Source of the DNA: Clostridia bacterium
Lineage (GTDB): Bacteria; Bacillota; Clostridia; Oscillospirales; Acutalibacteraceae
Direction of reading: 5' to 3'
Length of the DNA stretch: 64,000 nt
Assembly (NCBI GenBank): GCA_017618135.1
Contig: JAFZUV010000001.1
Location: 1,627 to 65,626 of the forward strand
The notes below the pieces were generated by a model. That model had not been told where the DNA came from. It did no database searches and worked only from the letters and a program-made list of their open reading frames with translations. Shown here piece after piece: positions 1 through 64,000 of this stretch; the stretch's first letter is position 1; every line of letters starts with the position of its first letter. A program made the translations under genes and the position numbers.

Positions 1-277
1 CGCAAAAACCGGTGACCTCAAAAATCTCCATGATCAGGTCGCTTACATTAGTAAGCCTCATGGAGCCCTGCGTGTTCATGGTTTTTTGAGCTGATAAAAG
101 CACTCTGAGTCCCGCAGATGAAACATATTCAAGATCACTGAAATCAAAGGTCAAAGCGGTTATTGAGTCGAGCGATTCTTTGAGTGTGTTTTCAAGCTCC
201 GGCGCCGTAGAGGTATCAAGTCTGCCTGAAAGCTTAATGGTAAGTTCTGTGCCGTTATTAATCTTGTCAATAGTCAT
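1..277 (-). CDS. STAS-domain anti-sigma-factor antagonist (SpoIIAA-like), partial; C-terminus lies beyond the window start
   Basis: Reverse-strand translation from ATG (revcomp of cat at 275-277) gives MTIDKINNGTELTIKLSGRLDTSTAPELENTLKESLDSITALTFDFSDLEYVSSAGLRVLLSAQKTMNTQGSMRLTNVSDLIMEIFEVTGF. This is a typical STAS fold with the conserved phosphorylatable Ser in the DLEYVSSAGL context. GGGAG RBS 8 nt upstream. Not in the ORF track because there is no stop inside the window. Confidence 0.6.
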   Translation of the reverse strand, partial: MTIDKINNGTELTIKLSGRLDTSTAPELENTLKESLDSITALTFDFSDLEYVSSAGLRVLLSAQKTMNTQGSMRLTNVSDLIMEIFEVTGFC

Positions 278-301
278 AATTCAATCTCCCTATTGTTTTA
301 T

Positions 302-928
302 TTAGAACTGTTTTTTAATTGAAATTTCCACGGTTGAGCCTTTAATGCAAACTGTAATTTCATCTGCAATGTTTGCAATGATTGATTTTTCCAATTCATC
401 ATAGGCTTCTTTAGCTTCCGCATCGCTTTCCTGCTTGCTTTCTATGGCGTTCTTGTATCGATTCATAGACCAATAATATGCGTCCGCCGCCGCGGCTTGC
501 GCGGCAGGACCGGAATTACTTGCGATGCCCACAAGACCTAATGAAAATCCCGATGTCAAGGATATTCCGTCCTCATTCGGCAGCAAAGCCGTAGCTATCA
601 TATCCTTAAGCTTTCCCATAAAGCCTTTTGACGCGGAATTTTTACCCGCTGAAGAAACCGATATTAACTGTTTTTTCATTTCTTTTGTCATTTCAACATC
701 GGAATGCAGTTGAATTTCAAAACAGCGCTCGCTTTCTTCAACACAATAGCGACCTTTAAGCTCGCCCACAATGCTTTTTGACATGCCGAAAAGCTCTTCG
801 GCAAGCAGGCGGAGCCGAAGTATCTGCTTTGAGTCAAGACCGCAATCTGCGCCGAGTTTTTCGGTTTGCAATAAAGCTTCCTTTAACCCTTCGCCCCGGT
901 TTGTCACAGTGATTTCAGATGTTTTCAT
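302..928 (-). CDS. hypothetical protein (208 aa), co-operonic with the STAS gene and downstream of the hybrid kinase
   Basis: ORF track. No recognisable catalytic motif. Its stop is 25 nt from the STAS start on the same strand. No HATPase N/G boxes, so it is not a SpoIIAB-type kinase. Confidence 0.4.
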   Translation of the reverse strand: MKTSEITVTNRGEGLKEALLQTEKLGADCGLDSKQILRLRLLAEELFGMSKSIVGELKGRYCVEESERCFEIQLHSDVEMTKEMKKQLISVSSAGKNSASKGFMGKLKDMIATALLPNEDGISLTSGFSLGLVGIASNSGPAAQAAAADAYYWSMNRYKNAIESKQESDAEAKEAYDELEKSIIANIADEITVCIKGSTVEISIKKQF

Positions 929-1063
929 TATAGCGCCCCCATTGTCTTTTGCAAATCGAGGATAAAAAACATTTGATTATATGTACTTAATCCCATGCAC
1001 TAAGGGTATTTTAACATAAGCATTGCGTATTTTCAAGAGTTTTCCGGTGTGGATATAAAACAT

Positions 1064-2572
1064 TTACTTGGGGGACAATACGCATTTTATGGTAGACAGC
1101 ATATCATCCAAATTCAGCGGCTTTGTTATGTGACCGTTCATACCGGCTTTAATTGCCGCATCCTTATCCTCTTTAAAGGCGTTTGCCGTCATGGCAATTA
1201 TCGGTATTTGCGAAAGCTGAGGATCGGGAAGTGAGCGAATTGCCCTTGCTTCGTCGTATCCGTCCATAACCGGCATTTGTATATCGGTCAGTACGAGGTC
1301 ATAATAACCTGCATCCGAAGAGGCAAGCTTTTCAACCGCTTCATGCCCGTTTTGAGCTGTTTCAATCGTAAATCCGACCTCTGAAAGCAACATTTCCGCT
1401 ATTTCCATATTAATTTCATTATCCTCTGCGAGCAACACTCTTTTTCCGTCAAATCTTATTTCTTCGGTGGCGGAATTTGCTTTGTCATCTTCACCTTCAA
1501 GCGGGAAGGAAAGGTTTATAACAAACTCTGTGCCGTTTCCTTTTTCGGTGAAAACCTCGATTTTACCGTGCATAATGTCTATCATACTTTTAGTAATGGA
1601 CATCCCGAGACCGGTTCCCTGCGTTTTGCTGACCGTAGATGTTCTTTCGCGTTCAAAGGGCGAAAACAGGTCTTTAACAAACTCCTCGCTCATACCTATA
1701 CCGTTGTCTTTAACGCGTATTTCGTAATCGGCGAAATTATCTTTGTATGACAATTCTTTAAGGGACAGCGTCACCCTTCCGTTCTCGTCGGTGAATTTTC
1801 CGGCATTGCTGAGAAGGTTTGTTAAAGTTCTGTCAAGCAGGCGTCTGTCGCACCTTACCCACTCGTGACTGACTTCGCACAGGAAAGAAAAATCTATACT
1901 TTTTTGGGCAAATTGATTTTTGACAAGCTCGCCGGCTTCCGCTACGCAGTCTTTTATATTCAACCGTTCCGGCATAACATCAAACTTTCCGCTTTCTATG
2001 CGGCTCATTTCGAGTACGGCGTTTACAATTTCGAGAAGCTGGCGACCCGCCATATCTATTTTATTGATAATTTCAAGATGTTTTTCGAGGGAGAGTTTTT
2101 GGGTTTTTGCAATGGTGGTATATCCGATGATTGCATTAAGCGGAGTTCTTAAATCGTGGGACATATTTGACAGAAAAAAGGTTTTTGCCTTGCTTGCCTC
2201 CTCCGCGGCGGAAAGCTTTGCTTTTAAGTGCTCGCTTTCCTGGATTCGGTCCACGGTTTGTCTTATAAGCCAGAGCATAACAAAAACAAAGATACTGCCG
2301 CCGAAAAGAATGCCGGACATAATTATATCGGGCTTTCCGAATATACCTACGGCAAGATAACCCGCCAAAAACAGTACCAGCAGAAAAATCGGGAAACTAA
2401 GTATGCGGCTTTCACGGTTCCAACTGCCGCGTTTTCTTACATCTTTTGCAAAACGCAAATAAAGAAAAATATTAAAAGCCATGAGCGCGCTTCCCGCGTA
2501 TACCACAGAATATATCAAAAATTTCATCGTTTTCTCCCGTCTAAACTTTTTTGCGCGGTTGTTTGCCCGCAA
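1064..2572 (-). CDS. hybrid sensor histidine kinase/response regulator (2 TM, HisKA, HATPase_c, REC)
   Basis: Two N-terminal TM helices. H-box MSHDLRTPLNAIIGYT. G-boxes DNGIGMSEEF and GTGLGMSITKSM. C-terminal receiver KRVLLAEDNEINMEIAEMLL...LVLTDIQMPVMDGYD...K. Confidence 0.9.
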   Translation of the reverse strand: MRANNRAKKFRREKTMKFLIYSVVYAGSALMAFNIFLYLRFAKDVRKRGSWNRESRILSFPIFLLVLFLAGYLAVGIFGKPDIIMSGILFGGSIFVFVMLWLIRQTVDRIQESEHLKAKLSAAEEASKAKTFFLSNMSHDLRTPLNAIIGYTTIAKTQKLSLEKHLEIINKIDMAGRQLLEIVNAVLEMSRIESGKFDVMPERLNIKDCVAEAGELVKNQFAQKSIDFSFLCEVSHEWVRCDRRLLDRTLTNLLSNAGKFTDENGRVTLSLKELSYKDNFADYEIRVKDNGIGMSEEFVKDLFSPFERERTSTVSKTQGTGLGMSITKSMIDIMHGKIEVFTEKGNGTEFVINLSFPLEGEDDKANSATEEIRFDGKRVLLAEDNEINMEIAEMLLSEVGFTIETAQNGHEAVEKLASSDAGYYDLVLTDIQMPVMDGYDEARAIRSLPDPQLSQIPIIAMTANAFKEDKDAAIKAGMNGHITKPLNLDDMLSTIKCVLSPK

Positions 2573-2673
2573 GCATATCAGGATAATTTATTATACATCA
2601 TCTCATACGCTCAAGTCAAAGGGTTTTACGCTTTTTTGTTTCCACTTCCGTTTAAGCCTGAAAAAACGCCCGG

Positions 2674-3153
2674 TCAGAGTGTCATTATTATTTGTTTTTT
2701 CCGATTTCGTGCGTAATCGAGGGCTGATAGTGTTCCGCTTTTACGCGTGGCGGGCAGATTTTCCCTGTCATAATAAAAAACGCAAAAATCGCTTATATCT
2801 ATCATGTGCCGGTTTCGCTCTACATACACCGCTTTGCCGGCGCCTTTTTGCTCCTCCGGATAGTATGATTCTTCGTAAAACCGAAAAAGGTAATCCGCAT
2901 AGCTTTCATCTATGACGGGATATTCCGCTCTTATATATATTCGTTTTATATGCGGATATTCTGATTTCAATTCCGTTACAATTTCATAGCACAGGTCGTT
3001 AAAACGGCTTTTGCTCCCGAATAAAAAATCCGACATATTTTTTTCGGTTATCAGTTTTGAGACGATTTTTCTCAACCGTTCTTTCAGCTGCGCTGTTTCA
3101 TTTATTTCACGATGACCGATAAAACAACAAACACGATTATTCATAACACACAC
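2674..3153 (-). CDS. DUF1273/SLOG-family (YpsA-like) protein
   Basis: N-terminal CCFIGHREI motif resembles the DUF1273 (YpsA/YoqJ) GHR signature, at ~155 aa. Assigned from memory of the family motif. Confidence 0.45.
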   Translation of the reverse strand: MCVMNNRVCCFIGHREINETAQLKERLRKIVSKLITEKNMSDFLFGSKSRFNDLCYEIVTELKSEYPHIKRIYIRAEYPVIDESYADYLFRFYEESYYPEEQKGAGKAVYVERNRHMIDISDFCVFYYDRENLPATRKSGTLSALDYARNRKKQIIMTL

Positions 3154-3279
3154 TTCTTTTCAATGTTTTTTTAATTATTATAAATCATACCAAGCTCAAA
3201 GTAAAACATTTTTTATTTTTAGTTCGTTATAATCGCCGTAAATAATTGTTAGAATATCATTAAGAAGCGAGGCGATAAT

Positions 3280-3510
3280 ATGAACACTGAATTTACGGAT
3301 AAATATGTAACCTTGGGTCTGAAAATTGCTTATTACAGAAAGAAGGCTGGTTATACTCAAGAAGTGTTTGCTGAGCTTATTGATAAAAGTGTGAATTTTG
3401 TCGGTCAAGTCGAAGGACCCGGCACAATTAAGGGAGTATCTCTCGAAACGCTTTTTAAGATGGCGCAAGTGCTTAACATACCGCCCTCAAAGCTGTTGGA
3501 GGACGATTAA
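3280..3510 (+). CDS. XRE-family HTH transcriptional regulator (76 aa)
   Basis: LGLKIAYYRKKAGYTQEVFAELIDKSVNFVGQVE is a canonical Cro/C1 HTH. Confidence 0.85.
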   Translation: MNTEFTDKYVTLGLKIAYYRKKAGYTQEVFAELIDKSVNFVGQVEGPGTIKGVSLETLFKMAQVLNIPPSKLLEDD

Positions 3511-3517
3511 AGCATTA

Positions 3518-3548
3518 AAGACTCTCCGCCGCCGGCGGAGAGTCTTTA
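3518..3548. terminator. intrinsic terminator hairpin after the XRE gene
   Basis: Perfect inverted repeat AAAGACTCTCCGCCG/CCGGCGGAGAGTCTTT directly after the stop. Weak U-tract. Confidence 0.45.
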
Positions 3549-3611
3549 AATACCGGGGAAGGGAAAATGTCCGGCATTTTTTGCGGTTATATATTATATA
3601 ATAATATTATA

Positions 3612-3640
3612 CTTGACATCCGTCGGCGTTTTTGTTATAA
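3612..3640 (+). promoter_or_regulatory. sigma-A type promoter with perfect consensus (TTGACA, 17 nt spacer, TGnTATAAT) driving the fibre/giant-protein operon
   Basis: TTGACA at 3612-3617. 17 nt spacer. TGTTATAAT (extended -10) ending at 3640. Predicted TSS ~3647. Confidence 0.65.
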
Positions 3641-3647
3641 TTTGCAC

Positions 3648-3752
3648 AGTAATCTATAAGGGCAAGACTGCAGCGATGTAGTTACGCAAAACTATAGGGA
3701 CTCACTGAGTCAGCCAGTTGCAGATATACTGCACCGGCTGATTATTTTTTTT
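3648..3752 (+). ncRNA. candidate GEMM/c-di-GMP-I riboswitch with terminator expression platform (5' leader of the operon)
   Basis: Leader contains GGGCAAGAC, then a 5-bp hairpin capped by GNRA tetraloop GCGA (CTGCA-GCGA-TGTAG), then ACGCAAAAC. These resemble the conserved GGCAAAC...GNRA...ACGCAAAGC core of GEMM-I. A small hairpin GACTC-ACT-GAGTC follows. Then a terminator: stem CAGCCAG-TTGCAG/CTGCAC-CGGCTG followed by TTATTTTTTTTT (3709-3752). Confidence 0.4.
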
Positions 3753-3794
3753 TCGGCGGCCGGCAATTAGGTAAAAAAGAAAGGGGCGAGGCTG

Positions 3795-4760
3795 TTGAAT
3801 CTTACAAAAAAACAAAAGCGATTTCTCTTCGGTAAGAGTATGTCGCTTACCGCGCTCGCTCTTTTGATAATATTAACCGTAGTGGTAGGCTCCATTATTT
3901 CGCTCGGCTGGTTTGCAAACAGAGATACGGCGGATGCAAACGGAGTTAGCGTTACCGCGAAAGAGGAGCGGTTTGAGCTTGCCGTTTCAGGAGAGCAGGT
4001 ATTGCCGTTTGCCAATGATTCGACAATTATAACCTATCTTAATTCGGTTGCCGGCGGCAGCTACGAAAAACGCGCTTCAACCGAAAGGGAGCACACATCC
4101 ATTCTTTGCAGGGTAATAAATGAAAAACCGCATATTGCCGGCAGTGATGAGTTAGCTCCCGGCGCATTCGGAAGAATAAGCTTCGATATAGTTTTGCAGG
4201 CGGGCGATCCCGTAAGAGATTATGAGATATCGCTTGATTACCTGCCTCTTGATTTAGTCGCCGGTGTTCCTCAGGCGGTAGATAACGCTGACATTGATGA
4301 TCTTAAAGATTTGATTAGCGGTCACATTCTGCTTTTTAACACACGCTCCGCCCTTATAAACGGAGGATACTACTACTCTGACAGGATAACGAACAAAAGA
4401 TTTGTTTTCAGCCCTTCCGAGCATACGCCGAGCGTCGAGTCCGACGGTATTCACTACACGGTTGAGTTTTACTTTATCTGGCCTGCTACATTTGCTCAGT
4501 TGGCTTTGAAGCAAGACAGTCCGAAACTGCATTTGCATCCTGTATTCCAAACCGAGGCGTTGCGGCTTGAAATGCTTAATTACATAATTGAAAATCAAGA
4601 TGAGTTTTTCAGAAATCTCGGCCAGGGCATCAATTTTTCCGCAGAGTCGTTCGAGGAAACCTTTTTTGTAGAGTTGAGCGACGGGTATAATACCGCCGAT
4701 CAGTTCATTGGTGATAAAGCTCATTTTCTTGTGATTTGTTCTACAGTAAATCCGGTGTAA
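3795..4760 (+). CDS. secreted TasA/camelysin-like protein (SipW-cognate-type N-terminus), paralog 1
   Basis: N-term K-rich segment, hydrophobic helix, then LGWFANRDTADANGVSVTAKEE (compare TasA GGGTWAAFND...GTLDLSAKEN). Internal LAPGAFGRISFDIVLQAGDPVRDYEISLDY resembles TasA LKPGDKLTKDFQFENNGSLAIKEVLMALNY. C-terminal YTVEFYFIWPATF resembles TasA IKLQFSFEATQWN. TTG start with AAGGGG RBS. Confidence 0.5.
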   Translation: MNLTKKQKRFLFGKSMSLTALALLIILTVVVGSIISLGWFANRDTADANGVSVTAKEERFELAVSGEQVLPFANDSTIITYLNSVAGGSYEKRASTEREHTSILCRVINEKPHIAGSDELAPGAFGRISFDIVLQAGDPVRDYEISLDYLPLDLVAGVPQAVDNADIDDLKDLISGHILLFNTRSALINGGYYYSDRITNKRFVFSPSEHTPSVESDGIHYTVEFYFIWPATFAQLALKQDSPKLHLHPVFQTEALRLEMLNYIIENQDEFFRNLGQGINFSAESFEETFFVELSDGYNTADQFIGDKAHFLVICSTVNPV

Positions 4761-4779
4761 CGATCCGTAGGAGATATGT

Positions 4780-5541
4780 ATGAAAAACAGATTGAACCCA
4801 AAAGCTTTATTTGATACAAGGTTGTTAAGACCGTTTACAGCGCTTGTATTGGCGTTTGTTTTGCTTACCTTGTCGCTTGTTGCCATCGCGTGGTTTTCTT
4901 ACGTGAGAAGAATGGGCGCGGTGGCTGAAATAACCGACCCTACCGCTATTTTCATAAACGCGGGCAATGCGGAGGATGTGCGGTATCTGGATCTCGGCGG
5001 CATTGATGTTGAAGGTGAGAACAGTTACAAGGATTTTGTTTTCTGCATTCGCGGCAACCATGTAAGCAACTATAAAATTCAGCTTTCCTATACCACAAAC
5101 AACCAATTTGATTATGAGATTTATACTGCGACAATGGTGACCTCACCTGGAGCGGTACCGGCAAATCCCGAAAGCCTTGTGGTATATGATACGCATGACG
5201 GTTCTTCGGGTACGCAGTATTATTATGCCGCCTCGGGCGCTACACCGCTTCCGGGCAGCTTTTTGAATAAAGATACAGGGGCTTCCGAAAAGCTGGCGAA
5301 GAATAACGACAGCTATTATGAGGACACATATACTCCCGGGGGTACAAACAGTACATACGATAACCGCCATAAATACGCAATTCCGCTTTATTGGCACACC
5401 TCGAGCTCTATTTCTCCGGTTATGGACGCAAACTCTGATTTTTGCGACTATTTTATTCTCAGAGTAATTTGGGACAGTAACAGCAGAAACAACAAGGAAA
5501 CGGACATAGTTTACATAGCGGCGAAGAACATTTCTGCTTAG
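4780..5541 (+). CDS. secreted TasA/camelysin-like protein, paralog 2
   Basis: N-terminal anchor then AIAWFSYV (compare CalY GGGTFAYFSD). FVFCIRGNHVSNYKIQLSY aligns with paralog 1 ISFDIVLQAGDPVRDYEISLDY. KYAIPLYWH aligns with HYTVEFYFIW. 20 nt from the upstream gene. Confidence 0.45.
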   Translation: MKNRLNPKALFDTRLLRPFTALVLAFVLLTLSLVAIAWFSYVRRMGAVAEITDPTAIFINAGNAEDVRYLDLGGIDVEGENSYKDFVFCIRGNHVSNYKIQLSYTTNNQFDYEIYTATMVTSPGAVPANPESLVVYDTHDGSSGTQYYYAASGATPLPGSFLNKDTGASEKLAKNNDSYYEDTYTPGGTNSTYDNRHKYAIPLYWHTSSSISPVMDANSDFCDYFILRVIWDSNSRNNKETDIVYIAAKNISA

Positions 5542-5589
5542 CTTATTGATAGTTGTTAATATCTATTTTAGTGAAAGGAGCGCCAAAGT

Positions 5590-6612
5590 GTGAAAATTAT
5601 GAAAATCATAAATACACAAAAGCGATTGATAATCGCCATAGTAGGCTTGGCGCTTATTGCCGCAATAATTTCAGGTGTGGCGCTCTTTGCCGAGTATATA
5701 AAGAGCAGCAGAGCCAAAAGGGTTATCGCGTCATACGGCGACGAGGGCTCGCTATTCTCATCCAATTATCTCGTTATGAACAGCAATACAGCGGTAAACG
5801 TTTATAAAAGAATATTCTATACAGAGAGTGGAGATTCTCCCGTTTCCGGCGGCGTTACCGTCTGTAATTACGCTCAGGGAAACCCCACGCGCGTCTATGA
5901 AAGCGATATAGAGTATGTTCTTACGGCAAGGCTTGTTATGCTCGGAGAATCGGCGGGAATGTATGTCAAGAACAACGCTACCGCGGGGGATGTAGGCGCG
6001 CATACCGTTAGAATAAAGCTTAAGGATTCGGGCACGGTTACTCTTTCTTCTTCAAACCTGTCGCATACCTTTGCGGCTTCAACACTCAGTCACAGGTCGG
6101 CGGTAACCGATATTTGCGACCTTGAATTTGACAGCGGCTTTAAAGACGCCGGATCTCTTTGCCTCTACCTCTGTGCTACTCCTACCGGTTCTCAGGCCGG
6201 CGTTCACACGCTTGACGCGGTATTTACGGTAGCGCTTAACACCGGTGAGGCGCGAAATGTCTGGGAAGGCGAGTTTAACGAAAAGACGAACACAGGGGTT
6301 CCGGCACAGCCCTATTACGATGGATTTAATTATATGATAACCGGAATGGGCAGCGGCAACTGCACGCTTTCCTGGAATAATCAGAAGCTGCAGATAAGTC
6401 AGGTGTTCTTAAGTGAACACGGCCTGACTCCGACTGTCGCGGGCAATCAATCATCGGTAACATTTCCTGTGGATTCGGATATTGTTAACCGCTATGATGT
6501 ACAGTTTTATTATGCTGATTCTTCGGTAACCTTCTCAAGTTGGAGCGAGCTTACCGGAACATCGAGCAGTGACGGATATGTAAAGCTTGTTTATGTAGAA
6601 TCTGCCGAATAG
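5590..6612 (+). CDS. secreted N-terminally anchored protein, probable diverged paralog 3 of the TasA-like set
   Basis: N-term MKIMKIINTQKR + hydrophobic helix + ALFAEYI. S/T/G/N-rich beta-type composition. Same operon, 49 nt gap. Confidence 0.35.
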   Translation: MKIMKIINTQKRLIIAIVGLALIAAIISGVALFAEYIKSSRAKRVIASYGDEGSLFSSNYLVMNSNTAVNVYKRIFYTESGDSPVSGGVTVCNYAQGNPTRVYESDIEYVLTARLVMLGESAGMYVKNNATAGDVGAHTVRIKLKDSGTVTLSSSNLSHTFAASTLSHRSAVTDICDLEFDSGFKDAGSLCLYLCATPTGSQAGVHTLDAVFTVALNTGEARNVWEGEFNEKTNTGVPAQPYYDGFNYMITGMGSGNCTLSWNNQKLQISQVFLSEHGLTPTVAGNQSSVTFPVDSDIVNRYDVQFYYADSSVTFSSWSELTGTSSSDGYVKLVYVESAE

Positions 6613-6639
6613 GCAAAAACTGTTTTAAAGGGTAGAAAA

Positions 6640-9600
6640 ATGGTAAAACACTTAAAATCAAACAAGTTAATAGCATGGTGTACGGTATGCTGCCTTTGCG
6701 CAGCTGTTATCGGCGTTTCATTCGGTTTGTTGACTGTTTTGGCAAACGATTTGCCCGAACAGCCGGCTACGACTGTTGCAATTTCCTCTTCCGATGACTT
6801 GATTACATACTCGCGCGAATACTGGCGGGGAGGGCACAATCCGAACGATACCATACAACTGGCGTTAAGCTCCGGTACCGGCTTCCTTTTGCCGTCCGCT
6901 GATGAGGGATATATTTCCATAGGTAACGATGACCGTCCGTTCAACGGCAAAATTGAAATTGCCGATAATGCAATAAGCAGTTTTATGACCGATGTGTCGC
7001 TTTTCGGTACTGTTACTACCGATATGCGCATTGTAAACGCTTCGGATGTGCCGCGTGAAATTCAGATTGCGCGTATAGAAGAGGCGGATTCTCCGCTTTT
7101 TGCCGCAAGCGTTGTGAAGGGTGCTGTCAACAACACCACCGATTGGCGCGTGTGCTTAAAGCCTGATGACCGTGACTCTGTAAACAAAACGGCTTTCTCT
7201 TTTGCCGGAGCGATAGGAAGTATTGCGGCGGAATGCAAAGTCGGCTTCGATTTTACGCACGATTCGGTTTCGTATTTGAGTGTTCCGGCAAACGCGGTCA
7301 GTGCCTCGGATATAGGGCTTATATGCGGCAGTCTCGGCGCTGATGCAGAGCTTACCGTTAAAATAACATCGACAAACTCCTTTAATATAACCTCTTCCGG
7401 CGGTCACGCGGGCGGTATAGCGGGCATAGTTGCGGCAGGGGCTAAGATTATATTGGGCGATAATTATACATCTCCCGCGAATGTTACCGCTTCCGCATCA
7501 GGCAAGTACGCGGGCGGAATTGCGGGTTACGCCGCTGATTCCGAAATAGACCTTAATTCATATACCGCGACCGTCTCAAAAACCGTATCGGGCGCGGCAG
7601 GCGCCGGCGGTGCGTATGGATACTATTTAAGCACTGTGGGCAACGGCACCGGGGCGAGTGCCGGCGTTCGTACATTCGAGCTTGCCGGTATCAATACGGA
7701 TTCCGGTTTTGTTATTGCGCGCGGTACCGATGCCGGTGCGTTTATAGGAATGCTTGAAGCGCAGACCGATATTACCGTTACCGAAACGGGAGCTGTTGTA
7801 TCAGATTCGACCTTCACAAAACAGGTCAGTTTTACGGGTGGTACAAATCGCGGCGGTATTATAGGTAAATACGCAAATAATAATCTCATAAACACATTGG
7901 ATATACATAATGCAAAGGTAAAGGTGCTTGCAAGCAGCGGTACTACTTCCTATAGCGGCGGCGTAGTGGGAAATCTTGGAAGTACCGGCCCCGTTTATGC
8001 AAAAATCGGCGATTTTCGCCTTTCGGTAGCAGGGTCCGCGGCAATGCAAGGCGGTCTTCTCGGCACCGCCAACTCCACCGGCAGTTTTATAGATGTTCAA
8101 AATCTTATAGATATCGACGGTTCGACTACTGCGGGTCTTGTGAATTACCTTAATGCCGGAGTTCTGAGAGTTTCGGGGACTACCGATCTTGCAGGCGCCA
8201 CGCATGGTACGGCACAGTTGGTAAGACAGAGGGGTAACGCTTTGGTCTATGCTTTAGGCTCCGGCTCAGACGCGAGCTGGACGCTCAAGCGCGGCTCAGG
8301 TCTGGTCGACGATATCGGTGACTGGGGCGAGATATTAAGGCTTTCCACTGCTAACGGTCTTGCGGAAAGCGATTTCTTTACGGTGAATATGGGCGCGCAT
8401 AGCGTGACTGTGACAGGTCATGTTCAGAATATGGGCACTATCAAGGATTTTGTAAAAACCGCGCTCAATATTCAGATAAACTATCAGGACTGTGGCTCTC
8501 TGCTGCTTTCCTCCGCTTCACGCAGCAGTACGATACTTGCTTCAAATCTTTCTATAACCGCAGATATTGATTTAAGCGGAACCGGCATAGAGTCGCTTAC
8601 AAAGGACAACGGCGAAAACGGCGTTTACACCGGCTCGTTTAACGGCAACACCCATAAGATAACACTTGCGATCGGCGAACCGTACGGAAAAAGCGGCTCC
8701 ACTACGCTCAGCGCGCCCACGAACATAGGCAACAACAATTACGGTACTATTATTGATCATTATTATTCAGGTCTTTTCGCAAAAATGCAGAACAATTCGG
8801 TAAGTAATCTTACGCTTGACGGATATATATCTCTTTGCGGTTGTAGAAATGTTGATTATAAGGTTGGAGCGGTAGCGGCGAGCATTTCGGGTACCACCAC
8901 GCCGCTGACCCTTTCCGGGATCGATTCCAAAACGGATATATATCTTTATACACAAGGTACCAAAACTACAACTATGAACATTTTCGCCGGCGGCGCGATA
9001 GGATATATCGAACCCGAGACCGGCGGCACAGTTTCCATATCCAATTGTACTTTTGAAAGCGACATTACATTAAAGAGCACCATTGCTCACGGCAACGCGG
9101 TAGGCGGCGCCATAGGCAAGGTGGATTCCGTAAGCAGTCTGACCTTCGACTTTGACGATATCACAATAGGCGGTACATACAACAACAGAGTTACCGGCTC
9201 TTCGGAGTACGCAGGTCATAAATACGGAGGACTTATCGGTTATATCGCCCCCAACTCCGGCTCCTTTACCCGCAATGTTACGCTCAATAATATTACCGTT
9301 ACAAACGATGTTTCCATAACATCGGGCGTTAAATGCACCACCCGCTCGGGCGGCGCCGGTGCGTTTATCGGCGGCGAGTGGGAGGATACCAATGTTACTA
9401 TCGGTACATTAGGCGATACCGACGGTGTTATTATAGGTGAAACAGCCGCAGGTACCGGTCCTTCAATAACCGTAACCTCCGCAGATTCAAATAAGCCGAC
9501 GGTTTCAGCGCTTGTTCAGAAGGCTACGGGACATTGGACTGTAAATCATACGAAGGTAAACAAGGCTTCCGTTACCGCGTCGTCAAGCTCGGTGTTCGGT

Positions 9601-12600
9601 TTTCTTGTGGGAGACGGGGTATGTCACAGCAGCAGCACCGCCGCTTCATCCACGCTTTATCTTGATTTGATAAGCGACGGATATGATATAGCGAACACTG
9701 TGTTCAGCGGCACTTTTGATGTGTTTGACGAGGTAGTGGGATTTTCCGCGGTAATGTCAAGCAATATAGAAGATAACGGGCAGGCGATAGTGTCTATACG
9801 CACGCCGTCCGGCGCGGCGCTTATTATGAATGGTTCCGCCTGCAATACATATCAGAATCAAACGACATACGGTAAAACCACCAAAACTTCAAATTCAAAC
9901 ACAAGATACTACTATAATCTTGACCTTATCCGCGAGAAGGCAACCAAGAGTGACGCCGAAAAGATGTTGCTTTTAAGCCTTTATAAATACGCCCACAGAA
10001 CCATACGAAACAACGGTTATTTTAACAACGCATACAGTAACAGGATATCGGGTAGCTGCGATATGTCGGGGCTTTCCTACTATCCGGTAGATGCTTCGGG
10101 TATAACCATACAAAACGCGAGTATTAAATTCTATAATGATGAAATAGAGGCGGGCGAAGGCGGCTCAGGTGACAGTGACGGCGCCGTGCGTTCCACCCGT
10201 ACGGACAGTCCGAGAACACAGCATTATATGATGCATGAATCGGTATTCCGCAATTACACCGGGGATTTGACCGTCAGCGGACTTCACCTTGCAGGAAATG
10301 TAAGTAACCAACACGGCGGGGATGACAGCGGTTTCCTTATCTGTGGAATGCTCGGGAACACAAACGATACGGCGAGAATTTCCATTTCGGGCGTTGTTCT
10401 TGACGGTGCATATATAGTGCGCTCAGGCAGTTATGCACCGCTGCTTATAAACAGGATAGGTAAAAATGTAAAGTTTGAGCTTGATGGAGTTGCCGCTATT
10501 GCCGGCGCCGGTACTAATATGTATCCCACAACAACTACGGCTGTGGCCTCGAGCCTTATAGGTGATGTCGGCTCGGATACCGCCATAAACATCAATCTTA
10601 CCTTCTCGGATATCCGCCTTGATGCGAGAACCGCGACAGGAGGACTCAGCGGTCTTTCCACCGCTTACGGAACAAGCCGTTCTATTTTTGACAGGGCAAC
10701 GCTTCTTAATTCCTTCAGATTTTTGAACGGAAGTATGGGCGAGTACAATTATACTTACAGCGAGGACTGGACTTCCTCTCAGCATCATGCAACCTACGGC
10801 GAGGAGGTTACAACTTCGGTTGAATATGCCGGTAGGCAGGATCATTACTACGATGATATTACGCATTATACGCATCCGACTGATCCCACCGGTGCTTCGG
10901 CATACGATTTCTCGTCGGGCTTTTTGCCGTATGTGTATGTAGACTACGATTCCGCAACGCTATATCACGAAATAAAGGTAAATGTTAAGGATGTTAATCT
11001 CACATCCGGCTGCGGTCAGTATAATGACCCTTATATAATTACCGACGGCGCGATGATAGCTACCGCCGCGAAGATTTTAAGCGGCAGTCCCGATAACGGT
11101 ATAGAAATACAATTACCTACTGATGTAGGCAGTGAGGATATGTGGTGTACATCACTGTCTACCCACGCGGTTTATACCTATAACGGAACAAACTTTGTAC
11201 TTAAATCAGATGGCAGTGACCCTAAGACGCTCGAAGTTGTCCGCACCTATTTGGCAGGCGCGTATTACAGCATTACGGCGGCGGAGATAGAGCTTCCCGC
11301 AACATATGTGGGACTGGGTTCGCTTACTGATTGGAGCAATACTACAGACTATGAGTGTAAATATGCGTTCAGGGGTGTAATTGTCGGCAACCGTAATATT
11401 ATTGTCAACCACTCGGCCAATCCGCTTATTAAAACAGCTAACGGATGTGTTGTAAAGGAAGCCACGGTGACGACCGACGCGTCGATTACCATAAGCCAGA
11501 ATTCCGTTCTGCCCTTCCGGTATGATAACGCGGGCTGTGCTTCATACGGAGCGGTAATAGGCCAGGTTATGGGCGGAGACAATATTATTGATCATGTGGG
11601 AGTAGGCTTTACCGGTACCGCCATTACGGCTGACTCTACAAATTGTAAAAGACTGGTTCCCGTAGGCGGCTATGTAGGTGTTATCGTAAACGGCGGCGTA
11701 GTATTCAAAAATATGGATAATGATGTTGACGCCACCGGTTTGCCCGCGGCAAAGTGCGCGTATATCGAGGACGCCGGCTGGCTCTATGTAAATCCGATAA
11801 TAGGCAGAGTAATAGCAGGTTACGCCTTTAACGAGGCTAACGCTTATGCCCGGCATTCGACCAAGCTTGATAACGGCAATAAGAACTACGACATTTCGGA
11901 TCTCAATCCGAATGATACAAAGCTTACGGTAAACGCTACCTCTTCAAGTAATTACACCGTTTCAGCGCCAAACGCACAATCGCTTTATATACTTTCGTGC
12001 ATTGTAAATTCCGGCGCAGGAAGCGCCGCGTACAACGCGAGTACCGAGCAGGATTACGCGGCGATCGCCAATACTCCGTGGATAGCTTACAGGAATTACA
12101 CCTGCACCCGTTGCGCCGATTACGATGAGGTAGGACATTCTGCCGCGGCTGACGGCGACTTTGCCACCGTAAGCGCTCAGGATGTTTACAGCGGCAGTAA
12201 CAAGACACCTTATATAATTAGGAACTATACGCAAAGCTCATCGGCTGTTTTCAAGGCGCGAAGCATTTGCGGCAATTCGGTTATAAATGAAATATCGCTT
12301 TCGGCGGGCACTTATAATTTAGCCAACAGCTTCAGGGGTATAGGCGGTATTTATACGAATAATACCGCGTGCAGGATACAGTTTAAGAAGCTCACCGGAA
12401 ACGGTGCCGAGCTTAACCTTAATATGCGCTATCTTGAATACAACCACGAAAGCGGCAACCAGGGTACTAAATCCAATAATCAGATTGAAAACTATAAGCC
12501 GTTTGCGGGCGCTGGATTCGGATTTTTCAATAATATGTATCTGAGCGGTTTTTCCGCGTCAAGCAACACAAACAGCGTTAAGAACTTGACTGTGTCGGGC

Positions 12601-15600
12601 AGTGTGTTCTACGATATAAAGAAACTGGCTGACGGTTCGGCTATAAAATATGCCTACGGTTGGCATAATTACAATAATTTGACAGGCTATTATCCCGATG
12701 TTGCCGATAGGATTGAAGCCGGAACGATACTTAATGTCGGCGGTATCGCCGGTACAACCAATAACAGCTCGTATCTGACTGGCGTAACGCTCAGCGGGCT
12801 GAGTGTTGAAGGAGCTAAGAATACCGGCGGATATATAGGCTACAGCGTTTCAAAGCATCTTGTCGCGGAGGGTTGCTCTACAAGCGGAATCAGTGTAAAC
12901 GGCGGCTTTTCCGCAGGCGGCATTATAGGAGGACTCAGCGGCAGTCAAATAAACGGCAACAGCGGGGCGGGCGCTAACTTTACCGTAAAGGGTACCTCCG
13001 AAACTCCTTCTACAATAAGCTTTACCAATATAAATGTTAAGGGCGAGCCAAGCTGCGCTAAAACCGACTTTAAAGATTTTTTACAAATGTTCCACTGCGC
13101 CGGAGGTCTTGCGGGTTATGTCAGCACGGGTAATTCAAATACCGCAACGGTTCAGTATGTAAGCGTTCAAGGTGGTTCAATTACCGCAACCAATAAAGAA
13201 AAACGCCCAAGCGATATGAGATACAAGATAATATTAGGCGGTATGTTCGGCAGACTTGAAGCAGCCTGTGTTAACTTCTCTGATTCTTCGGTCACCGGCG
13301 TTACGATTGACGGAAACACCTGTGGCGGACTTATCGGCTGTTCGAGAAACAAGTTAAACGGTAGCATTACAAACATATCGGTAACCGGCGGAACGGGCAA
13401 ATCGATCACGGCTACAAATATGGTCGGCGGCATTCTCGGATTTTACTATGGCGGCGACGCTTTAAGTCTCCAGGTATCCGCGTTCACCCTTGAAAACTAT
13501 TCGATTATTTCTTCGCACGACGCGGAAAAAGCGAGTGCCGGCGGCCTTGTGGGAACCCTTACAACGGGCGGCAACACGGTATTTAATATTTACGACAGTA
13601 TAATTCGCAACTGTACCGTATCGAGAAGAGCAACATATGTTACAGGCGACAACCAACTTTTAGGCGTAGGCGGTATGTTCGGCGCGCTTTCCGCGTCCAA
13701 CGGTAATGTCAGGGGTCACAATATTCTTATTGACGGCGTCAGTGTTGTAAACAACGGTGGTAACAAGGCGCCCGGTATGATGATAGGTACAAACAACGGC
13801 TTGTCGGTTAAATTTACCGGTGTGTCCATACAGGGCGGAACCTCCGCCACCGTGCCGGTTGTGGGAATTGATTTAAACTCTTCCGGTGTTTACGGCTCGT
13901 CCGGGTATGTGGTTATGGCTGACTTTGACGGCGACTGTAAAGCGCTTTCGCACAATGAATCCGAATCAAGCTTTTATAACTCAACAAACGACCTTGCGGC
14001 GGCAAGCCCGTTTGTTACGGTAAATCCGTATTCGAGCGTTGGCAACAACCTGCTTAACCTTACGGGGGACGGCGTATCGTCAACCGTAGCGGGACTTCCC
14101 ATTCAGGAAATAATCGCGGGCGATATAAGATACAACTATGCTTCGGGTTACAGGTCTGCTTTCTCGACGAGTCACCTTTCAACCTATAATTATGAGCAGA
14201 ACACCTCGTTTACCGATGATTTTGCCGTGCTTATAGTTGACGATATCAGCCGTCTTAACACAACGAATATGATAAACGCCTATATAAATCTTATGGCGGG
14301 TACACAGTATGACTATACTTCGGATCTTTCCAATGTGTTTGGCGTGAGCATATATAAGATGGTATATGATGAAGGCGAAGGCAAGTTTGTCAAATCAAAT
14401 GAAGCGGCAAACCTTAAGCGGCTGGGCGGTCAGTTCTATATGAATATCGACAATGTTGATACCGCCGGCAATATGTTCTCGCTTATAGATGTTAAATACT
14501 ACGACCCCAATAATACAAGTAAAACCGCGTATCACCTTTATATACCGGTTCTTGTAAAGAAACTGTTGACATTTGATTTCGTAATTGCAACGGGCACCGG
14601 AACTAACTACGAGCGCGCGTGGTATGACGACCGCTTCGGTAAACCGCTTATGGAAAATCTCGGCACTCCGGCAAGCGTATACTTCAAATATACATACTTA
14701 CGCTCGAAGGAGGAATGGGAAGCGGCGGCAAACGGCGGTGAAAATCTGCTGCGCAACTATGATAAAAAGCTTACCCTTTCAAAATCAAGCGCAATTCCCG
14801 ATCTTCCGGGCACTACAACTCTCGTGCTTGTAGACGCAAGTCGGGGAAGCAAACCGTATTACGCGAGCTTCTCAGATGTATACTCGGCGGGCGTGCTTAA
14901 CCTTTCAGGCTTTAAAGAAACGCTCGGCGACAATACAAGCACGGCGTTTACCCCGATTAATCTTGCGGATATGTTGAATCTCACAGCCGCCGCCGACGCG
15001 GAAGGTACACTCGTTTCCTGCGCCGAGAATGTGGCTACGGTGAAAGCGCAATTAAACGGTGTTGAAACCTTCTTCCGCGTAGCGACTGACAGTGACTCGG
15101 AGCTGCAGCACTATACCGTTTCGGTAGGACTGAACAATAATGGCAGTGGAGTTATAGAGCTTGATGAGCCGTATTACATTTCCTTCTTTACGGAGTCTAC
15201 CGTAAGTAATACCGTATATCACTATACGATAAGCGCTCCCGCAAGCTTTAATGATCCTTCCAATCCGTCTCGTATTGCGGATGCGGATAAGCTGCAAAAC
15301 CGCGAAGGCACCGCTCACCTGATACTCGGAAATATATTTGTTCAAACCGGAGTATCTTTAACTACGACTCCGGCGAATACAGAGATGTCGGTTCTTACAA
15401 ACAACCATACGCTCGGAATAAATATGGGTACTACCGTAACTCTTGCGGCGTCACTTAAAAATGAGGTTCAGGGTTATCTCGGCACAAATTCCGGCATAAA
15501 TGTTTTCCATAGCTTTATGTTAAAGCTCACCCGTACGGATGAATCGGGAGCCAAAAAGGTTATTGAAGGTTCGCCCTCCGTCAGCGGCACATATACGATA

Positions 15601-16512
15601 TCCTCTGCTAACGGAACCGTTGCGGCAACTAATCCGGCGGATAATCTTATAAATGTTACCAGCGGCTACGCGGAGGTATGTAGTGCAAATGTAAACCAGA
15701 ACATAAACGCATATCTCGTAAATGGCGGCGGTGCCGTGATAAACGCTACCGTTTCTATGGATTATCAGACTGACGGTGCCGTGTCTGCTCAGTTCCCGAA
15801 CCGTGAGGATCCCATGAACACAACTATCGGTACTACCGCGTCTTGTACATCTAATATTGCGTATGACCGGGCGGGTACTTCGTACAGTAAGATTGCGGCA
15901 GGAGCTTCTGATTCTGCGGGTCACTCATACTACTGTAGAATTGATAATAAAAAAGCAAAGCTATATTATAATGTAGAGAGCGATATATTTGTGGGCGATT
16001 ACGGACCGCTCGGCATTAACCCGCTTGACTCCGGCGCCGCAACAAGAGTGCCCTTCTCAACGCTGGCGATTTACGATATATCCGATATCGAGCAGGTGGC
16101 GGCGGGCTACGATACGGTAAGGGTGGCAATCAGCCTTTATAAAAAGACCGACGGATATTCCGCGAGGCTTAACATCCCCACATATATGAGCTCGGTACAG
16201 ATGAAGAATTACACCGAAGAGACCGGGTACTCGGAGAGCAGAACCAATCCCACCGAGTTTGTATTCATCCTGCCGCGCTCTGCGGTAGAGCGTGCTTCCG
16301 CTACGGCTACTTCGCTTGAAATACCCATAGATTATACCGTCTTTACGGGCGCTGAGTTTGAGAGTGCGGGACTTGAATATTCAAATTACAAAATATCAAT
16401 TTCCGCCGAGCTGTTAGACAGCAGCGACCCTTCTTCTCCGCTTATTGCCTCTCAGGCTGAAAATTATCTCATATATACAAATGCCCGTATATTGCCTGAC
16501 TTTATAGATTGA
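6640..16512 (+). CDS. giant (3290 aa) secreted/N-anchored surface protein built from GLUG-like GG[ILVM]xG beta-helix repeats. No LPXTG, dockerin or other C-terminal anchor
   Basis: Uninterrupted 9.87 kb ORF. Signal/anchor MVKHLKSNKLIAWCTVCCLCAAVIGVSFGLLTVLAND. At least 18 repeats such as AGGIAGY, GGIIGKYANNNLINTLDIHNAKV, GGVVGN, GGLLGT, GGAIGY, GGLIGCSRNKLNGSITNISVTG, GGILGF, GGLVGT, GGMFG. These fall in two blocks (~7357-9190 and ~12697-13840) separated by low-repeat S/T/N/Y-rich regions. 28 nt after paralog 3. Confidence 0.8.
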   Translation: MVKHLKSNKLIAWCTVCCLCAAVIGVSFGLLTVLANDLPEQPATTVAISSSDDLITYSREYWRGGHNPNDTIQLALSSGTGFLLPSADEGYISIGNDDRPFNGKIEIADNAISSFMTDVSLFGTVTTDMRIVNASDVPREIQIARIEEADSPLFAASVVKGAVNNTTDWRVCLKPDDRDSVNKTAFSFAGAIGSIAAECKVGFDFTHDSVSYLSVPANAVSASDIGLICGSLGADAELTVKITSTNSFNITSSGGHAGGIAGIVAAGAKIILGDNYTSPANVTASASGKYAGGIAGYAADSEIDLNSYTATVSKTVSGAAGAGGAYGYYLSTVGNGTGASAGVRTFELAGINTDSGFVIARGTDAGAFIGMLEAQTDITVTETGAVVSDSTFTKQVSFTGGTNRGGIIGKYANNNLINTLDIHNAKVKVLASSGTTSYSGGVVGNLGSTGPVYAKIGDFRLSVAGSAAMQGGLLGTANSTGSFIDVQNLIDIDGSTTAGLVNYLNAGVLRVSGTTDLAGATHGTAQLVRQRGNALVYALGSGSDASWTLKRGSGLVDDIGDWGEILRLSTANGLAESDFFTVNMGAHSVTVTGHVQNMGTIKDFVKTALNIQINYQDCGSLLLSSASRSSTILASNLSITADIDLSGTGIESLTKDNGENGVYTGSFNGNTHKITLAIGEPYGKSGSTTLSAPTNIGNNNYGTIIDHYYSGLFAKMQNNSVSNLTLDGYISLCGCRNVDYKVGAVAASISGTTTPLTLSGIDSKTDIYLYTQGTKTTTMNIFAGGAIGYIEPETGGTVSISNCTFESDITLKSTIAHGNAVGGAIGKVDSVSSLTFDFDDITIGGTYNNRVTGSSEYAGHKYGGLIGYIAPNSGSFTRNVTLNNITVTNDVSITSGVKCTTRSGGAGAFIGGEWEDTNVTIGTLGDTDGVIIGETAAGTGPSITVTSADSNKPTVSALVQKATGHWTVNHTKVNKASVTASSSSVFGFLVGDGVCHSSSTAASSTLYLDLISDGYDIANTVFSGTFDVFDEVVGFSAVMSSNIEDNGQAIVSIRTPSGAALIMNGSACNTYQNQTTYGKTTKTSNSNTRYYYNLDLIREKATKSDAEKMLLLSLYKYAHRTIRNNGYFNNAYSNRISGSCDMSGLSYYPVDASGITIQNASIKFYNDEIEAGEGGSGDSDGAVRSTRTDSPRTQHYMMHESVFRNYTGDLTVSGLHLAGNVSNQHGGDDSGFLICGMLGNTNDTARISISGVVLDGAYIVRSGSYAPLLINRIGKNVKFELDGVAAIAGAGTNMYPTTTTAVASSLIGDVGSDTAININLTFSDIRLDARTATGGLSGLSTAYGTSRSIFDRATLLNSFRFLNGSMGEYNYTYSEDWTSSQHHATYGEEVTTSVEYAGRQDHYYDDITHYTHPTDPTGASAYDFSSGFLPYVYVDYDSATLYHEIKVNVKDVNLTSGCGQYNDPYIITDGAMIATAAKILSGSPDNGIEIQLPTDVGSEDMWCTSLSTHAVYTYNGTNFVLKSDGSDPKTLEVVRTYLAGAYYSITAAEIELPATYVGLGSLTDWSNTTDYECKYAFRGVIVGNRNIIVNHSANPLIKTANGCVVKEATVTTDASITISQNSVLPFRYDNAGCASYGAVIGQVMGGDNIIDHVGVGFTGTAITADSTNCKRLVPVGGYVGVIVNGGVVFKNMDNDVDATGLPAAKCAYIEDAGWLYVNPIIGRVIAGYAFNEANAYARHSTKLDNGNKNYDISDLNPNDTKLTVNATSSSNYTVSAPNAQSLYILSCIVNSGAGSAAYNASTEQDYAAIANTPWIAYRNYTCTRCADYDEVGHSAAADGDFATVSAQDVYSGSNKTPYIIRNYTQSSSAVFKARSICGNSVINEISLSAGTYNLANSFRGIGGIYTNNTACRIQFKKLTGNGAELNLNMRYLEYNHESGNQGTKSNNQIENYKPFAGAGFGFFNNMYLSGFSASSNTNSVKNLTVSGSVFYDIKKLADGSAIKYAYGWHNYNNLTGYYPDVADRIEAGTILNVGGIAGTTNNSSYLTGVTLSGLSVEGAKNTGGYIGYSVSKHLVAEGCSTSGISVNGGFSAGGIIGGLSGSQINGNSGAGANFTVKGTSETPSTISFTNINVKGEPSCAKTDFKDFLQMFHCAGGLAGYVSTGNSNTATVQYVSVQGGSITATNKEKRPSDMRYKIILGGMFGRLEAACVNFSDSSVTGVTIDGNTCGGLIGCSRNKLNGSITNISVTGGTGKSITATNMVGGILGFYYGGDALSLQVSAFTLENYSIISSHDAEKASAGGLVGTLTTGGNTVFNIYDSIIRNCTVSRRATYVTGDNQLLGVGGMFGALSASNGNVRGHNILIDGVSVVNNGGNKAPGMMIGTNNGLSVKFTGVSIQGGTSATVPVVGIDLNSSGVYGSSGYVVMADFDGDCKALSHNESESSFYNSTNDLAAASPFVTVNPYSSVGNNLLNLTGDGVSSTVAGLPIQEIIAGDIRYNYASGYRSAFSTSHLSTYNYEQNTSFTDDFAVLIVDDISRLNTTNMINAYINLMAGTQYDYTSDLSNVFGVSIYKMVYDEGEGKFVKSNEAANLKRLGGQFYMNIDNVDTAGNMFSLIDVKYYDPNNTSKTAYHLYIPVLVKKLLTFDFVIATGTGTNYERAWYDDRFGKPLMENLGTPASVYFKYTYLRSKEEWEAAANGGENLLRNYDKKLTLSKSSAIPDLPGTTTLVLVDASRGSKPYYASFSDVYSAGVLNLSGFKETLGDNTSTAFTPINLADMLNLTAAADAEGTLVSCAENVATVKAQLNGVETFFRVATDSDSELQHYTVSVGLNNNGSGVIELDEPYYISFFTESTVSNTVYHYTISAPASFNDPSNPSRIADADKLQNREGTAHLILGNIFVQTGVSLTTTPANTEMSVLTNNHTLGINMGTTVTLAASLKNEVQGYLGTNSGINVFHSFMLKLTRTDESGAKKVIEGSPSVSGTYTISSANGTVAATNPADNLINVTSGYAEVCSANVNQNINAYLVNGGGAVINATVSMDYQTDGAVSAQFPNREDPMNTTIGTTASCTSNIAYDRAGTSYSKIAAGASDSAGHSYYCRIDNKKAKLYYNVESDIFVGDYGPLGINPLDSGAATRVPFSTLAIYDISDIEQVAAGYDTVRVAISLYKKTDGYSARLNIPTYMSSVQMKNYTEETGYSESRTNPTEFVFILPRSAVERASATATSLEIPIDYTVFTGAEFESAGLEYSNYKISISAELLDSSDPSSPLIASQAENYLIYTNARILPDFID

Positions 16513-16524
16513 TTTTATATGAAT

Positions 16525-16560
16525 AACCGCCGAATCGAAAAAGATCCGGCGGTTGTTTTT
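16525..16560 (+). terminator. intrinsic terminator closing the 4-gene operon
   Basis: CCGCCGAATC-GAAAAA-GATCCGGCGG hairpin followed by TTGTTTTT, immediately after the giant ORF stop. Confidence 0.6.
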
Positions 16561-16705
16561 AACTAATATAGCAAACTGCACAAAACAGCCAAGAAATAGT
16601 TGTTTAAACCGTCATATTTTGACTATTTATTTTATTGGTACCTCATGATAAAATAAATCATAGCGTATATAAGAATGAGAAAGATGAATAAAGGATGACG
16701 ATGAT

Positions 16706-17332
16706 TTGATTAAAGGCTTTTTTAAGAAACGGTATTTTTTGCCGCCTTTCCTGGTTTTAGCAACAAATCTGACAGTAAGCTTTTTGACTCGCCCGTTTAT
16801 TGACGCGGCAGCTACCTGCTTAGTAACTACCGTTGACAGGAAGATTCCATTTGTTCCGGAATTTATCTACATATATGTTTTTGCGTTTGTTCAGTGGCTT
16901 ATATGTATTCTGGCGGTTATGATAAAGGATAAAGAAAAATCCTTTTATTATTGCGGCGGAATAATATTCGGAAATCTTATGTCGGGCATAGTGTTTTTGG
17001 TGTTTCCCACAATTATGTCCATTCGTCCGGAGTATACGGGCGGAGGTTTAACAGGGGAGATTGTCAGGTTTATTTTTGCGGCGGATACCCCGCCGATGAA
17101 CATATTTCCGTCTATTCATTGTCTTTTCAGCTGGGGCTGTATGCGAATGATATGCGCCTTAGGCTCTGTGCCGAAAGCTTTGAAGGTTTTTAACGCTGTA
17201 TTTTCGGTACTGGTATTTTTATCGGTTTTGTTTGTAAAACAGCATGTGGTATATGATATCCCCGCGGGAATATTTGCTTTTGAGGCAGGTCTTTTCTTGA
17301 CGAGAAAACTATTTCTGCGAGTAAAAGTGTGA
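16706..17332 (+). CDS. PAP2-family membrane phosphatase-like protein
   Basis: Multi-TM. PAP2-like motifs SIRPEY, FPSIH (PSGH-like), KQHVVYDIPAG (SRxxxxxHxxxD-like). TTG start. Confidence 0.45.
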   Translation: MIKGFFKKRYFLPPFLVLATNLTVSFLTRPFIDAAATCLVTTVDRKIPFVPEFIYIYVFAFVQWLICILAVMIKDKEKSFYYCGGIIFGNLMSGIVFLVFPTIMSIRPEYTGGGLTGEIVRFIFAADTPPMNIFPSIHCLFSWGCMRMICALGSVPKALKVFNAVFSVLVFLSVLFVKQHVVYDIPAGIFAFEAGLFLTRKLFLRVKV

Positions 17333-17345
17333 GGAGGAAACAAGT

Positions 17346-18521
17346 TTGGAAGCATATGCGTTACAGTCTTTTATAAGTGTTTATCTTTTGTTTGAATTAG
17401 CTCTTTTGGTTTTTTCGGGATATATCTTTCTGCAAACATCAAATGATGTTATGAAAAATACCGAACGCGCAGGATTTAAATGTTTTATTGTAGCATTTCA
17501 GATTTATACTATTCTTACCTGTGTTCAAACCCTGCAAGAATACGGCATTATTGATGTGTCGGTTGGTTTGTATAAGGGCTTATGCTTTGCATTGCTGTTG
17601 ATTGTTATTGTTAATGCGTTTTGCTATTACAATGTTTTCATACAGCATTTTGATATGGGCTTAAACCGCAGCTATAAGGCGGTTGCTTTAGGCGCTTTGC
17701 CTTTGTTGGCAACAATCATTCTTCTAACGGTTTCGCTTTTTAACGGAATTGTATTTGATGTAGATAAGAACATATCTTTTGTAAGAGGTAAATGGTATTA
17801 TCTGATACACATAATGGTATGCATTTATTTTATATCCATAATAAGGCGTTCATTTCTCAGAGCAAGAGCGCTTGGCACCGCGCGTGCAAAGCGGGAAGTG
17901 CTTGGTATATTAGGCCTTACCGCTTTCCTTATATTATGGGTTATAATTGACGATGTTCTCAAAGGAACCACTGTTATACCGGTTGTTATATTTGCGGTAC
18001 TGCTTTATCTGTTTATAAATTCACAAAAGGAAAATATTTATACTGATGCGCTTACGGGAATGAACAACCGCAGAAAGGCGGAAAACTATCTGGGCGAAGA
18101 GGTAAAAAACACTTCGGAAAAAGAGCCTGTATATTTGTTTATGGGTGATATTAACGGCTTTAAGGAAATAAACGATAAATACGGCCATTATGAGGGTGAT
18201 TGTGCGCTTATGATTTTTTCCGACGCGGTCAAAAAGAGCGCCACCGCTTATAACGGCTTTGCGGCACGCTACGGAGGCGACGAGTTTGTTTGGGCATGGC
18301 GCCCGATTAAAAACGGAGATGTTGACCCCGAAATGGTTATGAGCGATATACGCCACAGAGTTGAGGCTGAATGTAAGGCTCAGAACAAGAAATATATAAT
18401 ATCTCTTTCAATAGGTCATGTATTATGTACTGATCCTAAGATAAGCGCAATACAGTATTTAAGGGAGGCGGACAGAAAAATGTACGCCGATAAACAGGGA
18501 TATTACAGAACAAAAAAATAA
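17346..18521 (+). CDS. membrane-bound diguanylate cyclase (7-TM sensor region + GGDEF)
   Basis: ~7 TM helices, then GGDEF domain: LTGMNNRR, MGDINGFKEINDKYGHYEGD, RYGGDEFVWAW (intact GGDEF). Confidence 0.85.
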   Translation: MEAYALQSFISVYLLFELALLVFSGYIFLQTSNDVMKNTERAGFKCFIVAFQIYTILTCVQTLQEYGIIDVSVGLYKGLCFALLLIVIVNAFCYYNVFIQHFDMGLNRSYKAVALGALPLLATIILLTVSLFNGIVFDVDKNISFVRGKWYYLIHIMVCIYFISIIRRSFLRARALGTARAKREVLGILGLTAFLILWVIIDDVLKGTTVIPVVIFAVLLYLFINSQKENIYTDALTGMNNRRKAENYLGEEVKNTSEKEPVYLFMGDINGFKEINDKYGHYEGDCALMIFSDAVKKSATAYNGFAARYGGDEFVWAWRPIKNGDVDPEMVMSDIRHRVEAECKAQNKKYIISLSIGHVLCTDPKISAIQYLREADRKMYADKQGYYRTKK

Positions 18522-18524
18522 GTA

Positions 18525-18551
18525 TTAAGGCTCCACATTGTGGAGCCTTAA
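18525..18551. terminator. bidirectional terminator hairpin between convergent genes
   Basis: TTAAGGCTCCACA-TTG-TGGAGCCTTAA perfect hairpin with flanking A/T. Confidence 0.6.
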
Positions 18552-18552
18552 T

Positions 18553-20886
18553 TTATATTCTGATTACCGGTATTTCCTCTTTTCGGGCTTCGTCGCAAAC
18601 AAAGTTATGGCAGGTGAAAAGGCAAATCTGCGAGTTTTCGCCGTAGCCCTTTAAAAACTCAAACGCCGAAGAAAACCGTTTATCGTCATACTGGCTTAAA
18701 GAATCATCGAGAATTAAGGGCAGAGGCTCTTTTTCGGTGATAAGCCTTGATATTGCAAGGCGCAAAGAGAGATAAGCCTGATCTTTAGTTCCGCGACTTA
18801 AGTATTCAAGCTCGTGACTGCCGAAAATATCGCTTTTTTCGGCTGATATATCAAAGCTGTCGGACACGGTCAAAAAACCGTAAGCACCGCCTGTTATTTT
18901 TCTGAAAATATCAAGCGTATTCGATTCGAGTATGCTGCTAAAGCTCTTTCGCGCCGCGGCAAGGCTTTCATTCAGCACATCGTACGCAATGCTTAACGCG
19001 TCAAAGTATTCTTGCTTTGCCTTGATTTTTTCTTCGTACAAAGCAATCTCACGCCGCAAATCTTCCGGGTCGGATAAATTTCTGAAAGCGGTTTTAAGCT
19101 CGGTTTCAAGCCGGGCTTTTTTTGCTATAATTTCTGTTTTTTCGCTGATAAGTTTGTTTGCGGTCATTTTTTGATCATCTAAGTCAATATCACTGATGTC
19201 GCCCGCCTTTGCCAGCCTTTGCTCAGCGGTCTCGTATGAAATATCTCCTAGGTCTCGGCTTAAATATGCAAGGTTCAGCTTAATCTGTTTTTGCTTTTCA
19301 GCCTTTTCTGAAAGCAAATCGGTCAACTTTTTAAGCTTTACGGCGTCAGTACTGTCAGGCAGACCGAAAAAGGCTAACAACTTTTTCTGCTCCGATATAA
19401 GCGTTTGTTCGTCATTCGAAATTTTGATTCCGATATCTCTGATTTTTTGTTGTTCGCTTACGCCAAGGCTGAGCGATGCAGAAAGATTTTGGATTTTTGC
19501 CTCAAGATTTTTCGATTCGCTTTTAAGCATCATAAGCTGCGATTTTTGCGTGCCGAGCGTTAAGCTCTTTTGATTAAGCTCCCTTTGCGCGGCTTCTGCG
19601 CGGGTTCTGTTTACCGGTCGCAATATAAACGCAAGAATGGTTATAAAAACGCCTGAAACACCGGCTATTGTGCCTGATACGGCGGATTTAAGTAAAAAGC
19701 AAAGCACTATACCGAGTATTATTACCGATATACCAAGAGTGAGCAGTATGGGGTTCACAGCACGCTTAGCGTCCTTTTGCAAATCGTTCTTTGTATTTAA
19801 TTTATCTATTTCTTTTTCTGTCGCGGTAATTGCGGCGGATTTTTGTTCTGCTTTGATTTTCAGATCTTCAATTTCTGTTTTTGCTTCTTCTATTTTTTCC
19901 TTGATTTGCTCGGTAGTCAGTCCTTCACGGGCTTTCGCGGCATTTTTAAGTGCTTCAAGCTCTGCTTCGTGAGCTTTTTTTCTTTCCCGGATATTATCAA
20001 GCTTTGAAAAACCGAAATCCAGTTTTTTAATGAACATTTCATCTGCAACCGTACCGTCGGAAAGAGTTAGTTGCCGCGTCAACTCGTCAAGTTCCTTTTT
20101 AAGAGCAATGTATTCTTTTAGCTTGCCGGCGTTTTCAATATCCTTTGTTTTTTCAAGCACGGCGCTCGCCGCTTCGCATTCGGATTCAATTTTTTCAAGT
20201 CGCTTATCCGCGGCCTTTAAAGCTTTTTGTATTTCCTGTTTTTCCTTTGCGGCGCGATCAGACTCTGTAAGCCTCGTTAAAAGCTCGTCGCGCGCTTCAA
20301 TATCGGCGGCTCTGCTTCCGGTTTTTCCCGATTTCGAAATCAGCTTATATTTTGCGTCGTCAAGCCTTTTAAGCACTTTTGCATACGACACTCCGTTCTC
20401 TGAAAGAGCAGAGCTTGAAAGCTTCTGGTTGATTTCACTCGCGGCGTCGCTGTCGTTAGTGACCGCCGGCATATTTCCTATAAATACCGAACGCTCAAAT
20501 GCGTTCATGCTTATACCGAAAAGTGTTTTTCCGATATCGGAGGGGCATACCTCGCTTTTGCCGGTTACAGTATCGGTTATGGTTACTTTATCGGTAGAAT
20601 CGGACTTTCTGAATTGTCGTTCTATAAAAAACTCGCGGCCTGAATGTTCAAAATAAATTCTGCCGCCCGCAGGCGAACCGTCCCACGGGGCATATTTTTC
20701 TCTTGTACTCATACTTTGACCGGCAGAGCGTTTGCCCGTGCCGTAAAACATTGCTTTAATAAACTCGCAAACGGTGGTTTTACCCACTTCGTTTTCACCG
20801 AAAATAATTTGAAAGCCATCCTTTAAGTTAAGCGAAAAATCCTTAAGCTTTCCAAAGGCGCTTATATACAGTTTATTGATCTTCAT
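18553..20886 (-). CDS. SbcC/Rad50-like AAA ATPase with central TM hairpin (B. subtilis YhaN-type)
   Basis: Walker A GENEVGKTT at N-term. Long coiled-coil K/E-rich region interrupted by two TM helices. C-terminal LILDDSLSQYDD signature/D-loop region. Overlaps the upstream phosphoesterase gene by 14 nt. Confidence 0.7.
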   Translation of the reverse strand: MKINKLYISAFGKLKDFSLNLKDGFQIIFGENEVGKTTVCEFIKAMFYGTGKRSAGQSMSTREKYAPWDGSPAGGRIYFEHSGREFFIERQFRKSDSTDKVTITDTVTGKSEVCPSDIGKTLFGISMNAFERSVFIGNMPAVTNDSDAASEINQKLSSSALSENGVSYAKVLKRLDDAKYKLISKSGKTGSRAADIEARDELLTRLTESDRAAKEKQEIQKALKAADKRLEKIESECEAASAVLEKTKDIENAGKLKEYIALKKELDELTRQLTLSDGTVADEMFIKKLDFGFSKLDNIRERKKAHEAELEALKNAAKAREGLTTEQIKEKIEEAKTEIEDLKIKAEQKSAAITATEKEIDKLNTKNDLQKDAKRAVNPILLTLGISVIILGIVLCFLLKSAVSGTIAGVSGVFITILAFILRPVNRTRAEAAQRELNQKSLTLGTQKSQLMMLKSESKNLEAKIQNLSASLSLGVSEQQKIRDIGIKISNDEQTLISEQKKLLAFFGLPDSTDAVKLKKLTDLLSEKAEKQKQIKLNLAYLSRDLGDISYETAEQRLAKAGDISDIDLDDQKMTANKLISEKTEIIAKKARLETELKTAFRNLSDPEDLRREIALYEEKIKAKQEYFDALSIAYDVLNESLAAARKSFSSILESNTLDIFRKITGGAYGFLTVSDSFDISAEKSDIFGSHELEYLSRGTKDQAYLSLRLAISRLITEKEPLPLILDDSLSQYDDKRFSSAFEFLKGYGENSQICLFTCHNFVCDEARKEEIPVIRI

Positions 20887-22018
20887 TATAAAGCACCTCC
20901 GATGAAAACGCTTTAATTCCGAGATTTAAAGCCATTCTCAGTGTTTGGTTTTCCGGCTCTTCGGCAATCCTTTTAAGCATCCGCGATACAAAAACACCCT
21001 TAAGAGAGTTTTCATTTTTGATTATTTCCAAATCCTTTAATACTTCGGTACAGTCTTTGACTTTTACAAAATAAAGCATACTTGATAGCCTGCTGGTTAT
21101 TTCGTTTGTATCAAAGAAACTACCTTCGGGTATATCACCTGTAAGAATGATTTTATAAAGGTTATCGGCAAACAAATCCCCGTATTTATTCTTAAGCACT
21201 GATATTACCTTCTCCGCCGCTGAAGGGTTATCTTCGCAGTCGGAGACATCAATCTCTACCATTTCGTGTGTGCGAACAGAGGTTCTGAAAAACTCAAGCT
21301 CACATATTCCTTTGCCGATGCTTCCTATATAAACGCCTTTCTCGCCAAGCTCATCAAAGCCAAGTCCCTCAGCGCAGCCGCTGTATGCAAAAAAGGTATT
21401 GCCGCGCCTCATAATATCCGAGCGTTTATGTATATGTCCGAGGGCAATATAATCCATACCGCAGTTATCTATGAATTCGCCCGTTATAGAGTTGTAATTT
21501 GAAGAAAGGTCGGACTTCAACTCTCCGTGCTGGCACAGTATATTTATGCTGTCATCCGTCGGCTTAAGTGCAAATCGGGCTTCGCCCTGCATATAAACAT
21601 CAAAGAACGATCGACCGTACACTTTTGTACCAAGCGTTTCAAAATAAACGAACGAGTCAGTATCCGGTAAGATACAGAAGTTTTCCGGCAATCTCATATT
21701 AAAAAACGGAGAAGAGGAGTTTAAGGGGTCGTGATTGCCGGCGGCAAAAACAACCTTAATATCCGGTACGCTTCCGATGCATTCGACAGTACGGTTAACA
21801 GCTGAGCGCTCTACCGAATTTGAACAGAAAAGATCTCCTGCGATAAGAATAATATTTACAGCGTTATCCTTTGCAAGACGAATTATATTTTCAAATGTAA
21901 TAAGAGTCTCAAAACGGCGTGTTTGCCCCTTTTCGCCAAGCATTGCCGCCGTAGCTCCGATATGAAGGTCTGCACAATGAAGAATCTTTACCTTATTCAC
22001 ATAATCCCCCCGTTTCAA
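20873..22018 (-). CDS. SbcD/Mre11-like metallophosphoesterase DNA repair exonuclease (YhaO-type)
   Basis: ILHCADLHIG, IAGDLF, AAGNHDP, LGHIH calcineurin-like phosphoesterase motifs. Confidence 0.8.
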   Translation of the reverse strand: MKRGDYVNKVKILHCADLHIGATAAMLGEKGQTRRFETLITFENIIRLAKDNAVNIILIAGDLFCSNSVERSAVNRTVECIGSVPDIKVVFAAGNHDPLNSSSPFFNMRLPENFCILPDTDSFVYFETLGTKVYGRSFFDVYMQGEARFALKPTDDSINILCQHGELKSDLSSNYNSITGEFIDNCGMDYIALGHIHKRSDIMRRGNTFFAYSGCAEGLGFDELGEKGVYIGSIGKGICELEFFRTSVRTHEMVEIDVSDCEDNPSAAEKVISVLKNKYGDLFADNLYKIILTGDIPEGSFFDTNEITSRLSSMLYFVKVKDCTEVLKDLEIIKNENSLKGVFVSRMLKRIAEEPENQTLRMALNLGIKAFSSEVLYNEDQ

Positions 22019-22094
22019 TTTATTATTTTATCACAAAAGTAATGCGTATTCAAGTAGTGGAACAACAAGTATCAAGTTGAATTCTTACCTTTAA

Positions 22095-22127
22095 CAAAAA
22101 ACGCGGGTGTTCGTTTGAACACCCGCA
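22095..22127 (-). terminator. intrinsic terminator after spoIIE
   Basis: CGCGGGTGTTC-GTTT-GAACACCCGC hairpin with T-run on the minus strand (AAAAAA on plus at 22095-22101). Confidence 0.6.
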
Positions 22128-22142
22128 TTTCTTTAAAAACGG

Positions 22143-24443
22143 TCAGTTTATTATTGCAGTAATTACGGTTATGTCATCGGTATGGGAGTCGGTACGGCGG
22201 TTCGCCGCCATCTGGCATAGCCTGTCGGATAAGCTTTGAGCGGTACAGTCGACGGCGTGCTCGAGCTCATCTCTTATCCAATCGGTACCCGTCGCGGTCA
22301 CTCCGTCGGATACCATCACCAAGATATCCTTTGATGAAAGCTTGATATACGCTTTATCAAACGCCACATCGGGGAGGATTCCTATCGGCATAGAGGTACT
22401 TACCGCTTTCCCCGAACGGCCTGAACGCCGCACTACGGTAGGTGCCGCGCCCGCTTTGTACAGATTAAGCTCACCGTTGAACATATCAAAGCAGGCAATA
22501 TCCAGCGTAGCAAGCGATTCATCGGCGGATTTAAAAAGCATAGAGGAATTGAGTATTTTAAGCGCGCAATCAAAGCCGAAGCCTGATTTGATAAGTCGGC
22601 TTATAAGGCCGGACGCCATCGCAGAGTCAACTGCCGCGCGCGAGCCGGTACCCATACCGTCGCTCAGTATTATTATGAAACGACCTGTGCCGTCTGAAAA
22701 ATAGGAATATGCGTCTCCGCACATATCTCCGGGTCTTGCACTCTTTTGAGATATACCTATGTCCATTTTGAATTTTGCCCGTTCGCTTATATTTATAAAT
22801 GTTTCGCCCGACGCCTTTTTTATCACGGGCGGTGCAAAATTCCGTTCACAGGAAAGCGAAAGCGCCCTCATAATATCCCTTTTATTAAGCACTGCATCGT
22901 TTGGCTTTTTAAGCTTTATTATTATTTTCATTCTGCCGTATTTATCAACAGGGGCGCTGCATTCTTCCGCTATTATACCTAAGTTTTTAAGAGCGCATAC
23001 GGCTGTAACGGCCGCGGCGTTATCAAATCTAATGTCCTTTGAAAAATTTTGTGACATCTCGGCAAGCATTATAGCGATACCTTCAAACTGATCGCCGATT
23101 GCCTGACGAATTTGCTGTATTCTTCCGTTTGTTTCGGTAATTGCCGCATAGGAAAGGTAGTTGGTGCTTAGACTGCCGCAAAACCTTTCGGGTCTTAAAC
23201 AAATACTTTTAAAATCACCGGGCATATTGTCTGATGATAAATGTCCGGTTGATTTTATTTTATTTATCATCTCAAAAATCGCGCCGAGAGTCTCACTTTT
23301 GTTTGCCTGCCAGCAGCGCGTATGCATTTTACAACCTATGCAGGCCGAATCTTTTATCTGGGCGAGCATACCCGAAAAACCGGGAGTGTTGATACCGTCG
23401 AGTCTTGAGGCCACCTCGTCCACGGTTGTTTTTACATCTTTTATACTTGCCGCCGCTTCCGACAGTCGGATAGTTACCGCCCGGTTGAGGTCGTTATTAA
23501 CGCTTATTTCGGGAAAGCAGGTAAATACTCTGCCTAGGTTTATTCCCGTGCTTTTAGGAATAAGCGCAAATATAATACAGCCTATCAATACTTCGGTTAC
23601 AAAAGCGGCGGTTTGCGCGTTAGCGGGCAGAAGTAACACCGATACCGTAACGCAGGTAAAAAGCGAACAAATCTGTATATATTTTCCGAGTGATGTCACG
23701 AGACCGGAAATCAAAGCGGCGGCGGTAAAAATCAAGCAGATTTGCGCCGGTCTGCCGGAAAAATACAATAAAAGTGCTGAGGATACCGAGCATGCCGTTG
23801 AGGCCTGCATACCCCCGTATTTTGCGCAGGTCAATATCAATGCCGCGGTAAGTATTCCGCTTATCGATACGCCGAAGAGCGCTACCCGGTAAAGCGATAC
23901 TGTAACCATACTTATAACAATCAAAAAGCAGCCAAGCTCTTCGTTTGAAAGACCGCGATAAAGGTGGGGTAAAAAAGAGAAAGTCCGGCTGATTACTATT
24001 GCCGCCGCGGCGACCAGTAAAACCTCAAGTGTGATATGAATAACATCGGCGCTTGTTCCGCTGAAAGCCACAGCACTTGTGACGGCGACCGATACAGAAC
24101 TTGTAAGAGCCGCAAAAAGCGGGCTTGTATTAAGCTTTTTACTGAAAGATATAATAAATCTTACCGCGATTACCGCAAGCGACGCGGCAATATATCTGAA
24201 GCCAGAAACGCTGATGCCGGGTATGAAATAACCGATAAAAACGCCTACCGCTGCACTCGGCAAATATGCAGGAGAGCAACCGGCCAGAAACGATACGCCA
24301 AGCGGCATATACTTTTCGAAAAAAGCCGCTTTACACACGGTAAAGCCCAGTGCCGCGAAAAGAAGGTGGTAAATCACCGCCATACGGATATCCGATTTGC
24401 TGAATTTTTCCGCTTTGTAGGACAGTATCTTAACATCTTTCAT
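22143..24443 (-). CDS. spoIIE: stage II sporulation protein E (PP2C phosphatase with ~10 TM)
   Basis: 766 aa. N-terminal polytopic membrane domain. C-terminal PP2C: IILSDGMGTGSRAAVDS, DIACFDMFNGELNLYKAGAAP, VMVSDGV. Confidence 0.9.
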   Translation of the reverse strand: MKDVKILSYKAEKFSKSDIRMAVIYHLLFAALGFTVCKAAFFEKYMPLGVSFLAGCSPAYLPSAAVGVFIGYFIPGISVSGFRYIAASLAVIAVRFIISFSKKLNTSPLFAALTSSVSVAVTSAVAFSGTSADVIHITLEVLLVAAAAIVISRTFSFLPHLYRGLSNEELGCFLIVISMVTVSLYRVALFGVSISGILTAALILTCAKYGGMQASTACSVSSALLLYFSGRPAQICLIFTAAALISGLVTSLGKYIQICSLFTCVTVSVLLLPANAQTAAFVTEVLIGCIIFALIPKSTGINLGRVFTCFPEISVNNDLNRAVTIRLSEAAASIKDVKTTVDEVASRLDGINTPGFSGMLAQIKDSACIGCKMHTRCWQANKSETLGAIFEMINKIKSTGHLSSDNMPGDFKSICLRPERFCGSLSTNYLSYAAITETNGRIQQIRQAIGDQFEGIAIMLAEMSQNFSKDIRFDNAAAVTAVCALKNLGIIAEECSAPVDKYGRMKIIIKLKKPNDAVLNKRDIMRALSLSCERNFAPPVIKKASGETFINISERAKFKMDIGISQKSARPGDMCGDAYSYFSDGTGRFIIILSDGMGTGSRAAVDSAMASGLISRLIKSGFGFDCALKILNSSMLFKSADESLATLDIACFDMFNGELNLYKAGAAPTVVRRSGRSGKAVSTSMPIGILPDVAFDKAYIKLSSKDILVMVSDGVTATGTDWIRDELEHAVDCTAQSLSDRLCQMAANRRTDSHTDDITVITAIIN

Positions 24444-24597
24444 TTTTTACACCGCCGATATGTGATTTTTTTTAATTATATAACTCAGGCGGCATTTAAT
24501 TTGTCAAAATAAAGGGTTGATTTTTCGCAAATTGTGTCCTAAAAAACAAACGAATAAAATTTGTCAAACCGCAAACAATAAAACCGCAGGTGATGTT

Positions 24598-25239
24598 ATG
24601 AATAAGTTTTTAAAAACAATAATTATCGCACTCACAATTTCTTGTCTTTTATGTATGTCGGTTGCGGCGCTGTCAAGAATGGGTTCGGTAGGAAGCGAGG
24701 TTACCTCGATACAAAAAGCCTTAAAAAACAAAGGATATTATAAAGGCAGTATTGATGGTATTTTCGGCTCAAAAACACTCGCGGCGGTAAAAAGCTTTCA
24801 AAAGGCACAGGGGTTGGCGGTTGACGGAATCGCCGGGCCTAAAACGCTGAAAGCGCTTGGTATATCGTCGGGCTCGGGCGGGTATTCCTCAAACGACTAT
24901 AACCTGCTTGCCCGCATTATATCGGCAGAATCAAGAGGCGAACCTTATTTAGGTCAGGTAGCGGTAGGTGCCGTGATATTAAATCGTGTTGAGCATCCTT
25001 CTTTTCCGGATACAATATCGGGCGTAATCTATCAGAACGGCGCATTTTCCTGCCTTAATGACGGTCAGTTCTACCAGCCGGTATCATCAAGCGCGTATAC
25101 CGCGGCACGCGATGCGCTTAACGGACTTGACCCGAGCGGCGGCGCCATTTACTATTATAATCCCAAAACCGCAACGAGCAGTTGGATACGGTCGAGACCG
25201 GTTATAACCACTATCGGAAACCATGTTTTTTGCAAATAA
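24598..25239 (+). CDS. sleB: spore cortex-lytic enzyme SleB-type (PG_binding_1 + Hydrolase_2)
   Basis: Signal peptide MNKFLKTIIIALTISCLLCMSVAA. PG-binding repeat VTSIQKALKNKGYYKGSIDGIFGSKTLAAVKSFQKAQGLAVDGIAGPKT. Hydrolase_2 core SAESRGEPYLGQVAVGAVILNRV...QNGAFSCLNDGQ. The track ORF begins upstream at 24517, but the Met at 24598 precedes the signal peptide. Confidence 0.8.
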   Translation: MNKFLKTIIIALTISCLLCMSVAALSRMGSVGSEVTSIQKALKNKGYYKGSIDGIFGSKTLAAVKSFQKAQGLAVDGIAGPKTLKALGISSGSGGYSSNDYNLLARIISAESRGEPYLGQVAVGAVILNRVEHPSFPDTISGVIYQNGAFSCLNDGQFYQPVSSSAYTAARDALNGLDPSGGAIYYYNPKTATSSWIRSRPVITTIGNHVFCK

Positions 25240-25285
25240 AAAGAACGCCGTCGGATGCTTCCCGACGGCGTTCTTTGATTATTCC

Positions 25286-27367
25286 CTATTGATTTTCAAG
25301 ATTTGCTCTGAACTGTTCGCATATATTAAGAAAGGCCTTTACAACATCCGGGTCAAAATGGGTTCCGGATTCTTCTTTTATAATTGATACCGCTTTATCA
25401 AAGCTGAAGGGCTCCTTATAGCTCCTGCGGGAAACCAAAGCGTCAAACACATCGGCGACCGCCATAATTCTGGCGCCAAGCGGAATTTCTTGACCTTTAA
25501 TACCGTAAGGATAGCCGCAACCGTTCCACCACTCGTGGTGGTAGGTCGCCATATCCGCAGACTCTTTAAGATATTCCTCATTCTGGGCAAACGACATAGA
25601 TTCTTTAAGTATACTTTCGCCTTCGGTGGTATGAGTTTTCATTATGGCAAATTCTTCCTCGGTCAGTTTGCCGGGCTTGTTTAAAATAGTATCGGAAACC
25701 TTTATTTTGCCCACATCATGAAGCGGAGCACTGCGTTTTAAGTGAGCAATATAGTCTTCACTGAGAATGTCCGGGTACATACCCTCCCTGCGCATTTCTT
25801 CGGCAATGGCGGCTACATAATACGAAGTCTTTTTAATGTGGTCGCCGGTGCATTTATCGCGGGCTTCAACCATTTCGGCAAAGTCCATAATGATAGACTC
25901 CTGCATCTGCTCAATTACAGCCGCCTGATGTTCAACTTCGTTTATATGAGAGGATGTGTCGCTTGCCATTTTTAAAAGCGAGGCATAAAGATCGCCGATT
26001 TCATCTTTCGAGGAAATGTTAAGCTTCTTGATTCCCGAAACGCCTTCGTCAAGGCTTTGCCCTATATCGAAGGCAAAATCTCCGGCAGCTCTTGCCATAC
26101 CGTTTAACGGAGAAATTACATAATGAGTTATTATATCCCGTATTATCACAATAATTATTACCGAAACGCTGAAAAATACCGAAAGCATTTTAGCAAGAAA
26201 TATTATTTCATCGGTTTTAACGCGCTGCATCTGGATATCCGCTGCCGCGTAACAGGTGCATTCGCCTATCGAATTGTAAACCGGGGTATAAACGGTGAGA
26301 AGCCAACCGTATGTATCGTCTGTCACCATAGGTTCTATGGGCTTACCCATTAAAAGATCGTCAACTTTATCCTTGAACGATTCGTCAAATTCAATTACCG
26401 AGTTGATTTCCGCGCCGTCAATGCCACCGCTGTCAAGATCGAATACCACATGACATCCGTCCGGCATAATTTTGTAGGCATATATGTACTCAACTCGCGG
26501 GAAGGCTTCCTTAATACCGTAAAGCAGTTGCTCTGTGCGTTTATACCCCTGCGCCGAGCGACCCTCTTTCAGGTAATTGTCTACCATATTTCCGTCAATA
26601 TAATCCGCTGCCATTTCTGAAACGCCGCGACATTCTTCGGTGTGATTGCGGATTGATATATTGCGATAAATCAAGAAAGACACACATGCCGCCAGAATAC
26701 CGAGCATAATTTGTGTGGCAACGATAATTGCCGCAAATTTTGTTGCCAGAGAGAAACCTTTTTTATTTTCCGCCGGACGACCGTATCTTCTTGATACGGT
26801 TGATACATTGTTCTTAAACCTTGCGTCAGAGAGCTTATAAATAATTGCTGCCGTAAGAACGGATACGAACTTTTGCAGTCCTTCAGTACAAAAGCTTGAG
26901 ATTAAAAGACTTATGAATTTCGAGAACGCTCCGGTGGCATATATCTTCTCGGAAAGCTGAGCGGCAACGCCGTCGCCAAAATCGAGGCCGTATAACAGCC
27001 AGGTAATAACCGAACTCAGTACTGCGCAAAAGGCGGCGATTGCAACGGCGCTTACGAGAATTTTCCAAAATTTTTCAAATACATTTTTCCTTGCAAGGTC
27101 GGCGATAACAATCGCCATAATCACATTCACAAGACTGAAAAATATCTTTGTTGAATTCAAAGAAAAACCAATGAGATTTGTAATGAAGCCGGTAAAAACA
27201 CCGGGTATCATGCCGCCGAACATCGAAGCAAGCGCGGTACCCAAGCTGTCAAGATACAGATCAATTCCAAGCTTTCTCGACAAGAGTGAAATGCCGGTAT
27301 TAAGCGCAACGCCCGCCGATACAAGTATTAAAAATCTGAGTACGGGATTTATTCGTTTTAATTTCAT
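25286..27367 (-). CDS. membrane-anchored HD-GYP domain protein (likely c-di-GMP phosphodiesterase) with extracytoplasmic sensor region
   Basis: N-terminal TM bundle, ~150 aa loop, TM, coiled region. HD-GYP: LHDVGKIKVSD, HHEWWNGCGYPYG, AVADVFDALVSRRSYK. Confidence 0.85.
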   Translation of the reverse strand: MKLKRINPVLRFLILVSAGVALNTGISLLSRKLGIDLYLDSLGTALASMFGGMIPGVFTGFITNLIGFSLNSTKIFFSLVNVIMAIVIADLARKNVFEKFWKILVSAVAIAAFCAVLSSVITWLLYGLDFGDGVAAQLSEKIYATGAFSKFISLLISSFCTEGLQKFVSVLTAAIIYKLSDARFKNNVSTVSRRYGRPAENKKGFSLATKFAAIIVATQIMLGILAACVSFLIYRNISIRNHTEECRGVSEMAADYIDGNMVDNYLKEGRSAQGYKRTEQLLYGIKEAFPRVEYIYAYKIMPDGCHVVFDLDSGGIDGAEINSVIEFDESFKDKVDDLLMGKPIEPMVTDDTYGWLLTVYTPVYNSIGECTCYAAADIQMQRVKTDEIIFLAKMLSVFFSVSVIIIVIIRDIITHYVISPLNGMARAAGDFAFDIGQSLDEGVSGIKKLNISSKDEIGDLYASLLKMASDTSSHINEVEHQAAVIEQMQESIIMDFAEMVEARDKCTGDHIKKTSYYVAAIAEEMRREGMYPDILSEDYIAHLKRSAPLHDVGKIKVSDTILNKPGKLTEEEFAIMKTHTTEGESILKESMSFAQNEEYLKESADMATYHHEWWNGCGYPYGIKGQEIPLGARIMAVADVFDALVSRRSYKEPFSFDKAVSIIKEESGTHFDPDVVKAFLNICEQFRANLENQ

Positions 27368-27561
27368 CCGTGCGGTTCCTTTCGTTATTGTTTAAAAACA
27401 ACCTCTGTTATCATATTCTATCATATTGATTAAAAAAAACAAGGGAAAGTTATTTAATATCGACATTTTTCAAAAAACAGCATACATTTTCGGGCAATTT
27501 TACATTGACTAAGCTTTGCACTTACAGTATAATCTTTCTATAAGGCTTTGAGAGGTATAGC

Positions 27562-29295
27562 ATGTTCAAAAGATTTATCGGCTATTACGGTCCCCATAAG
27601 CGAATGTTGGCGCTTGATATGTTGGCGTCGCTGCTTATTTCATTGCTCGGTATGGTTTACCCCATTGTGACCAATAAAATGCTTAATGATTTCATCCCGA
27701 ATAAGCAGTATCGCCTTATCGTTATTTGCGGAGTTCTGGTGCTTGTTCTTTATGCCGTAAGAATGCTTCTTGAGTATTTTGTGCAGTATTACGGGCATAT
27801 AATCGGTGTTCGTATGCAGTCGCAAATGCGTCGGGATTTGTTTTCTCACTTGCAAAAGCTTCCGTATTCTTTTTACGATAATAACGAGACGGGGCAGATT
27901 ATGACCCGCATCACCAGCGACCTGTTTGAAATCTGTGAGTTGGCGCATCACGGACCGGAGAGCCTGCTCATCAGTTCAATTATGATAATACTTTCGTTCT
28001 CATACCTTATGACTATTGACTGGATATTGACTCTCATTATATTTGCCTGCGTGCCGGTGCTTATTTTTGTATCCCGTCATTACAGAAAGGCAATGCGTCA
28101 GGCGTTTAAGGATCGCAGAAAAAGCAATGCCGTGATAAACGCGGCGGTTGAGAGCAGTATTACCGGTATTCGCGTTACCAAGGCGTATACAAATTCCGCA
28201 ACAGAGGAGGAAAAATTTCTTCAAGGAGACAATCAGTTTGTTTCATCCTCTAAAGACGCGTATAAGGCAATGGGAAAATTCCATTCCTCTACAACCTTTA
28301 TCACTGATATTTTTAATGTTTTTATTCTTATTGCCGGAGGACTGTTCTTATATTCCGGGCGTATATCTTTCGGGGATTACTCTACCTTTATAGTGTCCGT
28401 GAACCTGTTTTTAAATCCGGTTAACACGCTCATAAGGTTTATGGAGCAGTTCCAGAACGGTGTAAGCGGTTTCCAACGCTTTACCGAAATTATGGATGAA
28501 AAACCCGAGACTGACGCGCCCGACGCTATAGAGCTTAAAAATGTGAGCGGCGAAATCGAGTTTAAAAATGTTTCCTATTCGTATGCCGGCTCAAAAGAGG
28601 TTTTACATAATATTGACCTTAAAATCGAAAAGGGAAAGAAGCTGGCGCTGGTAGGCCCTTCCGGAGGGGGAAAGACTACTATTTGCCACTTACTCCCCAA
28701 TTTTTATAAATTAGCCGATAACTGCGGGGAAATACTCATAGACTGTATGGATATAAGGCATTTAACGCTTGATTCGGTGCGAAAAAACATAGGTATCGTT
28801 CAGCAGGATGTTTTTCTGTTTGTGGGTACAATAAAGGAAAATATACTGTACGGCAGACCCGACGCCACGGATGAAGAGGTAATAACAGCGGCAAAGCGCG
28901 CAAACATTCATAATTTTGTTATGACTCTTGAAAACGGCTATGATACCGAGATAGGCGAGCGGGGGGTCAGGCTTTCAGGCGGTCAAAAGCAGAGGGTCAG
29001 TATCGCGAGGGTATTTCTTAAGAATCCGGCTATTCTGATACTTGATGAGGCGACAAGCGCGCTCGATAATACCACCGAAGTATTGATTCAGCATTCGCTT
29101 GACGAGCTTTGTGAAGGTCGTACAACGCTTGTAGTGGCACACAGGCTGTCCACCATTCGCGGCGCCGATGAAATAGCCGTTGTAACGGGCGGCAGGATAA
29201 TCGAGCGCGGCACGCATGATGAGCTTATGGGTAAGGACGGCGTGTATAAAGAGCTTTACAGTTTGCAATTCCGCGAGAATGATATTATCGCATAG
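27562..29295 (+). CDS. ABC exporter, fused permease/ATPase (MsbA-like)
   Basis: 6 TM + NBD. Walker A GPSGGGKTT. Signature LSGGQKQRVSIAR. Walker B ILILDEATSALD. Confidence 0.9.
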   Translation: MFKRFIGYYGPHKRMLALDMLASLLISLLGMVYPIVTNKMLNDFIPNKQYRLIVICGVLVLVLYAVRMLLEYFVQYYGHIIGVRMQSQMRRDLFSHLQKLPYSFYDNNETGQIMTRITSDLFEICELAHHGPESLLISSIMIILSFSYLMTIDWILTLIIFACVPVLIFVSRHYRKAMRQAFKDRRKSNAVINAAVESSITGIRVTKAYTNSATEEEKFLQGDNQFVSSSKDAYKAMGKFHSSTTFITDIFNVFILIAGGLFLYSGRISFGDYSTFIVSVNLFLNPVNTLIRFMEQFQNGVSGFQRFTEIMDEKPETDAPDAIELKNVSGEIEFKNVSYSYAGSKEVLHNIDLKIEKGKKLALVGPSGGGKTTICHLLPNFYKLADNCGEILIDCMDIRHLTLDSVRKNIGIVQQDVFLFVGTIKENILYGRPDATDEEVITAAKRANIHNFVMTLENGYDTEIGERGVRLSGGQKQRVSIARVFLKNPAILILDEATSALDNTTEVLIQHSLDELCEGRTTLVVAHRLSTIRGADEIAVVTGGRIIERGTHDELMGKDGVYKELYSLQFRENDIIA

Positions 29296-29351
29296 CAGCA
29301 TATTATGTTGTTGTATTTAATTACGGCAACCGATACAATAATTTTAAAGGG

Positions 29352-30443
29352 GTGCAAGCAATGGCTGAAGAGAAGAACATTTCCTATAAATGCCCTGCCT
29401 GCGGCTCACCGCTCACATTCGACCCGGGCGGCAAGCTTAAATGCGGGGCGTGCGGAAACGAGTTCGATGTTGACGCGGTAAAAAGGTTTTCCGACGCGGA
29501 AAATTCAAGCCGCAATTTCGACTGGGGAGATTACAAAAAAGAATTCCAAAAAGGCAGTGAAAAATTAGAGAATACCCGCGTTTATGTTTGCAAATCCTGC
29601 GGCGCCGCGATTGAAACGGACGGTACTACCGCCGCTACACACTGCCCTTATTGCGATAATGAAGTGATTATAAGCGAGCAGCTGTCAGGTTCGATAAAGC
29701 CTAACGCGGTGATCCCGTTTTCGGTGGATAAGAATGCGGCCATAGATGCTGTTAAAAATCATTTCAAGGGCAAGAAACTTTTGCCCAATGATTTCGGCGC
29801 CACGCACAAGCTTGGCAGAATAACAGGAGTATATGTCCCCTTCTGGCTTTTTGATTCGGGTATTGACGGAAATATGAATCTTAACACCACGGATGTCCGT
29901 CATTACAGCGATTCAAAGTACAATTATACCGAGACCAAGCATTACCTTGTCACACTGGACGGCTCTATGCGGTTTTCAAGAATACCCGTTGACGGCAGTG
30001 AAAAGATGGATAACGACCTGATGGACGCGTTAGAGCCGTTTGACTATTCGGGGCTCACAGAGTTTAACCCGGCGTATCTTTCCGGCTTTTTGGCGGACAG
30101 ATTTGACGAGGACCCTGACGAGAGCCTGCCGCGCGCTTCCGCGCGTATGAACACCAGCGCCACCGAGGTTTTCTGCGGTTGCGCCTCGGAGTTTGACTCG
30201 GTCTCGGTGAAAAGCTCAAATTTAAGTCTGGTAGACCCCTCGGTAAAATATGTGCTTTTGCCGGTTTACCTGTTAAACCTGAGTTATAAGAACAAAAATT
30301 ACCGATTTGCGGTAAACGGTCAGACCGGTAAGGTGGTAGGCGAACTGCCGATAAGTAAGATAAAATCATTCCTGCATTTCAGCGCATTCTTCGCCGTAGC
30401 GGGGGCAATAGCCGGCGTTATAGCTCATTTTATTTTGAGGTGA
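29352..30443 (+). CDS. zinc-ribbon protein with C-terminal TM anchor (two CxxC...CxxC ribbons)
   Basis: CPACGSP...CGACGNEF and CKSCGAA...CPYCDNE. C-terminal hydrophobic FLHFSAFFAVAGAIAGVIAHFIL. Confidence 0.5.
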   Translation: MQAMAEEKNISYKCPACGSPLTFDPGGKLKCGACGNEFDVDAVKRFSDAENSSRNFDWGDYKKEFQKGSEKLENTRVYVCKSCGAAIETDGTTAATHCPYCDNEVIISEQLSGSIKPNAVIPFSVDKNAAIDAVKNHFKGKKLLPNDFGATHKLGRITGVYVPFWLFDSGIDGNMNLNTTDVRHYSDSKYNYTETKHYLVTLDGSMRFSRIPVDGSEKMDNDLMDALEPFDYSGLTEFNPAYLSGFLADRFDEDPDESLPRASARMNTSATEVFCGCASEFDSVSVKSSNLSLVDPSVKYVLLPVYLLNLSYKNKNYRFAVNGQTGKVVGELPISKIKSFLHFSAFFAVAGAIAGVIAHFILR

Positions 30444-30444
30444 G

Positions 30445-31362
30445 GTGGGAATGATGAAAAGATTTTTAACTGTTTTATTCAGTGCAATTTTAATTATGTC
30501 TTTCGTCTTGCCCGCCTTTGCGGAAAATATGCCTGACTGGTATTATAAAGGCGACCTTTCAGAGTTTTCGGATTTCCACGCTGAAAATCCGCCTCGTGTG
30601 GTGGATGACGCGGATATTTTCTCCGATGAGGAGGAAGCCGAGCTTAATAACCGCATAAATGAAGTTGTGGAAAATCTCGGTATCGGGTACGCGCTTTTTA
30701 CCGATAACAACAATCACGGGCTTTCGCCCGAAGAGTATTCTTCCGACTTTCTGCATTTCGGAGGATACGGCGTGGGTGACGGATACGGCGCAGTAGTATT
30801 TTATATCTCATTTGAAGAGGGCAACCGCTGCTGGCGCACCACCTCGATAAACTCTTATGAATCGATATTCACATCTTATGTAACGTTTCAGATAGATGAA
30901 ATGGTTGATGCTGACATCCGTGCGGGCAGATACTATGAAGCGTATTTAAAGCATATTGATTTTGTAGGCAAGCTGTTCGAGAACGGCGGAGAACTGACCG
31001 ATGAGCTGATTTACGCCGATTATGATGAATATGAGGCGAATTACTCCGCTGATTATTCGGATGACGACAAGGACAGTAATATTTTCACAACGATAGCGGC
31101 GGCGGTAGTAGTGGGCGCCATTGTCGGCGGAATGCATCTTGCGAGCTGTAAAAAAGCCATGAGGGTAGTGTCTCCGGTAGACGCGCACGAGTACCTTGTT
31201 AAGGGCAGCTTTGACCTTCGCGATAAGCAGGTTTATTATCTGTATTCCACGGTCACAAAGACCGAAAAGCAAAAATCGGGCGGTTCCTCGGGCGGAGGCT
31301 CGTCATATTCAAGCGGTTCCTCGTCCGGCGGCAGTTATTCTTCGGGCGGAAGAAGCTTTTGA
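30445..31362 (+). CDS. TPM-domain (TLP18.3/Psb32/MOLO-1 phosphatase-like, YgcG-type) secreted/membrane protein
   Basis: Signal peptide. TPM hallmark VVDDADIFSDEEEAELNNRINEV. TM AAAVVVGAIVGG. C-terminal Gly/Ser tail GGSSGGGSSYSSGSSSGGSYSSGGRSF. Confidence 0.65.
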   Translation: MGMMKRFLTVLFSAILIMSFVLPAFAENMPDWYYKGDLSEFSDFHAENPPRVVDDADIFSDEEEAELNNRINEVVENLGIGYALFTDNNNHGLSPEEYSSDFLHFGGYGVGDGYGAVVFYISFEEGNRCWRTTSINSYESIFTSYVTFQIDEMVDADIRAGRYYEAYLKHIDFVGKLFENGGELTDELIYADYDEYEANYSADYSDDDKDSNIFTTIAAAVVVGAIVGGMHLASCKKAMRVVSPVDAHEYLVKGSFDLRDKQVYYLYSTVTKTEKQKSGGSSGGGSSYSSGSSSGGSYSSGGRSF

Positions 31363-31402
31363 GTGTAAAATTAAAAATACATAAATATTTGGAGGAAGAA
31401 TT

Positions 31403-32599
31403 ATGGGACTTATTAAAGCAGGAATAGGCGCGCTCGGCGGCACTCTTGCCGACCAGTGGAAGGAATTTTTCTATTGTGACGCGTTGGACGCGAACACCCT
31501 CGTAACAAAGGGACAAAAGCGCACATCATCGCGTTCATCCAACACAAAGGGCAACGATAATATCATATCAAACGGTTCGGGCATCGCGGTTGCGGACGGT
31601 CAGTGTATGATAATCGTTGAACAGGGCAAAGTGGTGGAGTTTTGTGCGGAGCCGGGTCAGTTCACCTATGATACTTCAAGCGAACCGAGTATTTTTACCG
31701 GCAAGCTCGGCGATAGTCTCAAAGAGACTTTCAAGACTATCGGTAAGCGTTTCACTTTAGGCGGGGACACCGGCAAGGATCAGCGGGTATACTACTTTAA
31801 CACGAAGGAAATTATTGATAATAAATTCGGTACGCCTAATCCGATACCTTTCCGTGTGGTAGATAAGAACATCAATCTTGATATTGATGTTTCCGTACGC
31901 GCTTCGGGCGTTTATTCGTATAAAATTGCCGACCCGATGCTTTTTTACACCAATGTTTGCGGTAATGTTGAAGAGGAGTATTCAAGAGAGAATATTGACG
32001 CTCAGCTTAAAACAGAATTTATAAGCGCGCTTCAGCCGGCGTTCGGCAAGCTTTCGGCGTTAGGACTTCGTCCAAATGAGATAGTAACTCATAATACAGA
32101 GCTTGAGACCGCTATGAACGAGGAGCTTTCAAACAAGTGGCAGGAGCTTCGAGGACTTAAAGTCGTAACCGTTGCACTCGGCAGCGTTACGCTTCCCGAT
32201 GAGGACGCAGAGCTTATCAAAAACGCTCAGCACGCGGCTATACTTCGCGATCCCACCATGGCGGCGGCAACGCTTACCGGCGCTACCGCGGAAGCTATGA
32301 AAGCGGCGGCGGCAAATCAGAACGGTTCTATGGCAGGCTTTATGGGTATGGGTATGGCTATGAACGCGGCAGGCGGTATGGGCACTCAAAACCTTTACGC
32401 TATGGGCGCTCAGCAGAATGCTCAGAACGGGAACGCACAGACGGCGCCTGCGGGCGGCTGGACCTGTGAGTGCGGAACGGTCAATTCGGGCAACTTCTGC
32501 ACTAACTGCGGCAAACCCAAGAGTACAGGCTGGAAATGCGAGTGCGGCACCGATAATACAGGCAATTTCTGTACAAACTGCGGCAAGCCCAAGCAGTAA
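31403..32599 (+). CDS. SPFH-domain protein with two C-terminal zinc ribbons (so-called virion-core-protein family)
   Basis: N-term MGLIKAGIGALGGTLADQWKEFF is typical of this family. Duplicated GW(T/K)CECGT(V/D)N(S/T)GNFCTNCGKPK. Confidence 0.6.
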   Translation: MGLIKAGIGALGGTLADQWKEFFYCDALDANTLVTKGQKRTSSRSSNTKGNDNIISNGSGIAVADGQCMIIVEQGKVVEFCAEPGQFTYDTSSEPSIFTGKLGDSLKETFKTIGKRFTLGGDTGKDQRVYYFNTKEIIDNKFGTPNPIPFRVVDKNINLDIDVSVRASGVYSYKIADPMLFYTNVCGNVEEEYSRENIDAQLKTEFISALQPAFGKLSALGLRPNEIVTHNTELETAMNEELSNKWQELRGLKVVTVALGSVTLPDEDAELIKNAQHAAILRDPTMAAATLTGATAEAMKAAAANQNGSMAGFMGMGMAMNAAGGMGTQNLYAMGAQQNAQNGNAQTAPAGGWTCECGTVNSGNFCTNCGKPKSTGWKCECGTDNTGNFCTNCGKPKQ

Positions 32600-32719
32600 G
32601 CTTAAAAAGGCAATAGTATAATTAAAGAGCATCCACCGGCAAATGCCGGTGGATGTGTGCTTGAAATAATTTATTGTGTATGTTAAAATTAGTAAATAAG
32701 GTTTTAAGGAAGTGAAAAA

Positions 32720-34084
32720 ATGCCTGAAAGCACCATTGCGGCAATATCCACGCCTAAGGGTGAAGGTTCAATATCGGTTATAAGGATTTCCGGCGGTGGA
32801 GCAATAGCTGTAGCGGAAAAATGCTTTGTTGCGGCATCCGGTAAAAGGCTTTCGGATATGTCGGGTTACAGTGCCGCGTTCGGCGAGGTTGTAAGGCGGG
32901 ATAAGACGCATATTGACGAGGCGGTGGCATTGGTGTTCCGTGCCCCTAAAAGTTATACCGGCGAGGATGTTGTTGAACTATCCGTTCATGGAGGAATAGT
33001 TCCGGCAAGGGAGTGCCTTAAGTGCGTTTTTGCAGCCGGAGCTCGGTCGGCGGCGCCCGGTGAATTTACCAAAAGGGCCTTTTTAAACGGGAAAATTGAC
33101 CTTACCGAGGCGGAAAGCATTATGGAAATAATAGGTGCTAAAGGGGAGGCGGCGCTTAGCATTGCAAAGTCAGCCAAAGAGGGAAAAATAAGTCGTGATA
33201 TTGAAAAAATAACCGATAAACTGCTTTTTGCCGCGGCGAGTCTTGCCGCTTATTCCGATTTTCCGGAGGAGGATATTGAGGGGCTTGACGGTGAAAGCTT
33301 TATTAAAATGCTGAATGAATGTGAAGAGTCTCTTATTAAGCTTATTTCCGGTTTCGAGGCGGGACAAGCGGTACTTGCAGGTGTGCGCACCGCAATAGTA
33401 GGTAAGCCTAATGTAGGCAAATCGACTCTTATGAATATGCTGTCACGGCAGGAGCTTTCAATAGTAACGCCGCTTGCAGGCACCACGCGCGACATAATCG
33501 AAAAGCAGGTCAATATCGGTGATATTATCCTTTTACTTTCCGATACCGCCGGTATTCGTGACAGCGGTGATGTGATTGAGCATATAGGCGTTGAACGGGC
33601 AATCAAAAAGATTCAAAACTCTCAGCTTGTATTGGCGGTTTTTGATATTTCCCAACCGTTTGACGATGAGGATAAAAAGATAATGAACCTTTTAAAAAGC
33701 AAAAAATGCATAGCAGTTCTTAACAAATCCGATTTACCTCAGAAGGCGGATTTATCAGGGCTTGCGGGGTTTGATACCGTTTTGATTTCCGCCAAAAACA
33801 AAACGGGCTACAGTGAGCTTAGCAAGGAGATTTCAAAGGTGTGCGGAACCACGGGGTTATCGCCGGATGACGCAATACTTTTAAACGAGCGGCAGTATTC
33901 CTGCGCAACAAGGGCAAAAACAGCTTTAAGTGAAGCCAAAGAGGCTCTTACTTCGGGAATTACGCTTGACGCTGTGACGGTACTGATAGACGACGCTGTT
34001 AACGCCCTTTTAGAGCTTTCTGGCAAGAGGGCAAGTGAGAGCATTGTTAATGAGATATTTAAAAATTTCTGTATCGGTAAATAA
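32720..34084 (+). CDS. mnmE: tRNA modification GTPase MnmE
   Basis: G1 GKPNVGKSTLMN, G3 DTAGIR, NKSD. C-terminal ...FCIGK end. Confidence 0.9.
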   Translation: MPESTIAAISTPKGEGSISVIRISGGGAIAVAEKCFVAASGKRLSDMSGYSAAFGEVVRRDKTHIDEAVALVFRAPKSYTGEDVVELSVHGGIVPARECLKCVFAAGARSAAPGEFTKRAFLNGKIDLTEAESIMEIIGAKGEAALSIAKSAKEGKISRDIEKITDKLLFAAASLAAYSDFPEEDIEGLDGESFIKMLNECEESLIKLISGFEAGQAVLAGVRTAIVGKPNVGKSTLMNMLSRQELSIVTPLAGTTRDIIEKQVNIGDIILLLSDTAGIRDSGDVIEHIGVERAIKKIQNSQLVLAVFDISQPFDDEDKKIMNLLKSKKCIAVLNKSDLPQKADLSGLAGFDTVLISAKNKTGYSELSKEISKVCGTTGLSPDDAILLNERQYSCATRAKTALSEAKEALTSGITLDAVTVLIDDAVNALLELSGKRASESIVNEIFKNFCIGK

Positions 34085-34095
34085 GGGAAGAAAAA

Positions 34096-35958
34096 ATGAT
34101 TAAAACTTACGAAGCCGGAAAATATGATGTTGCCGTAATCGGCGGCGGCCACGCGGGAATTGAGGCGGCGCTTGCGGCGGCGAGGCTTGGCTGTAAAACT
34201 TTAATGTTTACCATAAGCCTTGATTGGATTGGCAATATGCCCTGCAATCCGTCTATAGGCGGTACGGCTAAGGGACATCTTGTCCGCGAGCTGGACGCCT
34301 TGGGCGGTGAGATGGGCAAGGCGGCGGACGCCACCACAATACAAAGCAGAATGTTAAACCGCGGCAAGGGGCCGGCGGTTTACTCGCTTCGCGCTCAGAT
34401 AGACCGCCGCGCTTACAGCGGATATATGAAAAACGCGGTGGAAAAGCAGGAAGGGCTTGATGTAAAGCAAGCTGAAGTGGTTACTTTAGAGAATAAAGGC
34501 GGTATATGGCGCCTTTATACACGGCTCGGCGCCGTATTTTCCGCGGATTGCGCAGTTATTGCCACCGGTACATTTTTAGGCGGCAGGGTATATATAGGTG
34601 AAGTCAATTACGAGAGCGGACCGGACGGTAATTTCCCTGCAACCAAGCTTGCAAAATGTCTTAAAGATATGAATTTACCGCTTCGTCGGTTTAAAACCGG
34701 TACACCCGCAAGGGTAGCAAAGGACAGTATAGATTTTTCAAAATTAGAAGTGCAAAACGGCGATTTAAAAACGGAACCGTTCAGCTATAAAACCAAAAAG
34801 CCGCCTGAAAACAAGGTGGTTTGTCATATCGGTTATACCAATGACAAAACAAAAGAAATAATACTTAAAAACCTGAATAGGTCGCCTTTGTATTCAGGCG
34901 TTATTGAGGGGATAGGTCCGAGGTATTGTCCGAGCATAGAGGATAAAATCGTTCGTTTTGCCGATAAAAAAAGACATCAGATGTTCATTGAGCCATGTGG
35001 TGAAGATACGGACGAAATGTATCTTCAGGGTATGTCGTCCTCGCTTCCTGAGGAGGTGCAGATAGCCTTTTACCGTACAATGGAAGGGCTGGAAAATGTA
35101 AAGGTTATGCGTAATGCCTATGCAATAGAATATGACTGCATAGACCCCACGGCGCTTACTTCTTCACTTGAAATTAAAGCGCAACCGGGACTTTTCGGCG
35201 CCGGTCAGTTTAACGGTTCTTCAGGCTATGAAGAGGCGGCTGCGCAGGGGTTAGTGGCCGGAATTAACGCCGCAAGAAAGGTTAAAGGTCAAGAGCCGTT
35301 AATTCTATCACGCACAGGCTCTTATATAGGTACGCTGATTGATGATCTTGTGACCAAGGGCTGTATGGATCCATACCGTATGATGACTTCGAGGAGTGAA
35401 TACAGGCTAATACTCCGTCAGGACAATGCTGACGAGCGGCTTATGCCAATAGGTCGCGAAATAGGGCTTATAGATGACGATACCTATAAAGAAACAGTTA
35501 AAAACACAGAGCTTAAGGAGCAGGAAATACAGAGGATAAAAGGGGTGTTTTTACCACCGAGCGAGGCGCTTAACGAACTGCTTGAAAAGAAAGGCACCGC
35601 TACTGTTAACACAGGCGCAAATCTTGCCGATTTAATAAAGAGACCGCAAATCTCTTATAAAGATTTAGCACCGTTTGACAGTACCAGACCGGTATTGCCT
35701 GACCGCGTTTGCGAAAAGGTGGAAACAGAAATAAAATACGAGGGTTATATAAACCGTCAGATAAGTCAGGTAGAGGAAATGAAGCGGCTCGAAAACAAAA
35801 AAATCCCCGAAGGGATAGACTATAACTCTATTACGGGACTGAGACTTGAGGCGAGAGAAAAGCTTAATAAAATACGGCCTGAGAGTATAGGCAGGGCGGC
35901 TCGAATATCAGGAGTAAGCCCGGCGGATATTTCGGTATTGCTTATTTATTTGGGATAG
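34096..35958 (+). CDS. mnmG: tRNA uridine 5-carboxymethylaminomethyl modification enzyme MnmG (GidA)
   Basis: FAD motif YDVAVIGGGHAGIEAALAAARLG. 620 aa with GidA C-terminal domain. Confidence 0.9.
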   Translation: MIKTYEAGKYDVAVIGGGHAGIEAALAAARLGCKTLMFTISLDWIGNMPCNPSIGGTAKGHLVRELDALGGEMGKAADATTIQSRMLNRGKGPAVYSLRAQIDRRAYSGYMKNAVEKQEGLDVKQAEVVTLENKGGIWRLYTRLGAVFSADCAVIATGTFLGGRVYIGEVNYESGPDGNFPATKLAKCLKDMNLPLRRFKTGTPARVAKDSIDFSKLEVQNGDLKTEPFSYKTKKPPENKVVCHIGYTNDKTKEIILKNLNRSPLYSGVIEGIGPRYCPSIEDKIVRFADKKRHQMFIEPCGEDTDEMYLQGMSSSLPEEVQIAFYRTMEGLENVKVMRNAYAIEYDCIDPTALTSSLEIKAQPGLFGAGQFNGSSGYEEAAAQGLVAGINAARKVKGQEPLILSRTGSYIGTLIDDLVTKGCMDPYRMMTSRSEYRLILRQDNADERLMPIGREIGLIDDDTYKETVKNTELKEQEIQRIKGVFLPPSEALNELLEKKGTATVNTGANLADLIKRPQISYKDLAPFDSTRPVLPDRVCEKVETEIKYEGYINRQISQVEEMKRLENKKIPEGIDYNSITGLRLEAREKLNKIRPESIGRAARISGVSPADISVLLIYLG

Positions 35959-35962
35959 AATA

Positions 35963-36003
35963 AAACTGTTGCCCGCAAGCAAACGCTTGCGGGCAACAGT
36001 TTT
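35963..36003. terminator. bidirectional intrinsic terminator
   Basis: AAAACTGTTGCCCGCAAGC-AAAC-GCTTGCGGGCAACAGTTTT. Confidence 0.7.
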
Positions 36004-36679
36004 AAATAACATAAAAGAAAATGCAAACGAATTGCAGAATACTGCCAAGAACTACAAATATATGAAATATCGAATGCATATACAAGTGAATTTTTTTGCC
36101 TGCAATCGCATAAAGAACTGAACCTAAGGTGTAGGATATGCCTCCGGCGAGAAGCCACCGGAATCCGGCGCATCCTAAGGCGTGGACAGTGGTTTTAAGC
36201 GGAAAGATTATGCACCATCCGAGTCCTATATAGCAAATCATTGAGAATACGGCATACTTTTTAAGGTCTATGGCATTAAGAGTTATGCCGAGAGCCGAAA
36301 ATCCCCATACTACACCGAAAATCACCCAGCTGAGAGTGGTATTCTCACGCCTCAGCGCAACAAGGGTGACAGGCGTGTATGTTCCGGCTATAAGCAGAAA
36401 AATTGTGCAATGGTCTATTACCTGCATAACCTTTTTTGCGGTTTCGGGTTTAAGTCCGTGATAAACGCTTGACATGGTATAAAGTATCACCATTGAAAAA
36501 CCGTAAATAAATGCGCTTACTATGCTGTATGCATCAAATTTTATAAACGCTTTTATTGTACAACAGACGAGGGCTGTTATTCCGAATACCCCGCCTACTA
36601 TGTGAGATACCATATTAAATATTTCTTCGCCTCTTGTATAATCGGGCAAAAGGCGATCCTTAAGCCTTATTCGTTTCAT
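36002..36679 (-). CDS. hemolysin III / PAQR family channel protein (YqfA-like)
   Basis: 7 TM, 225 aa. N-term EEIFNMVSHIVGGVFGI and C-term HIFHIFVVLGSILQF motifs characteristic of Hly-III. Confidence 0.75.
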   Translation of the reverse strand: MKRIRLKDRLLPDYTRGEEIFNMVSHIVGGVFGITALVCCTIKAFIKFDAYSIVSAFIYGFSMVILYTMSSVYHGLKPETAKKVMQVIDHCTIFLLIAGTYTPVTLVALRRENTTLSWVIFGVVWGFSALGITLNAIDLKKYAVFSMICYIGLGWCIIFPLKTTVHALGCAGFRWLLAGGISYTLGSVLYAIAGKKIHLYMHSIFHIFVVLGSILQFVCIFFYVI

Positions 36680-36816
36680 TTAACACCTCGGATTTTTTGT
36701 TATCTGATTATATTATGTGCAAGATTAAAAGTCACCCCACATCAAGGCGAAATCAGTCTACAAGACAGCTTCGCTAAAATAGAGTGACTTTTTTAATTTC
36801 CACTTACAGTAGAGTG

Positions 36817-38028
36817 CTATTTTTCAAGCAATATTTTCATTATATCCGGCCCGTGTTCAACAAAGACTCCGGTGCTGTTGGCTGACTGTTCGGTGAACGA
36901 CTCAACACCGGAAAATTGCTTCCGACTGTCATAAATCATAAAGGGCACCGGCTCGCTGCTATGGGTTTTTGTGGCTATGGGCGTAGGATGATCGGGCATT
37001 ACGAGAATGCGGTAGTCCTCTCCTGATGACTTTAAGTAATCGAGTATGGGAGAAAGCGCGCGTGAGTCAATATACTCAATGGATTTTATTTTGTTCTGCG
37101 CCTCTGCACGGTGACCGCATTCATCGGGCGCTTCAAAATGCATATACACCAAGTCGCAACCGCTCTTGAACGCATCAATGCCCGCATGTGCCTTGCCCTC
37201 GAAATTGGTGTCTATATAACCGGTTGCGCCCTCAACATCGGGCACTTTCATTCCGGCACATTTTCCTATGCCTTTAAGCAGGTCAACCGCACTTACAACA
37301 GCCGCTTTAACACCAAATTTTTTTTCGAAATTAACTATTGAAGGCTTTGTTCCCTCTCCCCAGAGCCATATTGAGTTGGCGGGGCGCAGACCTCTCTTTT
37401 CACGCTCGATATTTACAGGGTGATTTTTGAGAAAAGTATTACTTTCTTTCATAAGGGCAATAAACGGCGCGGCGTTTTTACTGCCGCTTAAGTGTTCTCC
37501 TATAACCTTTCCGCTTATGTCGTGCGGCGGCGTCATATTACCGAGATCTGTGGTGCCGTCGTTTACCACAAGGCAGTGGCGGTAACTGACGCCTGAATAG
37601 AATTTAAAGGGCGGCTTGCCCAGCTTTTCCTGAACGGTTTTAATAATCTCTGCGGCTTCGGCAGTGGAAATATCGCCTGCGCAGTAGTCTATCATCGTTT
37701 TGCTTTCGTACGGTTCATCATCCGATAGCGTAACAAGATTGCATCGAAGGGTAACATCACTGTCCTTAAGGTCAATGCCGATAGACGCCGCCTCTAATGG
37801 AGACCGACCGGTATAACAATCAAACGGATCATATCCCATTACGGATAAGTTTGCGACATCACTGCCGGGCTTCAGACCTTTTGCCACCGTGCGGCAGATA
37901 CCTACATAAGCGAGGCTTGCAAGCTTATCTATGTTTGGCTTGTTTGCGAGTTGCATAGGGGTTTTACCGTCGAGTTCAGCCACCGGAGTATCCGCCATGC
38001 CGTCACATAATAGAACTAAGTATTTCAT
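36817..38028 (-). CDS. apgM: cofactor-independent phosphoglycerate mutase, archaeal-type (ApgM)
   Basis: MKYLVLLCDGMADTP, metalloenzyme-superfamily motifs, HFEAPDECGH, MPDHPTP. Confidence 0.8.
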   Translation of the reverse strand: MKYLVLLCDGMADTPVAELDGKTPMQLANKPNIDKLASLAYVGICRTVAKGLKPGSDVANLSVMGYDPFDCYTGRSPLEAASIGIDLKDSDVTLRCNLVTLSDDEPYESKTMIDYCAGDISTAEAAEIIKTVQEKLGKPPFKFYSGVSYRHCLVVNDGTTDLGNMTPPHDISGKVIGEHLSGSKNAAPFIALMKESNTFLKNHPVNIEREKRGLRPANSIWLWGEGTKPSIVNFEKKFGVKAAVVSAVDLLKGIGKCAGMKVPDVEGATGYIDTNFEGKAHAGIDAFKSGCDLVYMHFEAPDECGHRAEAQNKIKSIEYIDSRALSPILDYLKSSGEDYRILVMPDHPTPIATKTHSSEPVPFMIYDSRKQFSGVESFTEQSANSTGVFVEHGPDIMKILLEK

Positions 38029-38139
38029 ACAATCAAACCTTTCTGACCCATATATAATAACACTAAAGCCCGGTTTAGTAAAGAAAAAACATTTAAATTT
38101 TAAGAGTTTTATGTTATACTCCTTTGGGGTGGTGAAAAA

Positions 38140-40176
38140 ATGGAAGTACTTTCTCCCGTCGGTAACAGCGAAGCACTTATAGCCGCGGTTCGCTCGGGAG
38201 CGGACGCGGTGTATTTAGGTCTTAAAAGCTTCAGCGCAAGAAGAAATGCCGATAATTTTGATTTGCCTGAATTTCGCCAGGCCGCCGAGTATTGCCACAC
38301 GCGGGGCGTTAAGGTTTATGTCGCACTTAATATAATGATAAAGGAAAATGAAATCGGTGAAGCTGTAAATGCCGCGATACAGGCGGCAAATTTCGGAGCC
38401 GACGCATTTATTGTATCGGATTTGGGATTTATTTCGATTTTACACAGAGCTTTACCCGAGGCGGTGCTTCACGCCTCAACTCAGATGACGGTGCATTCGC
38501 CCTCAGCCATTACCGCCCTTAAAAAGTTAGGTGTTAAAAGGGTTGTTTTAGGCAGAGAAATGAGCCGCCAGGAAATAAAAGAGTTCTGCACGGCGGCAAA
38601 AGCAGAGAATATTGAGGTTGAGGTATTCGTGCACGGTGCGCTTTGTATGTGCGTATCAGGAAAGTGCCTTCTGTCAAGCACGCTTGGCGGAAGGAGCGGT
38701 AATCGCGGTCTTTGCGCGGGACCGTGCAGACTTATGTTTTCGTCATCCGATGATGAAAGATACGATTTAAGCCTTAAGGATTTATCTTTGATAGACTATA
38801 TAAACGAGCTTAAATGCTTAGGCGTTACTTCGGCAAAAATCGAGGGCAGAATGAAGCGCCCGGAATATGTCGCCGCCGCAACTGCTGCGTGTCGCGCCGC
38901 GTTGGACGGCGTGCCGGACGGCGAACTGCTTTCAGCGCTTAAAAATGTATTCTCACGCTCGGGTTTTACCGACGGTTATTATAAAGGCACCCCCGGTTGT
39001 GATATGTTTGGTATTCGCACGAAGGACGATGTCGATATTTCAAAAACGGCGTTTGCATATCTTCATTCGCTTTACCGCAATGAGCGGCAGAGCGTACCGG
39101 TAAAAATATACGCAAAAATGTCCGCGGGTACTCCGGCAGAGGTCTTATTTGAAGACGATAAGGGTAACCGCGCAAGCATAAAAGGGAAAGTGCCCGAAAT
39201 CGCACAAAAGCGAAGCATACAAGAAAAAGACATAGCGACTTCTCTTTCAAAACTCGGAGGAACTCCGTATTATGCCGGAAGTGTTGAGGTTTACACAGGC
39301 GACGGTCTTTATTTGAATAACGCGGAGCTTAATAATATGCGCAGGGAGGCTGTCAAAAAGCTTAACAAGTTAAGAGCGCAACTTAAAAAGTGTGACACCG
39401 CATATTATAAGCAGATAAGTCCGCAAACAAAAAAATCAAACGGTACCAGGCTTTATGCGAAATTTTTAAAATTATCGGACATTCCGCAGGATGTTTTCTT
39501 AGACGGTGTTATTCTTCCGCTTGACTGTGATTTCGGTAAAATACCGAAAGAAACAGTCAAAATTGTCGAGCTTCCTCGATATATAACTGATGAAAACGCG
39601 GTTTTAAACAGGCTTAAGGATATTAAAAGCGATGGCGTCAATACGGCATACTGCGATAATTTAAGTGCTGTTGTATTAGCGCGTCAGGAAGGCTTAAAAG
39701 TTATAGCTTCAAACGGACTTAACTGTGCAAACTGTGAGAGCGCGGCGGTTTTGAAAGAACTCGGTGCGGATATGGTAACTATCAGTGCCGAAATCAATAT
39801 GGAAAGCGCAAAAAAAATCGCCTCTATGGGCGATACGGGAATATTTGCTTACGGCAGACTTCCGTTAATGCTTACCCGGAACTGTCCGATAAAAAACACC
39901 AAAACCTGCAAAGAGTGCAAAGGAGAAAACAACCTTACCGACAGATTAGGCTTAAATTTCCCGGTTCGTTGCCGCAACGGTTATAGTGAGATTTTAAATT
40001 CCGCGCCAGTCTTTATTGCGGACAAACAGGACGACCTTAAGGCTTTTGATTTCCTGATACTCAGCTTCACGCTTGAACCAAAAGAAGATGTTAAATCGGT
40101 AATAAACAGTTACTTGACCGGCGCTTCCGGCAAAGGTGAGTTTACAAGGGGACTTTACTATAAAAATCTGCCCTGA
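38140..40176 (+). CDS. U32-family peptidase (PrtC/collagenase-like), long form
   Basis: MEVLSPVGNSEALIAAVRSGADAVYLG, conserved E...Cys-rich CPxxC region (GRSGNRGLCAGPCR), 678 aa. Confidence 0.85.
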   Translation: MEVLSPVGNSEALIAAVRSGADAVYLGLKSFSARRNADNFDLPEFRQAAEYCHTRGVKVYVALNIMIKENEIGEAVNAAIQAANFGADAFIVSDLGFISILHRALPEAVLHASTQMTVHSPSAITALKKLGVKRVVLGREMSRQEIKEFCTAAKAENIEVEVFVHGALCMCVSGKCLLSSTLGGRSGNRGLCAGPCRLMFSSSDDERYDLSLKDLSLIDYINELKCLGVTSAKIEGRMKRPEYVAAATAACRAALDGVPDGELLSALKNVFSRSGFTDGYYKGTPGCDMFGIRTKDDVDISKTAFAYLHSLYRNERQSVPVKIYAKMSAGTPAEVLFEDDKGNRASIKGKVPEIAQKRSIQEKDIATSLSKLGGTPYYAGSVEVYTGDGLYLNNAELNNMRREAVKKLNKLRAQLKKCDTAYYKQISPQTKKSNGTRLYAKFLKLSDIPQDVFLDGVILPLDCDFGKIPKETVKIVELPRYITDENAVLNRLKDIKSDGVNTAYCDNLSAVVLARQEGLKVIASNGLNCANCESAAVLKELGADMVTISAEINMESAKKIASMGDTGIFAYGRLPLMLTRNCPIKNTKTCKECKGENNLTDRLGLNFPVRCRNGYSEILNSAPVFIADKQDDLKAFDFLILSFTLEPKEDVKSVINSYLTGASGKGEFTRGLYYKNLP

Positions 40177-40201
40177 ATGATATATAGTGTGTTTAATAAA
40201 A

Positions 40202-40232
40202 CGGCCCGGGGTACCCGGGCCGCTGTTTTTAT
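40202..40232. terminator. bidirectional intrinsic terminator
   Basis: ACGGCCCGGG-GTA-CCCGGGCCGCT followed by GTTTTT. Confidence 0.65.
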
Positions 40233-40648
40233 GCTTTTTGTTCGGTTTTTAAAACATCAATGGCGCGCGTGAGCACCTTCGGCAGGGGAACGCCTATGAG
40301 TGCGGCATTCTCTGTTATGCTTATTGCTTCATTGGTGATAAAGGCAATAATAACGCCGTCTGCTATAAATCCTTGATTTGTGATTTCATCAAGACGAAAT
40401 GCCAACATTACTATTATAAGCGTTATGCCTTTTCTCACAAGTCCTTTAAAACCTGCGCGTGATTCGAGAGCGCCGCTTTTCGATTTGGGGCTTTTACGGA
40501 ATACCGCCGCCAACAGTATTCCGCTTATGTAATCCGCCGCCATAAATATCAAAAGAGTTATCATTGCGCTGTCGAAACCGCCGAATAGTTTTGACAGCGC
40601 CGCCGCTACTGTTCCGGCGGCGGCGCTTATCAGTTCTTTATATTTCAT
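40229..40648 (-). CDS. phage-type holin (holin_4_1 / TcdE-like family)
   Basis: 139 aa, 3 TM. Motif-rich: LLIFMAADYISGILLA, KGLVRKGITLIIVMLAFRLDE, ANGIIIAFITNEAISITENAALIGVPLP-like C-term typical of this holin family. Confidence 0.6.
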   Translation of the reverse strand: MKYKELISAAAGTVAAALSKLFGGFDSAMITLLIFMAADYISGILLAAVFRKSPKSKSGALESRAGFKGLVRKGITLIIVMLAFRLDEITNQGFIADGVIIAFITNEAISITENAALIGVPLPKVLTRAIDVLKTEQKA

Positions 40649-40657
40649 TTTAATATC

Positions 40658-41698
40658 CTATACAAAATATATTTTTATCGCGTCTATTTCACGACCGAAA
40701 TTTCCGGCATAGCCATTTATTCTGTCAGCTTCACTATAGCCTGTAACAGGCGGAAGCCACCTGCCCGACTTTTTCTCGTGTGCTGCGTAACATATGGTTT
40801 TATCGGTATCGGTTCGAAACATAACCGCGTCTATCGGTTGGCCTAAATTCCCTGCGTAATCTTCGCGGTTTTTCACCTCAGGCAGCCAACGGGCCGGTTT
40901 ACCTTTTGATGACGGCACATGTACTTTATAGTATATATTACCGCTTGTAAGATTGGCATATACCGCGCATACCGCGTTTTTAAAATTGCCTGCGTAATCA
41001 GTGTCGTTTACCACATTAGGTAACCACTTATCCTTTACATTTTCCCACACCTGGTAAATCACATCCGGGTTTTGGGGTAAAGGAACATCCGGAGTCTGGG
41101 GCTTTTCTTTTAAACTTAAAAACTCTATAAGTCCTTCCGCCACCGCGCGGGCATAGCCCTGTTTTCCGGCTTCTGAAGTTATTATTTTGTAATCGGAAGA
41201 CCCGTCCATAAAGCCGCCCTCACAGAGAACCGCCGGAACTTTATTCTGGTTGATAACGGCAAAATTCGCCCTCTTTATGCCACGCCCTTTAAGACCGGTA
41301 TATTGCACGAGTCTGTCATAAATAAGGCTCGCTAAACGCTCGTCTTTTTCGGTGGGAGTTCTATCGGTATAAACCTCTACACCTGTGGCATTGTTCCAGT
41401 TGCCTGTGAAGGCGTTGTGATGAATTGAAACAAATGTATCAACTCCTGCTTTTATATATGCGTTTACCCTTGAAGAGAGGCTTTCGTCTATATTGCCTTC
41501 GTTGTTGTCCGTGCGTATAATTTCGCAATCATATTTTGACAGAATTGCCGCAATACGGTCGCAAACATCGTCGTTGAGTGACCATTCCTTAATGCCGTCA
41601 GGCGTTTGCTTACCGGCGGTATATAAGCCGTGACCGGCATCAAGTCCTATCTTTTTCATATAATTCCCTCCTATAACAGGATATGAAAAGGAAAACAT
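40658..41698 (-). CDS. N-acetylmuramoyl-L-alanine amidase (Amidase_3) with three C-terminal cell-wall-binding repeats
   Basis: KIGLDAGHG...VSIHHNAF...GVEVY...GGFMDG (Amidase_3). Three repeats (K/R)WLPxVxN..DYAGN.G..IDA at the C-terminus. 10 nt upstream of the holin. Confidence 0.85.
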   Translation of the reverse strand: MFSFSYPVIGGNYMKKIGLDAGHGLYTAGKQTPDGIKEWSLNDDVCDRIAAILSKYDCEIIRTDNNEGNIDESLSSRVNAYIKAGVDTFVSIHHNAFTGNWNNATGVEVYTDRTPTEKDERLASLIYDRLVQYTGLKGRGIKRANFAVINQNKVPAVLCEGGFMDGSSDYKIITSEAGKQGYARAVAEGLIEFLSLKEKPQTPDVPLPQNPDVIYQVWENVKDKWLPNVVNDTDYAGNFKNAVCAVYANLTSGNIYYKVHVPSSKGKPARWLPEVKNREDYAGNLGQPIDAVMFRTDTDKTICYAAHEKKSGRWLPPVTGYSEADRINGYAGNFGREIDAIKIYFV

Positions 41699-41767
41699 AA
41701 AGTTTCCCTTTCTACACCTTGCACAGCGAGGGAATACTACACTTTAAATTTGCGACATTCAATGACT

Positions 41768-42670
41768 TTATATCAAAAGTACAACCGATAGAATAAAACT
41801 CAGATACTTTTGGCTTTTTACACCGGTATTGCACAAAATATTGGATGAAAGGCGTATAAGTATCGCGCATTTTAAAATGTAACATACAAAAAACGCAAAA
41901 TAGGCAAATCCGTCCATACGGGTAAAGATACTGCCTATCGTGACTGTGCTGATGTCGTCGATATAAGGATATTTAAGCTTTGAAGCAAGCGACAGACCGA
42001 AGCTTAAAATACTGTCGAGTATAACAATAACGCACAATAACATACCCCAAGCCACACCCGAAGGCACTATAAAACGCGGTGCGGATTTTCTTAAATCACC
42101 GCTAATGAATAAAACCGCGAGCAATAACGGAAAAAACAATCTGTAACAGTAGTCGGATATATGTTTAAACGAGATATCCGAAAAGGAAAACACGGTTTTC
42201 AGGTTTAAAATGTCGAAATTCTTTATTGAAATTAAAAACATTATAACAAATATGGCGGTTATAAAAAAAGCCGAAAGAACAGAAAACTTATAAATAGTAT
42301 CCTTGCCTTTTGAGGCGAGATATGCCGCACATACCGCAAAAATCAGTTTTATTAAAAACATATTTGCTTTTATCAGCAGATTTTCGTAAATAAACACGGT
42401 GTATTCCCGCGCGGCAAATACCGCGTATGTCAAAGACAACGCAAAAATGACGGCGTATATTATACCTTTAACAACGCTGTTTTTTACCTCAAGTATTTTT
42501 TTCAGCGGTTTAAAGACCGGAAGAACAATCAGAATTCCCAACAAAACAGCAGCCGGAAGCTCAATAAGATTTTTACTGTAAAGCGGCATAAGAATTATAC
42601 TGTCAGCCACGCTAAAGACGCATAAAAGCGCGGAGAAATGCAAATATGAAACCGTATATTTATTTTCCAT
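41768..42670 (-). CDS. polytopic membrane protein, probable GerAB-type germinant receptor B subunit (short)
   Basis: ~9 TM, 300 aa. Overlaps the GerAC-like gene by 11 nt in the A-C-B order seen in clostridial ger operons. Assignment is by context. Confidence 0.4.
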   Translation of the reverse strand: MENKYTVSYLHFSALLCVFSVADSIILMPLYSKNLIELPAAVLLGILIVLPVFKPLKKILEVKNSVVKGIIYAVIFALSLTYAVFAAREYTVFIYENLLIKANMFLIKLIFAVCAAYLASKGKDTIYKFSVLSAFFITAIFVIMFLISIKNFDILNLKTVFSFSDISFKHISDYCYRLFFPLLLAVLFISGDLRKSAPRFIVPSGVAWGMLLCVIVILDSILSFGLSLASKLKYPYIDDISTVTIGSIFTRMDGFAYFAFFVCYILKCAILIRLSSNILCNTGVKSQKYLSFILSVVLLI

Positions 42671-43604
42671 TTATGACCACCTGTGCAGACTTTATCTTTT
42701 CAAATGACGAAACACCCAGCACATTAAGCGCAGTGTTGCCGTAAAGCCTATCCATAAGCTTCATAATATCCCGCTTAAGGGCTTTGCTTTTCCGGTCCGA
42801 CTTATTCCGATAGCGGCAGGTTACGGTTATTTTGAGGATCTTGTCTCGGGCTTTTAATTTGGTTTTTAATCTGTTTATCCTGCATTTGTTGTTGCTTACT
42901 TTAATTTCTCCGCCGCTGCTTCCCGAATAGAGGAGATTATAAACAAGCGACTCTTCTTTGTTAAGCGTTATTACAGGCGAGTAATCGCGGAACACAGTCT
43001 CGCCGGAAATTGTAGGGCGTTTGTTTTTTTCGGATACGACGGGCAGACAAAAGCCCTCCGTTTCTATTTGTCTTGAGCAGATCTCATAATACTTGTTTTT
43101 AAAGCTGACTCCCGTATTTGAAGTTATATTGGTTTCTATATTCATAATGTCATACCCTACGCTGGGGGTTTGCGGTTTGAGCTTTAAAATACCTGCAATA
43201 TTATCGGATGTAAACATAAATATACCCAAATTCAGATTTTTTGTATCGTATAGATACTTAATAATTGCCTTAAAGTCTTCCCCCTCTACCGCCGTGCCTA
43301 TGATTGCGGTACTGCAGTGGTCGAAAACAGCGGTTCTCGGCATACCGGATGTTGTATTTGATACGGCGTCATATGGGGTTTTGCCTGTGGCGCTGAACAC
43401 TTTACTGCGCGTTTCTTTGTCATTCGGGCTGATTACCAAAACCTCAACATAAGCTTTGAACCCCTTTTCCGCCTCATCAAAACATATGGTGGAAACATAA
43501 TACTCGCTGTCGGTTTCACGGTAGCCCTTGCAGGACGACAGGCACAAGACCAGACATATTGTTATGACAAGAAAAAATGTTTTTCTAACCATTTTTTTCA
43601 CCAC
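42660..43604 (-). CDS. germinant receptor C subunit lipoprotein (Ger(x)C family)
   Basis: Lipobox LCLSSC. Size, context and Ger(x)C-like composition. Overlaps gerAA by 20 nt. Confidence 0.65.
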   Translation of the reverse strand: MVKKMVRKTFFLVITICLVLCLSSCKGYRETDSEYYVSTICFDEAEKGFKAYVEVLVISPNDKETRSKVFSATGKTPYDAVSNTTSGMPRTAVFDHCSTAIIGTAVEGEDFKAIIKYLYDTKNLNLGIFMFTSDNIAGILKLKPQTPSVGYDIMNIETNITSNTGVSFKNKYYEICSRQIETEGFCLPVVSEKNKRPTISGETVFRDYSPVITLNKEESLVYNLLYSGSSGGEIKVSNNKCRINRLKTKLKARDKILKITVTCRYRNKSDRKSKALKRDIMKLMDRLYGNTALNVLGVSSFEKIKSAQVVINGK

Positions 43605-45075
43605 TTGAGCGTTTAATATCCTTACTGAAGGGAGGGCGGGTTATCATATTTGTCCATGGCGCCCGTAATACGCTGTCCTTTAAGGACTGAAAGTTTATTT
43701 TTCGCAGTGATAAAGTGTAATCGACACCAAAGGATTTTATACTGAGAACATATATGAGCAGCAAAGCGCTTATCATCATAAATCCGTAAAGTCCCAAAAG
43801 TGAGCATATTATCACCGATATTATTCTGACATATAGAACAGATGTCTTTAGTCTTGGAACCATCAGTCCGCTTATTCCGCTGAAAGCTACCGCGATAAGC
43901 ATAGGAGCGCTTATTATTTTGGCTTCAACCGCCGCCTGTCCCACTACCAGACCGCCCACAATGCTAAGCGCGTGACCGAGGCTTTGCGACATGCGGATTC
44001 CCGCTTCCTTCAACACTTCAAAAACTATAACCAACAACAGGCATTCGCCGACAGAGGATATAGGAACGCCCATACGAAGCTCCGCCACGGAAATTGCGAA
44101 ATGGGTCGGCATAAGCTCTATGTGAAAAGTAGAAAGAGCTACAAAAACCGCCGGTACCGAAACTGAAGCCACAAAGCATATATATCTTAAAAATCTGCGA
44201 ACACTCGCCACAAAAAAATTAAGATAATAGTCTTCGTCAGATTGGAAGTTTTCAGAAAAAAGATAGGGGACGGTCAGCACCATGGGAGTACCGTCAACTA
44301 TAATAGCCACTCTTCCTTCAAGAAGCCTGCCCACTACAACATCGGGTCGCTCTGTAGTGCCTACTGTTTTAAAAAGACTATATTTCCCGTCTCTTATGTG
44401 CTCGGTAAGATAGTTGCTGTCAAGCACACCGTCAATATCGATATTTTCAAGCCTTTTTTTAAGTTCGCTTATAATTGCGTTGTCGGCGAGCGTTTCAAGG
44501 TAACATATATAAACCGCAGTATCGCTTCGCTTGCCTGTCTTTAGCGATTTTATGCGTAAATCGGGATTGATTAGTCTCCGTCTTATCAGTGCGAGGTTTA
44601 AAATGGCCACTTCGCAAAATCCCTCCCGGGGGCCTTGAGTTACGCGCTCATCAACCGGTTCTTCTATTGCCCTTACGGGGAAACCCTTTGTGTTTATGCA
44701 GATTGCGGTGGAGCTTCCCGATAGCAGTAACAGAGTATCTCCCGATAAAATTGTAAACAGCATTTCATCAACTGTGGTTTTCAAAGACACCTCGCTTGCG
44801 AAAAGCACTTTTTCACTCACATCGCGTGCGCTTATATAATTATCATTGTCAAGTCTTGCCAAGCTTAACGGTTTTATGACATTTTCACTCAGAAAATGAC
44901 TGTTTACCATTCCGTCAAGAAAAAGCAGGGCAAATTCGCAGCTTGAGTTCGCAGGCGTAAGATTTCGTACGCGAAGAATAGAATCATCCTTTATCGCGGC
45001 AGTCAAAAAAGCTATGTCTTTATTTATGTTTCCGGTAATTCGAGCTTCTTTATAATCGGTAATAAAAGACGCCAA
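43585..45075 (-). CDS. gerAA: spore germination protein GerAA-type (KA subunit)
   Basis: 496 aa. GerA family core ...ERPDVVVGRLLEGRVAIIVDGTP..., C-terminal TM cluster with MPTHFAISVAELR / SPMLIAVAFSGISG. Confidence 0.85.
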   Translation of the reverse strand: MASFITDYKEARITGNINKDIAFLTAAIKDDSILRVRNLTPANSSCEFALLFLDGMVNSHFLSENVIKPLSLARLDNDNYISARDVSEKVLFASEVSLKTTVDEMLFTILSGDTLLLLSGSSTAICINTKGFPVRAIEEPVDERVTQGPREGFCEVAILNLALIRRRLINPDLRIKSLKTGKRSDTAVYICYLETLADNAIISELKKRLENIDIDGVLDSNYLTEHIRDGKYSLFKTVGTTERPDVVVGRLLEGRVAIIVDGTPMVLTVPYLFSENFQSDEDYYLNFFVASVRRFLRYICFVASVSVPAVFVALSTFHIELMPTHFAISVAELRMGVPISSVGECLLLVIVFEVLKEAGIRMSQSLGHALSIVGGLVVGQAAVEAKIISAPMLIAVAFSGISGLMVPRLKTSVLYVRIISVIICSLLGLYGFMMISALLLIYVLSIKSFGVDYTLSLRKINFQSLKDSVLRAPWTNMITRPPFSKDIKRSSGEKNG

Positions 45076-45140
45076 AAAAATCCCTCCCGGTGTTTTTGTT
45101 ATTATTTACAAATAGGGGGAATTTATGTTTAAATAATAAA

Positions 45141-45178
45141 GATGAGACGGTAAAGGGCGCGCCCTTTACCGTCTCATC
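45141..45178 (-). terminator. strong intrinsic terminator after the small export protein gene
   Basis: GATGAGACGGTAAAGGGCGC/GCGCCCTTTACCGTCTCATC perfect 18-bp stem, A/T-rich flank. Confidence 0.65.
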
Positions 45179-45198
45179 TCAATATGTATATAGTTTTA

Positions 45199-45678
45199 TT
45201 AAAAAAATAACGCGTTTGCGCCGCAGGTGATAAACGCTACTATTACCGCCGCGGCGATAACTCCTGATACTATCGCCGGCAATGCTCGCTTAAGCCGCAT
45301 ATCAAGCATAGCCGCAACCAGTGCGCCGGTCCATGCTCCGGTTCCGGGCAGGGGAATGGCTACAAGCAGAAAAAGTCCCCAAAACGAGTATTTTTTTACT
45401 ACATCAGATTTGCTTTCGGCTCTGTTCTCAAGCTTTGTTACAAGTCCGTCAAATTTAGGAACAGACCTGCGGATGAGCGCGAATATTTTTCTTATGAAAA
45501 TTATAATAAACGGTACCGGTATTAAATTGCCGATTATGGATACCACAACTGAAATCCAGATGTTAAGCCCCATACCGTAGCCGTACGGAATCGCACCGCG
45601 AAGCTCGATAACCGGCACCATTGATACTAAAAAGGTAGTTATAACTTTACCGGCTGTTTTTCCGAAAAAGCCCAACAT
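45199..45678 (-). CDS. small multidrug export protein family (Sm_multidrug_ex / COG2426) membrane protein
   Basis: VPVIELRGAIPYGYGMGLNIWISVVVSIIGNLIPVPFIIIF matches the family core. Start moved to the internal Met (MLGFFGK), which removes a 100-nt overlap with the upstream gene. Confidence 0.55.
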   Translation of the reverse strand: MLGFFGKTAGKVITTFLVSMVPVIELRGAIPYGYGMGLNIWISVVVSIIGNLIPVPFIIIFIRKIFALIRRSVPKFDGLVTKLENRAESKSDVVKKYSFWGLFLLVAIPLPGTGAWTGALVAAMLDMRLKRALPAIVSGVIAAAVIVAFITCGANALFF

Positions 45679-45689
45679 ACATCCCCCTT

Positions 45690-46745
45690 TTAAAGAAATG
45701 CAACAGGTGAAATCACACCGAATAACCGTTTTATATAATCGGTGGTGGAAATACCGTTTTTCATTGGTACATATATGAGAAAATAACAAAGTCCCAAAAC
45801 GGCAAAAAGCAAGATTAAGGTTATTATCAGTATTGAAATACTTATTCCCTTGCTTCGCCCGTCGCTGTAGGAATTATCTTCGGCGACAAACTCATCATCA
45901 TCTTCGTAAACGGTATTATCGAGTTCATTTTCAACATTATCGTAATCAACATTACCGTAAGAATCCTCTGTGGAAAAATCAAATTCTATATTGTGTTCGA
46001 TTTCATCGGACATATCTTCCGCCTGCCGGTTTGTAAGCTCTTCACTCACATCACTTTGAGATTCTTTTACCATATTATCCAAAGAGCCGGGCTTGCCGTT
46101 ATCGGTTTTTTCATCTTGAATACCAGTTTTAGTATTTTCCGGTAGGGCTTCGCCTTCGTCGTCCTGACCGTTATCGTCAGACAGGGCATCAACCGCTTCC
46201 GGCAACTCGCTGTCTGTCGGCGTTTCCTTTGCGGCCGCGCGTGCAATACCCTCTATACCGCTTGCTTTTATGCTTCCTGTAGATTGCAAAAGGCTGGTTT
46301 CTTCAATATAAGGGTGAATCAGGTTTTTCATAATTGATTTTCTGACCGTTTTATTTTCGGTAAGCAATACAATAGTTTGAGGGCCGCTTTCTATTATGCA
46401 TCCGCCGAAATACCCCTCGGGGGTTACAAGCGGAACAGCACCGTCAATTATTTTTATTTCACTATCCGATGCTATTCCGTAAGCCGTGTTATCAACCGCC
46501 TTAAGTGGGCGGCTAATGGCGGTTGAAGTGATTGATATAAGTCCGTCTTCTCCGAAAATCGGTCCTACGCAGAGTATTATCCGACTTCTCGATACCGCGC
46601 GTGCTAACGAATTAACAAACTCCTTTTTATCCTTTGCTTTACCATTTAAAAGTCGCATATGGCAACAACCGCCGAGATTAAACTCAAATTCGAAATCCGT
46701 AGGGGTCGCGAAATAAACGATGTCAACTTTAATGTTCTGTATCAT
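45690..46745 (-). CDS. CinA-like (MoCF-biosynthesis fold) domain protein with long acidic disordered linker and C-terminal TM anchor
   Basis: RIILCVGPIFGEDGLISIT and PEGYFGGCIIESGPQTIVLLTENKTV parallel the CinA N-domain DLIILTGGLGPTKDDLT / HGTAPGMIVEHNGKTIILLPGPP. Then ~120 aa D/E-rich stretch, then SISILIITLILLFAVLGLCYFLIYV. Confidence 0.4.
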   Translation of the reverse strand: MIQNIKVDIVYFATPTDFEFEFNLGGCCHMRLLNGKAKDKKEFVNSLARAVSRSRIILCVGPIFGEDGLISITSTAISRPLKAVDNTAYGIASDSEIKIIDGAVPLVTPEGYFGGCIIESGPQTIVLLTENKTVRKSIMKNLIHPYIEETSLLQSTGSIKASGIEGIARAAAKETPTDSELPEAVDALSDDNGQDDEGEALPENTKTGIQDEKTDNGKPGSLDNMVKESQSDVSEELTNRQAEDMSDEIEHNIEFDFSTEDSYGNVDYDNVENELDNTVYEDDDEFVAEDNSYSDGRSKGISISILIITLILLFAVLGLCYFLIYVPMKNGISTTDYIKRLFGVISPVAFL

Positions 46746-46784
46746 TTTTTTCTCCTTTTGAATTATCTTCTGCTATATAATAGT

Positions 46785-47954
46785 TTATTCTATGAACGAA
46801 TACTCTATTCCCGATATGGCTCTTTCGATAAGAGGCTCTATATCAAGATCCTTTTCCGCCATTTCGCACTGACCTTTCTTAGGCTTTGTGTGGGGATGTT
46901 TCGGCGTAAATACCGTGCAGCAATCCTCATAAGGTAAAATGGAGGTCTCAAAAGCATCAATTTTCTTTGAAATAACGACTATTTCCTCTTTGTCCATTCC
47001 TATAAGAGGACGCAGTACCGGGAGCGTGCTTACCTCATCTGTTGCGGATAAAGCAGGAAGAGTCTGACTTGCAACCTGTCCGAGACTCTCTCCGGTTATC
47101 AGGGCAAGACAGCCGTTATCAGCTGCAACGCGTGAGGATATGCGCATCATAAGCCTTCGCATAATAAGAGTGAAATAGTCTTCCGGACAGTGTTTTCCTA
47201 TTTCCTCTTGAATTTCGGTAAACGGAACAACGGCAAGCTTTATGGTTCCGCAATAACGGGCTACTTTAGAAATCAGCGTTTTAACCTTTTCTTCCGCGCG
47301 TATACTGGTATATGGCGGACTTGCAAAATGTATTGCAAGGAGCGATACTCCCCTTTTTGCCATAAGATATGAGGCTACCGGACTGTCAATCCCGCCGGAA
47401 ATCAACACCGCCGCTTTGCCCGATGTGCCCGTAGGCAGGCCTCCGGCGCCTTTATATTGCGCACCCCGTACATAAGCTCCTTTTTCTCTTATTTCCACTG
47501 TAATTATTGTTTCCGGAGAATGTACATCCACCATTAAATAAGGGTAATTCTTCAGTATTTCTCCTCCGAGATTTGCAGATATTTGAGGTGAGGTGAAAGG
47601 AAAGCTCTTATCGGCTCTTTTTGCCTCAACCTTAAATGTTTTCTTGTCTTTAAGTATATCTTTTAAGTAACCGGGCATTTCGCGCAGAATGGCGGACATA
47701 TCCTTTTCGCAAACCCCGGCGCGGCTGTATGCGGCTATTCCGAAAACGCGACCTACATCGTCAAGCGCCGCAGGAAAATTAAAGCTGTCATCAATCGGCT
47801 CAATGCAAACGGTCGACTGAGCCTTTGATATTGTAACCGGACCGTATTTTTTAAGTCGTCTTTTAATCGTGGATATCATTTTATCCTCAAAAACCGAACG
47901 GTTAAGCCCCTTCAAGGCAAGCTCACCGTCTTTTATAAGGATTACCTCTTTCAT
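46785..47954 (-). CDS. thiI: tRNA 4-thiouridine synthase ThiI
   Basis: THUMP region + PP-loop LISGGIDSPVASYLMAKRG. Confidence 0.9.
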   Translation of the reverse strand: MKEVILIKDGELALKGLNRSVFEDKMISTIKRRLKKYGPVTISKAQSTVCIEPIDDSFNFPAALDDVGRVFGIAAYSRAGVCEKDMSAILREMPGYLKDILKDKKTFKVEAKRADKSFPFTSPQISANLGGEILKNYPYLMVDVHSPETIITVEIREKGAYVRGAQYKGAGGLPTGTSGKAAVLISGGIDSPVASYLMAKRGVSLLAIHFASPPYTSIRAEEKVKTLISKVARYCGTIKLAVVPFTEIQEEIGKHCPEDYFTLIMRRLMMRISSRVAADNGCLALITGESLGQVASQTLPALSATDEVSTLPVLRPLIGMDKEEIVVISKKIDAFETSILPYEDCCTVFTPKHPHTKPKKGQCEMAEKDLDIEPLIERAISGIEYSFIE

Positions 47955-49099
47955 TATCTTCTCCTCAGCGCCGCCTTAGCCGCGATAATGGCTGAAACGA
48001 GACGGTCTACATCATCTTTTTTATTATATCTTGAAAAGCTTATTCTCAGCGCGCTGTCAATTCTGTCGTGCGAAAGTCCCATTTCTTTAAGTACATAACT
48101 GCCCTTTCCTTTAGCGCAGGCACTTCCTGAAGAAACAAACACACCTTCGCGCTCTAAAAAATGAAGCATGGTTTCCGAGCGGTAGCCCGGAACGGAAATG
48201 TTAAGCACAAACGGAAATGCGGTGTCAGGCGAATTGATAACGGCAATATCATTTTTTATTATTTCGCTTGCCGCAAAATCGCGAAGATTGAGAATTCTAT
48301 CATAATTTGCTTTAATATCGCCTATTGACTTAAGCGCCCCGTAAAATCCGCAAATAAGCGGAACCGATTCCGTACCCGAGCGAAGTCCTTTTTCCTGCCC
48401 GCCGCCGAGAATAAGCGGTCTTATGCCGACTCCCTTTTTCAGATACATAAAACCAACGCCTTTAGGGCCGTGTATTTTATGTGCCGACGCGGTAATTATA
48501 TCGGCACCTAAGCTTTTAACATTTATAGGCGTTTTTCCAAACGCCTGAACACAGTCACAATGAAGCAGTGCCGGCGCGGCCGCGCGTTCTATGGCTTCTC
48601 TCGCCGCTCTTACGGGCAGTATGGCTCCGGTTTCGTTGTTTACAAGCATAATGCTCACTAAAATCGTGTTGCCGTCGACCGCGTTAAAAATGCTTTCTTC
48701 ACTTATTGTGCCGTCACTTTGAGGTTTTATCCTTACTACATCAAAGCCCTCTTCCTCCAGCCGCCTTATAGGCTCTGATACGCTCGGGTGCTCAATGGTT
48801 GTCGTGACTATTTTATTTCCGCGTTTTCTTCCTCTATAAGCCGCTCCGAATATCGCTGTGTTGTTTGATTCGGTGCCGCCGGAGGTGAAATATATTTCGC
48901 CGCTGTCGGAAAATAGCATTTCGGCTATATATGCGCGAGCTGTGTTTACACGCTTTTCGGCATTGAAGCCCAATATGTGCAGGCTTGACGGATTGCCGAA
49001 ATCCGATTTCAATGCTCCGCCCATTTCAATTATGGCTTTATCGCAAACAGTGGTTGTCGCGCTGTTATCCAAATAGACAAGATTTTCCAAATAAGTCAC
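47954..49099 (-). CDS. cysteine desulfurase (NifS/IscS-type class V aminotransferase)
   Basis: PLP lysine motif SAHKIHGPKGVGFMYL. Active-site Cys region SSGSACA. Adjacent to thiI. Confidence 0.9.
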   Translation of the reverse strand: MTYLENLVYLDNSATTTVCDKAIIEMGGALKSDFGNPSSLHILGFNAEKRVNTARAYIAEMLFSDSGEIYFTSGGTESNNTAIFGAAYRGRKRGNKIVTTTIEHPSVSEPIRRLEEEGFDVVRIKPQSDGTISEESIFNAVDGNTILVSIMLVNNETGAILPVRAAREAIERAAAPALLHCDCVQAFGKTPINVKSLGADIITASAHKIHGPKGVGFMYLKKGVGIRPLILGGGQEKGLRSGTESVPLICGFYGALKSIGDIKANYDRILNLRDFAASEIIKNDIAVINSPDTAFPFVLNISVPGYRSETMLHFLEREGVFVSSGSACAKGKGSYVLKEMGLSHDRIDSALRISFSRYNKKDDVDRLVSAIIAAKAALRRR

Positions 49100-49222
49100 A
49101 CTTTCAACTGATATACACAGTTATTATACAATATATTGTGCAAATAAACAATAGTAAATTGTCAAAAAACAGCAAAAAAATTCTGCGGCGAACAAACGCC
49201 GCAGAAGAAGCCGTTAAATTTA

Positions 49223-50947
49223 TTACCCTAATTCGTCAGCAACTTGAAATGTGTTTATAAAAGCTACGGTTTCAGGGAAATCGTTTGTAAGTGAGATGTC
49301 GAAATTTGAGCCGTCATAGTATTCGCCGCTCGAGTAGGAATATGCCAGAATGCGGAAAACATTTCGGTCGCCGTTCACAACGCTCTTATCGCCGCTTAAA
49401 AGCTCGTTTTTATATATTTGAGTCAGAGCTACAAGTTGTTCTTTTGATACGATATAGGTGGTAGTTTTATTATCTTCATTTTCATCGAAATCAAGATATA
49501 TTTTACCCTTCATACACTCAATGGCGTTATCAAGTGCTTTAAACCTCTCTTCTCCGGAGTAGATTGTGAAAAGCTCATTTTGAACTTTTTCTATGTCCGC
49601 AAAATACTGCCTTGCAATCCGGTCGCCGTCGTTAAGAGTATATACTATATTAACAAAAGTGTGAGGTGTTTCCACTTCTTTTTGCGTATCGTCGTCGGCG
49701 TTTTTCTCAATAATTGCTTTATGCAGTGCTATGACTTTTTTACTGCCGTTTCCGCCAACAGTTAAATTCTCGGCGCCGAAGCTGACATAAGTTTCTTTAA
49801 TGTCTTTCAATTCCGGCACTTTTTTTCCAAATCCCAATGCGCCGTTTATTATAATCGAAAGTATTATTACATAAATCACGGTTGATACAGCGCCGAAAAC
49901 CAGGGAACTGCGAAACTTTTTAAAGCTTCGGTCGGTTACGGCTCCGTAAACAACGGTTGTTATCAGAGCGCCCGCTATAAACGAAATGCCGCCTATAATG
50001 CTTATGTCGTCGGCGTCTCCCGTTAAAATGAATATACGGCTTAAAAGAAAGCCGCCGCATATTCCGGCAAGCACGCTGCAAACAGCATACAGGAATTTAT
50101 AAGCGTACGCCTGTTCCGCGCGTTCTGATTTTCTGTGATTGTAAAGCACTACCGAAACGGCAAGAAATATTGCCGCAAATAACAAGGTTTTAAATATAAA
50201 TTCGCTGTTTTCCGCGAGTGAAAAAGGAGCGCTTTTTTCTCCGAGAGCAAATTCCACCGCGCCTGAGCCGCAGTAAACGAGAACAGATATATTTTTAAGG
50301 ATTTGGTTTATGTTTTCGCTTGAATAACCGGTAAGGTGTCTATCCGCAATACTCGATATTATTGAGCCGATTGCCAAAACGGCGACATTAAATCCTGCAA
50401 AAGATATAACGAGGTCAAAAGCACTGCCGGCGCAAACTATAAATATGAGCGTATACGCCGATACCGTGATAATACACAGAATATTGATAATATAAGCTGA
50501 AGCTATTTGCCCGAATGTACCGAGAGCGTAGGAGGGGTAAAACGCCGTGAGCGCCCAAAGGGACAAATAACCTACGGTAAGCGGTATAAGTACGCTTACA
50601 AAGCTTGCCGCCGCGCGCGAAAGCAAAAGTCTTATTCTTGTAAGGGGTAATGCATGGAAAACATCGCTTGAACTCTTTTTGTACAGGTAACAAAAGCTGA
50701 TATAATTAGCTATTGTGATTATAACAGACGATATAACTCCGCAAACGCCGAAGAAGACAGACAGGTATTCGGGATTATTATAGTCCTGGGGGCGGAAAGT
50801 AAAATTCTGAAAGCTCGCCAGAAGAAAACCGGGACAGAAAATCAGCATTCCGATAGTCATCAGAATTATAATACCCGCATTTTTTGAAATTGAAAATCTG
50901 AATAAACCCGAGGCGGGGCAAAGCCTATTCTTCGATACTTTTAACAT
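49223..50947 (-). CDS. ABC-2 type transporter permease (multi-TM, large)
   Basis: ~10 TM + extracytoplasmic C-domain. Downstream of the ABC ATPase in the GntR operon. Start chosen at MLKV to limit overlap with the ATPase stop (track start 50989). Confidence 0.55.
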   Translation of the reverse strand: MLKVSKNRLCPASGLFRFSISKNAGIIILMTIGMLIFCPGFLLASFQNFTFRPQDYNNPEYLSVFFGVCGVISSVIITIANYISFCYLYKKSSSDVFHALPLTRIRLLLSRAAASFVSVLIPLTVGYLSLWALTAFYPSYALGTFGQIASAYIINILCIITVSAYTLIFIVCAGSAFDLVISFAGFNVAVLAIGSIISSIADRHLTGYSSENINQILKNISVLVYCGSGAVEFALGEKSAPFSLAENSEFIFKTLLFAAIFLAVSVVLYNHRKSERAEQAYAYKFLYAVCSVLAGICGGFLLSRIFILTGDADDISIIGGISFIAGALITTVVYGAVTDRSFKKFRSSLVFGAVSTVIYVIILSIIINGALGFGKKVPELKDIKETYVSFGAENLTVGGNGSKKVIALHKAIIEKNADDDTQKEVETPHTFVNIVYTLNDGDRIARQYFADIEKVQNELFTIYSGEERFKALDNAIECMKGKIYLDFDENEDNKTTTYIVSKEQLVALTQIYKNELLSGDKSVVNGDRNVFRILAYSYSSGEYYDGSNFDISLTNDFPETVAFINTFQVADELG

Positions 50948-51824
50948 CATAACCGAGCACCTCCAATTCATAAATAAACGCTTCCTCAAGGCTTACATCA
51001 ATGCATTCGCAGAATTTCGGACCGAGCGACTCTACAAACGATACAATTTCAGCCTTTTCTCCTCTGGCTACAAGACTTATTACCGAGCCCGAGCGTTCGA
51101 TTTTCATCAAGTCAAGTTTGTCAAAGACCTGAGTTTCCGGCACAGAATCAAATACCGCCTGGATTTTATGTATCTTTTCCCGTACCTCGTCAACACCGCC
51201 GTCGGCTATAAGCTTGCCGCCATGGAGAAGGGAAATATGGTCGCACATATCCTCAATCTCCCGTAGGTTATGCGAGGCGATGATAACCGTCATACCAAGC
51301 TTTCCGGTTGAGTCGATTATTATGTTTGAAAGGGTCTTTCGCATTACCACATCAAGTCCGTCAAACGCTTCGTCTAAAAGCAGATATCGCGGTTTTGCCG
51401 ATAGCATAAGAATAAGCGCCGCCTGCCTGCGCATACCTTTAGAAAAAGTTGAAAGGCGCGCGGTCTCGCTCAGCGGGAAAACGCTGAGAAGATACTTGTA
51501 AGTTTCACTGTCGAAATTTTTGTATGTATTCTTATAAAAGAGAGCCATTTCCTTAAGATTTGATTGAGGCAGGAAATACGGCGTGTCGCCTAAAAAAGCT
51601 ATCTGTGATTTTACGCTTGGGTTATTAAAACTCGGTATTCCGTCAATTCCCACCCGACCGCCGTCAGGACTGTAAACACCGCTTATACAGCGAAGAAGCG
51701 TGGATTTTCCCGAGCCGTTGGAGCCTACAAGACCATAAACGCATCCGTCGCCGATTTCAAAGCATATACCGTCAAGTGCTAAAGTTCCGTCAAATGTTTT
51801 TGTGAGATTCTGAGCCGTCAGCAT
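50925..51824 (-). CDS. ABC transporter ATP-binding protein
   Basis: Walker A GLVGSNGSGKSTLL, signature SKGMRRQAALI, Walker B LLLDEAFDGLD. Confidence 0.85.
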   Translation of the reverse strand: MLTAQNLTKTFDGTLALDGICFEIGDGCVYGLVGSNGSGKSTLLRCISGVYSPDGGRVGIDGIPSFNNPSVKSQIAFLGDTPYFLPQSNLKEMALFYKNTYKNFDSETYKYLLSVFPLSETARLSTFSKGMRRQAALILMLSAKPRYLLLDEAFDGLDVVMRKTLSNIIIDSTGKLGMTVIIASHNLREIEDMCDHISLLHGGKLIADGGVDEVREKIHKIQAVFDSVPETQVFDKLDLMKIERSGSVISLVARGEKAEIVSFVESLGPKFCECIDVSLEEAFIYELEVLGYDVKSIEE

Positions 51825-52192
51825 TTCTTTTCCTCCTTATATATATCGTTGATAGTTTTGGTAATATCGGAAATATCAAGTCCCAATTCCCGCGCCGCCT
51901 TAACCGCCGCGCGAAAATCATTCCTTGCCTTATTTATTACCGCACGGTGCGCCTGCTCATCGTCTGATACAAATGAGCCTCGCCCTTTTACCGAATAAAT
52001 TATGCCGCCGGACTCTAAAACAGCGTATGCCTTTTGAACGGTATTCGGGTTCACGCTGAACTTAAGCGCCAGCGAGCGAACGCTTGGCATCTGGTCGCCC
52101 GCGGATATGAGCCCTAAAGCCTTCATTTTAATAAAGCCGTTTACTATCTGGTCGCAAATAGGAACGCCGCTTTTAAGGTCCAATTCGAACAT
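51818..52192 (-). CDS. GntR-family (YtrA-like) transcriptional regulator
   Basis: MFELDLKSGVPICDQIV...LISAGDQMPSVRSLALKFSVNPNTVQKAYAVLESGGIIYSVKGRGSFV winged HTH. Start at the internal Met preceded by a GAAGGGAGGG RBS (track ORF extends to 52300). Confidence 0.8.
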   Translation of the reverse strand: MFELDLKSGVPICDQIVNGFIKMKALGLISAGDQMPSVRSLALKFSVNPNTVQKAYAVLESGGIIYSVKGRGSFVSDDEQAHRAVINKARNDFRAAVKAARELGLDISDITKTINDIYKEEKKC

Positions 52193-52444
52193 ACTATCCC
52201 TCCCTTCTAAGTGTACTATATGTCTTAGTACACTTGTATCATACCACCGCCGTTTCAATTTGTCAACCCTTATTTTCTTTTTCAGACGGCACAGGCGCAC
52301 CTATGGTCTGGCATCTGACATCTGCCGTCTGATATCGGATTTGCCGCAAGCGCAACGGTATGCCGATTAAAACTGTTGACTAACATATGGATAAATGGTA
52401 TCATACTTCCGTAATACAAATGTAAAGCTCCGGAGGTTTTATTT

Positions 52445-55054
52445 ATGAAAAAGATTCTGGCAATTATACTGTCGGTGGCGGTACTGTCATCACTATTTAT
52501 TCCGGCGTCGTCGGTATTGGCTTATTCATTCGATGAAATCAGCCGTATCGAGGTAGACGCTGTTTCTGTTATCGAGCACGGAAAGGGAGAAGCAGCCCGG
52601 GATGATTACGGTAATGAATACTGGTATTATTACGGTTTTGACCCCGGTGGCTATACCGTATATTACACCAATGGTTATTTTGAATGGAATTATGTGTACG
52701 AGGGCATCAATATAAACGGTGAATGGTATTGGCTTGATTATGATCTGTACGAGGCTCAGCAAAATTCTCATTGGACGGTCGGCAATACCTACACCGTGGA
52801 TTGTTCATTTGCGGGGATTGAAACCGTCTTTAATGTAAATATCATTCCAAATCCCGTAGAGCGGATAGAAGCGGAGAATATATCGCTGATAGAGGGAACG
52901 AACGGCTATTTCGATTATGATGAAAACGATTCGTTCTGGTTTTATCATCCCGAAACCACATATACTGTGTATTTTAATGACGGAAGACCATCAAAAACGA
53001 TATATTATGATCGTTATTATGACCCATATGTTTACATTGAAGGCTTATGTTATTATATAAAATATGATTGGTACGGTCAGTATGAGTCTCATTGGACGGT
53101 CGGCAATACCTATACCGTCGCTTGCTCTGTCGCCGGAGTAGAGGGCAGTTACAATATAAGCATTGTAAAAAATCCGGTTACGGCTGTATCGGTAGAGGAT
53201 GTTGCCGTTATAGACCACGCCGGCGGAGAGATACTCACAGATGAAAGCGGTAATGAGTATTACCAATATTACGGCATAAGTCCCAGTTTTACTGTATATT
53301 TTAATGACGGTACACCGTCGCAGACCTCGGATGAGGAAGGCGGCGTTCAGATTTACGGTAGATGGTATTATCTTAATCATAGTACATACGAAACCCAGCG
53401 GCAACTTCATTGGGAATTAAACGGAACCTATGCGGTGCCCTGCTCTTTTATCGGAATGGAAAGCAGCTTTAATGTAACGGTCATTCCAAACCCGGTATCC
53501 CATATAGTTGTAGAAGATGTTGCAGTATATGAATTTTTGGATAGCAGTACTGAATATTACGGCGAAAGCTCATACACCTATTATAGTGTAAGCACACCTC
53601 GCTGCACGGTATATTTTAATGACGGTACACCGTCGCAGACCTCGGTTGACGGAGTGGTTAATATAGCGGGGTATGATTATTATATTGACTATGATACTTC
53701 GTCACAGCAAGATAATCCTTGGGCGGTAAACGGAACCTATGCGGTGCCCTGCTGGCTTGCCGGAGTGGAAAGCAGCTTTAATGTAACCGTTTTACCTATA
53801 AGCGCTATAAACGGATATGTTTCCCGCTTTTCATCTGTTACGCTTAATACGCCGGTGAATGCCAATGTAAATCGGAATGATGTATTATCAAGGGTATATA
53901 AATTCACGCCGTACAGTGACGGTACATATGCGTTTGAGTCTACAGGGAACGAAAGCGACCCATGGCTTAAATTATATGATGAAGATTTCAATATGGTAGA
54001 CGGAGATGACGACGGTGGTGACAGCTATAATTTCTGCCTTGAAACCGAGCTTGAAGCCGGCAAGACATATTATTTAACATTCTATATGTATAACGGCAGC
54101 AGATTTACCTTTAATGTCACAAAATCCGCTTTCGATTGTACTCATTCACGCACCGAGCTTAAAAACCGCAAAAACGCCACCTGCACGGCAGAGGGCTATA
54201 CGGGCGACAGATGCTGTGCCGATTGCGGCGAGGTATTAGAGCGCGGTTCGGCGATACCCGCGACGGGGCATTTAAATACCGAGATAAGAAACGCTAAGGC
54301 GGCAACCTGCACAGCCGAAGGCTATACGGGTGATACATACTGTAAAGAATGTAACACATTACTAAGCAGAGGTAATGCGTCTGCCGCGCTCGGTCATAAC
54401 GGCGTTTGGAGGGTGACAACCGCTCCAACGCTTACGGAAGAGGGCGAAAGGCGAAATATCTGCACAAACTGCAGTAAGGTATTGGATAATGAAATAATCC
54501 CGGCGCTCGGCGCAACCTATGATACAGATAACGCCATAAAGGGCGAAACCGAGGATATATCGGTAGCGGCGGCGCAGAACAGCGACCTGCTTGATACCTT
54601 AAAGGTTAAAGCCAATATAGAGGAAAGCACTGATAACAGCGTAACCTATGAAATACATCTTGAAAACAATGTTGGTGAGGAAGTACAGCCCGACGCGCCC
54701 GTGCTTGTAAAAATCAAGATACCCGCAAACATAGATAAGAGCAAGCTTAATATTTACAGATTAGAAGCGGACGGAAGCAAAACCCGTATGAAGTATACAA
54801 TAGACGGCGATTATGCGTATTTTGAAACCGACCACTTCAGCATATACGAACTGCTCGAAAAGGTATGCGGAGATGTAAGCGGCGACGGAGTACTCAACAA
54901 TCAGGATCTTGCCTTACTGTTCCAGGTACTTTCAAATATAAATGTCACCGTTAATACCGACGCGCTCGATATAAACGGAGACAATGCACAGAACAATAAA
55001 GATATAGCAAGATTATTCCAGTATTTAAGCGGTTGGAATGTAGATATATTCTGA
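52445..55054 (+). CDS. secreted multi-module protein with C-terminal type-I dockerin (cellulosome-associated; function unknown)
   Basis: Signal peptide. Four ~110-aa modules each containing HW(T/E)VGNTYTV.C...FNV.IIPNPV and TVYFNDGTPSQTS. Three Cys-rich modules CTAEGYTGD..C..C. Dockerin repeats DVSGDGVLNNQDLALL and DINGDNAQNNKDIARL at ~54842-55054. Confidence 0.8.
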   Translation: MKKILAIILSVAVLSSLFIPASSVLAYSFDEISRIEVDAVSVIEHGKGEAARDDYGNEYWYYYGFDPGGYTVYYTNGYFEWNYVYEGININGEWYWLDYDLYEAQQNSHWTVGNTYTVDCSFAGIETVFNVNIIPNPVERIEAENISLIEGTNGYFDYDENDSFWFYHPETTYTVYFNDGRPSKTIYYDRYYDPYVYIEGLCYYIKYDWYGQYESHWTVGNTYTVACSVAGVEGSYNISIVKNPVTAVSVEDVAVIDHAGGEILTDESGNEYYQYYGISPSFTVYFNDGTPSQTSDEEGGVQIYGRWYYLNHSTYETQRQLHWELNGTYAVPCSFIGMESSFNVTVIPNPVSHIVVEDVAVYEFLDSSTEYYGESSYTYYSVSTPRCTVYFNDGTPSQTSVDGVVNIAGYDYYIDYDTSSQQDNPWAVNGTYAVPCWLAGVESSFNVTVLPISAINGYVSRFSSVTLNTPVNANVNRNDVLSRVYKFTPYSDGTYAFESTGNESDPWLKLYDEDFNMVDGDDDGGDSYNFCLETELEAGKTYYLTFYMYNGSRFTFNVTKSAFDCTHSRTELKNRKNATCTAEGYTGDRCCADCGEVLERGSAIPATGHLNTEIRNAKAATCTAEGYTGDTYCKECNTLLSRGNASAALGHNGVWRVTTAPTLTEEGERRNICTNCSKVLDNEIIPALGATYDTDNAIKGETEDISVAAAQNSDLLDTLKVKANIEESTDNSVTYEIHLENNVGEEVQPDAPVLVKIKIPANIDKSKLNIYRLEADGSKTRMKYTIDGDYAYFETDHFSIYELLEKVCGDVSGDGVLNNQDLALLFQVLSNINVTVNTDALDINGDNAQNNKDIARLFQYLSGWNVDIF

Positions 55055-55067
55055 TAAAAAAACAACA

Positions 55068-55140
55068 AAAAATTGCGGCGGTGATTTCTCACCGCCGCTT
55101 GTGTCAGCTTTCATCTGCTATATGTTGTCGGTCATCTGCC
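55068..55140. repeat. small intergenic repeat, copy A (terminator hairpin + CATCTGC tract)
   Basis: AAAATTGCGGCGGTGATTTCTCACCGCCGC...TCATCTGC...GTCATCTGCC. Near-identical architecture to 55960-56020 (AAAATTGCGGCGGGGATTTCCCCGCCGC...CTGACATCTGTCATCTGCC). Confidence 0.55.
55075..55098. terminator. bidirectional terminator hairpin (part of repeat copy A)
   Basis: GCGGCGGTGA-TTTC-TCACCGCCGC with A-run upstream and T-rich flank downstream. Confidence 0.6.
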
Positions 55141-55348
55141 GATTGGTGACTTCCGCCGCGCAAAACTTTATAAACTCATCTATTGAAGGTTCCTTACCGT
55201 CCGGCGCGAGACGATTCCATATCGGTTCCGATTCCGCGGGATGCGATTTCATTGTTAAGCGTATTGCCTCATGCATATCACGCTTCACCTCAGCCACCGA
55301 CACCTTGTTTTCTCTTGCGATCCGTCTTAAGATTTCTCTTGTCGACAT
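55118..55348 (-). CDS. small Spo0A C-terminal-domain-like DNA-binding protein
   Basis: VAEVKRDMHEAIRLTM parallels Spo0A SRVERAIRHAIEVAW. SIDEFIKFCAAEV parallels Spo0A NSEFIAMVADKL. Confidence 0.5.
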   Translation of the reverse strand: MSTREILRRIARENKVSVAEVKRDMHEAIRLTMKSHPAESEPIWNRLAPDGKEPSIDEFIKFCAAEVTNRQMTDNI

Positions 55349-55487
55349 AATTTTTCAGTCCTTTCATAACTTTTTGTTGCTGTTTGCAACTTATAGTTAT
55401 GTTATAACACAACAAGCTTGTCGAAATTACACGAAGACGGTCGACAACTCAAAAAAAAATTCTTTGGGCGTCGCCCAAAGAAATTTT

Positions 55488-55823
55488 TTACAGGAATTTG
55501 CGTTTTGAATGCGATATCATCGTATCAATAACATCATAAATTTTTATTCTGTCCTCATCGGAAATTTTTGAAAGCTTTTCGTGTAAAAGAGAATCTTTAA
55601 CTGTATATCCGTCCTTTAAAACATCGCAAAGAATGACATCCGCCGATACTTCAAGCGCATTCACTATTTTTATGAACGATTGAAGCGACGGCGTTTTTTC
55701 TCCGCGCTCAATCATTCCGATATAATTCGGGGTAAGGTCCGCCCGCTCGGCTAATTTTTCTTGACTGACACTCTTTAACAGACGATATTTACGAATGTTC
55801 TTTCCAACCACATCAAGCTTCAT
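55488..55823 (-). CDS. XRE-family HTH transcriptional regulator
   Basis: MKLDVVGKNIRKYRLLKSVSQEKLAERADLTPNYIGMIERGEKTPSLQSFIKIVNAL. Start set at the Met preceded by GAGGGGG RBS. Confidence 0.8.
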   Translation of the reverse strand: MKLDVVGKNIRKYRLLKSVSQEKLAERADLTPNYIGMIERGEKTPSLQSFIKIVNALEVSADVILCDVLKDGYTVKDSLLHEKLSKISDEDRIKIYDVIDTMISHSKRKFL

Positions 55824-55959
55824 CAAAGTTCCCCCTCTCAGTTCTTCACTATAACTAATAGTATAGGTAGAAAAACGAAAAGGTAGTAACATATTAAAAG
55901 CAAGATATGATGACTATGGGTTGGGGATACAGCGGAGAACAGATTATATGAAATTATAG

Positions 55960-56020
55960 AAAATTGCGGCGGGGATTTCCCCGCCGCACATATTATCTGA
56001 CATCTGTCATCTGCCATCTA
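55960..56020. repeat. small intergenic repeat, copy B
   Basis: See copy A. A partial third occurrence of CTGACATCTGCC lies at 52314-52331. Confidence 0.55.
55966..55987 (-). terminator. intrinsic terminator after yebC (part of repeat copy B)
   Basis: GCGGCGGGGA-TTTC-CCCGCCGC with AATTTTC on the minus strand. Confidence 0.55.
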
Positions 56021-56025
56021 ATTTG

Positions 56026-56751
56026 TCAGCCCTCGGCTGACAAATTATGCCATACATTCTGAACATCGTCGTTTTCTTCAAGCATATCGAGGAGTTTTTC
56101 CAGCTTCTGTGCCGCCTCGCCATCTACAGAGGTTGTTGTTTGCGGAATGTACTGCACTTCAACCGTTAAAAACTCATATCCCTTAGTTTCAAGCGCGTCG
56201 CGCACGGCGCCTAAATCGTTGGGTGCGGTTATAATCTCGAAAACCTCACCGTCAAAGCTGAAGTCCTCCGCGCCGGCGTCAAGAGCGGCTTCCATTACGG
56301 TATCCTCATCCTTGCCCTCGCCGTCTATTTCGATTACGCCCTTGCGGTCGAACATAAACATAACCGAGCCTGATTGACCTAAATTTCCGCCGTATTTATC
56401 AAAGTAATGGCGGATATCGCCGGCTGTTCTGTTACGGTTATCCGTGAGCGTTTCAACCAGTATCGCAACGCCGTTCGGACCGTATCCCTCGTATATCAGC
56501 TCTTCGTAATTGCTGCCGTCGGCCTCGCCGGCGGCTTTGCTTATAATGCGCTCGATATTATCGTTTGGCACATTGGCGGCTTTGGCTTTGGCGATTACAT
56601 CCTTGAGTTTACTGTTCTCCGCCGGATTGGCGCCGCCCTGCTTTACGATAACGGCGATTTCCTTGCCGATTTTTGTGAAAATCTTCGCTTTTGCCGCGTC
56701 GGTTTTTTCCTTTTTTCGTTTGATGTTATTCCATTTAGAATGACCTGACAT
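56026..56751 (-). CDS. yebC: YebC/PmpR-family transcriptional regulator
   Basis: MSGHSKWNNIKRKKEKTDAAKAKIFTKIGKEI is a diagnostic N-terminus. Confidence 0.9.
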   Translation of the reverse strand: MSGHSKWNNIKRKKEKTDAAKAKIFTKIGKEIAVIVKQGGANPAENSKLKDVIAKAKAANVPNDNIERIISKAAGEADGSNYEELIYEGYGPNGVAILVETLTDNRNRTAGDIRHYFDKYGGNLGQSGSVMFMFDRKGVIEIDGEGKDEDTVMEAALDAGAEDFSFDGEVFEIITAPNDLGAVRDALETKGYEFLTVEVQYIPQTTTSVDGEAAQKLEKLLDMLEENDDVQNVWHNLSAEG

Positions 56752-56787
56752 AATTACTCTTCTTTCAATTTTTCTTTCCGTATTTTA

Positions 56788-57753
56788 TCACATATCGGGG
56801 TTAAGTTCAAGGGCTTTTTGTATGACTGCTTTTATATCCTCATTGCTCTTTACCGTACACGCCCGGCGCCTGAGCGCCGCCGCGCCGGAAAGCCTCGTGA
56901 TATACCAGGCAAGGTGCTTTCTTGCCTCAAGTATTGCGATATATTCATCCTTGTATTTACGCATCTTGTCTATCTGTTCAAGGCAAATCTCAAGGCGCTC
57001 TTTGAGGGTGGGCGGCGTATAGGTTTTACCAGAAAGATATGCGTTTATCTCACTGAAAACAAAGGGGTTTCCCCGCGCCGCGCGACCGACCGACACAAAG
57101 TCGCAACCGGTTTTTTCATACATTTTCTCAGCCGCCGCGCCGCAGTTTATGTCTCCGTTTGCGATAACCGGAATTTTAACCGCCGCTTTTACGGCGGCAA
57201 TAGTTTTTATATCTACCGGCGGCGCATACATTTGTTCGCGCGTTCTGCCGTGTACAGTAACTGCGGCGGCTCCCGCGTTTTCTGCCGCCTTTGCCAAATC
57301 CGGCGCGTTTATATGCTCGCCGTCCCATCCCGTTCTGAATTTTACCGTTACGGGAATATTTACGGCGTCCACTACTGCTTTTATAATTTTCTCAGCCAAC
57401 GGAATGTTGCGCATAAGAGCGCAACCACCGCCGCTCGCAGATACCTTAGGAGCGGGACAGCCCATATTTATATCAATGAACGAAGGGCTGTAATCAAGTG
57501 CTTTTTCCGCGGCGCGCGCCATAATTTGAGGGTCGGAGCCGAAAAGCTGAGGCGCCCATATTCTGCCGCCTATGCTTTTAAGCAGTGACTTTGATTTATC
57601 GTCTCCAAGCACTACGGCTTTGGCGCTGGTCAGTTCACCAACGCAAAAAGCCGCGCCGAAACGCACGCATATTTCCCGCATGGCCCTGTCTGACACACCT
57701 GCCATAGGCGCCAAAGCGGCAAAACCTTCAACCGTTATATTTCCTATCCTCAT
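56788..57753 (-). CDS. dusB: tRNA-dihydrouridine synthase (DusB-like)
   Basis: TIM-barrel Dus motifs LAPMAGVSD, IDINMGCP, catalytic Cys region, C-terminal helical domain. Confidence 0.85.
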   Translation of the reverse strand: MRIGNITVEGFAALAPMAGVSDRAMREICVRFGAAFCVGELTSAKAVVLGDDKSKSLLKSIGGRIWAPQLFGSDPQIMARAAEKALDYSPSFIDINMGCPAPKVSASGGGCALMRNIPLAEKIIKAVVDAVNIPVTVKFRTGWDGEHINAPDLAKAAENAGAAAVTVHGRTREQMYAPPVDIKTIAAVKAAVKIPVIANGDINCGAAAEKMYEKTGCDFVSVGRAARGNPFVFSEINAYLSGKTYTPPTLKERLEICLEQIDKMRKYKDEYIAILEARKHLAWYITRLSGAAALRRRACTVKSNEDIKAVIQKALELNPDM

Positions 57754-57864
57754 AATAAAAAATTATAATAGAAAATATTTTGTATGTCAAATTGAAAAAA
57801 TAGTAGTGACAAACGGCGAAAATAATGTTATTATATATATAATTATATTCTACGGTGAAAAATT

Positions 57865-60354
57865 ATGAAACTTTTAGCTATCGACGGCAACAGTATAATA
57901 AACCGCGCGTTTTACGGAATCCGCCTTTTATCCACTAAGGACGGGCAGTATACCAATGCCGTTTACGGCTTTATAAATATACTTTTAAAGCTGATATCTG
58001 AGCAGAGGCCCGACGGTGTCGCGGTGGCTTTTGATTTGCACGCTCCCACCTTCAGGCACAAGCGGTATGCCGATTATAAAGCAGGCCGTAAGCCTATGCC
58101 TCAAGAGCTGAGAGAGCAATTTCCCATAATAAAAGAATGGTTGACTCTTGCCGGATACTCCTGTATAGAGTGTGAGGGTTTTGAGGCGGACGATATTTTG
58201 GGAACGCTTGCCGCTACCGCCGAAAAGAACGAGAATGAGTGCGTAATTGCAACCGGCGACCGTGACTCTTTACAGCTTGTAAGCGAGAACACTCATGTGC
58301 TTTTGACCGTTACCAGGATGGGGCAAAACGAAATAACTGATTATACGCCGGACAAGTTGTATGAAAAGTATTCGCTTGACTCATCCGGAATGATAGAGCT
58401 TAAAGCTCTTATGGGCGACAGCTCGGATAATATACCGGGAGTCCCCGGCATAGGGCAGAAAACGGCGACCGATCTTATAGTGCGTTTCTCAAATATTGAT
58501 AATATATACGAAAATCTTGACTCAATAGATGTCAAAGAGAGCGTGCGTGCCAAGCTTGCCGTCGGTAAGGACAGCGCGTATTTAAGCCGTGAGCTTGGAA
58601 CTATCTGCAAGACCGCGCCGATAGATACTGATTTTGAGCATTACCGCACGCGTCCCGCAAAAGTGCGGGAGTTGTCGTCGCTTATGACGCGCCTTGAGCT
58701 TTTTAAACTGTTAGAGCGAATGAATATTCGCGCCGTTTCGGCTGAGCAAAAGAACGCAAATGAGGAAAAGAATTTTTCCGCCGGAACGTTTGACGATATT
58801 AAGGAAAACGCCGATATTTATATAGGCGAAAATGAGTTTGCCGCGGTATCAAACGGTAAAGTGGCGGATTTAAGCGAAGAACAGCTCGTATCTGTTCTTG
58901 AAAACGAGAAAATAAGCAAGCGTGTTTATGACAGTAAAAGTCTTTATAAAAAATACGGAATGCGTGCCGTGACATTTGACGCTATGCTGGCGGCGTACCT
59001 TGTAAATCCCGCTTCAAATGACTATTCGCTTTCCCGCCTTTTTGCGGAATACGGTATATTGGATAAGTCATCCGGCGCGGTTGCCTTCAGTATGCTTTGC
59101 GATATCTTGGCGCAAAAGCTGGAAGCTGACGGTGAAGCCGGGCTTTTAAGTAATATTGAATTGCCGCTCGCCCGCGTATTGGCGAGTATGGAAAAAGAAG
59201 GCTTTTTGGTTGACCGAGACGGTATAAGCGATTATTCGCGGGAATTGAGTGATAGAATTGATGAGCTTACCCGCGATATATACGCTCTCTCCGGCGGTGA
59301 ATTTAATATAAACTCACCTAAGCAGTTAGGTGAAATACTTTTTGTTAAATTAGGTCTGCCTGCAAAGAAAAAGACCAAAAGCGGATACAGCACAAATGCG
59401 GAGGTACTCGAGGACTTAAGATATGACTATCCGATAGTTGACCTGATTTTAAAATACCGCCGGCTTACAAAGCTTAAATCAACCTATTGTGAAGGTCTTC
59501 TTTCGGCTGTAAGTGATGACGGGCGCATTCATTCAACCTTTAATCAGACAGAGGCGAGAACAGGCAGAATAAGCTCGCTTGAGCCTAATTTGCAGAACAT
59601 ACCGGTCCGCACTGAGGAGGGCAAGCGTTTTCGTGAGTTCTTTGTGGCAAAAGAGGGTTGTGTACTCTGTGACGCGGATTATTCGCAGATAGAACTGCGG
59701 GTTTTAGCGTCACTGGCAGATGATGAAGTTATGATTGACGCATTCAGCAGGGGTGTTGATATCCATACTCTTACCGCTTCGGAAGTTTTCAACATACCGA
59801 TAGATATGGTTTTGCCGATTATGCGAAGCCGCGCTAAGGCTGTAAACTTTGGTATAGTATACGGTATAGGCGCGTTTTCACTTGCGAAGGATATAGGAGT
59901 AAGCCGCGCCGAGGCGCAAAAATATATCAATGGTTATCTGTCCACCTATAAAGGTGTATCTGACTATATGGACAGGGTTATTAAGAACGCGAAACGCGAC
60001 GGATTTGTAACCACTTTTTTCGGTCGCCGCCGCTATCTGCCCGAGCTTTCTGCGTCGAACGGAATGCTCAGAGCGTTTGGCGAACGGGTAGCACGCAACG
60101 CGCCTATTCAGGGAACCGCCGCCGATATAATAAAAATAGCAATGATAAAAGTGCATAACCGCCTGAGTCGGGAGGTTGAAGGCGCGCGGCTTATCCTTCA
60201 GGTACATGACGAGTTGATAGTGGAATGCAAAGAAGCTGATAAAGACAGGGTTTGCCGCATACTCGAAGAGGAAATGCAAAACGCCGCAAGCCTTAAAGTA
60301 AAGCTATCGGTTGACGCTCACTGGGGGCGTACCTGGCTGGAGGCGAAGGGTTGA
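57865..60354 (+). CDS. polA: DNA polymerase I
   Basis: 5'-3' exonuclease N-term (LLAIDGNSIINRAFYG), Pol A motifs DYSQIELR, RRxAKxxNFGxxYG, QVHDEL. Confidence 0.95.
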   Translation: MKLLAIDGNSIINRAFYGIRLLSTKDGQYTNAVYGFINILLKLISEQRPDGVAVAFDLHAPTFRHKRYADYKAGRKPMPQELREQFPIIKEWLTLAGYSCIECEGFEADDILGTLAATAEKNENECVIATGDRDSLQLVSENTHVLLTVTRMGQNEITDYTPDKLYEKYSLDSSGMIELKALMGDSSDNIPGVPGIGQKTATDLIVRFSNIDNIYENLDSIDVKESVRAKLAVGKDSAYLSRELGTICKTAPIDTDFEHYRTRPAKVRELSSLMTRLELFKLLERMNIRAVSAEQKNANEEKNFSAGTFDDIKENADIYIGENEFAAVSNGKVADLSEEQLVSVLENEKISKRVYDSKSLYKKYGMRAVTFDAMLAAYLVNPASNDYSLSRLFAEYGILDKSSGAVAFSMLCDILAQKLEADGEAGLLSNIELPLARVLASMEKEGFLVDRDGISDYSRELSDRIDELTRDIYALSGGEFNINSPKQLGEILFVKLGLPAKKKTKSGYSTNAEVLEDLRYDYPIVDLILKYRRLTKLKSTYCEGLLSAVSDDGRIHSTFNQTEARTGRISSLEPNLQNIPVRTEEGKRFREFFVAKEGCVLCDADYSQIELRVLASLADDEVMIDAFSRGVDIHTLTASEVFNIPIDMVLPIMRSRAKAVNFGIVYGIGAFSLAKDIGVSRAEAQKYINGYLSTYKGVSDYMDRVIKNAKRDGFVTTFFGRRRYLPELSASNGMLRAFGERVARNAPIQGTAADIIKIAMIKVHNRLSREVEGARLILQVHDELIVECKEADKDRVCRILEEEMQNAASLKVKLSVDAHWGRTWLEAKG

Positions 60355-61202
60355 TGAGGGTTTTATTTGTGTGTTCAGGCAATACCTGCCGTTCACCTAT
60401 GGCGGAAGGCTACCTTAATTCCAAAAATTTAAGCGGCGTCAAAGCTTTAAGCGCCGGATTTATATGCGCGGGCGAGCATGCGGCGAGAAGTGCTGTTTCG
60501 GTAATGAATGAAATCGGTATTGACATATCGGCACATATTTCAAGACTTATAACCGCAGACGCTTTGTTATCGGATAAGATATTTTGCATGGGTGAAAATC
60601 ACAAATCGGCATTACTCGGTGCCGGTGTGCCTGAAGAGAAAATCCGGGTTTTGTCGGGCGGAATAGAGGATCCGTACGGAAAAAGCACTCAGGTTTACAG
60701 GGAATGTCGGAATCAGATTATTTCGGGCATTGATACCGCGCTTTACTCCGGTAAAATCTTGCCCATTAAAATTTTAACCGCGGGAAAAGAAGATGTAAAG
60801 GATATACAAGAGCTTGAAAGCGAGTGCTTTTCCGCTCCCTGGAGCCAAAAAGCAATTATTGAGGCTTTAGAGCATAATACAGTGTTTTTTAAGGCGATGG
60901 TTGATGATAAAACTGTCGGTTATATAGGAGTTACGGCGGTAGCAGGCGAAGCTTATGTGAATAATATCGCCGTTAAAAGCGATTACCGCAAAAGGGGGAT
61001 AGGCTCGGTTCTGTTAGACCGTGCTGTCACTTATGCGAGGGATAAAACTCTTGAGTTTTTATCGCTTGAAGTCCGTAAGTCAAATACGGCGGCAATATCG
61101 CTTTACACAAAAGCCGGATTTCAACAAGAGGGTATAAGAAAAAGTTTTTACGATAACCCGTGTGAGGACGGTATTATTATGACAAGAAGGTTTAAAATAT
61201 GA
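60351..61202 (+). CDS. fusion of low-molecular-weight protein-tyrosine phosphatase and ribosomal-protein-alanine N-acetyltransferase (RimI-like GNAT)
   Basis: N-term VLFVCSGNTCRSPMAEG (LMW-PTP C-X5-R P-loop). C-term GYIGVTAVAGEAYVNNIAVKSDYRKRGIGSVLL (GNAT acetyl-CoA motif). Overlaps polA stop by 4 nt and tsaD start by 4 nt. Confidence 0.8.
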   Translation: MMRVLFVCSGNTCRSPMAEGYLNSKNLSGVKALSAGFICAGEHAARSAVSVMNEIGIDISAHISRLITADALLSDKIFCMGENHKSALLGAGVPEEKIRVLSGGIEDPYGKSTQVYRECRNQIISGIDTALYSGKILPIKILTAGKEDVKDIQELESECFSAPWSQKAIIEALEHNTVFFKAMVDDKTVGYIGVTAVAGEAYVNNIAVKSDYRKRGIGSVLLDRAVTYARDKTLEFLSLEVRKSNTAAISLYTKAGFQQEGIRKSFYDNPCEDGIIMTRRFKI

Positions 61203-62200
61203 TAATATTATCGGTGGAATCCTCATGTGATGAAACATCCGTAGCGGTTACTCAAGGGCGCAGGGTCCTTTCAAATGTTGTGGCTACTCAGATTGAGGAG
61301 CACAAGCTTTACGGCGGAGTGGTACCGGAAATTGCTTCAAGAAGGCATACGGAGGCAATAACCGCGGTATGCAGGAAGGCCTTGGATGAGGCTGATATAA
61401 AATACGGCGATATTAACGCCGTCGCAGTTACTTTTGCACCGGGGCTGATTGGCGCGTTGCTTGTGGGCGTAAACTTTGCAAAAGGTCTTGCCTGTTCGCT
61501 TGATGTACCGCTTATACCCGTACATCATCTGCGTTCCCATATTGCGGCGAATTATATAGACAGTGATCTTGAACCGCCGTTTTTATGTCTTACGGTATCA
61601 GGCGGCAATACGGTAATAACCGAAGTTAAGGATTATACATCTTTTAAACTGTTGGGCGGCACTATTGATGATGCCGCCGGCGAATGCTTTGATAAGGTTG
61701 CCCGCGCGCTCGGTCTTTCGTACCCCGGCGGCGTGACGCTTGATAAAATAGCAACCGTACCGGATGAGGAAATGTATCCTCTTCCTGTTCCGCATACCGA
61801 GGGTGTTTACGACTTCAGCTTTTCCGGGCTTAAAACCGCGGCTGTTAATCTCATACATAAATTCGACCAGCGAAACGAAGAAATATCGGTGCCGGTGCTT
61901 GCCGCAACACTCAGGCACCGCGTTTGCCGGATACTTACCGATAAAACCATACTTGCGGCAAAAAATTCAGGATATACCGTTCTGGCCCTCGCGGGAGGTG
62001 TGTCCGCTAACAGCGAGCTTCGCTCTATGCTTAAAGACGAGTGCGATAAAAATAACATTCAGCTGTTTGTGCCTGAACTTAAATACTGCGGTGATAATGC
62101 CGCCATGGTAGGTGTTCAGGGGTACTATGAGTATATCTCGGGTAATACGGCGGATATTGAGCTTAATGCGACGGCTACTATACCGATAGATTATAGGTGA
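61199..62200 (+). CDS. tsaD: tRNA N6-adenosine threonylcarbamoyltransferase TsaD
   Basis: MIILSVESSCDETSVAV, HHLRSHI, ALAGGVSAN motifs of Kae1/TsaD. Confidence 0.95.
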   Translation: MIILSVESSCDETSVAVTQGRRVLSNVVATQIEEHKLYGGVVPEIASRRHTEAITAVCRKALDEADIKYGDINAVAVTFAPGLIGALLVGVNFAKGLACSLDVPLIPVHHLRSHIAANYIDSDLEPPFLCLTVSGGNTVITEVKDYTSFKLLGGTIDDAAGECFDKVARALGLSYPGGVTLDKIATVPDEEMYPLPVPHTEGVYDFSFSGLKTAAVNLIHKFDQRNEEISVPVLAATLRHRVCRILTDKTILAAKNSGYTVLALAGGVSANSELRSMLKDECDKNNIQLFVPELKYCGDNAAMVGVQGYYEYISGNTADIELNATATIPIDYR

Positions 62201-62204
62201 TGTA

Positions 62205-63119
62205 ATGGAAGAAAGAAGATTACTCCTTATTGCAAATCCGTTTTCCGGAAAAGCAAAAATGGTTACCAACCTTATGGCGGTAACTCAGATTTTATCAGAT
62301 AGAGGCTTTGAGGTTACGGTATATCCAACAAAAAAAGCAGGGGACGCGACCTCCCGGGCGGCAAGCGTAAAAGATGGAGAGTTTGACCGCATAGTGGTTT
62401 GCGGCGGCGACGGCACATTAAATGAAGTGATAACCGGACTTATGAGCGCGGGCGTAAACTGTAAAATAGGTTATATACCTGCAGGAACGCTTAACGAATG
62501 GTCTTTAGGACTTAAAATACCTCGCTCAATTCCGAATGCCGCCAAAGCGGCGGCGGGTGATTTTGAAATCAAACTCGATGTCGGCAGATTTGCGGACAGG
62601 TACTTTTCCTACACCGCCTCGTTCGGCGCCTTTACCGAGGTCTCATATTCCGCACCACAGGAAGTAAAAAATGTTTTAGGTCAGGCGGCATACTTTTTTG
62701 AAGGTATAAAGAGTCTCGGAAATATCAAACCCATACATCTAAAAATCGAATGTGAAGAAAAAACGGTAGAAGACGATTTTATTTTCGGCGCGGTATCAAA
62801 TTCAATGTCGGTAGGCGGCATAGTCAAGTTTAAAGAAAATGTCGTAAAGCTTAACGACGGAGTGTTCGAGGTATTCTTAATTAAAAATCTAAAAAACATT
62901 TTACAACTTCAGAATACATTGGACGGTATATTAAGAGGCGACTTAAGCCGCGAGCGAATGGAATTTTTCCATACAAAAAAACTTTTGGTAAACGGCGGAA
63001 GAGGTGTCGCTTGGACGCTTGACGGAGAGTTCGCTCCCGGTAGGGATGACCTGATTATTGAAAATATACCTTCGGCGTTGCGGCTGGTTTCTCCCGAAGA
63101 TAAAAAGGAAAGTGAGTAG
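62205..63119 (+). CDS. diacylglycerol kinase family lipid kinase (YegS/DagK-type)
   Basis: LLLIANPFSGKAK, VVCGGDGTLNEV (DAGK_cat glycine-rich motif). Confidence 0.85.
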   Translation: MEERRLLLIANPFSGKAKMVTNLMAVTQILSDRGFEVTVYPTKKAGDATSRAASVKDGEFDRIVVCGGDGTLNEVITGLMSAGVNCKIGYIPAGTLNEWSLGLKIPRSIPNAAKAAAGDFEIKLDVGRFADRYFSYTASFGAFTEVSYSAPQEVKNVLGQAAYFFEGIKSLGNIKPIHLKIECEEKTVEDDFIFGAVSNSMSVGGIVKFKENVVKLNDGVFEVFLIKNLKNILQLQNTLDGILRGDLSRERMEFFHTKKLLVNGGRGVAWTLDGEFAPGRDDLIIENIPSALRLVSPEDKKESE

Positions 63120-63126
63120 TGATTTA

Positions 63127-64000
63127 TGTTTACAAGGGATATAGGTGTTGACCTCGGCACCGCTAATACTTTAGTTTGTGTAAAAGGCAAGGGTATAATT
63201 ATGAGAGAACCGTCGGTCGTGGCATACGATGTTAAAAATGACGCGGTTCGCGCCGTTGGCAAAGAAGCAAAGGATATGATAGGCAGAACACCGGGCTCAA
63301 TAGTCGCGGTCCGTCCGTTAAAAGACGGTGTAATAGCCGATTTTGATGTAACTGCCGCGATGCTTAAGCGATTTGTGAGAGAGGCACTCAAGGGCTCGCT
63401 TTTTTCTCGCGTGCGTATGGTGCTTTGCATACCTGCCGGCGTTACCGAGGTTGAAAGCCGTGCGGTATATGACGCGGCGAAGCAGGCGGGCGCTACCGAT
63501 ATAGACCTTATAGAAGAACCTATGGCGGCGGCGGTGGGCGCAGGGCTGCCTGTATGGGACGCTTCGGGTAATATGGTAGTTGATATAGGCGGCGGTACAA
63601 GTGAAGTTGCGGTAATATCGCTCGGTGATATAGTTACGGCACAATCTATCCGAGTTGCCGGAGATGATCTTGATGAAGCAATAGTTAATTACATAAGGAA
63701 AAAGCATAATCTGCTCATAGGCGAACGCACAGCGGAGCAAATTAAAATTGAGATAGGCTCGGCTAAAGAGTATGAAAATGAAACAAGCATAGAAATAAAG
63801 GGAAGAAATCTGGTTGACGGTCTGCCTAAAAACATAACCATTTCGTCAGCGGAGGTCCGTTTGGCTATGTCGGATACCGTGGCGCAGATAATAGATGTTA
63901 TAAGGTCTACTCTTGAAAAAACGCCGCCTGAGCTTTCGGCTGATATAATTGACCGCGGTATGACGCTTACCGGCGGCGGCGCGCTACTTCGCGGCTTGGC
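63127..64000 (+). CDS. mreB: rod-shape determining actin homolog MreB/Mbl, partial (continues past the window end)
   Basis: [34 protein letters not shown]...[15 protein letters not shown]. Runs to the window end without a stop. Confidence 0.85.

Follow-up and report, generated by a model that had tools for sequence, protein, structure and literature searches.

A four-gene operon of a rumen Clostridia genome combines a c-di-GMP-I riboswitch leader, a 3290-residue protein and three small proteins whose signal peptides resemble the SipW-cognate class

GEMM-I riboswitches control adhesin and pilus genes in Firmicutes, such as those for surface proteins and pilA1 in C. difficile. In Bacillus subtilis, the tapA-sipW-tasA operon is under the control of SinR, and TapA has the donor strand of TasA but a different body (PMC9674648). 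In the sipW-bsaA-bsaB-bsaC operon of Clostridium perfringens, TasA-like subunits are paired with a larger partner protein; several BsaA/TasA paralogs often occur in operons with large surface proteins, and heteropolymers have been suggested (PMC11580942). Here, we describe a four-gene operon from a rumen Clostridia genome, located in a 64-kb stretch of DNA (the window), which encodes three small proteins (P1, P2, and P3) and a giant protein. None of the four families had a match in Pfam or NCBIfam, their members are named "hypothetical," and no literature description of these families or of the cassette was found.

A promoter, a c-di-GMP-I riboswitch, four genes, and a terminator make up one transcription unit (Table 1). 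As originally predicted, the four ORFs lie on one strand between a perfect promoter and a terminator; the intergenic gaps are 19 to 48 nt. The promoter agrees with the consensus at 12/12 positions, is the sole perfect site across positions 3000 to 17500, and is preceded by the terminator of an XRE-like ORF. The hairpin at the operon end is stable (dG, -21.7 kcal/mol; z = -5.56), and none of 200 shuffled sequences folded equally well.

Table 1. Features of the operon (positions in the window)
Feature	Position	Strand	Description
Promoter, sigma-70/sigma-A type	3613..3641	+	TTGACA, 17 nt spacer, TATAAT, TG extension (extended -10)
c-di-GMP-I (GEMM-I) riboswitch aptamer	3651..3725	+	RF01051, full model 1-87 matched
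Expression platform	3708..3756	+	Intrinsic terminator hairpin 3708-3743, then U9 tract
P1	3795..4760	+	ORF, 321 aa, TTG start
P2	4780..5541	+	ORF, 253 aa
P3	5590..6612	+	ORF, 340 aa, GTG start; NCBI start 5599, 337 aa
Giant	6640..16512	+	ORF, 3290 aa
Intrinsic terminator, operon end	16521..16563	+	Hairpin 16521-16558, then U-rich tail

The leader, initially described only as riboswitch-like, is structured and matches specifically the c-di-GMP-I model (RF01051, 50.2 bits; gathering score, 35; E = 7.5e-07). The terminator hairpin of the expression platform (dG, -18.9 kcal/mol; z = -3.19) is also present in the whole-leader MFE structure. Its 5' arm (3708-3723) includes the 3' arm of aptamer P2 (3709-3719, in the register of the RF01051 alignment; not to be confused with the protein P2), and as this arm is shared, the two folds are mutually exclusive and an ON switch is predicted. 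Without ligand, the leader would form the terminator; binding of c-di-GMP would lock the aptamer and allow read-through, turning the operon on at high c-di-GMP, the sessile, adhesive state. Induction of the operon by c-di-GMP, a biofilm signal, via this riboswitch is probable, and we hold this regulatory step with high confidence. The c-di-GMP specificity, which the original prediction had missed, supplies the operon's regulatory logic. An identical aptamer/terminator design was found in the leader of one related locus (L001), and loci L001/L002, L005, and L017 have RF01051 matches directly 5' of their orthologous cassettes. A riboswitch occurs upstream of the cassette in four distinct lineages; most orthologous loci searched had none, and only a minority of cassettes carry one. 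GGDEF, EAL, HD_5, or PilZ genes were located beside the cassette in the window and at six related loci (L003, L005, L008, L009, L011, and L018).

The order P1-P2-P3-giant was conserved at all 19 loci retrieved with P3 as bait, down to 25% P3 identity, as a conserved operon-like unit. These loci include cultured Ruminococcus flavefaciens YAD2003 as well as Ruminococcus, Mageeibacillus, Oscillospiraceae, and Lachnospiraceae MAGs. P2 orthologs kept their position at every locus, where each cassette gene was present as a single copy in fixed order beside the giant.

The giant begins with an ordinary Sec signal with a predicted cleavage site at A35|N36 (VLA|ND), and the N termini of 11 orthologs likewise look like ordinary Sec signals, with sites of the AxA type. 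As this signal is ordinary and cleavable, the giant is probably not N-anchored, contrary to what had been proposed; cleavage of its N terminus is probably the likelier outcome. The protein has only one N-terminal hydrophobic segment, followed by a conserved N-terminal region, and neither a C-terminal anchor nor an LPXTG motif was found in it. The designation of the giant as a GLUG-repeat protein could not be upheld either, as Pfam GLUG gave no match at E <= 1; what was found were 16 GG-hydrophobic-hydrophobic-G motifs, with GLUG-like GG..G modules in two clusters (residues 258-867 and 2034-2348), and a composition rich in G/S/T/A/N. Beta-solenoid-like GG..G and "F.G.F.G.NH.I" modules and G/S/T/N-rich composition are typical of surface adhesins, and from composition and motifs we infer an adhesin role. 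Searches of Pfam, NCBIfam, and the PDB returned no relatives of the giant, matching neither an adhesin domain nor a catalytic family. Its orthologs are colinear (27 to 48% identity across > 3000 aa) and nonrepetitive, and their alignment contains hundreds of invariant residues, including Q1194-H1195...M1198-H1199 and G1457-C-G-x-Y-x-x-P1464 as candidate catalytic or metal sites. Such conservation, together with the undetected adhesin domain, would fit a secreted protein with an enzymatic, toxic, or matrix-modifying function and with P1 to P3 as its cosecreted cofactors. However, the adhesin-typical modules and composition, the probable induction by c-di-GMP with EAL/GGDEF/PilZ neighborhoods, which suit adhesion and biofilm formation, and the absence of a catalytic match make this explanation rather unlikely.

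The three small proteins had been described as tandem TasA/camelysin-like paralogs. Kinship among them was not confirmed: BLASTP between pairs gave E values of at least 0.099, and hhalign similarity was confined to the N-terminal 20 to 50 columns, with none found between the globular parts. Likewise, neither sequence nor fold placed them in the TasA family. PF12389 (Peptidase_M73) had no match at E <= 1 in the four window proteins or in 17 relatives scanned, TIGR04088 did not match the window's own proteins, and hhalign against a 54-sequence TasA profile gave probabilities of 0.2 to 10%. Internal resemblances to TasA noted in P1 were not recovered by any HMM, profile, or fold method. The P1 model is a beta-sandwich with helical inserts (pLDDT, 71.4), and the P3 model (pLDDT, 87.6) has an all-beta body interpreted as consisting of one Ig-like sandwich domain or two. 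Their structural matches were mostly donor-strand pilus subunits and chaperones. These Ig-like sandwiches are a generic fold, Z scores for P1 were low, and the pilus chaperones EcpB and CfaA were among the nearest folds to P3; homology to TasA was not detected in these models. P1 to P3 are proteins of unannotated families and not detectably relatives of TasA.

Their N termini present a different picture. All three have the predicted basic N terminus, single hydrophobic helix, and aromatic motif. In P1, the predicted cleavage site (G38|W39) is followed by the conserved extension WFA.N..V.A.GM.V......FELAVSG, and in P3 (A34|E35) by.[YF]T.S.RAKRVVA......FSSNYL; P2 (A37|W38) contains the conserved motifs GGIDV...YKDFVFCIRG...YKIQLSYTTNNQF.YEIY and NKETDIVYI.AK. 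The cleavage-site pattern (small/aromatic/small | aromatic) is conserved across the three families: the (-3,-1) rule held in 30/30 P1 sequences and, at -1, in 14/14 P2 (A/S/G) and 52/52 P3 sequences. Consensus and hydrophobicity pattern are the same as those of TasA through +8, and in each family the segment directly after the predicted site is the most highly conserved. Multicopy proteins of relatives, here termed EX, have the same N-terminal module and look like major subunits; the neighboring, paralog-class EX protein of R. flavefaciens is named "SipW-cognate class signal peptide" in UniRef. In hhalign comparisons, probabilities for the module were 96.9% (EX-P1), 88% (P1-P2), 83% (EX-P2), 68% (EX-P3), 47% (P2-P3), and 39% (P1-P3). 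TIGR04088 gave sub-threshold matches to 3/40 P3 relatives, and a TapA model matched one P3 relative (E = 2.8e-4), likewise below threshold. By sequence, the signal peptides of P1 to P3 thus resemble the SipW-cognate class and those of TasA fibers. A (-3,-1)-compliant signal could equally be a substrate of housekeeping SPase I.

Relatives show a genomic link between the cassette and a signal peptidase gene. One such gene, at locus L009, codes for an SPase I of the archaeal type (TIGR02228, 90.5 bits; cutoff, 51.85; SipW model, E = 3.8e-31). A SipW gene followed a WLEG-motif gene in 75/80 WLEG-baited loci and in 27/27 long ones, and P1, P2, P3, or the giant was <= 10 kb away in 20 of these 27; in the divergent lineage of L018, SipW is also located upstream of the cassette. 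The 80 loci form 11 clusters at 80% identity and belong to Ruminococcus-like organisms that are related to one another, so that the association with SipW covers a narrow phylogenetic range. Most cassettes have no adjoining SipW, and the 64-kb window contains no SipW, WLEG, or EX gene. The earlier statement that the window lacks a signal peptidase gene holds for the searches made: phmmer with a SipW-type query (E <= 10) and a regular expression for generic S26 motifs found nothing in the window, and Pfam identified no peptidase among 20 flanking ORFs. Overall, the original assignment of SipW-cognate-like signals is supported by the cleavage pattern, the sub-threshold TIGR04088 matches, the UniRef name, and the SipW genes in relatives' clusters.

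The TasA-like cleavage motif and hydrophobicity, a best hhalign register against TasA that, although nonsignificant, always falls at the signal end, the TapA match, and the SipW linkage could also mean that P1 to P3 are true, highly diverged TasA/camelysin jellyrolls forming a donor-strand fiber that carries the giant. Given the lack of PF12389 matches, the low profile probabilities, and globular parts without detectable mutual kinship, we regard this as improbable. A type IV pilin-like or archaellin-like nature of P1 to P3 and EX, with the N-terminal helix retained as the filament core, is suggested by "lollipop" models (a long N-terminal helix plus beta-sandwich), by the pilin-like combination of a common N terminus with divergent globular domains, and by one EX paralog matching Pfam Arch_flagellin (E = 0.0035, 18.1 bits; cutoff, 29.5). 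However, no conserved Gly precedes the hydrophobic stretch, no Glu is found at +5, the basic leaders are 5 to 40 residues long, and conservation lies toward the C terminus of the helix, a part that is not conserved in pilins. A PilB/TadA-type ATPase, platform protein, and prepilin peptidase were absent from all neighborhoods examined, and the window yielded no motif resembling a prepilin peptidase. We consider a pilin system very improbable.

P1 to P3 might instead form a nonpolymeric platform, either signal-anchored without cleavage or cleaved but wall associated, that helps to export, fold, process, or noncovalently retain the giant. In the AF2 models of P1 and P3 the hydrophobic segment is a long helix unbroken through the putative cleavage site, the single copies in fixed order beside the giant suggest a complex of fixed stoichiometry, the giant has no anchor of its own and needs a retention partner, chaperones are among the folds nearest to P3, and adjoining SipW is missing from most cassettes, including that of the window. 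Yet small residues at -3 and -1 before invariant aromatics are a hallmark of cleavage sites rather than of membrane anchors, the conservation peak just past the site is hard to explain by mere membrane exit, and the same module occurs on the multicopy, major subunit-like EX proteins. We consider a platform unlikely, if less so than the preceding explanations.

Our preferred reading, to which we give about an even chance, is a c-di-GMP-induced surface adhesion apparatus that follows TasA/Bsa-like logic with unrelated subunits. Export of all four products is reasonably probable: the giant would leave by its ordinary Sec signal and be freed from the membrane, and P1, P2, and P3 would use a distinct signal class (small/aromatic/small | aromatic-polar, as in TasA, GTWA|AFND) with a genomic tie to archaeal-type (SipW-like) signal peptidases in relatives. 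Cleavage would expose N-terminal extensions, both conserved and flexible, on bodies of the Ig-like beta-sandwich type; in the P1 and P3 models, the 15 to 20 residues after the signal have pLDDT < 50. More tentatively, with assembly held somewhat below even, beta-strand complementation may let the extensions insert into each other, into the giant's conserved N-terminal region, or both. A short heteromeric stalk or anchor would result and would keep the giant, as a beta-solenoid-like adhesin of 3290 residues, on the cell surface. Products of the extra "STYAWF" genes in some relatives could build a longer fiber. Several results weigh against the preferred reading: the generic Ig-like fold matches of P1 and P3, the lack of SipW, WLEG, and EX genes in the window, TIGR04088 matches that are sub-threshold and missing for the window's own proteins, the narrow range of the SipW association, and the many orthologous loci without a riboswitch.

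Compared with described systems, P1 and P3 have the Ig-like sandwich and N-terminal extension of chaperone-usher and other donor-strand pili (Csu, CupE, Fim, Pap, and CFA/I) and of archaeal TasA-like pili (AbpA and CanX), but the scores are weak to moderate, the fold is generic, and sequence similarity is absent; an usher or periplasmic chaperone is impossible in a monoderm. With tapA-sipW-tasA (PF12389, TIGR04088), the operon has in common beta-sandwich proteins, a signal end of the form small/aromatic/A | aromatic-polar, an N-terminal segment common to different bodies, as in TapA and TasA, a linked archaeal-type signal peptidase (here in relatives), and a predicted role in the sessile/biofilm state. 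It differs in that sequence or fold homology to TasA was not detected, no sipW is present in the operon or window, three distinct subunit families accompany a 3290-aa partner, and a c-di-GMP riboswitch takes the place of SinR. As in the bsa operon, small subunits with SipW-type signals are encoded together with a larger secreted partner whose gene is last. However, BsaA and BsaB show remote homology to TasA, which was not detected for P1 to P3, sipW is present in cis in bsa, BsaC is a 70-kDa VWA protein rather than a 3290-aa GLUG-like giant, and no riboswitch is reported for bsa in that work. The genes described here belong to undescribed families, unlike known GEMM-I targets, which are sortase-anchored adhesins or type IV pili; like those adhesin and pilus genes, they have the riboswitch in the 5' leader, a transcription-termination platform, and a predicted ON response to c-di-GMP.

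The transcription unit of the original prediction, four genes on one strand between a promoter and a terminator, was recovered in full, and its features are listed in the table. It encodes three small secreted proteins (P1, P2 and P3) and a giant protein, and we refer to the gene set as the cassette. In the GenBank record of this "Clostridia bacterium" MAG, the products are named hypothetical proteins (J5659_00040-00055). A small forward-strand ORF (~3300-3548, C-terminus and terminator), read by eye as XRE-type helix-turn-helix-like and ending at ~3510, precedes the operon, and its inverted-repeat terminator lies directly 5' of the operon promoter. As this upstream ORF has its own terminator, the operon is an independent transcription unit. 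SpoIIE and spore germination genes in the window mark the genome as that of a sporulating Firmicute.

Features of the operon, its surroundings and related loci (a slash within a motif marks the predicted cut)
Feature	Position	Strand	Detail
Hybrid histidine kinase	1067-2572	-	upstream of operon
Terminator of preceding XRE-like ORF	3520-3549	+	perfect 13-bp inverted repeat AGACTCTCCGCCG/CGGCGGAGAGTCT
Sigma-70 promoter, extended -10	3613-3641	+	12/12 consensus; sole 12/12 site in region
c-di-GMP-I riboswitch (Rfam RF01051)	3651-3725	+	50.2 bits vs gathering score 35; model 1-87 of 87
Leader terminator hairpin + U9	3708-3743	+	present in leader MFE
P1 gene	3795-4760	+	ORF, 321 aa
P2 gene	4780-5541	+	ORF, 253 aa
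P3 gene	5590-6612	+	ORF, 340 aa
Giant gene	6640-16512	+	ORF, 3290 aa
Operon terminator	16521-16558	+	strong; dG -21.7 kcal/mol, z = -5.56
PAP2-like membrane protein + GGDEF diguanylate cyclase	16706-18521	+	directly past operon terminator
HD_5/HD (HD-GYP-like) protein	25289-27367	-	9 kb downstream of operon
P1 predicted cut			.S.G/WFA.N..V.A.GM.V; small at -1: 30/30
P2 predicted cut			pvyA/WF...R; small at -1: 14/14
EX predicted cut			STYA/WFvmN.TV; small at -1: 8/8
P3 predicted cut			..yA/eyTkSsrAKRVvA...FSSNYL; small at -1: 52/52
AAA+/~800-aa/SipW block, relative L067	11384-16149		
AAA+/~800-aa/SipW block, relative L038	11635-16408		
AAA+/~800-aa/SipW block, relative L018	1-2479		
AAA+/~800-aa/SipW block, relative L009	976-3241	-	

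The leader, originally called riboswitch-like, does contain a riboswitch, and it can now be assigned to the c-di-GMP-I class; the model of the GGC variant (RF03167) stayed below threshold on the same leader (43.6 vs 59). The aptamer starts 10 nt past the -10 box and ends 70 nt ahead of the start codon. Because the 5' arm of the leader terminator hairpin (3708-3723) includes the Rfam-aligned 3' arm of the aptamer helix named P2 (3709-3719), aptamer and terminator are mutually exclusive. Ligand binding should therefore block termination, which makes the element a predicted ON switch. This call is based on the aptamer arm as aligned by Rfam, which directly overlaps the terminator. A thermodynamic fold of the aptamer alone was rejected as a proxy for the ligand-bound state; it was uninformative, and the ViennaRNA fold differed from the Rfam consensus fold.

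The same aptamer/terminator layout was present in L001, a locus of a relative. Riboswitches of this class stood directly 5' of the orthologous cassette in L001/L002, L005 and L017 and were not found at most of the other orthologous cassette loci examined. Loci without a cassette riboswitch often had genes for c-di-GMP enzymes or receptors adjoining. Such neighbors encoded GGDEF (L003), EAL (L005, L008, L009, L011 and L018), HD_5 (L018) and PilZ (L005) proteins, and as genomic context they support c-di-GMP as the putative ligand. In the window, a GGDEF cyclase beside an operon predicted to be switched on by c-di-GMP could form a local feed-forward circuit.

Two relatives carried the riboswitch ahead of other genes. 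Region 1860-3618 of L008 holds a c-di-GMP-I riboswitch (50.1 bits) ahead of a 475-aa ORF (2191-3618) and not of the cassette; read by eye, this ORF encodes a GGDEF-type cyclase (GGDEF in the sequence), and the riboswitch would control c-di-GMP synthesis itself. In L005 (2729-6737), a second copy scored 57.9 bits and lies ahead of a pair of genes whose products, 287 and 323 aa long, are "STYAWF[VT].N" proteins, a type absent from the window that we call EX. Two further STYAWF paralogs lie on the opposite strand, and all four have variable middles. A "[VI]W[LM]EG.D..C.NN" motif closes three of these proteins, and the 249-aa paralog has "YDGNDSE" in its place. One paralog gave a weak match to Pfam Arch_flagellin (E = 0.0035). 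This gene set resembles multicopy major-subunit genes.

A word-index search returned 18 homologs of P1 and 82 of P3, and an exhaustive profile search returned 711 P3 representatives at 50% identity; none of these had a Pfam domain or an informative name. In the synteny search of relatives that the original prediction had called for, the order P1-like, P2-like, P3-like, giant (>3290 aa) was kept in 19 of 19 loci fetched with P3 as bait, as judged with HMMs built here. These loci reach down to 25% P3 identity, the profile for the genome scan being a 17-sequence subset of the 40-sequence alignment. They include ruminant-gut MAGs of Ruminococcus, Mageeibacillus, Oscillospiraceae and Lachnospiraceae and also cultured Ruminococcus flavefaciens YAD2003, whose possession of the cassette makes experiments possible. 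Variants of the arrangement were also seen. A P1-like gene is followed directly by a giant-family ORF, with no P2 or P3 between, in L088, L091, L092, L097 and L098 (~16550-20729). L009 has an extra P1-like gene (6933-7961) ahead of its regular P1 gene; the product of the extra gene keeps GHILFFENR..., YWIWAEYYEQL and YYDSGDKLI and lacks the AWF cleavage motif.

The small proteins had been taken for TasA/camelysin-like paralogs of one another, and neither part of this claim was supported. None of P1, P2, P3 and the giant matched PF12389 (Peptidase_M73) at E <= 1, and neither did the 17 relatives or the EX and WLEG proteins scanned; the domain is present in every genuine TasA protein of the same database. 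Against a reference profile of 54 PF12389 proteins, hhalign returned probabilities of 1.1% for P1, 0.2% for P2, 10.2% for P3 and 1.0 to 2.6% for EX, with the signal-peptide end alone aligning. Structure prediction gave beta-sandwiches for both P1 (AF2 pLDDT, 71.4) and P3 (87.6), neither of which showed the TasA-like jellyroll (PDB 5OF1, 5OF2 and the fiber structure), and a Foldseek search of the P1 model against all PDB chains gave no match at E <= 1e-3. As for paralogy, BLASTP among P1, P2 and P3 yielded E values of 0.099 or higher, and richer profiles aligned by hhalign at the N-terminus only. A match of P2 to DUF6978 (E = 0.11) and other matches at E > 0.01 were treated as noise.

What the small proteins share is an N-terminal module, comprising the end of the hydrophobic segment and ~10 to 30 residues past it (hhalign probabilities, 96.9% for EX-P1, 88% for P1-P2, 83% for EX-P2 and 68% for EX-P3). 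In P1, P2, EX and P3, small residues are conserved at -3 and -1, right before invariant aromatic residues. The hydrophobicity pattern around the cut, --##/##-----#, is common to all four and to TasA, whose SipW site reads GTWA/AFNDT. The proposal of SipW-type signals was thus supported at the level of cleavage consensus and hydrophobicity, but HMM matches were sub-threshold only. TIGR04088 (cutoff, 19 bits) did not match the window's own proteins at E <= 1 and reached 10.5 to 14.4 bits in 3 of 40 P3 relatives (residues 14 to 32); one P3 relative matched the TapA model (E = 2.8e-4). The TIGR04088 scan likewise found nothing in the R. flavefaciens EX protein, despite its UniRef name, "SipW-cognate class signal peptide." Conservation is high in the 15 to 20 residues past the predicted site, but pLDDT is below 50 there in the P1 and P3 models, a combination that would fit a flexible donor or docking extension; in a donor-strand-exchange fiber, such a strand completes the sandwich of the following subunit.

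Two established pilus types were also considered, and both readings are contradicted by the sequence. For type IV pilins or archaellins, the Arch_flagellin match on an EX paralog is single and sub-threshold; the N-termini lack the class III motif (short leader, Gly at -1, Glu at +5), conservation sits at the opposite end of the helix, and no ATPase, platform or prepilin peptidase genes were found in any neighborhood examined. For sortase pili or LPXTG adhesins, the four proteins have neither LPXTG nor a C-terminal hydrophobic segment, no TLxTC motif occurs in the window, and no sortase Pfam domain was present in the annotated neighborhoods.

The giant proteins are colinear orthologs with 27 to 48% identity over >3000 residues, and their alignment contains hundreds of invariant positions, the mark of a defined architecture rather than of an array of variable repeats. 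Searches of Pfam, NCBIfam and the PDB detected no relative by sequence, even with a 10-ortholog profile. The description of the window's protein as a GLUG-repeat giant could not be sustained, as a Pfam scan of all 3290 residues matched no family at E <= 1, GLUG (PF07581) included; it has 16 GG[hydrophobic]2G motifs and a recurring "F.G.FNG.NH.I...GLFA...NL.L.G...GG..G" module, which we take to resemble GLUG modules. When the PDB was searched by sequence, using the giant and profiles of P1, P3 and the giant, the single match was a tryptophan halogenase (E = 3.4e-4, ~110 residues), which was judged spurious.

Within the giant, residues Q1194, H1195, M1198, H1199, F1203 and N1205 are invariant in 10 orthologs (TQHYMMHESVFRN), as are G1457, G1459, Y1461 and P1464, with C1458 nearly so (GCGQYNDPY). 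The two stretches (1194-1205 and 1457-1464) had no family match; they may bind metal, take part in catalysis or cap a beta-helix. It is possible, if unlikely, that the role of the giant is catalytic rather than adhesive.

The giant was also thought to be anchored by its N-terminus. That segment instead looks like an ordinary Sec signal, with AxA-type sites in 12 of 12 orthologs inspected (VLA/ND in the window), and the protein has no C-terminal anchor and no LPXTG. Some other means of retention is therefore needed if the giant stays on the cell. The main rival to the mechanism proposed below is a complex in the membrane or wall that does not polymerize and serves to export or retain the giant.

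Candidate processing machinery was found in relatives. In L009, from a Ruminococcus sp. MAG, there is a gene for a signal peptidase I of archaeal type (TIGR02228, 90.5 bits vs a cutoff of 51.85) whose best match is the SipW model (E = 3.8e-31). This gene adjoins WL, which encodes a membrane protein with the motif "[IV]WLEG[ND]DP.C", and is divergent from an EX-P1-P1'-P2-P3-giant array. WL has >409 relatives in the metagenome collection (rumen and human gut). In a WL-baited sample of 80 rumen and human-gut loci (40 clusters at 90% identity, 11 at 80%), a SipW-like gene lay directly 3' of WL in 75 loci, including each of the 27 that span 18 kb or more; among the five exceptions, three are truncated within 140 nt of WL. 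Of the 27 long loci, 24 had one or more of EX, P1, P2, P3 and the giant within 10 kb, and 20 had P1, P2, P3 or the giant within this distance.

The order in L067 runs on one strand as EAL-like, WL, SipW1, AAA+, ~800-aa protein, SipW2, TM170, P1, P2, P3 and the start of the giant, with EX upstream on the opposite strand. The human-gut contigs L087 and L090 have EX, WL, SipW1, SipW2, P1, P2, P3 and the giant on one strand, the AAA+ and ~800-aa genes not being individually placed in this order. In the divergent lineage of L018, AAA+, DUF2357 and SipW genes lie upstream of the cassette. The AAA+ protein is transmembrane-anchored and McrB-like (Walker A, GISGTGKTS; PDB McrB match, E = 0.0019), and the ~800-aa protein carries DUF2357 according to the precomputed Pfam annotation of L018. 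In versions of ~990 aa, the DUF2357-type protein continues at its C-terminus into the second SipW-type peptidase, which is complete (phmmer E ~1e-20, residues 766-968). This block may be either an assembly machine of the fiber genes or an embedded McrBC-like defense module. Two S26 genes in L019 were rejected as a SipW link; they lie ~6 kb from the cassette, among RNase HII and ribosome biogenesis GTPase genes, and neither matched the SipW query.

In line with the original prediction, no signal peptidase gene was found in the window, and no WL, SipW, EX, AAA+ or DUF2357 component was matched within its 64 kb, even at E <= 10. The window genome therefore has these components elsewhere or does without them.

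Overall, the sequences point strongly to a transcription unit predicted to be on at high c-di-GMP, whose four products are exported. P1 to P3 would be cut at the TasA-like site, in genomes with a SipW-type peptidase probably by that enzyme, and the conserved N-terminal extensions so exposed may then drive assembly through beta-strand complementation. The stalk or anchor formed in this way would keep the giant, a presumed GLUG-like beta-solenoid protein, at the surface, and multicopy EX proteins may be the major fiber subunits in genomes having them. A bolder reading, which we regard as unlikely, is that the cassette is the cargo and subunit half of an undescribed Gram-positive surface-fiber system, i.e., a new assembly pathway. 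Ruminococcus-like relatives would then encode cassette and machinery together, the latter being the WLEG membrane protein, the membrane-anchored McrB-like AAA+ NTPase and either one SipW-type peptidase or two, with a frequent fusion of one of them to the ~800-aa DUF2357 protein. This machinery would process the non-TasA beta-sandwich subunits EX, P1, P2 and P3 and polymerize them via the shared N-terminal module, displaying a 3300-residue adhesin. If this is so, the pathway would depend on SipW, be assisted by an NTPase and differ from those of TasA, sortase, type IV and chaperone-usher pili. It would be widespread among Oscillospiraceae of the rumen and human gut, with c-di-GMP directly switching it on in some lineages.

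Oscillospiraceae and Ruminococcaceae are among the most abundant fiber-degrading bacteria of the rumen and human colon, and to our knowledge, little is known, cellulosomes aside, of their means of attachment to substrates and to one another. By its numbers of P3 clusters and of WLEG relatives in rumen and human-gut metagenomes, the cassette is widespread, and nothing in it is annotated, including the giant of ~3300 residues with its conserved, nonrepetitive architecture. The riboswitch offers a direct handle on the condition of expression, and the SipW link in relatives yields a testable hypothesis of processing. Both c-di-GMP riboswitches ahead of adhesin genes and SipW-dependent fibers are known. 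In the literature searched, we found no description of the combination seen here, which joins four orphan families, among them a conserved ~3300-aa giant, with a TasA-like signal class on non-TasA, Ig-like subunits and, in relatives, with a dedicated SipW/AAA+/DUF2357 block.

Two known systems are instructive here. TapA has the donor strand of TasA and not its body (PMC9674648), and the mechanism proposed for the cassette is alike in joining a common N-terminal segment to differing bodies. In the sipW-bsaA-bsaB-bsaC operon of Clostridium perfringens, small subunits are encoded together with a larger partner (PMC11580942), as they are in the cassette. We infer that the cassette works like the TapA/TasA and Bsa systems, yet its proteins are not detectable TasA family members. 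If N-terminal strand complementation does occur, the principle of TasA and Bsa would also cover subunits of unrelated fold and the display of giant adhesins.

What the first reader, a model, noticed from the sequence alone, without database searches (positions are those of the whole stretch)
3648..3752. Candidate c-di-GMP-I (GEMM) riboswitch with intrinsic terminator in the operon leader
About 100 nt separate the predicted TSS and a canonical terminator (stem 3709-3739 + U9 at 3741-3752) that sits upstream of the first gene. This implies attenuation control. The leader carries GGGCAAGAC, then a GNRA-capped hairpin (CTGCA-GCGA-TGTAG), then ACGCAAAAC. That arrangement parallels the conserved GGCAAAC / GNRA-tetraloop P2 / ACGCAAAGC core of class I c-di-GMP aptamers. 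c-di-GMP riboswitches commonly control adhesins and pilus operons in Clostridia. A GGDEF cyclase (17346-18521) and an HD-GYP enzyme (25286-27367) lie within 10 kb. The 5' arm of the terminator stem may compete with the aptamer closing helix, which would give ligand-dependent read-through.
Basis: partly seen in the sequence, partly recalled or inferred. Interest (0 to 1): 0.75.

Follow-up and report, generated by a model that had tools for sequence, protein, structure and literature searches.

The report
c-di-GMP riboswitch switching on surface-protein operon
The leader RNA at 3648-3753 is a genuine class I cyclic-di-GMP riboswitch of an already described design, predicted to switch on a four-gene operon of unknown, probably cell-surface, proteins in an uncultured rumen Clostridia bacterium when c-di-GMP is high.

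Summary
Rfam's c-di-GMP-I model (RF01051) matches window 3651-3725 (+) over its full length at 50.2 bits (gathering 35, E 7.5e-7). It is the only Rfam hit in the 64 kb. The positions aligned to the ligand contacts (G3661, A3688, C3721) and to the interhelical pair (C3685-G3713) carry the consensus bases. A perfect sigma-70 promoter (3613-3641) lies upstream. An intrinsic terminator follows (hairpin 3709-3742, U-tract 3743-3753), and its whole 5' arm is the 3' half of the aptamer. Aptamer and terminator therefore exclude each other, which predicts an ON switch. The same aptamer plus overlapping terminator precedes the orthologous operon in about 11 other rumen loci, with compensatory base changes in the stems. 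This receptor-less GYRA-tetraloop design with an overlapping terminator was described in 2007 and validated for Bc2 in Bacillus thuringiensis, so this is a new member of a known kind. The less ordinary part is the target. It is a conserved cassette of three 250-340 aa proteins plus a 3,290-aa protein, with no match in any family or structure library. More distant relatives of the cassette lack the riboswitch. Ligand binding and read-through are untested.

The parts
3613..3641 (+). Sigma-70-type promoter: TTGACA (3613-3618), 17-nt spacer, TG-extended TATAAT (3636-3641). Predicted transcription start is about 3648.
   Evidence: 12 of 12 hexamer matches, TG present. Similar promoters precede the orthologous aptamers in L019, L018 and L029. 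The start site is inferred, not mapped.
3651..3725 (+). c-di-GMP-I (GEMM-I) aptamer, full-length match to Rfam RF01051.
   Evidence: 50.2 bits against gathering 35, E 7.5e-7, model positions 1-87 of 87.
3652..3655 (+). P1 5' strand (AUCU). It pairs with AGAU at 3722-3725. With one bulge the helix can extend to 3649-3651 / 3727-3729.
   Evidence: Read from the sequence and from the RF03167 alignment, which models P1. Energy evaluation. P1 is weak and its register is not conserved in orthologues, so this part is inferred.
3661..3661 (+). G equivalent to Vc2 G20 (model position 11), which recognises one guanine of the ligand. An A here marks cGAMP-sensing GEMM-Ib.
   Evidence: Alignment. The 27-nt spacing to the A47 equivalent matches Vc2 G20/A47, Vc1 G12/A39 and Bc1 G11/A38. 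The role of G20 against A20 is in PMC6140456. Invariant in 10 orthologues.
3662..3687 (+). P2 hairpin: 2-bp base (G3662-C3687, C3663-G3686), internal loop, 6-bp stem 3667-3672/3677-3682, GCGA (GNRA/GYRA) tetraloop 3673-3676. C3685 is the partner of G3713 in the interhelical pair (Vc2 C44-G83).
   Evidence: Five of the six stem pairs show changes on both sides across 10 orthologous leaders. The tetraloop is GNRA in all of them (GCGA, GUAA, GAGA, GGAA, GAAA, GCAA).
3688..3689 (+). Unpaired AA of the AAA linker. A3688 is the equivalent of Vc2 A47, which intercalates between the two guanines of the ligand.
   Evidence: (invariant). Weinberg 2007 reports that the linker is 'virtually always AAA'.
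3690..3719 (+). P3 hairpin: 3690-3693/3716-3719, bulged A-U-A 3694-3696, 3697-3698/3714-3715, AG bulge 3712-3713 (G3713 is the G83 equivalent), 3699-3701/3709-3711, loop 3702-3708. It is short and has no 11-nt tetraloop receptor.
   Evidence: 98-100% of cells paired; pair 3700-3710 changes on both sides; pair 3691-3718 varies GU/GC/AU. The receptor-less type with two bulged A residues is described in PMC1950547.
3720..3721 (+). J3/1 junction GC. C3721 is the equivalent of Vc2 C92, which forms a Watson-Crick pair with the second guanine of the ligand.
   Evidence: junction positions in the RF03167 structure line. C is invariant in 10 orthologues (column 74).
3709..3753 (+). Intrinsic terminator: hairpin 3709-3742 (5' arm 3709-3723, loop 3724-3728, 3' arm 3729-3742), then UAUUUUUUUUU at 3743-3753. 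The whole 5' arm lies inside the aptamer.
   Evidence: hairpin -17.9 kcal/mol; terminator state -32.3 against aptamer state -19.8 kcal/mol. Equivalent overlapping terminators occur in the orthologues.
3783..3797 (+). Ribosome-binding site GGGG (3783-3786) and TTG start codon (3795-3797) of the first gene. Neither takes part in the switch structures.
   Evidence: The protein from this start is identical to a deposited protein (P0001).
3795..4760 (+). Gene 1 (321 aa): N-terminal transmembrane helix, conserved GWF motif, then a beta-sandwich. No known family.
4780..5541 (+). Gene 2 (253 aa): N-terminal transmembrane helix and AWF motif. No known family.
   Evidence: hhalign to gene 1 matches only residues 1-47.
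5590..6612 (+). Gene 3 (340 aa): N-terminal transmembrane helix. No known family.
6640..16512 (+). Gene 4 (3,290 aa): N-terminal hydrophobic segment and 16 GG[ILVAM][ILVAFM]G motifs in two clusters. No known family and no LPXTG motif at the C-terminus.
   Evidence: homologues are all unnamed and carry no Pfam domain.
16525..16560 (+). Terminator that ends the operon (AACCGCCG...CGGCGGTT followed by GTTTTT).
   Evidence: Read from the sequence. Not tested by a fold.

Best explanation
The element is a class I c-di-GMP riboswitch that works as a transcriptional ON switch. Transcription starts near 3648 from a consensus sigma-70 promoter. The first ~80 nt fold into the GEMM-I aptamer. It has P1, P2 with a GCGA tetraloop, and a short P3 without a tetraloop receptor. 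At low c-di-GMP, the 3' half of the aptamer (3709-3723: P3 3' strand, the C92-equivalent C3721, P1 3' strand) pairs instead with 3729-3742. This completes a terminator hairpin in front of a U9 tract, so transcription stops at about 3753 and leaves a ~105-nt leader RNA. When c-di-GMP is bound (contacts G3661, A3688, C3721), P1 and P3 are held in place. The terminator's 5' arm is then unavailable, and RNA polymerase reads through into the four-gene operon 3795-16512. No separate antiterminator helix is needed, because the aptamer itself is the antiterminator. Only about 25-30 nt separate completion of the aptamer from the U-tract, so the decision is probably kinetic (inference). Shown here: family membership by covariance model, conservation of the binding-site bases, covariation of the stems, the physical overlap of aptamer and terminator, and conservation of that overlap in orthologues. 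Inferred: ligand binding, direction and size of the response, the start site, and the function of the operon, which is probably a cell-surface or adhesive structure.
For: RF01051 matches over its full length at 50.2 bits against gathering 35, E 7.5e-7, and is the only Rfam hit in the window. The bases aligned to Vc2 G20, A47, C92 and to the C44-G83 pair are conserved in the window and invariant in 10 orthologous leaders (numbering checked). On 10 leaders, 96% of cells are paired, six pairs change on both sides, no shuffle of 500 reaches the observed covariation score, and slid registers give 10-38% paired. The promoter is 12/12 with an extended -10. The MFE of the full leader is the P2 hairpin plus the terminator hairpin 3709-3742 (-32.3 kcal/mol, z = -3.0). 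The aptamer-constrained fold is -19.8 kcal/mol and cannot coexist with the terminator. RF01051 hits also lie directly upstream of the orthologous gene in L002, L006, L011, L012, L015, L016, L018, L019, L021, L029 and L031/L032. Each is followed by a hairpin plus U-tract whose 5' arm overlaps the aptamer. The overlap measured 9-18 nt in the leaders where the fold isolated the hairpin, and the L006 hairpin is weak. The same design and its ON logic were proposed for 78 of 322 GEMM RNAs (PMC1950547). It was shown experimentally for Bc2 upstream of cap in B. thuringiensis (PMC4933901).
Against: No binding or termination experiment exists for this RNA. An energy-only fold of the aptamer alone does not return the junction. 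The aptamer state is 12.5 kcal/mol less stable than the terminator state before ligand and tertiary contacts are counted. P1 is only about 4 bp and is not conserved in register among orthologues. The P2 internal loop deviates from consensus (AAG instead of AAA at 3664-3666, U instead of G at 3683). Some aptamers with all contact bases conserved bind weakly (Vc1, PMC4744006). More distant cassettes carry no riboswitch, so the control is specific to some lineages.
Confidence: 0.85

Rival explanations
1. Same aptamer, but an OFF switch: c-di-GMP binding promotes termination, or represses the operon in some other way.
For: Class I c-di-GMP riboswitches can be OFF switches, for example the flgB riboswitch of C. 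difficile (PMC6366702). Bc1 shows complex dual regulation (PMC11218506).
Against: All 15 nt of the terminator's 5' arm lie inside the aptamer's 3' half, so a folded, ligand-bound aptamer and the terminator cannot coexist. There is no additional antiterminator helix that the aptamer could disrupt. The RBS and start codon are outside all switch structures. The overlap is conserved in the orthologues.
Confidence: 0.05
2. A GEMM-I-like aptamer with a different ligand, such as 3',3'-cGAMP (GEMM-Ib) or the unknown ligand of the GGC/UAU variants.
For: At the permissive threshold, the clan filter kept the variant model RF03167, which has a lower E-value in that small search. Single-base changes are known to alter specificity (PMC6140456).
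Against: The position equivalent to G20 is G, not the A of GEMM-Ib, in the window and in all 10 aligned orthologues. RF03167 scores 43.6 bits, below its gathering score of 59, and the window has ACGCAAA where that variant's consensus has ACGCGAA. A GGDEF cyclase with an intact motif and an HD-GYP enzyme are encoded in the window.
Confidence: 0.04
3. A decayed or very weak aptamer. The leader then acts mainly as a constitutive attenuator, and read-through is set by something other than c-di-GMP.
For: There are deviations in the P2 internal loop, a short P1 and a short P3 without a receptor. Vc1 shows that conserved contact bases do not guarantee tight binding.
Against: Aptamer sequence and pairing are maintained by compensatory changes across leaders whose downstream proteins are only 23-50% identical. 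That implies selection on the fold. The score is 15 bits above the gathering threshold.
Confidence: 0.05
4. A chance resemblance next to an ordinary terminator of the upstream HTH gene.
For: None beyond the short length of the motif.
Against: E is 7.5e-7. The HTH gene has its own terminator-like palindrome at 3516-3548, and a consensus promoter lies between it and the aptamer. The aptamer travels with the downstream operon in other genomes that have different upstream genes, for example an EAL gene in L029.
Confidence: 0.01

Closest known systems
Bc2 c-di-GMP-I riboswitch upstream of cap (collagen adhesion protein), Bacillus thuringiensis BMB171 (PMC4933901)
   Same: A class I aptamer is followed directly by an intrinsic terminator in the 5' UTR of a large surface-protein gene in a Firmicute. 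c-di-GMP binding favours read-through (ON, repression/de-repression), and terminated leader transcripts are about 100-120 nt.
   Different: Bc2 has been tested in vitro and in vivo; this element has not. The target here is a four-gene operon of proteins with no recognisable collagen-binding, Cna-B or LPXTG features. The organism is an uncultured rumen Clostridia bacterium.
Receptor-less GEMM RNAs with a GYRA tetraloop and a terminator overlapping the 3' stem (Weinberg et al. 2007, PMC1950547, Fig. 2B type)
   Same: It has a GYRA (GCGA) tetraloop, no 11-nt receptor, two bulged A residues at the base of the second hairpin (A3694, A3696) and an AAA linker. The terminator's 5' side overlaps the 3' side of that hairpin. 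The ON model was proposed for 78 of 322 representatives.
   Different: Within this operon-linked group, orthologues with GAAA, GAGA or GGAA tetraloops also lack the receptor. The 2007 survey found that GAAA loops usually come with one. The distal P3 is very short: 3 bp plus a 7-nt loop where the Rfam consensus has 16 further positions.
Vc2 (Vibrio cholerae) c-di-GMP-I aptamer, the structural reference
   Same: It has the same three-helix junction, G20/A47/C92-equivalent bases and the C44-G83-equivalent pair.
   Different: Vc2 has a GAAA tetraloop docked in a receptor in a long P3. This RNA has neither. Vc2's expression platform also differs.
Cdi-2-4 riboswitch upstream of pilA1 (type IV pili), Clostridioides difficile (PMC6366702)
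   Same: It is a Clostridia ON switch in which c-di-GMP relieves termination upstream of a surface-appendage operon.
   Different: Cdi-2-4 is class II (RF01786), an unrelated fold. No class II match exists here.

Membership tests
c-di-GMP-I riboswitch (GEMM-I, Rfam RF01051) | Covariance-model score at or above the curated gathering score, over the full model. | tested here: met
   50.2 bits against 35, model positions 1-87 of 87, E 7.5e-7.
c-di-GMP-I riboswitch (GEMM-I, Rfam RF01051) | [quoted passage not shown] | tested here: met
   G3662-C3687 and C3663-G3686; stem 3667-3672/3677-3682; GCGA loop 3673-3676. Five of six stem pairs covary. One deviation: the internal loop is AAG, not AAA (G3666), with U3683 opposite.
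c-di-GMP-I riboswitch (GEMM-I, Rfam RF01051) | AAA linker between the two hairpins, including the intercalating A47. | tested here: met
   A3688-A3690, invariant in 10 orthologues. The criterion comes from PMC1950547.
c-di-GMP-I riboswitch (GEMM-I, Rfam RF01051) | Ligand-contact bases G20 and C92 (Vc2 numbering). | tested here: met
   G3661 and C3721 by model alignment, invariant in orthologues. A register error of one base would still place a G and an A at the G20 and A47 positions.
c-di-GMP-I riboswitch (GEMM-I, Rfam RF01051) | Interhelical Watson-Crick pair C44-G83, described as universally conserved. | tested here: met
   C3685 and G3713, CG in 10 of 10 sequences. The criterion comes from PMC4744006.
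c-di-GMP-I riboswitch (GEMM-I, Rfam RF01051) | Second hairpin (P3) supported by pairing across relatives. | tested here: met
   98-100% of cells paired, one pair with changes on both sides and one with GU/GC/AU variation.
c-di-GMP-I riboswitch (GEMM-I, Rfam RF01051) | Closing helix P1. | tested here: inconclusive
   AUCU 3652-3655 can pair with AGAU 3722-3725, but the register is not conserved in the alignment and RF01051 does not model P1.
c-di-GMP-I riboswitch (GEMM-I, Rfam RF01051) | GNRA tetraloop receptor in P3 (present in about half of members, so not required). | tested here: not met
   There is no CCUAAG/UAUGG-type receptor. P3 closes after 3 bp with a 7-nt loop. This places the RNA in the known receptor-less subtype.
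c-di-GMP-I riboswitch (GEMM-I, Rfam RF01051) | Selective, high-affinity binding of c-di-GMP and a ligand-dependent change in expression. | not testable with these tools
   Needs in-line probing or ITC and transcription termination assays.
Intrinsic (rho-independent) terminator as expression platform | Stable G+C-rich hairpin immediately followed by a U-tract, mutually exclusive with the aptamer. | tested here: met
   Hairpin 3709-3742 at -17.9 kcal/mol, then UAU9. Its 15-nt 5' arm lies inside the aptamer. The pattern scanner missed it because of the internal loop and bulge.
c-di-GMP-II riboswitch (RF01786) | Covariance-model match. | tested here: not met
   No match at the gathering score in the window or at E<=10 in 3500-3900.
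c-di-GMP-I-GGC variant (RF03167) | Score at or above gathering 59, and the variant's core sequence (ACGCGAA). | tested here: not met
   43.6 bits, and the window has ACGCAAA.
GEMM-Ib (3',3'-cGAMP riboswitch) | Adenine at the position of Vc2 G20. | tested here: not met
   G3661, and G in all 10 aligned leaders. The criterion comes from PMC6140456.
TasA/camelysin-type or pilin-type fibre subunits (considered for genes 1-3) | Match to Peptidase_M73 or the SipW-cognate signal models, or a significant fold match to fibre subunits. | tested here: not met

The most novel reading that the evidence does not exclude
The riboswitch marks a so far undescribed c-di-GMP-induced cell-surface system of rumen Firmicutes. 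It would consist of three membrane-anchored or secreted beta-sandwich proteins, two of which share an N-terminal TM-(G/A)WF signature, plus a giant protein of more than 3,000 aa. Together they would build an adhesive fibre or coat for attachment to plant particles. The riboswitch would give the first functional handle on a gene cassette that has no match in Pfam, NCBIfam or the PDB.
Probability: 0.3. Interest if true: 0.55.

Novelty: new member of a known kind. Interest (0 to 1): 0.3.

Why it matters
The riboswitch itself adds nothing conceptually. Its class, its receptor-less subtype and the terminator-overlap ON design have been known since 2007-2008 and were validated in Bacillus. Its value is as an annotation. 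It assigns a regulatory input, high c-di-GMP (the sessile or adhesive state), to a conserved four-gene cassette that no family or structure library recognises. That cassette includes a 3,290-aa protein and is spread among uncultured rumen Clostridia, Ruminococcus, Lachnospiraceae and Bacilli MAGs. This suggests a testable role in attachment or biofilm formation on plant fibre. It also shows that riboswitch control of the cassette is present in some lineages and absent in others.

Tried and rejected
1. The consensus terminator scan found no plus-strand terminator. Folding showed the hairpin has a 1x1 internal loop and a bulge that the scanner does not allow.
2. Unconstrained folding of the aptamer alone gave a different, rod-like structure. 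I do not count this against the call, because GEMM-I depends on tertiary and ligand contacts that the energy model lacks.
3. I tried to include P1 in the covariation count, but its register shifts between orthologues, so I left it out.
4. The variant and class II models fall below threshold or give no hit.
5. I looked for positive feedback through the GGDEF gene. This is rejected as co-transcription, because a terminator (16525-16560) and a promoter-like site separate that gene from the operon.
7. Paralogy of genes 1-3 by hhalign: only the N-terminal 47 residues of genes 1 and 2 align, at 65% probability.
8. The afdb50 fold library was not available.
9. A permissive Rfam search of 12 homologous loci that lack the aptamer found no weak or truncated copy.
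10. A literature search for this riboswitch-operon pair in rumen organisms found nothing specific.

Full report
**Observation**

- GGGCAAGAC lies at 3660-3668.
- The hairpin CTGCA-GCGA-TGTAG lies at 3668-3681.
- ACGCAAAAC lies at 3684-3692.

A perfect sigma-70 promoter lies upstream: TTGACA 3613-3618, a 17-nt spacer, and a TG-extended TATAAT at 3636-3641 (12 of 12). This places the start near 3648.

The terminator is real but slightly misplaced in the finding. The hairpin spans 3709-3742 (13 pairs, one 1x1 internal loop, one bulge, -17.9 kcal/mol). It is followed by UA and a U9 run at 3745-3753. The pattern scanner missed it because of these irregularities. The whole leader folds better than all 200 dinucleotide shuffles (z = -3.0).

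The upstream XRE-type HTH gene (3280-3510) has its own palindromic terminator-like hairpin at 3516-3548. The leader is therefore an independent transcription unit.

**Identity**

A scan of the whole window against Rfam 15 gives one hit at gathering thresholds. It is RF01051 (c-di-GMP-I) at 3651-3725 on the plus strand, 50.2 bits against a gathering score of 35, E 7.5e-7, covering model positions 1-87 of 87. No class II (RF01786) match exists, even at E<=10 in 3500-3900. The variant model RF03167 (c-di-GMP-I-GGC) scores 43.6 bits, below its gathering score of 59. The window carries ACGCAAA where that variant has ACGCGAA.

The model alignment gives the following anatomy.
- **J1/2** ends with G3661.
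- **P2** has base pairs G3662-C3687 and C3663-G3686, a stem 3667-3672/3677-3682 and a GCGA tetraloop at 3673-3676.
- **Linker**: A3688-A3690.
- **P3**: 3690-3693/3716-3719, bulged A-U-A at 3694-3696, 3697-3698/3714-3715, an AG bulge at 3712-3713, 3699-3701/3709-3711, and a loop at 3702-3708.
- **J3/1**: G3720 and C3721.
- **P1**: a possible 4-bp helix, AUCU 3652-3655 with AGAU 3722-3725.

In the Vc2 reference, the ligand is contacted by G20, A47 and C92. An interhelical C44-G83 pair is described as universally conserved (PMC4744006; PMC6140456). Equivalent numbering in Vc1 (G12/A39) and Bc1 (G11/A38; PMC11218506) fixes the 27-nt G-to-A spacing. On that basis the equivalents here are G3661, A3688, C3721 and C3685-G3713. 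A G rather than an A at the G20 position argues for c-di-GMP and against cGAMP.

There are two deviations from consensus in the P2 internal loop, G3666 and U3683. They could form a G-U pair.

There is no 11-nt tetraloop receptor, and the distal P3 is very short. This is the receptor-less subtype that Weinberg et al. described in 2007 (PMC1950547). It has a GYRA tetraloop and often two bulged A residues near the base of the second hairpin.

**Comparative evidence**

The window comes from an uncultured rumen 'Clostridia bacterium' MAG. Gene 1 of the downstream operon has 17 homologues in the protein collection. Loci encoding relatives were fetched from genomes and metagenomes.

RF01051 hits of 48-67 bits lie directly upstream of the gene-1 homologue, on the same strand, in L002, L006, L011, L012, L015, L016, L018, L019, L021, L029 and L031/L032. 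The encoded proteins are only 23-50% identical to the window's protein.

An alignment of 10 leaders was scored against the P2/P3 model.
- The contact bases and the C-G tertiary pair are invariant.
- 96% of cells are paired.
- Six pairs change on both sides (five of the six P2 stem pairs and one P3 pair).
- No shuffle of 500 reaches the observed covariation score.
- Slid registers give only 10-38% paired.

The tetraloop is always GNRA but varies (GCGA, GUAA, GAGA, GGAA, GAAA, GCAA). The receptor is absent throughout.

**Mechanism**

The 5' arm of the terminator (3709-3723) consists entirely of aptamer nucleotides. These are the 3' strand of P3, including the G83 equivalent; J3/1, including the C92 equivalent; and the first two bases of the P1 3' strand. 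Aptamer and terminator therefore cannot form together.

The unconstrained MFE of the leader is the P2 hairpin plus the terminator (-32.3 kcal/mol). Forcing the aptamer gives -19.8 kcal/mol and removes the terminator. This 12.5 kcal/mol gap is what ligand and tertiary contacts would have to offset, or outrun kinetically. Only about 25-30 nt separate completion of the aptamer from the U-tract.

Every orthologous leader examined has a hairpin plus U-tract whose 5' arm overlaps the aptamer's 3' end. The overlap measured 9-18 nt in the leaders where the fold isolated the hairpin. The L006 hairpin is weak. The RBS (GGGG 3783-3786) and the TTG start (3795) are outside all of these structures.

The design therefore predicts an ON switch. 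c-di-GMP holds P1 and P3 in place, the terminator fails to form, and the operon is transcribed. Weinberg et al. proposed exactly this logic for 78 of 322 GEMM RNAs. It was demonstrated for Bc2 upstream of the collagen adhesion gene cap in B. thuringiensis (PMC4933901).

**What is controlled**

The operon has four genes, at 3795-4760 (321 aa), 4780-5541 (253 aa), 5590-6612 (340 aa) and 6640-16512 (3,290 aa). It ends at a terminator at 16525-16560. None of the four proteins matches Pfam (even at E<=10), NCBIfam (E<=1) or PDB sequences. Homologues of the giant protein are all unnamed and carry no Pfam domain.
- **Gene 1.** An AF2 model (pLDDT 71, pTM 0.66) shows an N-terminal transmembrane helix, a disordered linker and a beta-sandwich with helices.
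- **Genes 1 and 2.** They share only the N-terminal helix followed by a (G/A)WF motif (hhalign 65%). No other paralogy among genes 1-3 was detected.
- **The giant protein.** It has an N-terminal hydrophobic segment, 16 GG[ILVAM][ILVAFM]G motifs in two clusters and no LPXTG.

The cassette order is conserved in rumen Clostridia, Ruminococcus, Lachnospiraceae and Bacilli MAGs. Eight loci with ample upstream sequence have no c-di-GMP aptamer, even at E<=0.5 (L003, L004, L005, L007, L008, L009, L017, L026). Riboswitch control is therefore specific to some lineages.

**Context**

The GGDEF gene (17346-18521) has an intact GGDEF motif and no RxxD I-site. The HD-GYP gene (25286-27367, minus strand) has HD and GYP motifs. 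The organism can therefore make and degrade c-di-GMP.

These genes are 13.6 and 21.5 kb from the riboswitch. The cyclase lies behind the operon terminator with its own promoter-like site, so a simple co-transcriptional feedback loop is not supported. In L029 an EAL gene sits directly upstream of the riboswitch.

The rest of the window encodes sporulation and germination functions, a dockerin protein and housekeeping genes. This fits a spore-forming, fibre-degrading rumen Clostridia bacterium.

**Verdict**

This is a c-di-GMP-I riboswitch of the known receptor-less subtype with a known terminator-overlap ON platform, so it is a new member of a known kind. Ligand binding, the direction of the response and the function of the operon remain inferences. 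The modest interest lies in the target, a widespread and completely unannotated cassette with a giant protein, for which the riboswitch supplies a first, testable physiological cue.

Noticed in passing
window 3795-16512; also L003-L009, L017, L020, L026, L029, L031: A conserved cassette of three proteins (about 320, 250 and 340 aa, each with an N-terminal TM helix) plus a giant protein has no Pfam, NCBIfam or PDB match. It is spread across rumen Clostridia, Ruminococcus, Lachnospiraceae and Bacilli MAGs. Genes 1 and 2 share a TM-(G/A)WF N-terminus.
   Followed up: partly
L003 about 2000-2362; L007 about 2024-2952: Homologous cassettes without the c-di-GMP aptamer have long upstream intergenic regions (about 365 nt in L003, up to about 900 nt in L007) with no Rfam match. 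They may carry a different, undescribed regulator.
   Followed up: no
L029 279-2219 (and L030): An EAL-domain (c-di-GMP phosphodiesterase) gene lies directly upstream of the riboswitch-controlled cassette in another rumen contig.
   Followed up: no
window 16525-18521: The operon terminator (16525-16560) is followed by a promoter-like site and a two-gene unit. The unit is a weak PAP2-like membrane protein (16706-17332) and a multi-TM GGDEF cyclase (17346-18521) with an intact GGDEF motif and no RxxD I-site.
   Followed up: partly
window 3516-3548: A near-perfect palindrome (TAAAGACTCTCCGCCG CC GGCGGAGAGTCTTTA) follows the XRE/HTH gene 3280-3510. It is probably a bidirectional terminator and produced spurious microRNA-family matches on both strands.
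   Followed up: no
window 3653-3658 with 3693-3698: In the ligand-free MFE, the P1 5' strand pairs with the P3 5' strand (UCUAUA with UAUAGG). This would reinforce the OFF state. The pairing is not conserved in the orthologous leaders.
   Followed up: partly
A2 alignment (L011, L015, L016, L021 leaders): Orthologous aptamers with a GAAA tetraloop also lack the 11-nt receptor. The 2007 survey reported that GAAA loops usually come with a receptor. All members keep the GGG/CC stem and the AG bulge, which might act as an alternative docking site.
   Followed up: no
window 6640-16512, aa 1621-1732: A weak sequence match of the giant protein to tryptophan halogenases (E 3e-4, 20 bits over about 110 aa) is probably noise.
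   Followed up: no
window 22143-24443, 41768-45075, 52445-55054: SpoIIE, spore-germination genes and an 869-aa dockerin-bearing protein point to a spore-forming, cellulosome-associated organism.
   Followed up: no

Follow-up and report, generated by a model that had tools for sequence, protein, structure and literature searches.

The window analysed here, a 64-kb stretch of DNA from a Clostridia bacterium, contains a four-gene operon that is conserved among Firmicutes of gut and rumen and as yet uncharacterised. In it, three small genes (up1, up2 and up3) are followed by a giant gene coding for 3290 residues. We propose that this self-contained operon builds a cell-surface adhesion or matrix structure whose production would be induced by c-di-GMP, and we give this reading a probability of roughly 0.55. 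That the four proteins associate physically, and that adhesion is their function, is what we infer from the features described below.

Results and discussion

Organisation and conservation of the operon

All four genes lie on the forward strand, separated by gaps of 19, 48 and 27 nt. The first, up1 (3795..4760), codes for a putatively secreted protein of 321 aa whose N-terminal signal segment is followed by the conserved motif (S/T/A)x(A/G)/WFxxN..V...G.xV, the slash before W marking the predicted cut. The signal segment of up2 (4780..5541, 253 aa, likewise putatively secreted) ends in AxA, with WF after the cut. In up3 (5590..6612, 340 aa), the third apparently secreted product, the motif past the signal segment reads A / (A/E)(Y/F)T(K/S)S..AKRV, with the cut after the first A. 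Conserved aromatic motifs thus sit directly behind the predicted cleavage site in the mature small proteins. For up1 no match was found in Pfam, NCBIfam, PHROG, PADLOC or PDB, and searches with up2 and up3 gave no family matches either. A paralogous origin of the three was considered and abandoned, as hhalign comparisons were unconvincing and the likeness falls mostly within the signal segment.

Relatives of up3, 24-60% identical, were found in 19 metagenome loci, and the giant gene is directly next wherever the contig continues; up2 is conserved in every locus covering its region. In all 25 related loci the covered genes are collinear in the order up1-up2-up3-giant, and 11 of these loci, besides the window, hold all four. 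The metagenome-assembled genomes bearing the cassette, from rumen and human gut, are named Ruminococcus, Eubacterium, "Bacilli" and Clostridia.

Transcription would start from a promoter at 3613..3641 (+) composed of TTGACA, a 17-nt spacer and TATAAT, with an extended -10 TG. It matches the consensus at 12 of 12 positions and is the sole perfect sigma-70 site between 3100 and 17400. The operon is closed by an intrinsic terminator at 16525..16562 (+), AACCGCCG...CGGCGGTT followed by GTTTTT, which was read directly from the sequence, its loop exceeding the length allowed in our terminator scan.

A c-di-GMP riboswitch in the operon leader

Between the promoter and up1, the 5' leader contains a full-length match to the c-di-GMP-I riboswitch aptamer (3651..3725, +; Rfam RF01051, 50.2 bits against a gathering score of 35, E 7.5e-7). 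The expression platform at 3708..3755 (+) is an intrinsic terminator hairpin (-18.9 kcal/mol, ViennaRNA) with a run of nine U residues behind it. The 5' arm of the hairpin is the 3' strand of the aptamer, and the hairpin is part of the leader's MFE fold computed with ViennaRNA. Terminator and aptamer 3' end overlap alike in all eight aptamers examined, that is, in the window and seven others. Because of this overlap, aptamer and terminator would compete and binding of c-di-GMP should therefore allow read-through, so that the geometry predicts an ON switch.

The riboswitch recurs immediately 5' of the first small gene in six other loci, distant ones included: L005, L010, L012, L016 (two riboswitches in tandem), L017 and L020. 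Five of them score 52-62 bits, and L017, which carries the RF03167 variant, scores 59 bits. Among the 18 loci with upstream sequence, 11 lack the riboswitch.

Genes of c-di-GMP turnover are located nearby. A gene for a membrane GGDEF diguanylate cyclase (17346..18521, +; Pfam GGDEF, 99.2 bits) is a neighbour of the operon outside the conserved cassette, and its product could be a local source of the ligand. The window also holds a gene of the HD_5 (HD-GYP) type at 25286-27367 on the reverse strand, and another such gene directly follows the giant gene in L001.

The giant gene is real

The giant gene (6640..16512, +) is a single open reading frame from ATG to stop, free of internal stops, as the first-pass annotation had stated. 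The same annotation called its product one of the largest possible in a Firmicute, which is too strong: the family comprises 493 clusters (407 of them at E<=1e-30) with a median length of 3416 aa, against which 3290 aa is ordinary. An intact orthologue of 3402 aa is present in Ruminococcus sp. RUG12790. The concern that the reading frame might be an assembly artefact at its repeat blocks could be laid to rest. Neither tandem repeats nor direct DNA repeats of at least 25 nt occur within it, BLASTP of the protein against itself gives no internal hits, and at least 10 independent contigs yield the identical 3290-aa protein; collapse of repeats is thereby ruled out, and the 3290-residue gene is real. 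In L001 the gene is seemingly split, which is due to a scaffold gap of 10 N and involves no frameshift.

Fold of the giant protein

The giant protein contains 22 copies of the motif G[GA][ILVMAFY][ILVMAFYG]G, against 1.5 +/- 1.2 (maximum 8) in 500 shuffled sequences. The copies form four groups: block 1a (aa 258-475, 7 motifs; 7411..8064, +), block 1b (aa 784-911, 4 motifs; 8989..9372, +), a pair at aa 1637-1680, and block 2, whose motifs at aa 2034-2348 (nt 12739-13683) belong to a GLUG-like right-handed beta-helix predicted for aa 2034-2430 (12739..13929, +). The two blocks proposed in the first-pass annotation (7357-9190 and 12697-13840) were thus placed closely enough; the first of them is in fact two sub-blocks about 300 aa apart, and the mid-protein pair has to be added. 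The repeat spacing given there as 25-30 aa measures 29-45 aa.

Structure models of segments of the protein reached pLDDT 84.5 and 85.4. In the models a right-handed beta-solenoid is predicted, with best superposition on 3N6Z or on the beta-helix of IgA1 proteases. The middle third of the protein is largely beta-helical and is its best conserved part, so the regions of about 1000 aa that had been regarded as of unknown fold are not all of that kind. Block 1b lies upstream of the model of aa 951-2100, the first ~110 residues of which, just downstream of the block, are beta-strand; block 1a is probably a beta-helix too, by analogy with block 2.

Membership in Pfam Glug (PF07581) is marginal: one 500-aa tile scored 20.6 bits (aa ~2299-2328) against a gathering cut-off of 20.5, and an overlapping tile 14.3. 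The whole protein gave no Glug match at E<=1, and blocks 1 and 2 of five homologues gave none at E<=0.1. The original GLUG assignment finds agreement at the level of the fold, as a GLUG-related solenoid. Apart from the marginal Glug score, all four operon proteins fall outside Pfam, NCBIfam, PHROGs and solved structures.

A conserved family-specific core (aa 1050-1650; 9787..11589, +) has the near-invariant motifs RYYYN (1089), SYYP (1146), QHYMMH (1194), YAPLLIN (1265) and GCGxYNDPY (1457). Behind block 2 follows a C-terminal region of about 860 aa (13930..16509, +), modelled at pLDDT 85.4 as mixed alpha/beta and beta-sandwich domains, for which no specific structural match was obtained. The region is conserved across the family, though a word-index search gave just five relatives.

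The beta-helix fold is just as characteristic of polysaccharide lyases, hydrolases and phage depolymerases. The giant protein could be a secreted or surface enzyme of the pectate-lyase-like beta-helix superfamily that degrades plant cell-wall or extracellular-matrix glycans, possibly in dispersal, with RYYYN, QHY.MH and GCG.Y.DPY as active-site motifs and the small proteins as accessory factors. We regard this as unlikely, while of the three alternatives considered it fares best. Its rumen and gut origin would suit such an enzyme, and so would the fact that conservation is strongest in the core outside the repeats, where polar and aromatic motifs are near-invariant. Pfam Pectate_lyase_5 matches exist in tiles of the giant protein and its homologues, at sub-threshold scores of 17.1 and 20.6 bits (cut-off 24.3); this family carries an annotation as an adhesive domain. 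Against the enzyme stand the lack of any CAZy-type Pfam or NCBIfam family in the tiles, even at E<=10, and a full-length family profile that meets no solved enzyme in PDB. The best fold matches, in IgA1 proteases and 3N6Z, are non-catalytic beta-helix domains, and a length of about 3300 aa kept over more than 400 clusters together with an obligatory trio of small secreted proteins would be unusual for a simple glycanase. Dispersal is conceivable if the riboswitch is an OFF switch, in the manner of C. difficile class I riboswitches that repress a protease releasing surface proteins; the terminator geometry, however, predicts an ON switch. A PDB sequence match to a tryptophan halogenase (aa 1621-1732, E 3e-4) was discarded as a chance glycine match on GAVIG / GGYVG, which the full-length family profile failed to reproduce.

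Genomic setting

The genes flanking the cassette differ among loci, large serine recombinases stand immediately upstream of it in L003, L004 and L014, GC content is 0.46-0.49 over the giant gene against ~0.41-0.45 in the flanks, and many of the fold matches are phage tailspikes or depolymerases. These observations would fit a cassette carried as cargo by a mobile element or prophage, with a giant protein that is tailspike-like or acts in contact-dependent antagonism. We nevertheless hold such an origin to be improbable. In the window the locus has no recombinase and lies among chromosomal housekeeping genes. A search of 2.9 million viral contigs with up3 as the query found no relative, and none of the four proteins matches PHROG; a phage structural protein can be rejected on these grounds, the more so as Sec signals are predicted on all four proteins and virion proteins are devoid of them. 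PADLOC returned no defence family except for one weak AbiC match, so a known defence system is rejected as well. The C-terminus is conserved and not polymorphic, unlike that of toxin-delivery proteins.

Predicted export and possible retention at the surface

Signal-peptide-like N-termini with small residues at -3 and -1 are present in all four protein families. In the giant protein, a cleavable Sec signal peptide is predicted for aa 1-35 (6640..6744, +; ...LLTVLA|ND), and a positively charged n-region, hydrophobic core and small-x-small site are seen in the window protein and its homologues alike (VLA/ND, VSA/ED, VFA/EE and VQA/EE, slash at the cut); an N-terminus of this kind was seen in 100 of 116 full-length relatives. 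As read from these sequences, the signal would be cleaved off. The protein had been suggested to be held by its N-terminal hydrophobic segment, which is unlikely, since a small-x-small cleavage site follows the segment as in ordinary Sec signal peptides.

At the other end, LPXTG is absent from the giant protein (C-terminus ...NARILPDFID) and from the last 60 residues of all 116 full-length relatives, and tiled Pfam scans of the giant protein detected no SLH, dockerin or cell-wall-binding domains, just as the first-pass annotation had it. Its conclusion that there is no recognisable C-terminal anchor stands as far as known anchors are concerned. The C-terminus is not featureless, though: the last residues of the C-terminal region (aa ~3240-3290) form the conserved motif YSNYK.x.S.EL...NYLIYTNARILPDFID, and the terminal motif (..IYTNA[KR]I.PDFI) is kept in 101 of the 116. 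The other suggestion made there, attachment through partner proteins, draws strong support from the three-gene set that invariably precedes the giant gene.

Comparison with known systems

A right-handed beta-solenoid is shared by the giant protein with 3N6Z (BACOVA_03286), whose repeats have been described as distant relatives of GLUG, and with the beta-helix of streptococcal and Gemella IgA1 proteases (7JGJ, 6XJB, 7UVK). Identity is only 12-16%, and Pfam Glug is marginal or absent in the giant protein, which is about 2.5 times longer, consists of several helix segments with a family-specific core and C-terminal region, and is without the zinc-protease domain, LPXTG and G5 of IgA1 proteases. 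The association with GLUG might point to a secreted metalloprotease of the IgA1-protease type (M26 / Zmp), a reading that is extremely improbable and refuted in its mechanism by the missing zinc motif: HExxH and HxxEH are absent from the 3290 aa (any HExxH occurs in only 3 of 116 relatives), Peptidase_M26, G5 and LPXTG gave no matches, and the structural matches span ~250-310 residues of chains 1277-1295 residues long, a stretch which, going by the fold, we read as the non-catalytic beta-helix.

Further fold matches include PfbA, HxuA, pertactin, Ag43 and EtpA. With PfbA of S. pneumoniae and with large Gram-negative beta-helical adhesins, namely two-partner secretion (TPS) passengers of the FHA / HxuA type and autotransporter passengers, the giant protein shares an elongated right-handed beta-helix, which serves there, and may serve here, as an adhesive rod. 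PfbA, unlike the giant protein, has ~700 aa and an LPXTG anchor, and TPS and autotransporter passengers depend on outer-membrane partners, which monoderm Firmicutes do not possess.

As regards control, the B. thuringiensis collagen adhesin Cap is governed by a class I ON riboswitch. The C. difficile genes CD2831 and CD3246, which code for large secreted surface proteins, likewise have a c-di-GMP riboswitch in their leaders, in this case of class II. As in the window, riboswitch-controlled Firmicute adhesins have c-di-GMP turnover genes nearby, and more surface protein is predicted at high c-di-GMP. They are, however, single genes for sortase-anchored (LPXTG-type), collagen-binding or Ig-like proteins, whereas here there are no sortase signal, a different fold and three obligatory small partners. 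In C. difficile, c-di-GMP riboswitches control surface adhesins, yet its class I riboswitches are OFF switches and the adhesins stand behind class II (PMC7865049), so that the window riboswitch belongs to a class that is OFF there.

The third comparison is with tapA-sipW-tasA of B. subtilis. Mature TasA and TapA begin with AFNDI and AFHDI, which act as donor strands (PMC10151520). Shared features are small secreted proteins with an aromatic motif at the predicted cut (WF.., AYT.., EFT..), a plausible role in a matrix or fibre and, in one locus only, an adjacent SipW-class signal peptidase. The latter is encoded immediately 3' of the giant gene in L003 (TIGR02228, 59.1 bits, cut-off 51.85; 86 bits with NF046067 SipW, under the cut-off of 190); the 64-kb window and L001 have no SipW-type peptidase. 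In contrast to that system, up1-up3 are without detectable homology to TapA or to TasA / camelysin (Peptidase_M73). No Pfam or NCBIfam match to the latter was found, and profiles of up1 and up3 (16-17 sequences) met no TasA chain in PDB at E<=10, nor did up2 with a profile of three sequences only. A giant beta-helix partner is absent from TasA systems.

Proposed mode of action

In the surface structure that we favour, the operon would be transcribed from the consensus sigma-70 promoter, and bound c-di-GMP would permit read-through of the leader terminator. All four products would be secreted by the Sec pathway on their N-terminal export signals. The giant protein would then shed its signal peptide and fold into a long rod made up, in order, of right-handed beta-helix segments with GGxxG, GLUG-like turns, the family-specific core and a C-terminal cluster of alpha/beta and beta-sandwich domains. 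As it lacks a covalent wall anchor and any known non-covalent one, the three small co-secreted proteins would either hold it at the surface or build it into a fibre or matrix. The mature N-termini of the small proteins, with their conserved aromatic motifs, recall the SipW substrates TasA and TapA, and purely by this analogy the small proteins might assemble by donor-strand complementation.

A bolder version, which we put forward only tentatively, is that the operon specifies an undescribed and widespread Gram-positive surface-appendage system switched by c-di-GMP. A SipW-like or type I signal peptidase would process the small proteins, whose conserved N-terminal strands would let them polymerise or dock into a stalk or anchor; this would bear a beta-helical adhesin of 3300 residues, held through its conserved C-terminal motif, and the class I riboswitch would turn the apparatus on directly by c-di-GMP. 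If this is true, such appendages would be widespread among rumen and human-gut Firmicutes, with more than 400 sequence clusters.

Conclusions

Fibre digestion and gut colonisation depend on the attachment of Ruminococcus, Eubacterium and similar Firmicutes to plant fibre, to mucus and to each other. To our knowledge, their adhesion molecules beyond cellulosomes, sortase-anchored proteins and type IV pili are poorly known. The family described here comprises hundreds of clusters of ~3400-residue proteins encoded in an operon of fixed composition, which, as its leaders read, is wired directly to c-di-GMP in many lineages. The operon adds a class I c-di-GMP riboswitch with an expression platform that predicts activation and, as a possible new apparatus of adhesion or biofilm formation, is a concrete candidate open to test.

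Giant gene and its protein family

The giant gene (6640-16512, + strand) is one uninterrupted ORF coding for 3290 amino acids, among which G, S, T, A and N are abundant. The first-pass annotation had advised a check for an assembly artefact or collapsed repeats; the ORF is real. Gene calls on at least ten independently assembled contigs give the identical 3290-aa protein, and an intact orthologue of 3402 aa is present in the MAG Ruminococcus sp. RUG12790. Tandem repeats and direct repeats of 25 nt or longer are both absent from the DNA of the gene, leaving an assembler nothing to collapse. The protein contains 22 copies of the motif G[GA][hydrophobic]2G, where shuffled sequences (n=500) give 1.5 +/- 1.2; the copies form groups at aa 258-475, 784-911, 1637-1680 and 2034-2348. 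These positions agree roughly with the two repeat blocks annotated at first; the spacing of copies is 29-45 residues instead of the proposed 25-30. BLASTP self-comparison of the protein yields no internal matches because the repeats are too diverged.

Word-index homology searches returned 5-6 relatives, suggesting rarity, whereas exhaustive HMMER search with aa 1001-2100 found 493 representative clusters (50% identity), 407 of which reach E<=1e-30; for such a low-complexity, fast-diverging giant protein the former approach would have badly misjudged rarity. Lengths among the best 149 of the 493 matches are concentrated at 3200-3900 aa (median 3416), and the query always aligns to approximately residues 1000-2150 of the matched protein. 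The window's giant is thus a typical representative of a large family whose members share one domain order. Few matches fall between E 1e-3 and 1e-30, which makes the middle third family-specific. Conservation of the protein against two orthologues is fairly uniform along the length (40-75%), with peaks outside the repeats at aa 1050-1450, 1600-1650, 2450-2750 and 3050-3150. GGxxG motifs are common across the family (median 19 per member), and near-invariant motifs include RYYYN, SYYP, QHY.MH, YAPLLIN and GCG.Y.DPY. One of the most conserved, QHYMMH(E) at 10219-10236 (aa 1194-1199), sits within a confidently modelled loop; the exact QHY.MH pattern is found in 74 of 116 relatives, and its Q and H are invariant across a 56-sequence alignment. 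It may bind metal or act in catalysis, and is not a zincin motif.

In a divergent relative, the giant protein is coded for by two ORFs of 1427 and 1908 aa (L006:3098-7381 and L006:7574-13300), about 190 nt apart. As the same arrangement is seen in a second independent assembly (L007), this may be a genuine split. The apparent break in the L001 orthologue is a 10-N scaffold gap. In L023 the giant gene (2997-9467) stops early, at 2156 aa, with a C-terminus unrelated to the family, and is abutted on the opposite strand by an unannotated 463-aa gene (9417-10808), possibly a transposase as read from its N-terminus. This giant gene was probably disrupted by an insertion.

Predicted fold and termini

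Neither Pfam nor NCBIfam matched the whole giant protein, PHROGs and PADLOC gave nothing useful, and a full-length family profile found no relative by sequence among solved structures. With 500-aa tiles, Pfam Glug reached 20.6 bits (cut-off 20.5) at approximately aa 2299-2328, and Pectate_lyase_5 stayed below its threshold; Glug matched neither block 1 nor block 2, the GGxxG repeat blocks, in five homologues. Two segments were modelled with AlphaFold2 from alignments of 34 and 28 family members. The model of aa 951-2100 (pLDDT 84.5, pTM 0.76) is nearly all beta; that of aa 2101-3290 (pLDDT 85.4, pTM 0.61) consists of a beta-helix of about 330 residues, corresponding to block 2, with mixed alpha/beta and beta-sandwich domains making up the remaining 860 or so residues. 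The annotated "GLUG-like beta-helix" thus holds for fold and resemblance; the Pfam criterion does not establish membership of the family. Repeats of 3N6Z have been described as distantly related to GLUG, and a homologous domain occurs in IgA1 proteases (PMC4021314). The giant protein lacks the HExxH zinc motif, which excludes an IgA1-type metalloprotease.

The N-terminus comprises a basic n-region, a hydrophobic segment and VLA|ND. Homologues share this layout (VSA|SG, VSA|ED, VFA|EE, IKA|DA, VQA|EE and similar), and a signal-type N-terminus is present in 100 of 116 full-length relatives. By this pattern it is a predicted cleavable Sec signal peptide, making the membrane attachment through the hydrophobic segment that had been proposed unlikely. 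The reported lack of a C-terminal LPXTG was confirmed and extends to all 116 relatives. The end is conserved all the same: 101 of them, distant ones included, finish with the conserved motif ...TG..FE..G..YSNYK[IV].[LI]...L......[ND]Y[LIV]IYTNA[KR][IV].P[DE][FY]I, which suggests a docking or folding function.

Four-gene cassette

Upstream of the giant gene lie three small ones, up1 (3795-4760), up2 (4780-5541) and up3 (5590-6612), the four genes being separated by gaps of 19, 48 and 27 nt; an intrinsic terminator (16525-16562) closes the operon. Metagenome search with an up3 alignment and contig look-up of giant homologues gathered 25 related loci from rumen and human gut, including MAGs named Ruminococcus, Eubacterium, "Bacilli" and Clostridia. 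The order up1-up2-up3-giant is kept wherever the contig extends; flanking genes vary. The small families have no match in Pfam, NCBIfam, PHROGs, PADLOC or PDB sequences and show no clear paralogy to one another. Each begins with a signal segment ending at a -3/-1 small-residue site, immediately followed by a conserved motif: WFxxN..V...G.xV (up1), WF(Y/F)..R (up2) and (A/E)(Y/F)T(K/S)S..AKRV (up3). In L010, an extra ORF (1998-2498) upstream of the riboswitch carries up1-type signal and motif (...STLGWFARNRKTDAD) and is preceded by a 649-aa protein of no known family, which hints at further up1-like paralogues in some genomes.

That conservation starts precisely where the mature N-terminus is predicted is reminiscent of TasA and TapA, SipW substrates whose N-terminal strands (AFNDI and AFHDI) drive donor-strand complementation (PMC10151520). 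In L003, the giant gene is directly followed by a SipW-class signal peptidase (15760-16812; TIGR02228, above cut-off) of 350 aa, with an unusually long C-terminal extension (an acidic Ala/Glu-rich tail). No such gene was found within the 64-kb window or in L001, and the SipW/TasA connection is a lead, not demonstrated membership. Beyond this peptidase lie an unannotated 530-aa protein and a DUF2357 protein, which may form a restriction-type pair.

Regulation and neighbouring genes

A perfect promoter, TTGACA-17-TGnTATAAT (3613-3641), precedes a c-di-GMP-I riboswitch (3651-3725; RF01051, 50.2 bits against 35); no other Rfam family was found in the window. A strong terminator hairpin (3708-3745, -18.9 kcal/mol) followed by U9 uses the 3' strand of the aptamer as its 5' arm; the two structures are therefore mutually exclusive. 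From this geometry, ligand binding is predicted to allow read-through, i.e. to act as an ON switch. Riboswitches of this type also lie just upstream of up1 in L005, L010, L012, L016, L017 and L020, and the terminator overlaps the conserved 3' end in all eight aptamers; eleven other loci lack the riboswitch. The L016 aptamers are in tandem (3242-3319 and 3372-3447), each followed by a separate terminator-like hairpin and U-run, and such doubling usually makes the response to the ligand sharper. In C. difficile, where c-di-GMP riboswitches control surface adhesins, class II activate and class I repress (PMC7865049), so the ON assignment here is provisional.

Genes for c-di-GMP turnover are located nearby: a GGDEF cyclase (17346-18521) and an HD_5 (HD-GYP type) protein (25286-27367); in L001, an HD_5 gene immediately follows the giant gene. 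A 208-aa polytopic membrane protein with a weak PAP2-superfamily match, below cut-off, is encoded at 16706-17332, after the giant-gene terminator and before the GGDEF gene; the arrangement is identical in the independent contig L027. Downstream neighbours at 18553-25239 are an SbcC/SbcD-like pair (AAA_15 / SMC_N, then Metallophos), SpoIIE (22143-24443) and a SleB-type cell-wall hydrolase (24517-25239), a set that indicates a sporulating Firmicute as host.

Discussion

The best-supported model, to which we assign a probability of roughly 0.55, is that the cassette codes for a c-di-GMP-induced surface adhesion or matrix apparatus. All four products would be exported, and the giant protein would form a multi-segment beta-helical rod, by rough estimate a few tens of nanometres long from about 2400 solenoid residues. 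Having no covalent anchor, it would be retained or polymerised via the three small partners. The beta-helix fold and conserved core motifs would also suit a giant polysaccharide-active enzyme, the main rival, which we regard as rather improbable. Less likely is a mobile-element or phage-derived role, suggested by genes for large serine recombinases (Resolvase / Recombinase / Zn_ribbon_recom) that directly precede the cassette in L003 (466-1998), L004 (3770-6926) and L014 (114-1652), three loci without riboswitch; these recombinases could reflect mobile-element carriage or a DNA-inversion/excision switch.

Large beta-helical adhesins and surface proteins controlled by c-di-GMP riboswitches are already known. 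Searches of the accessible literature found no paper on this four-gene cassette. What appears to be undescribed is the combination, in a fixed four-gene cassette, of giant proteins whose length is conserved and whose core and C-terminal region are specific to the family, three small secreted partners outside known families, and a class I riboswitch with predicted activating geometry.
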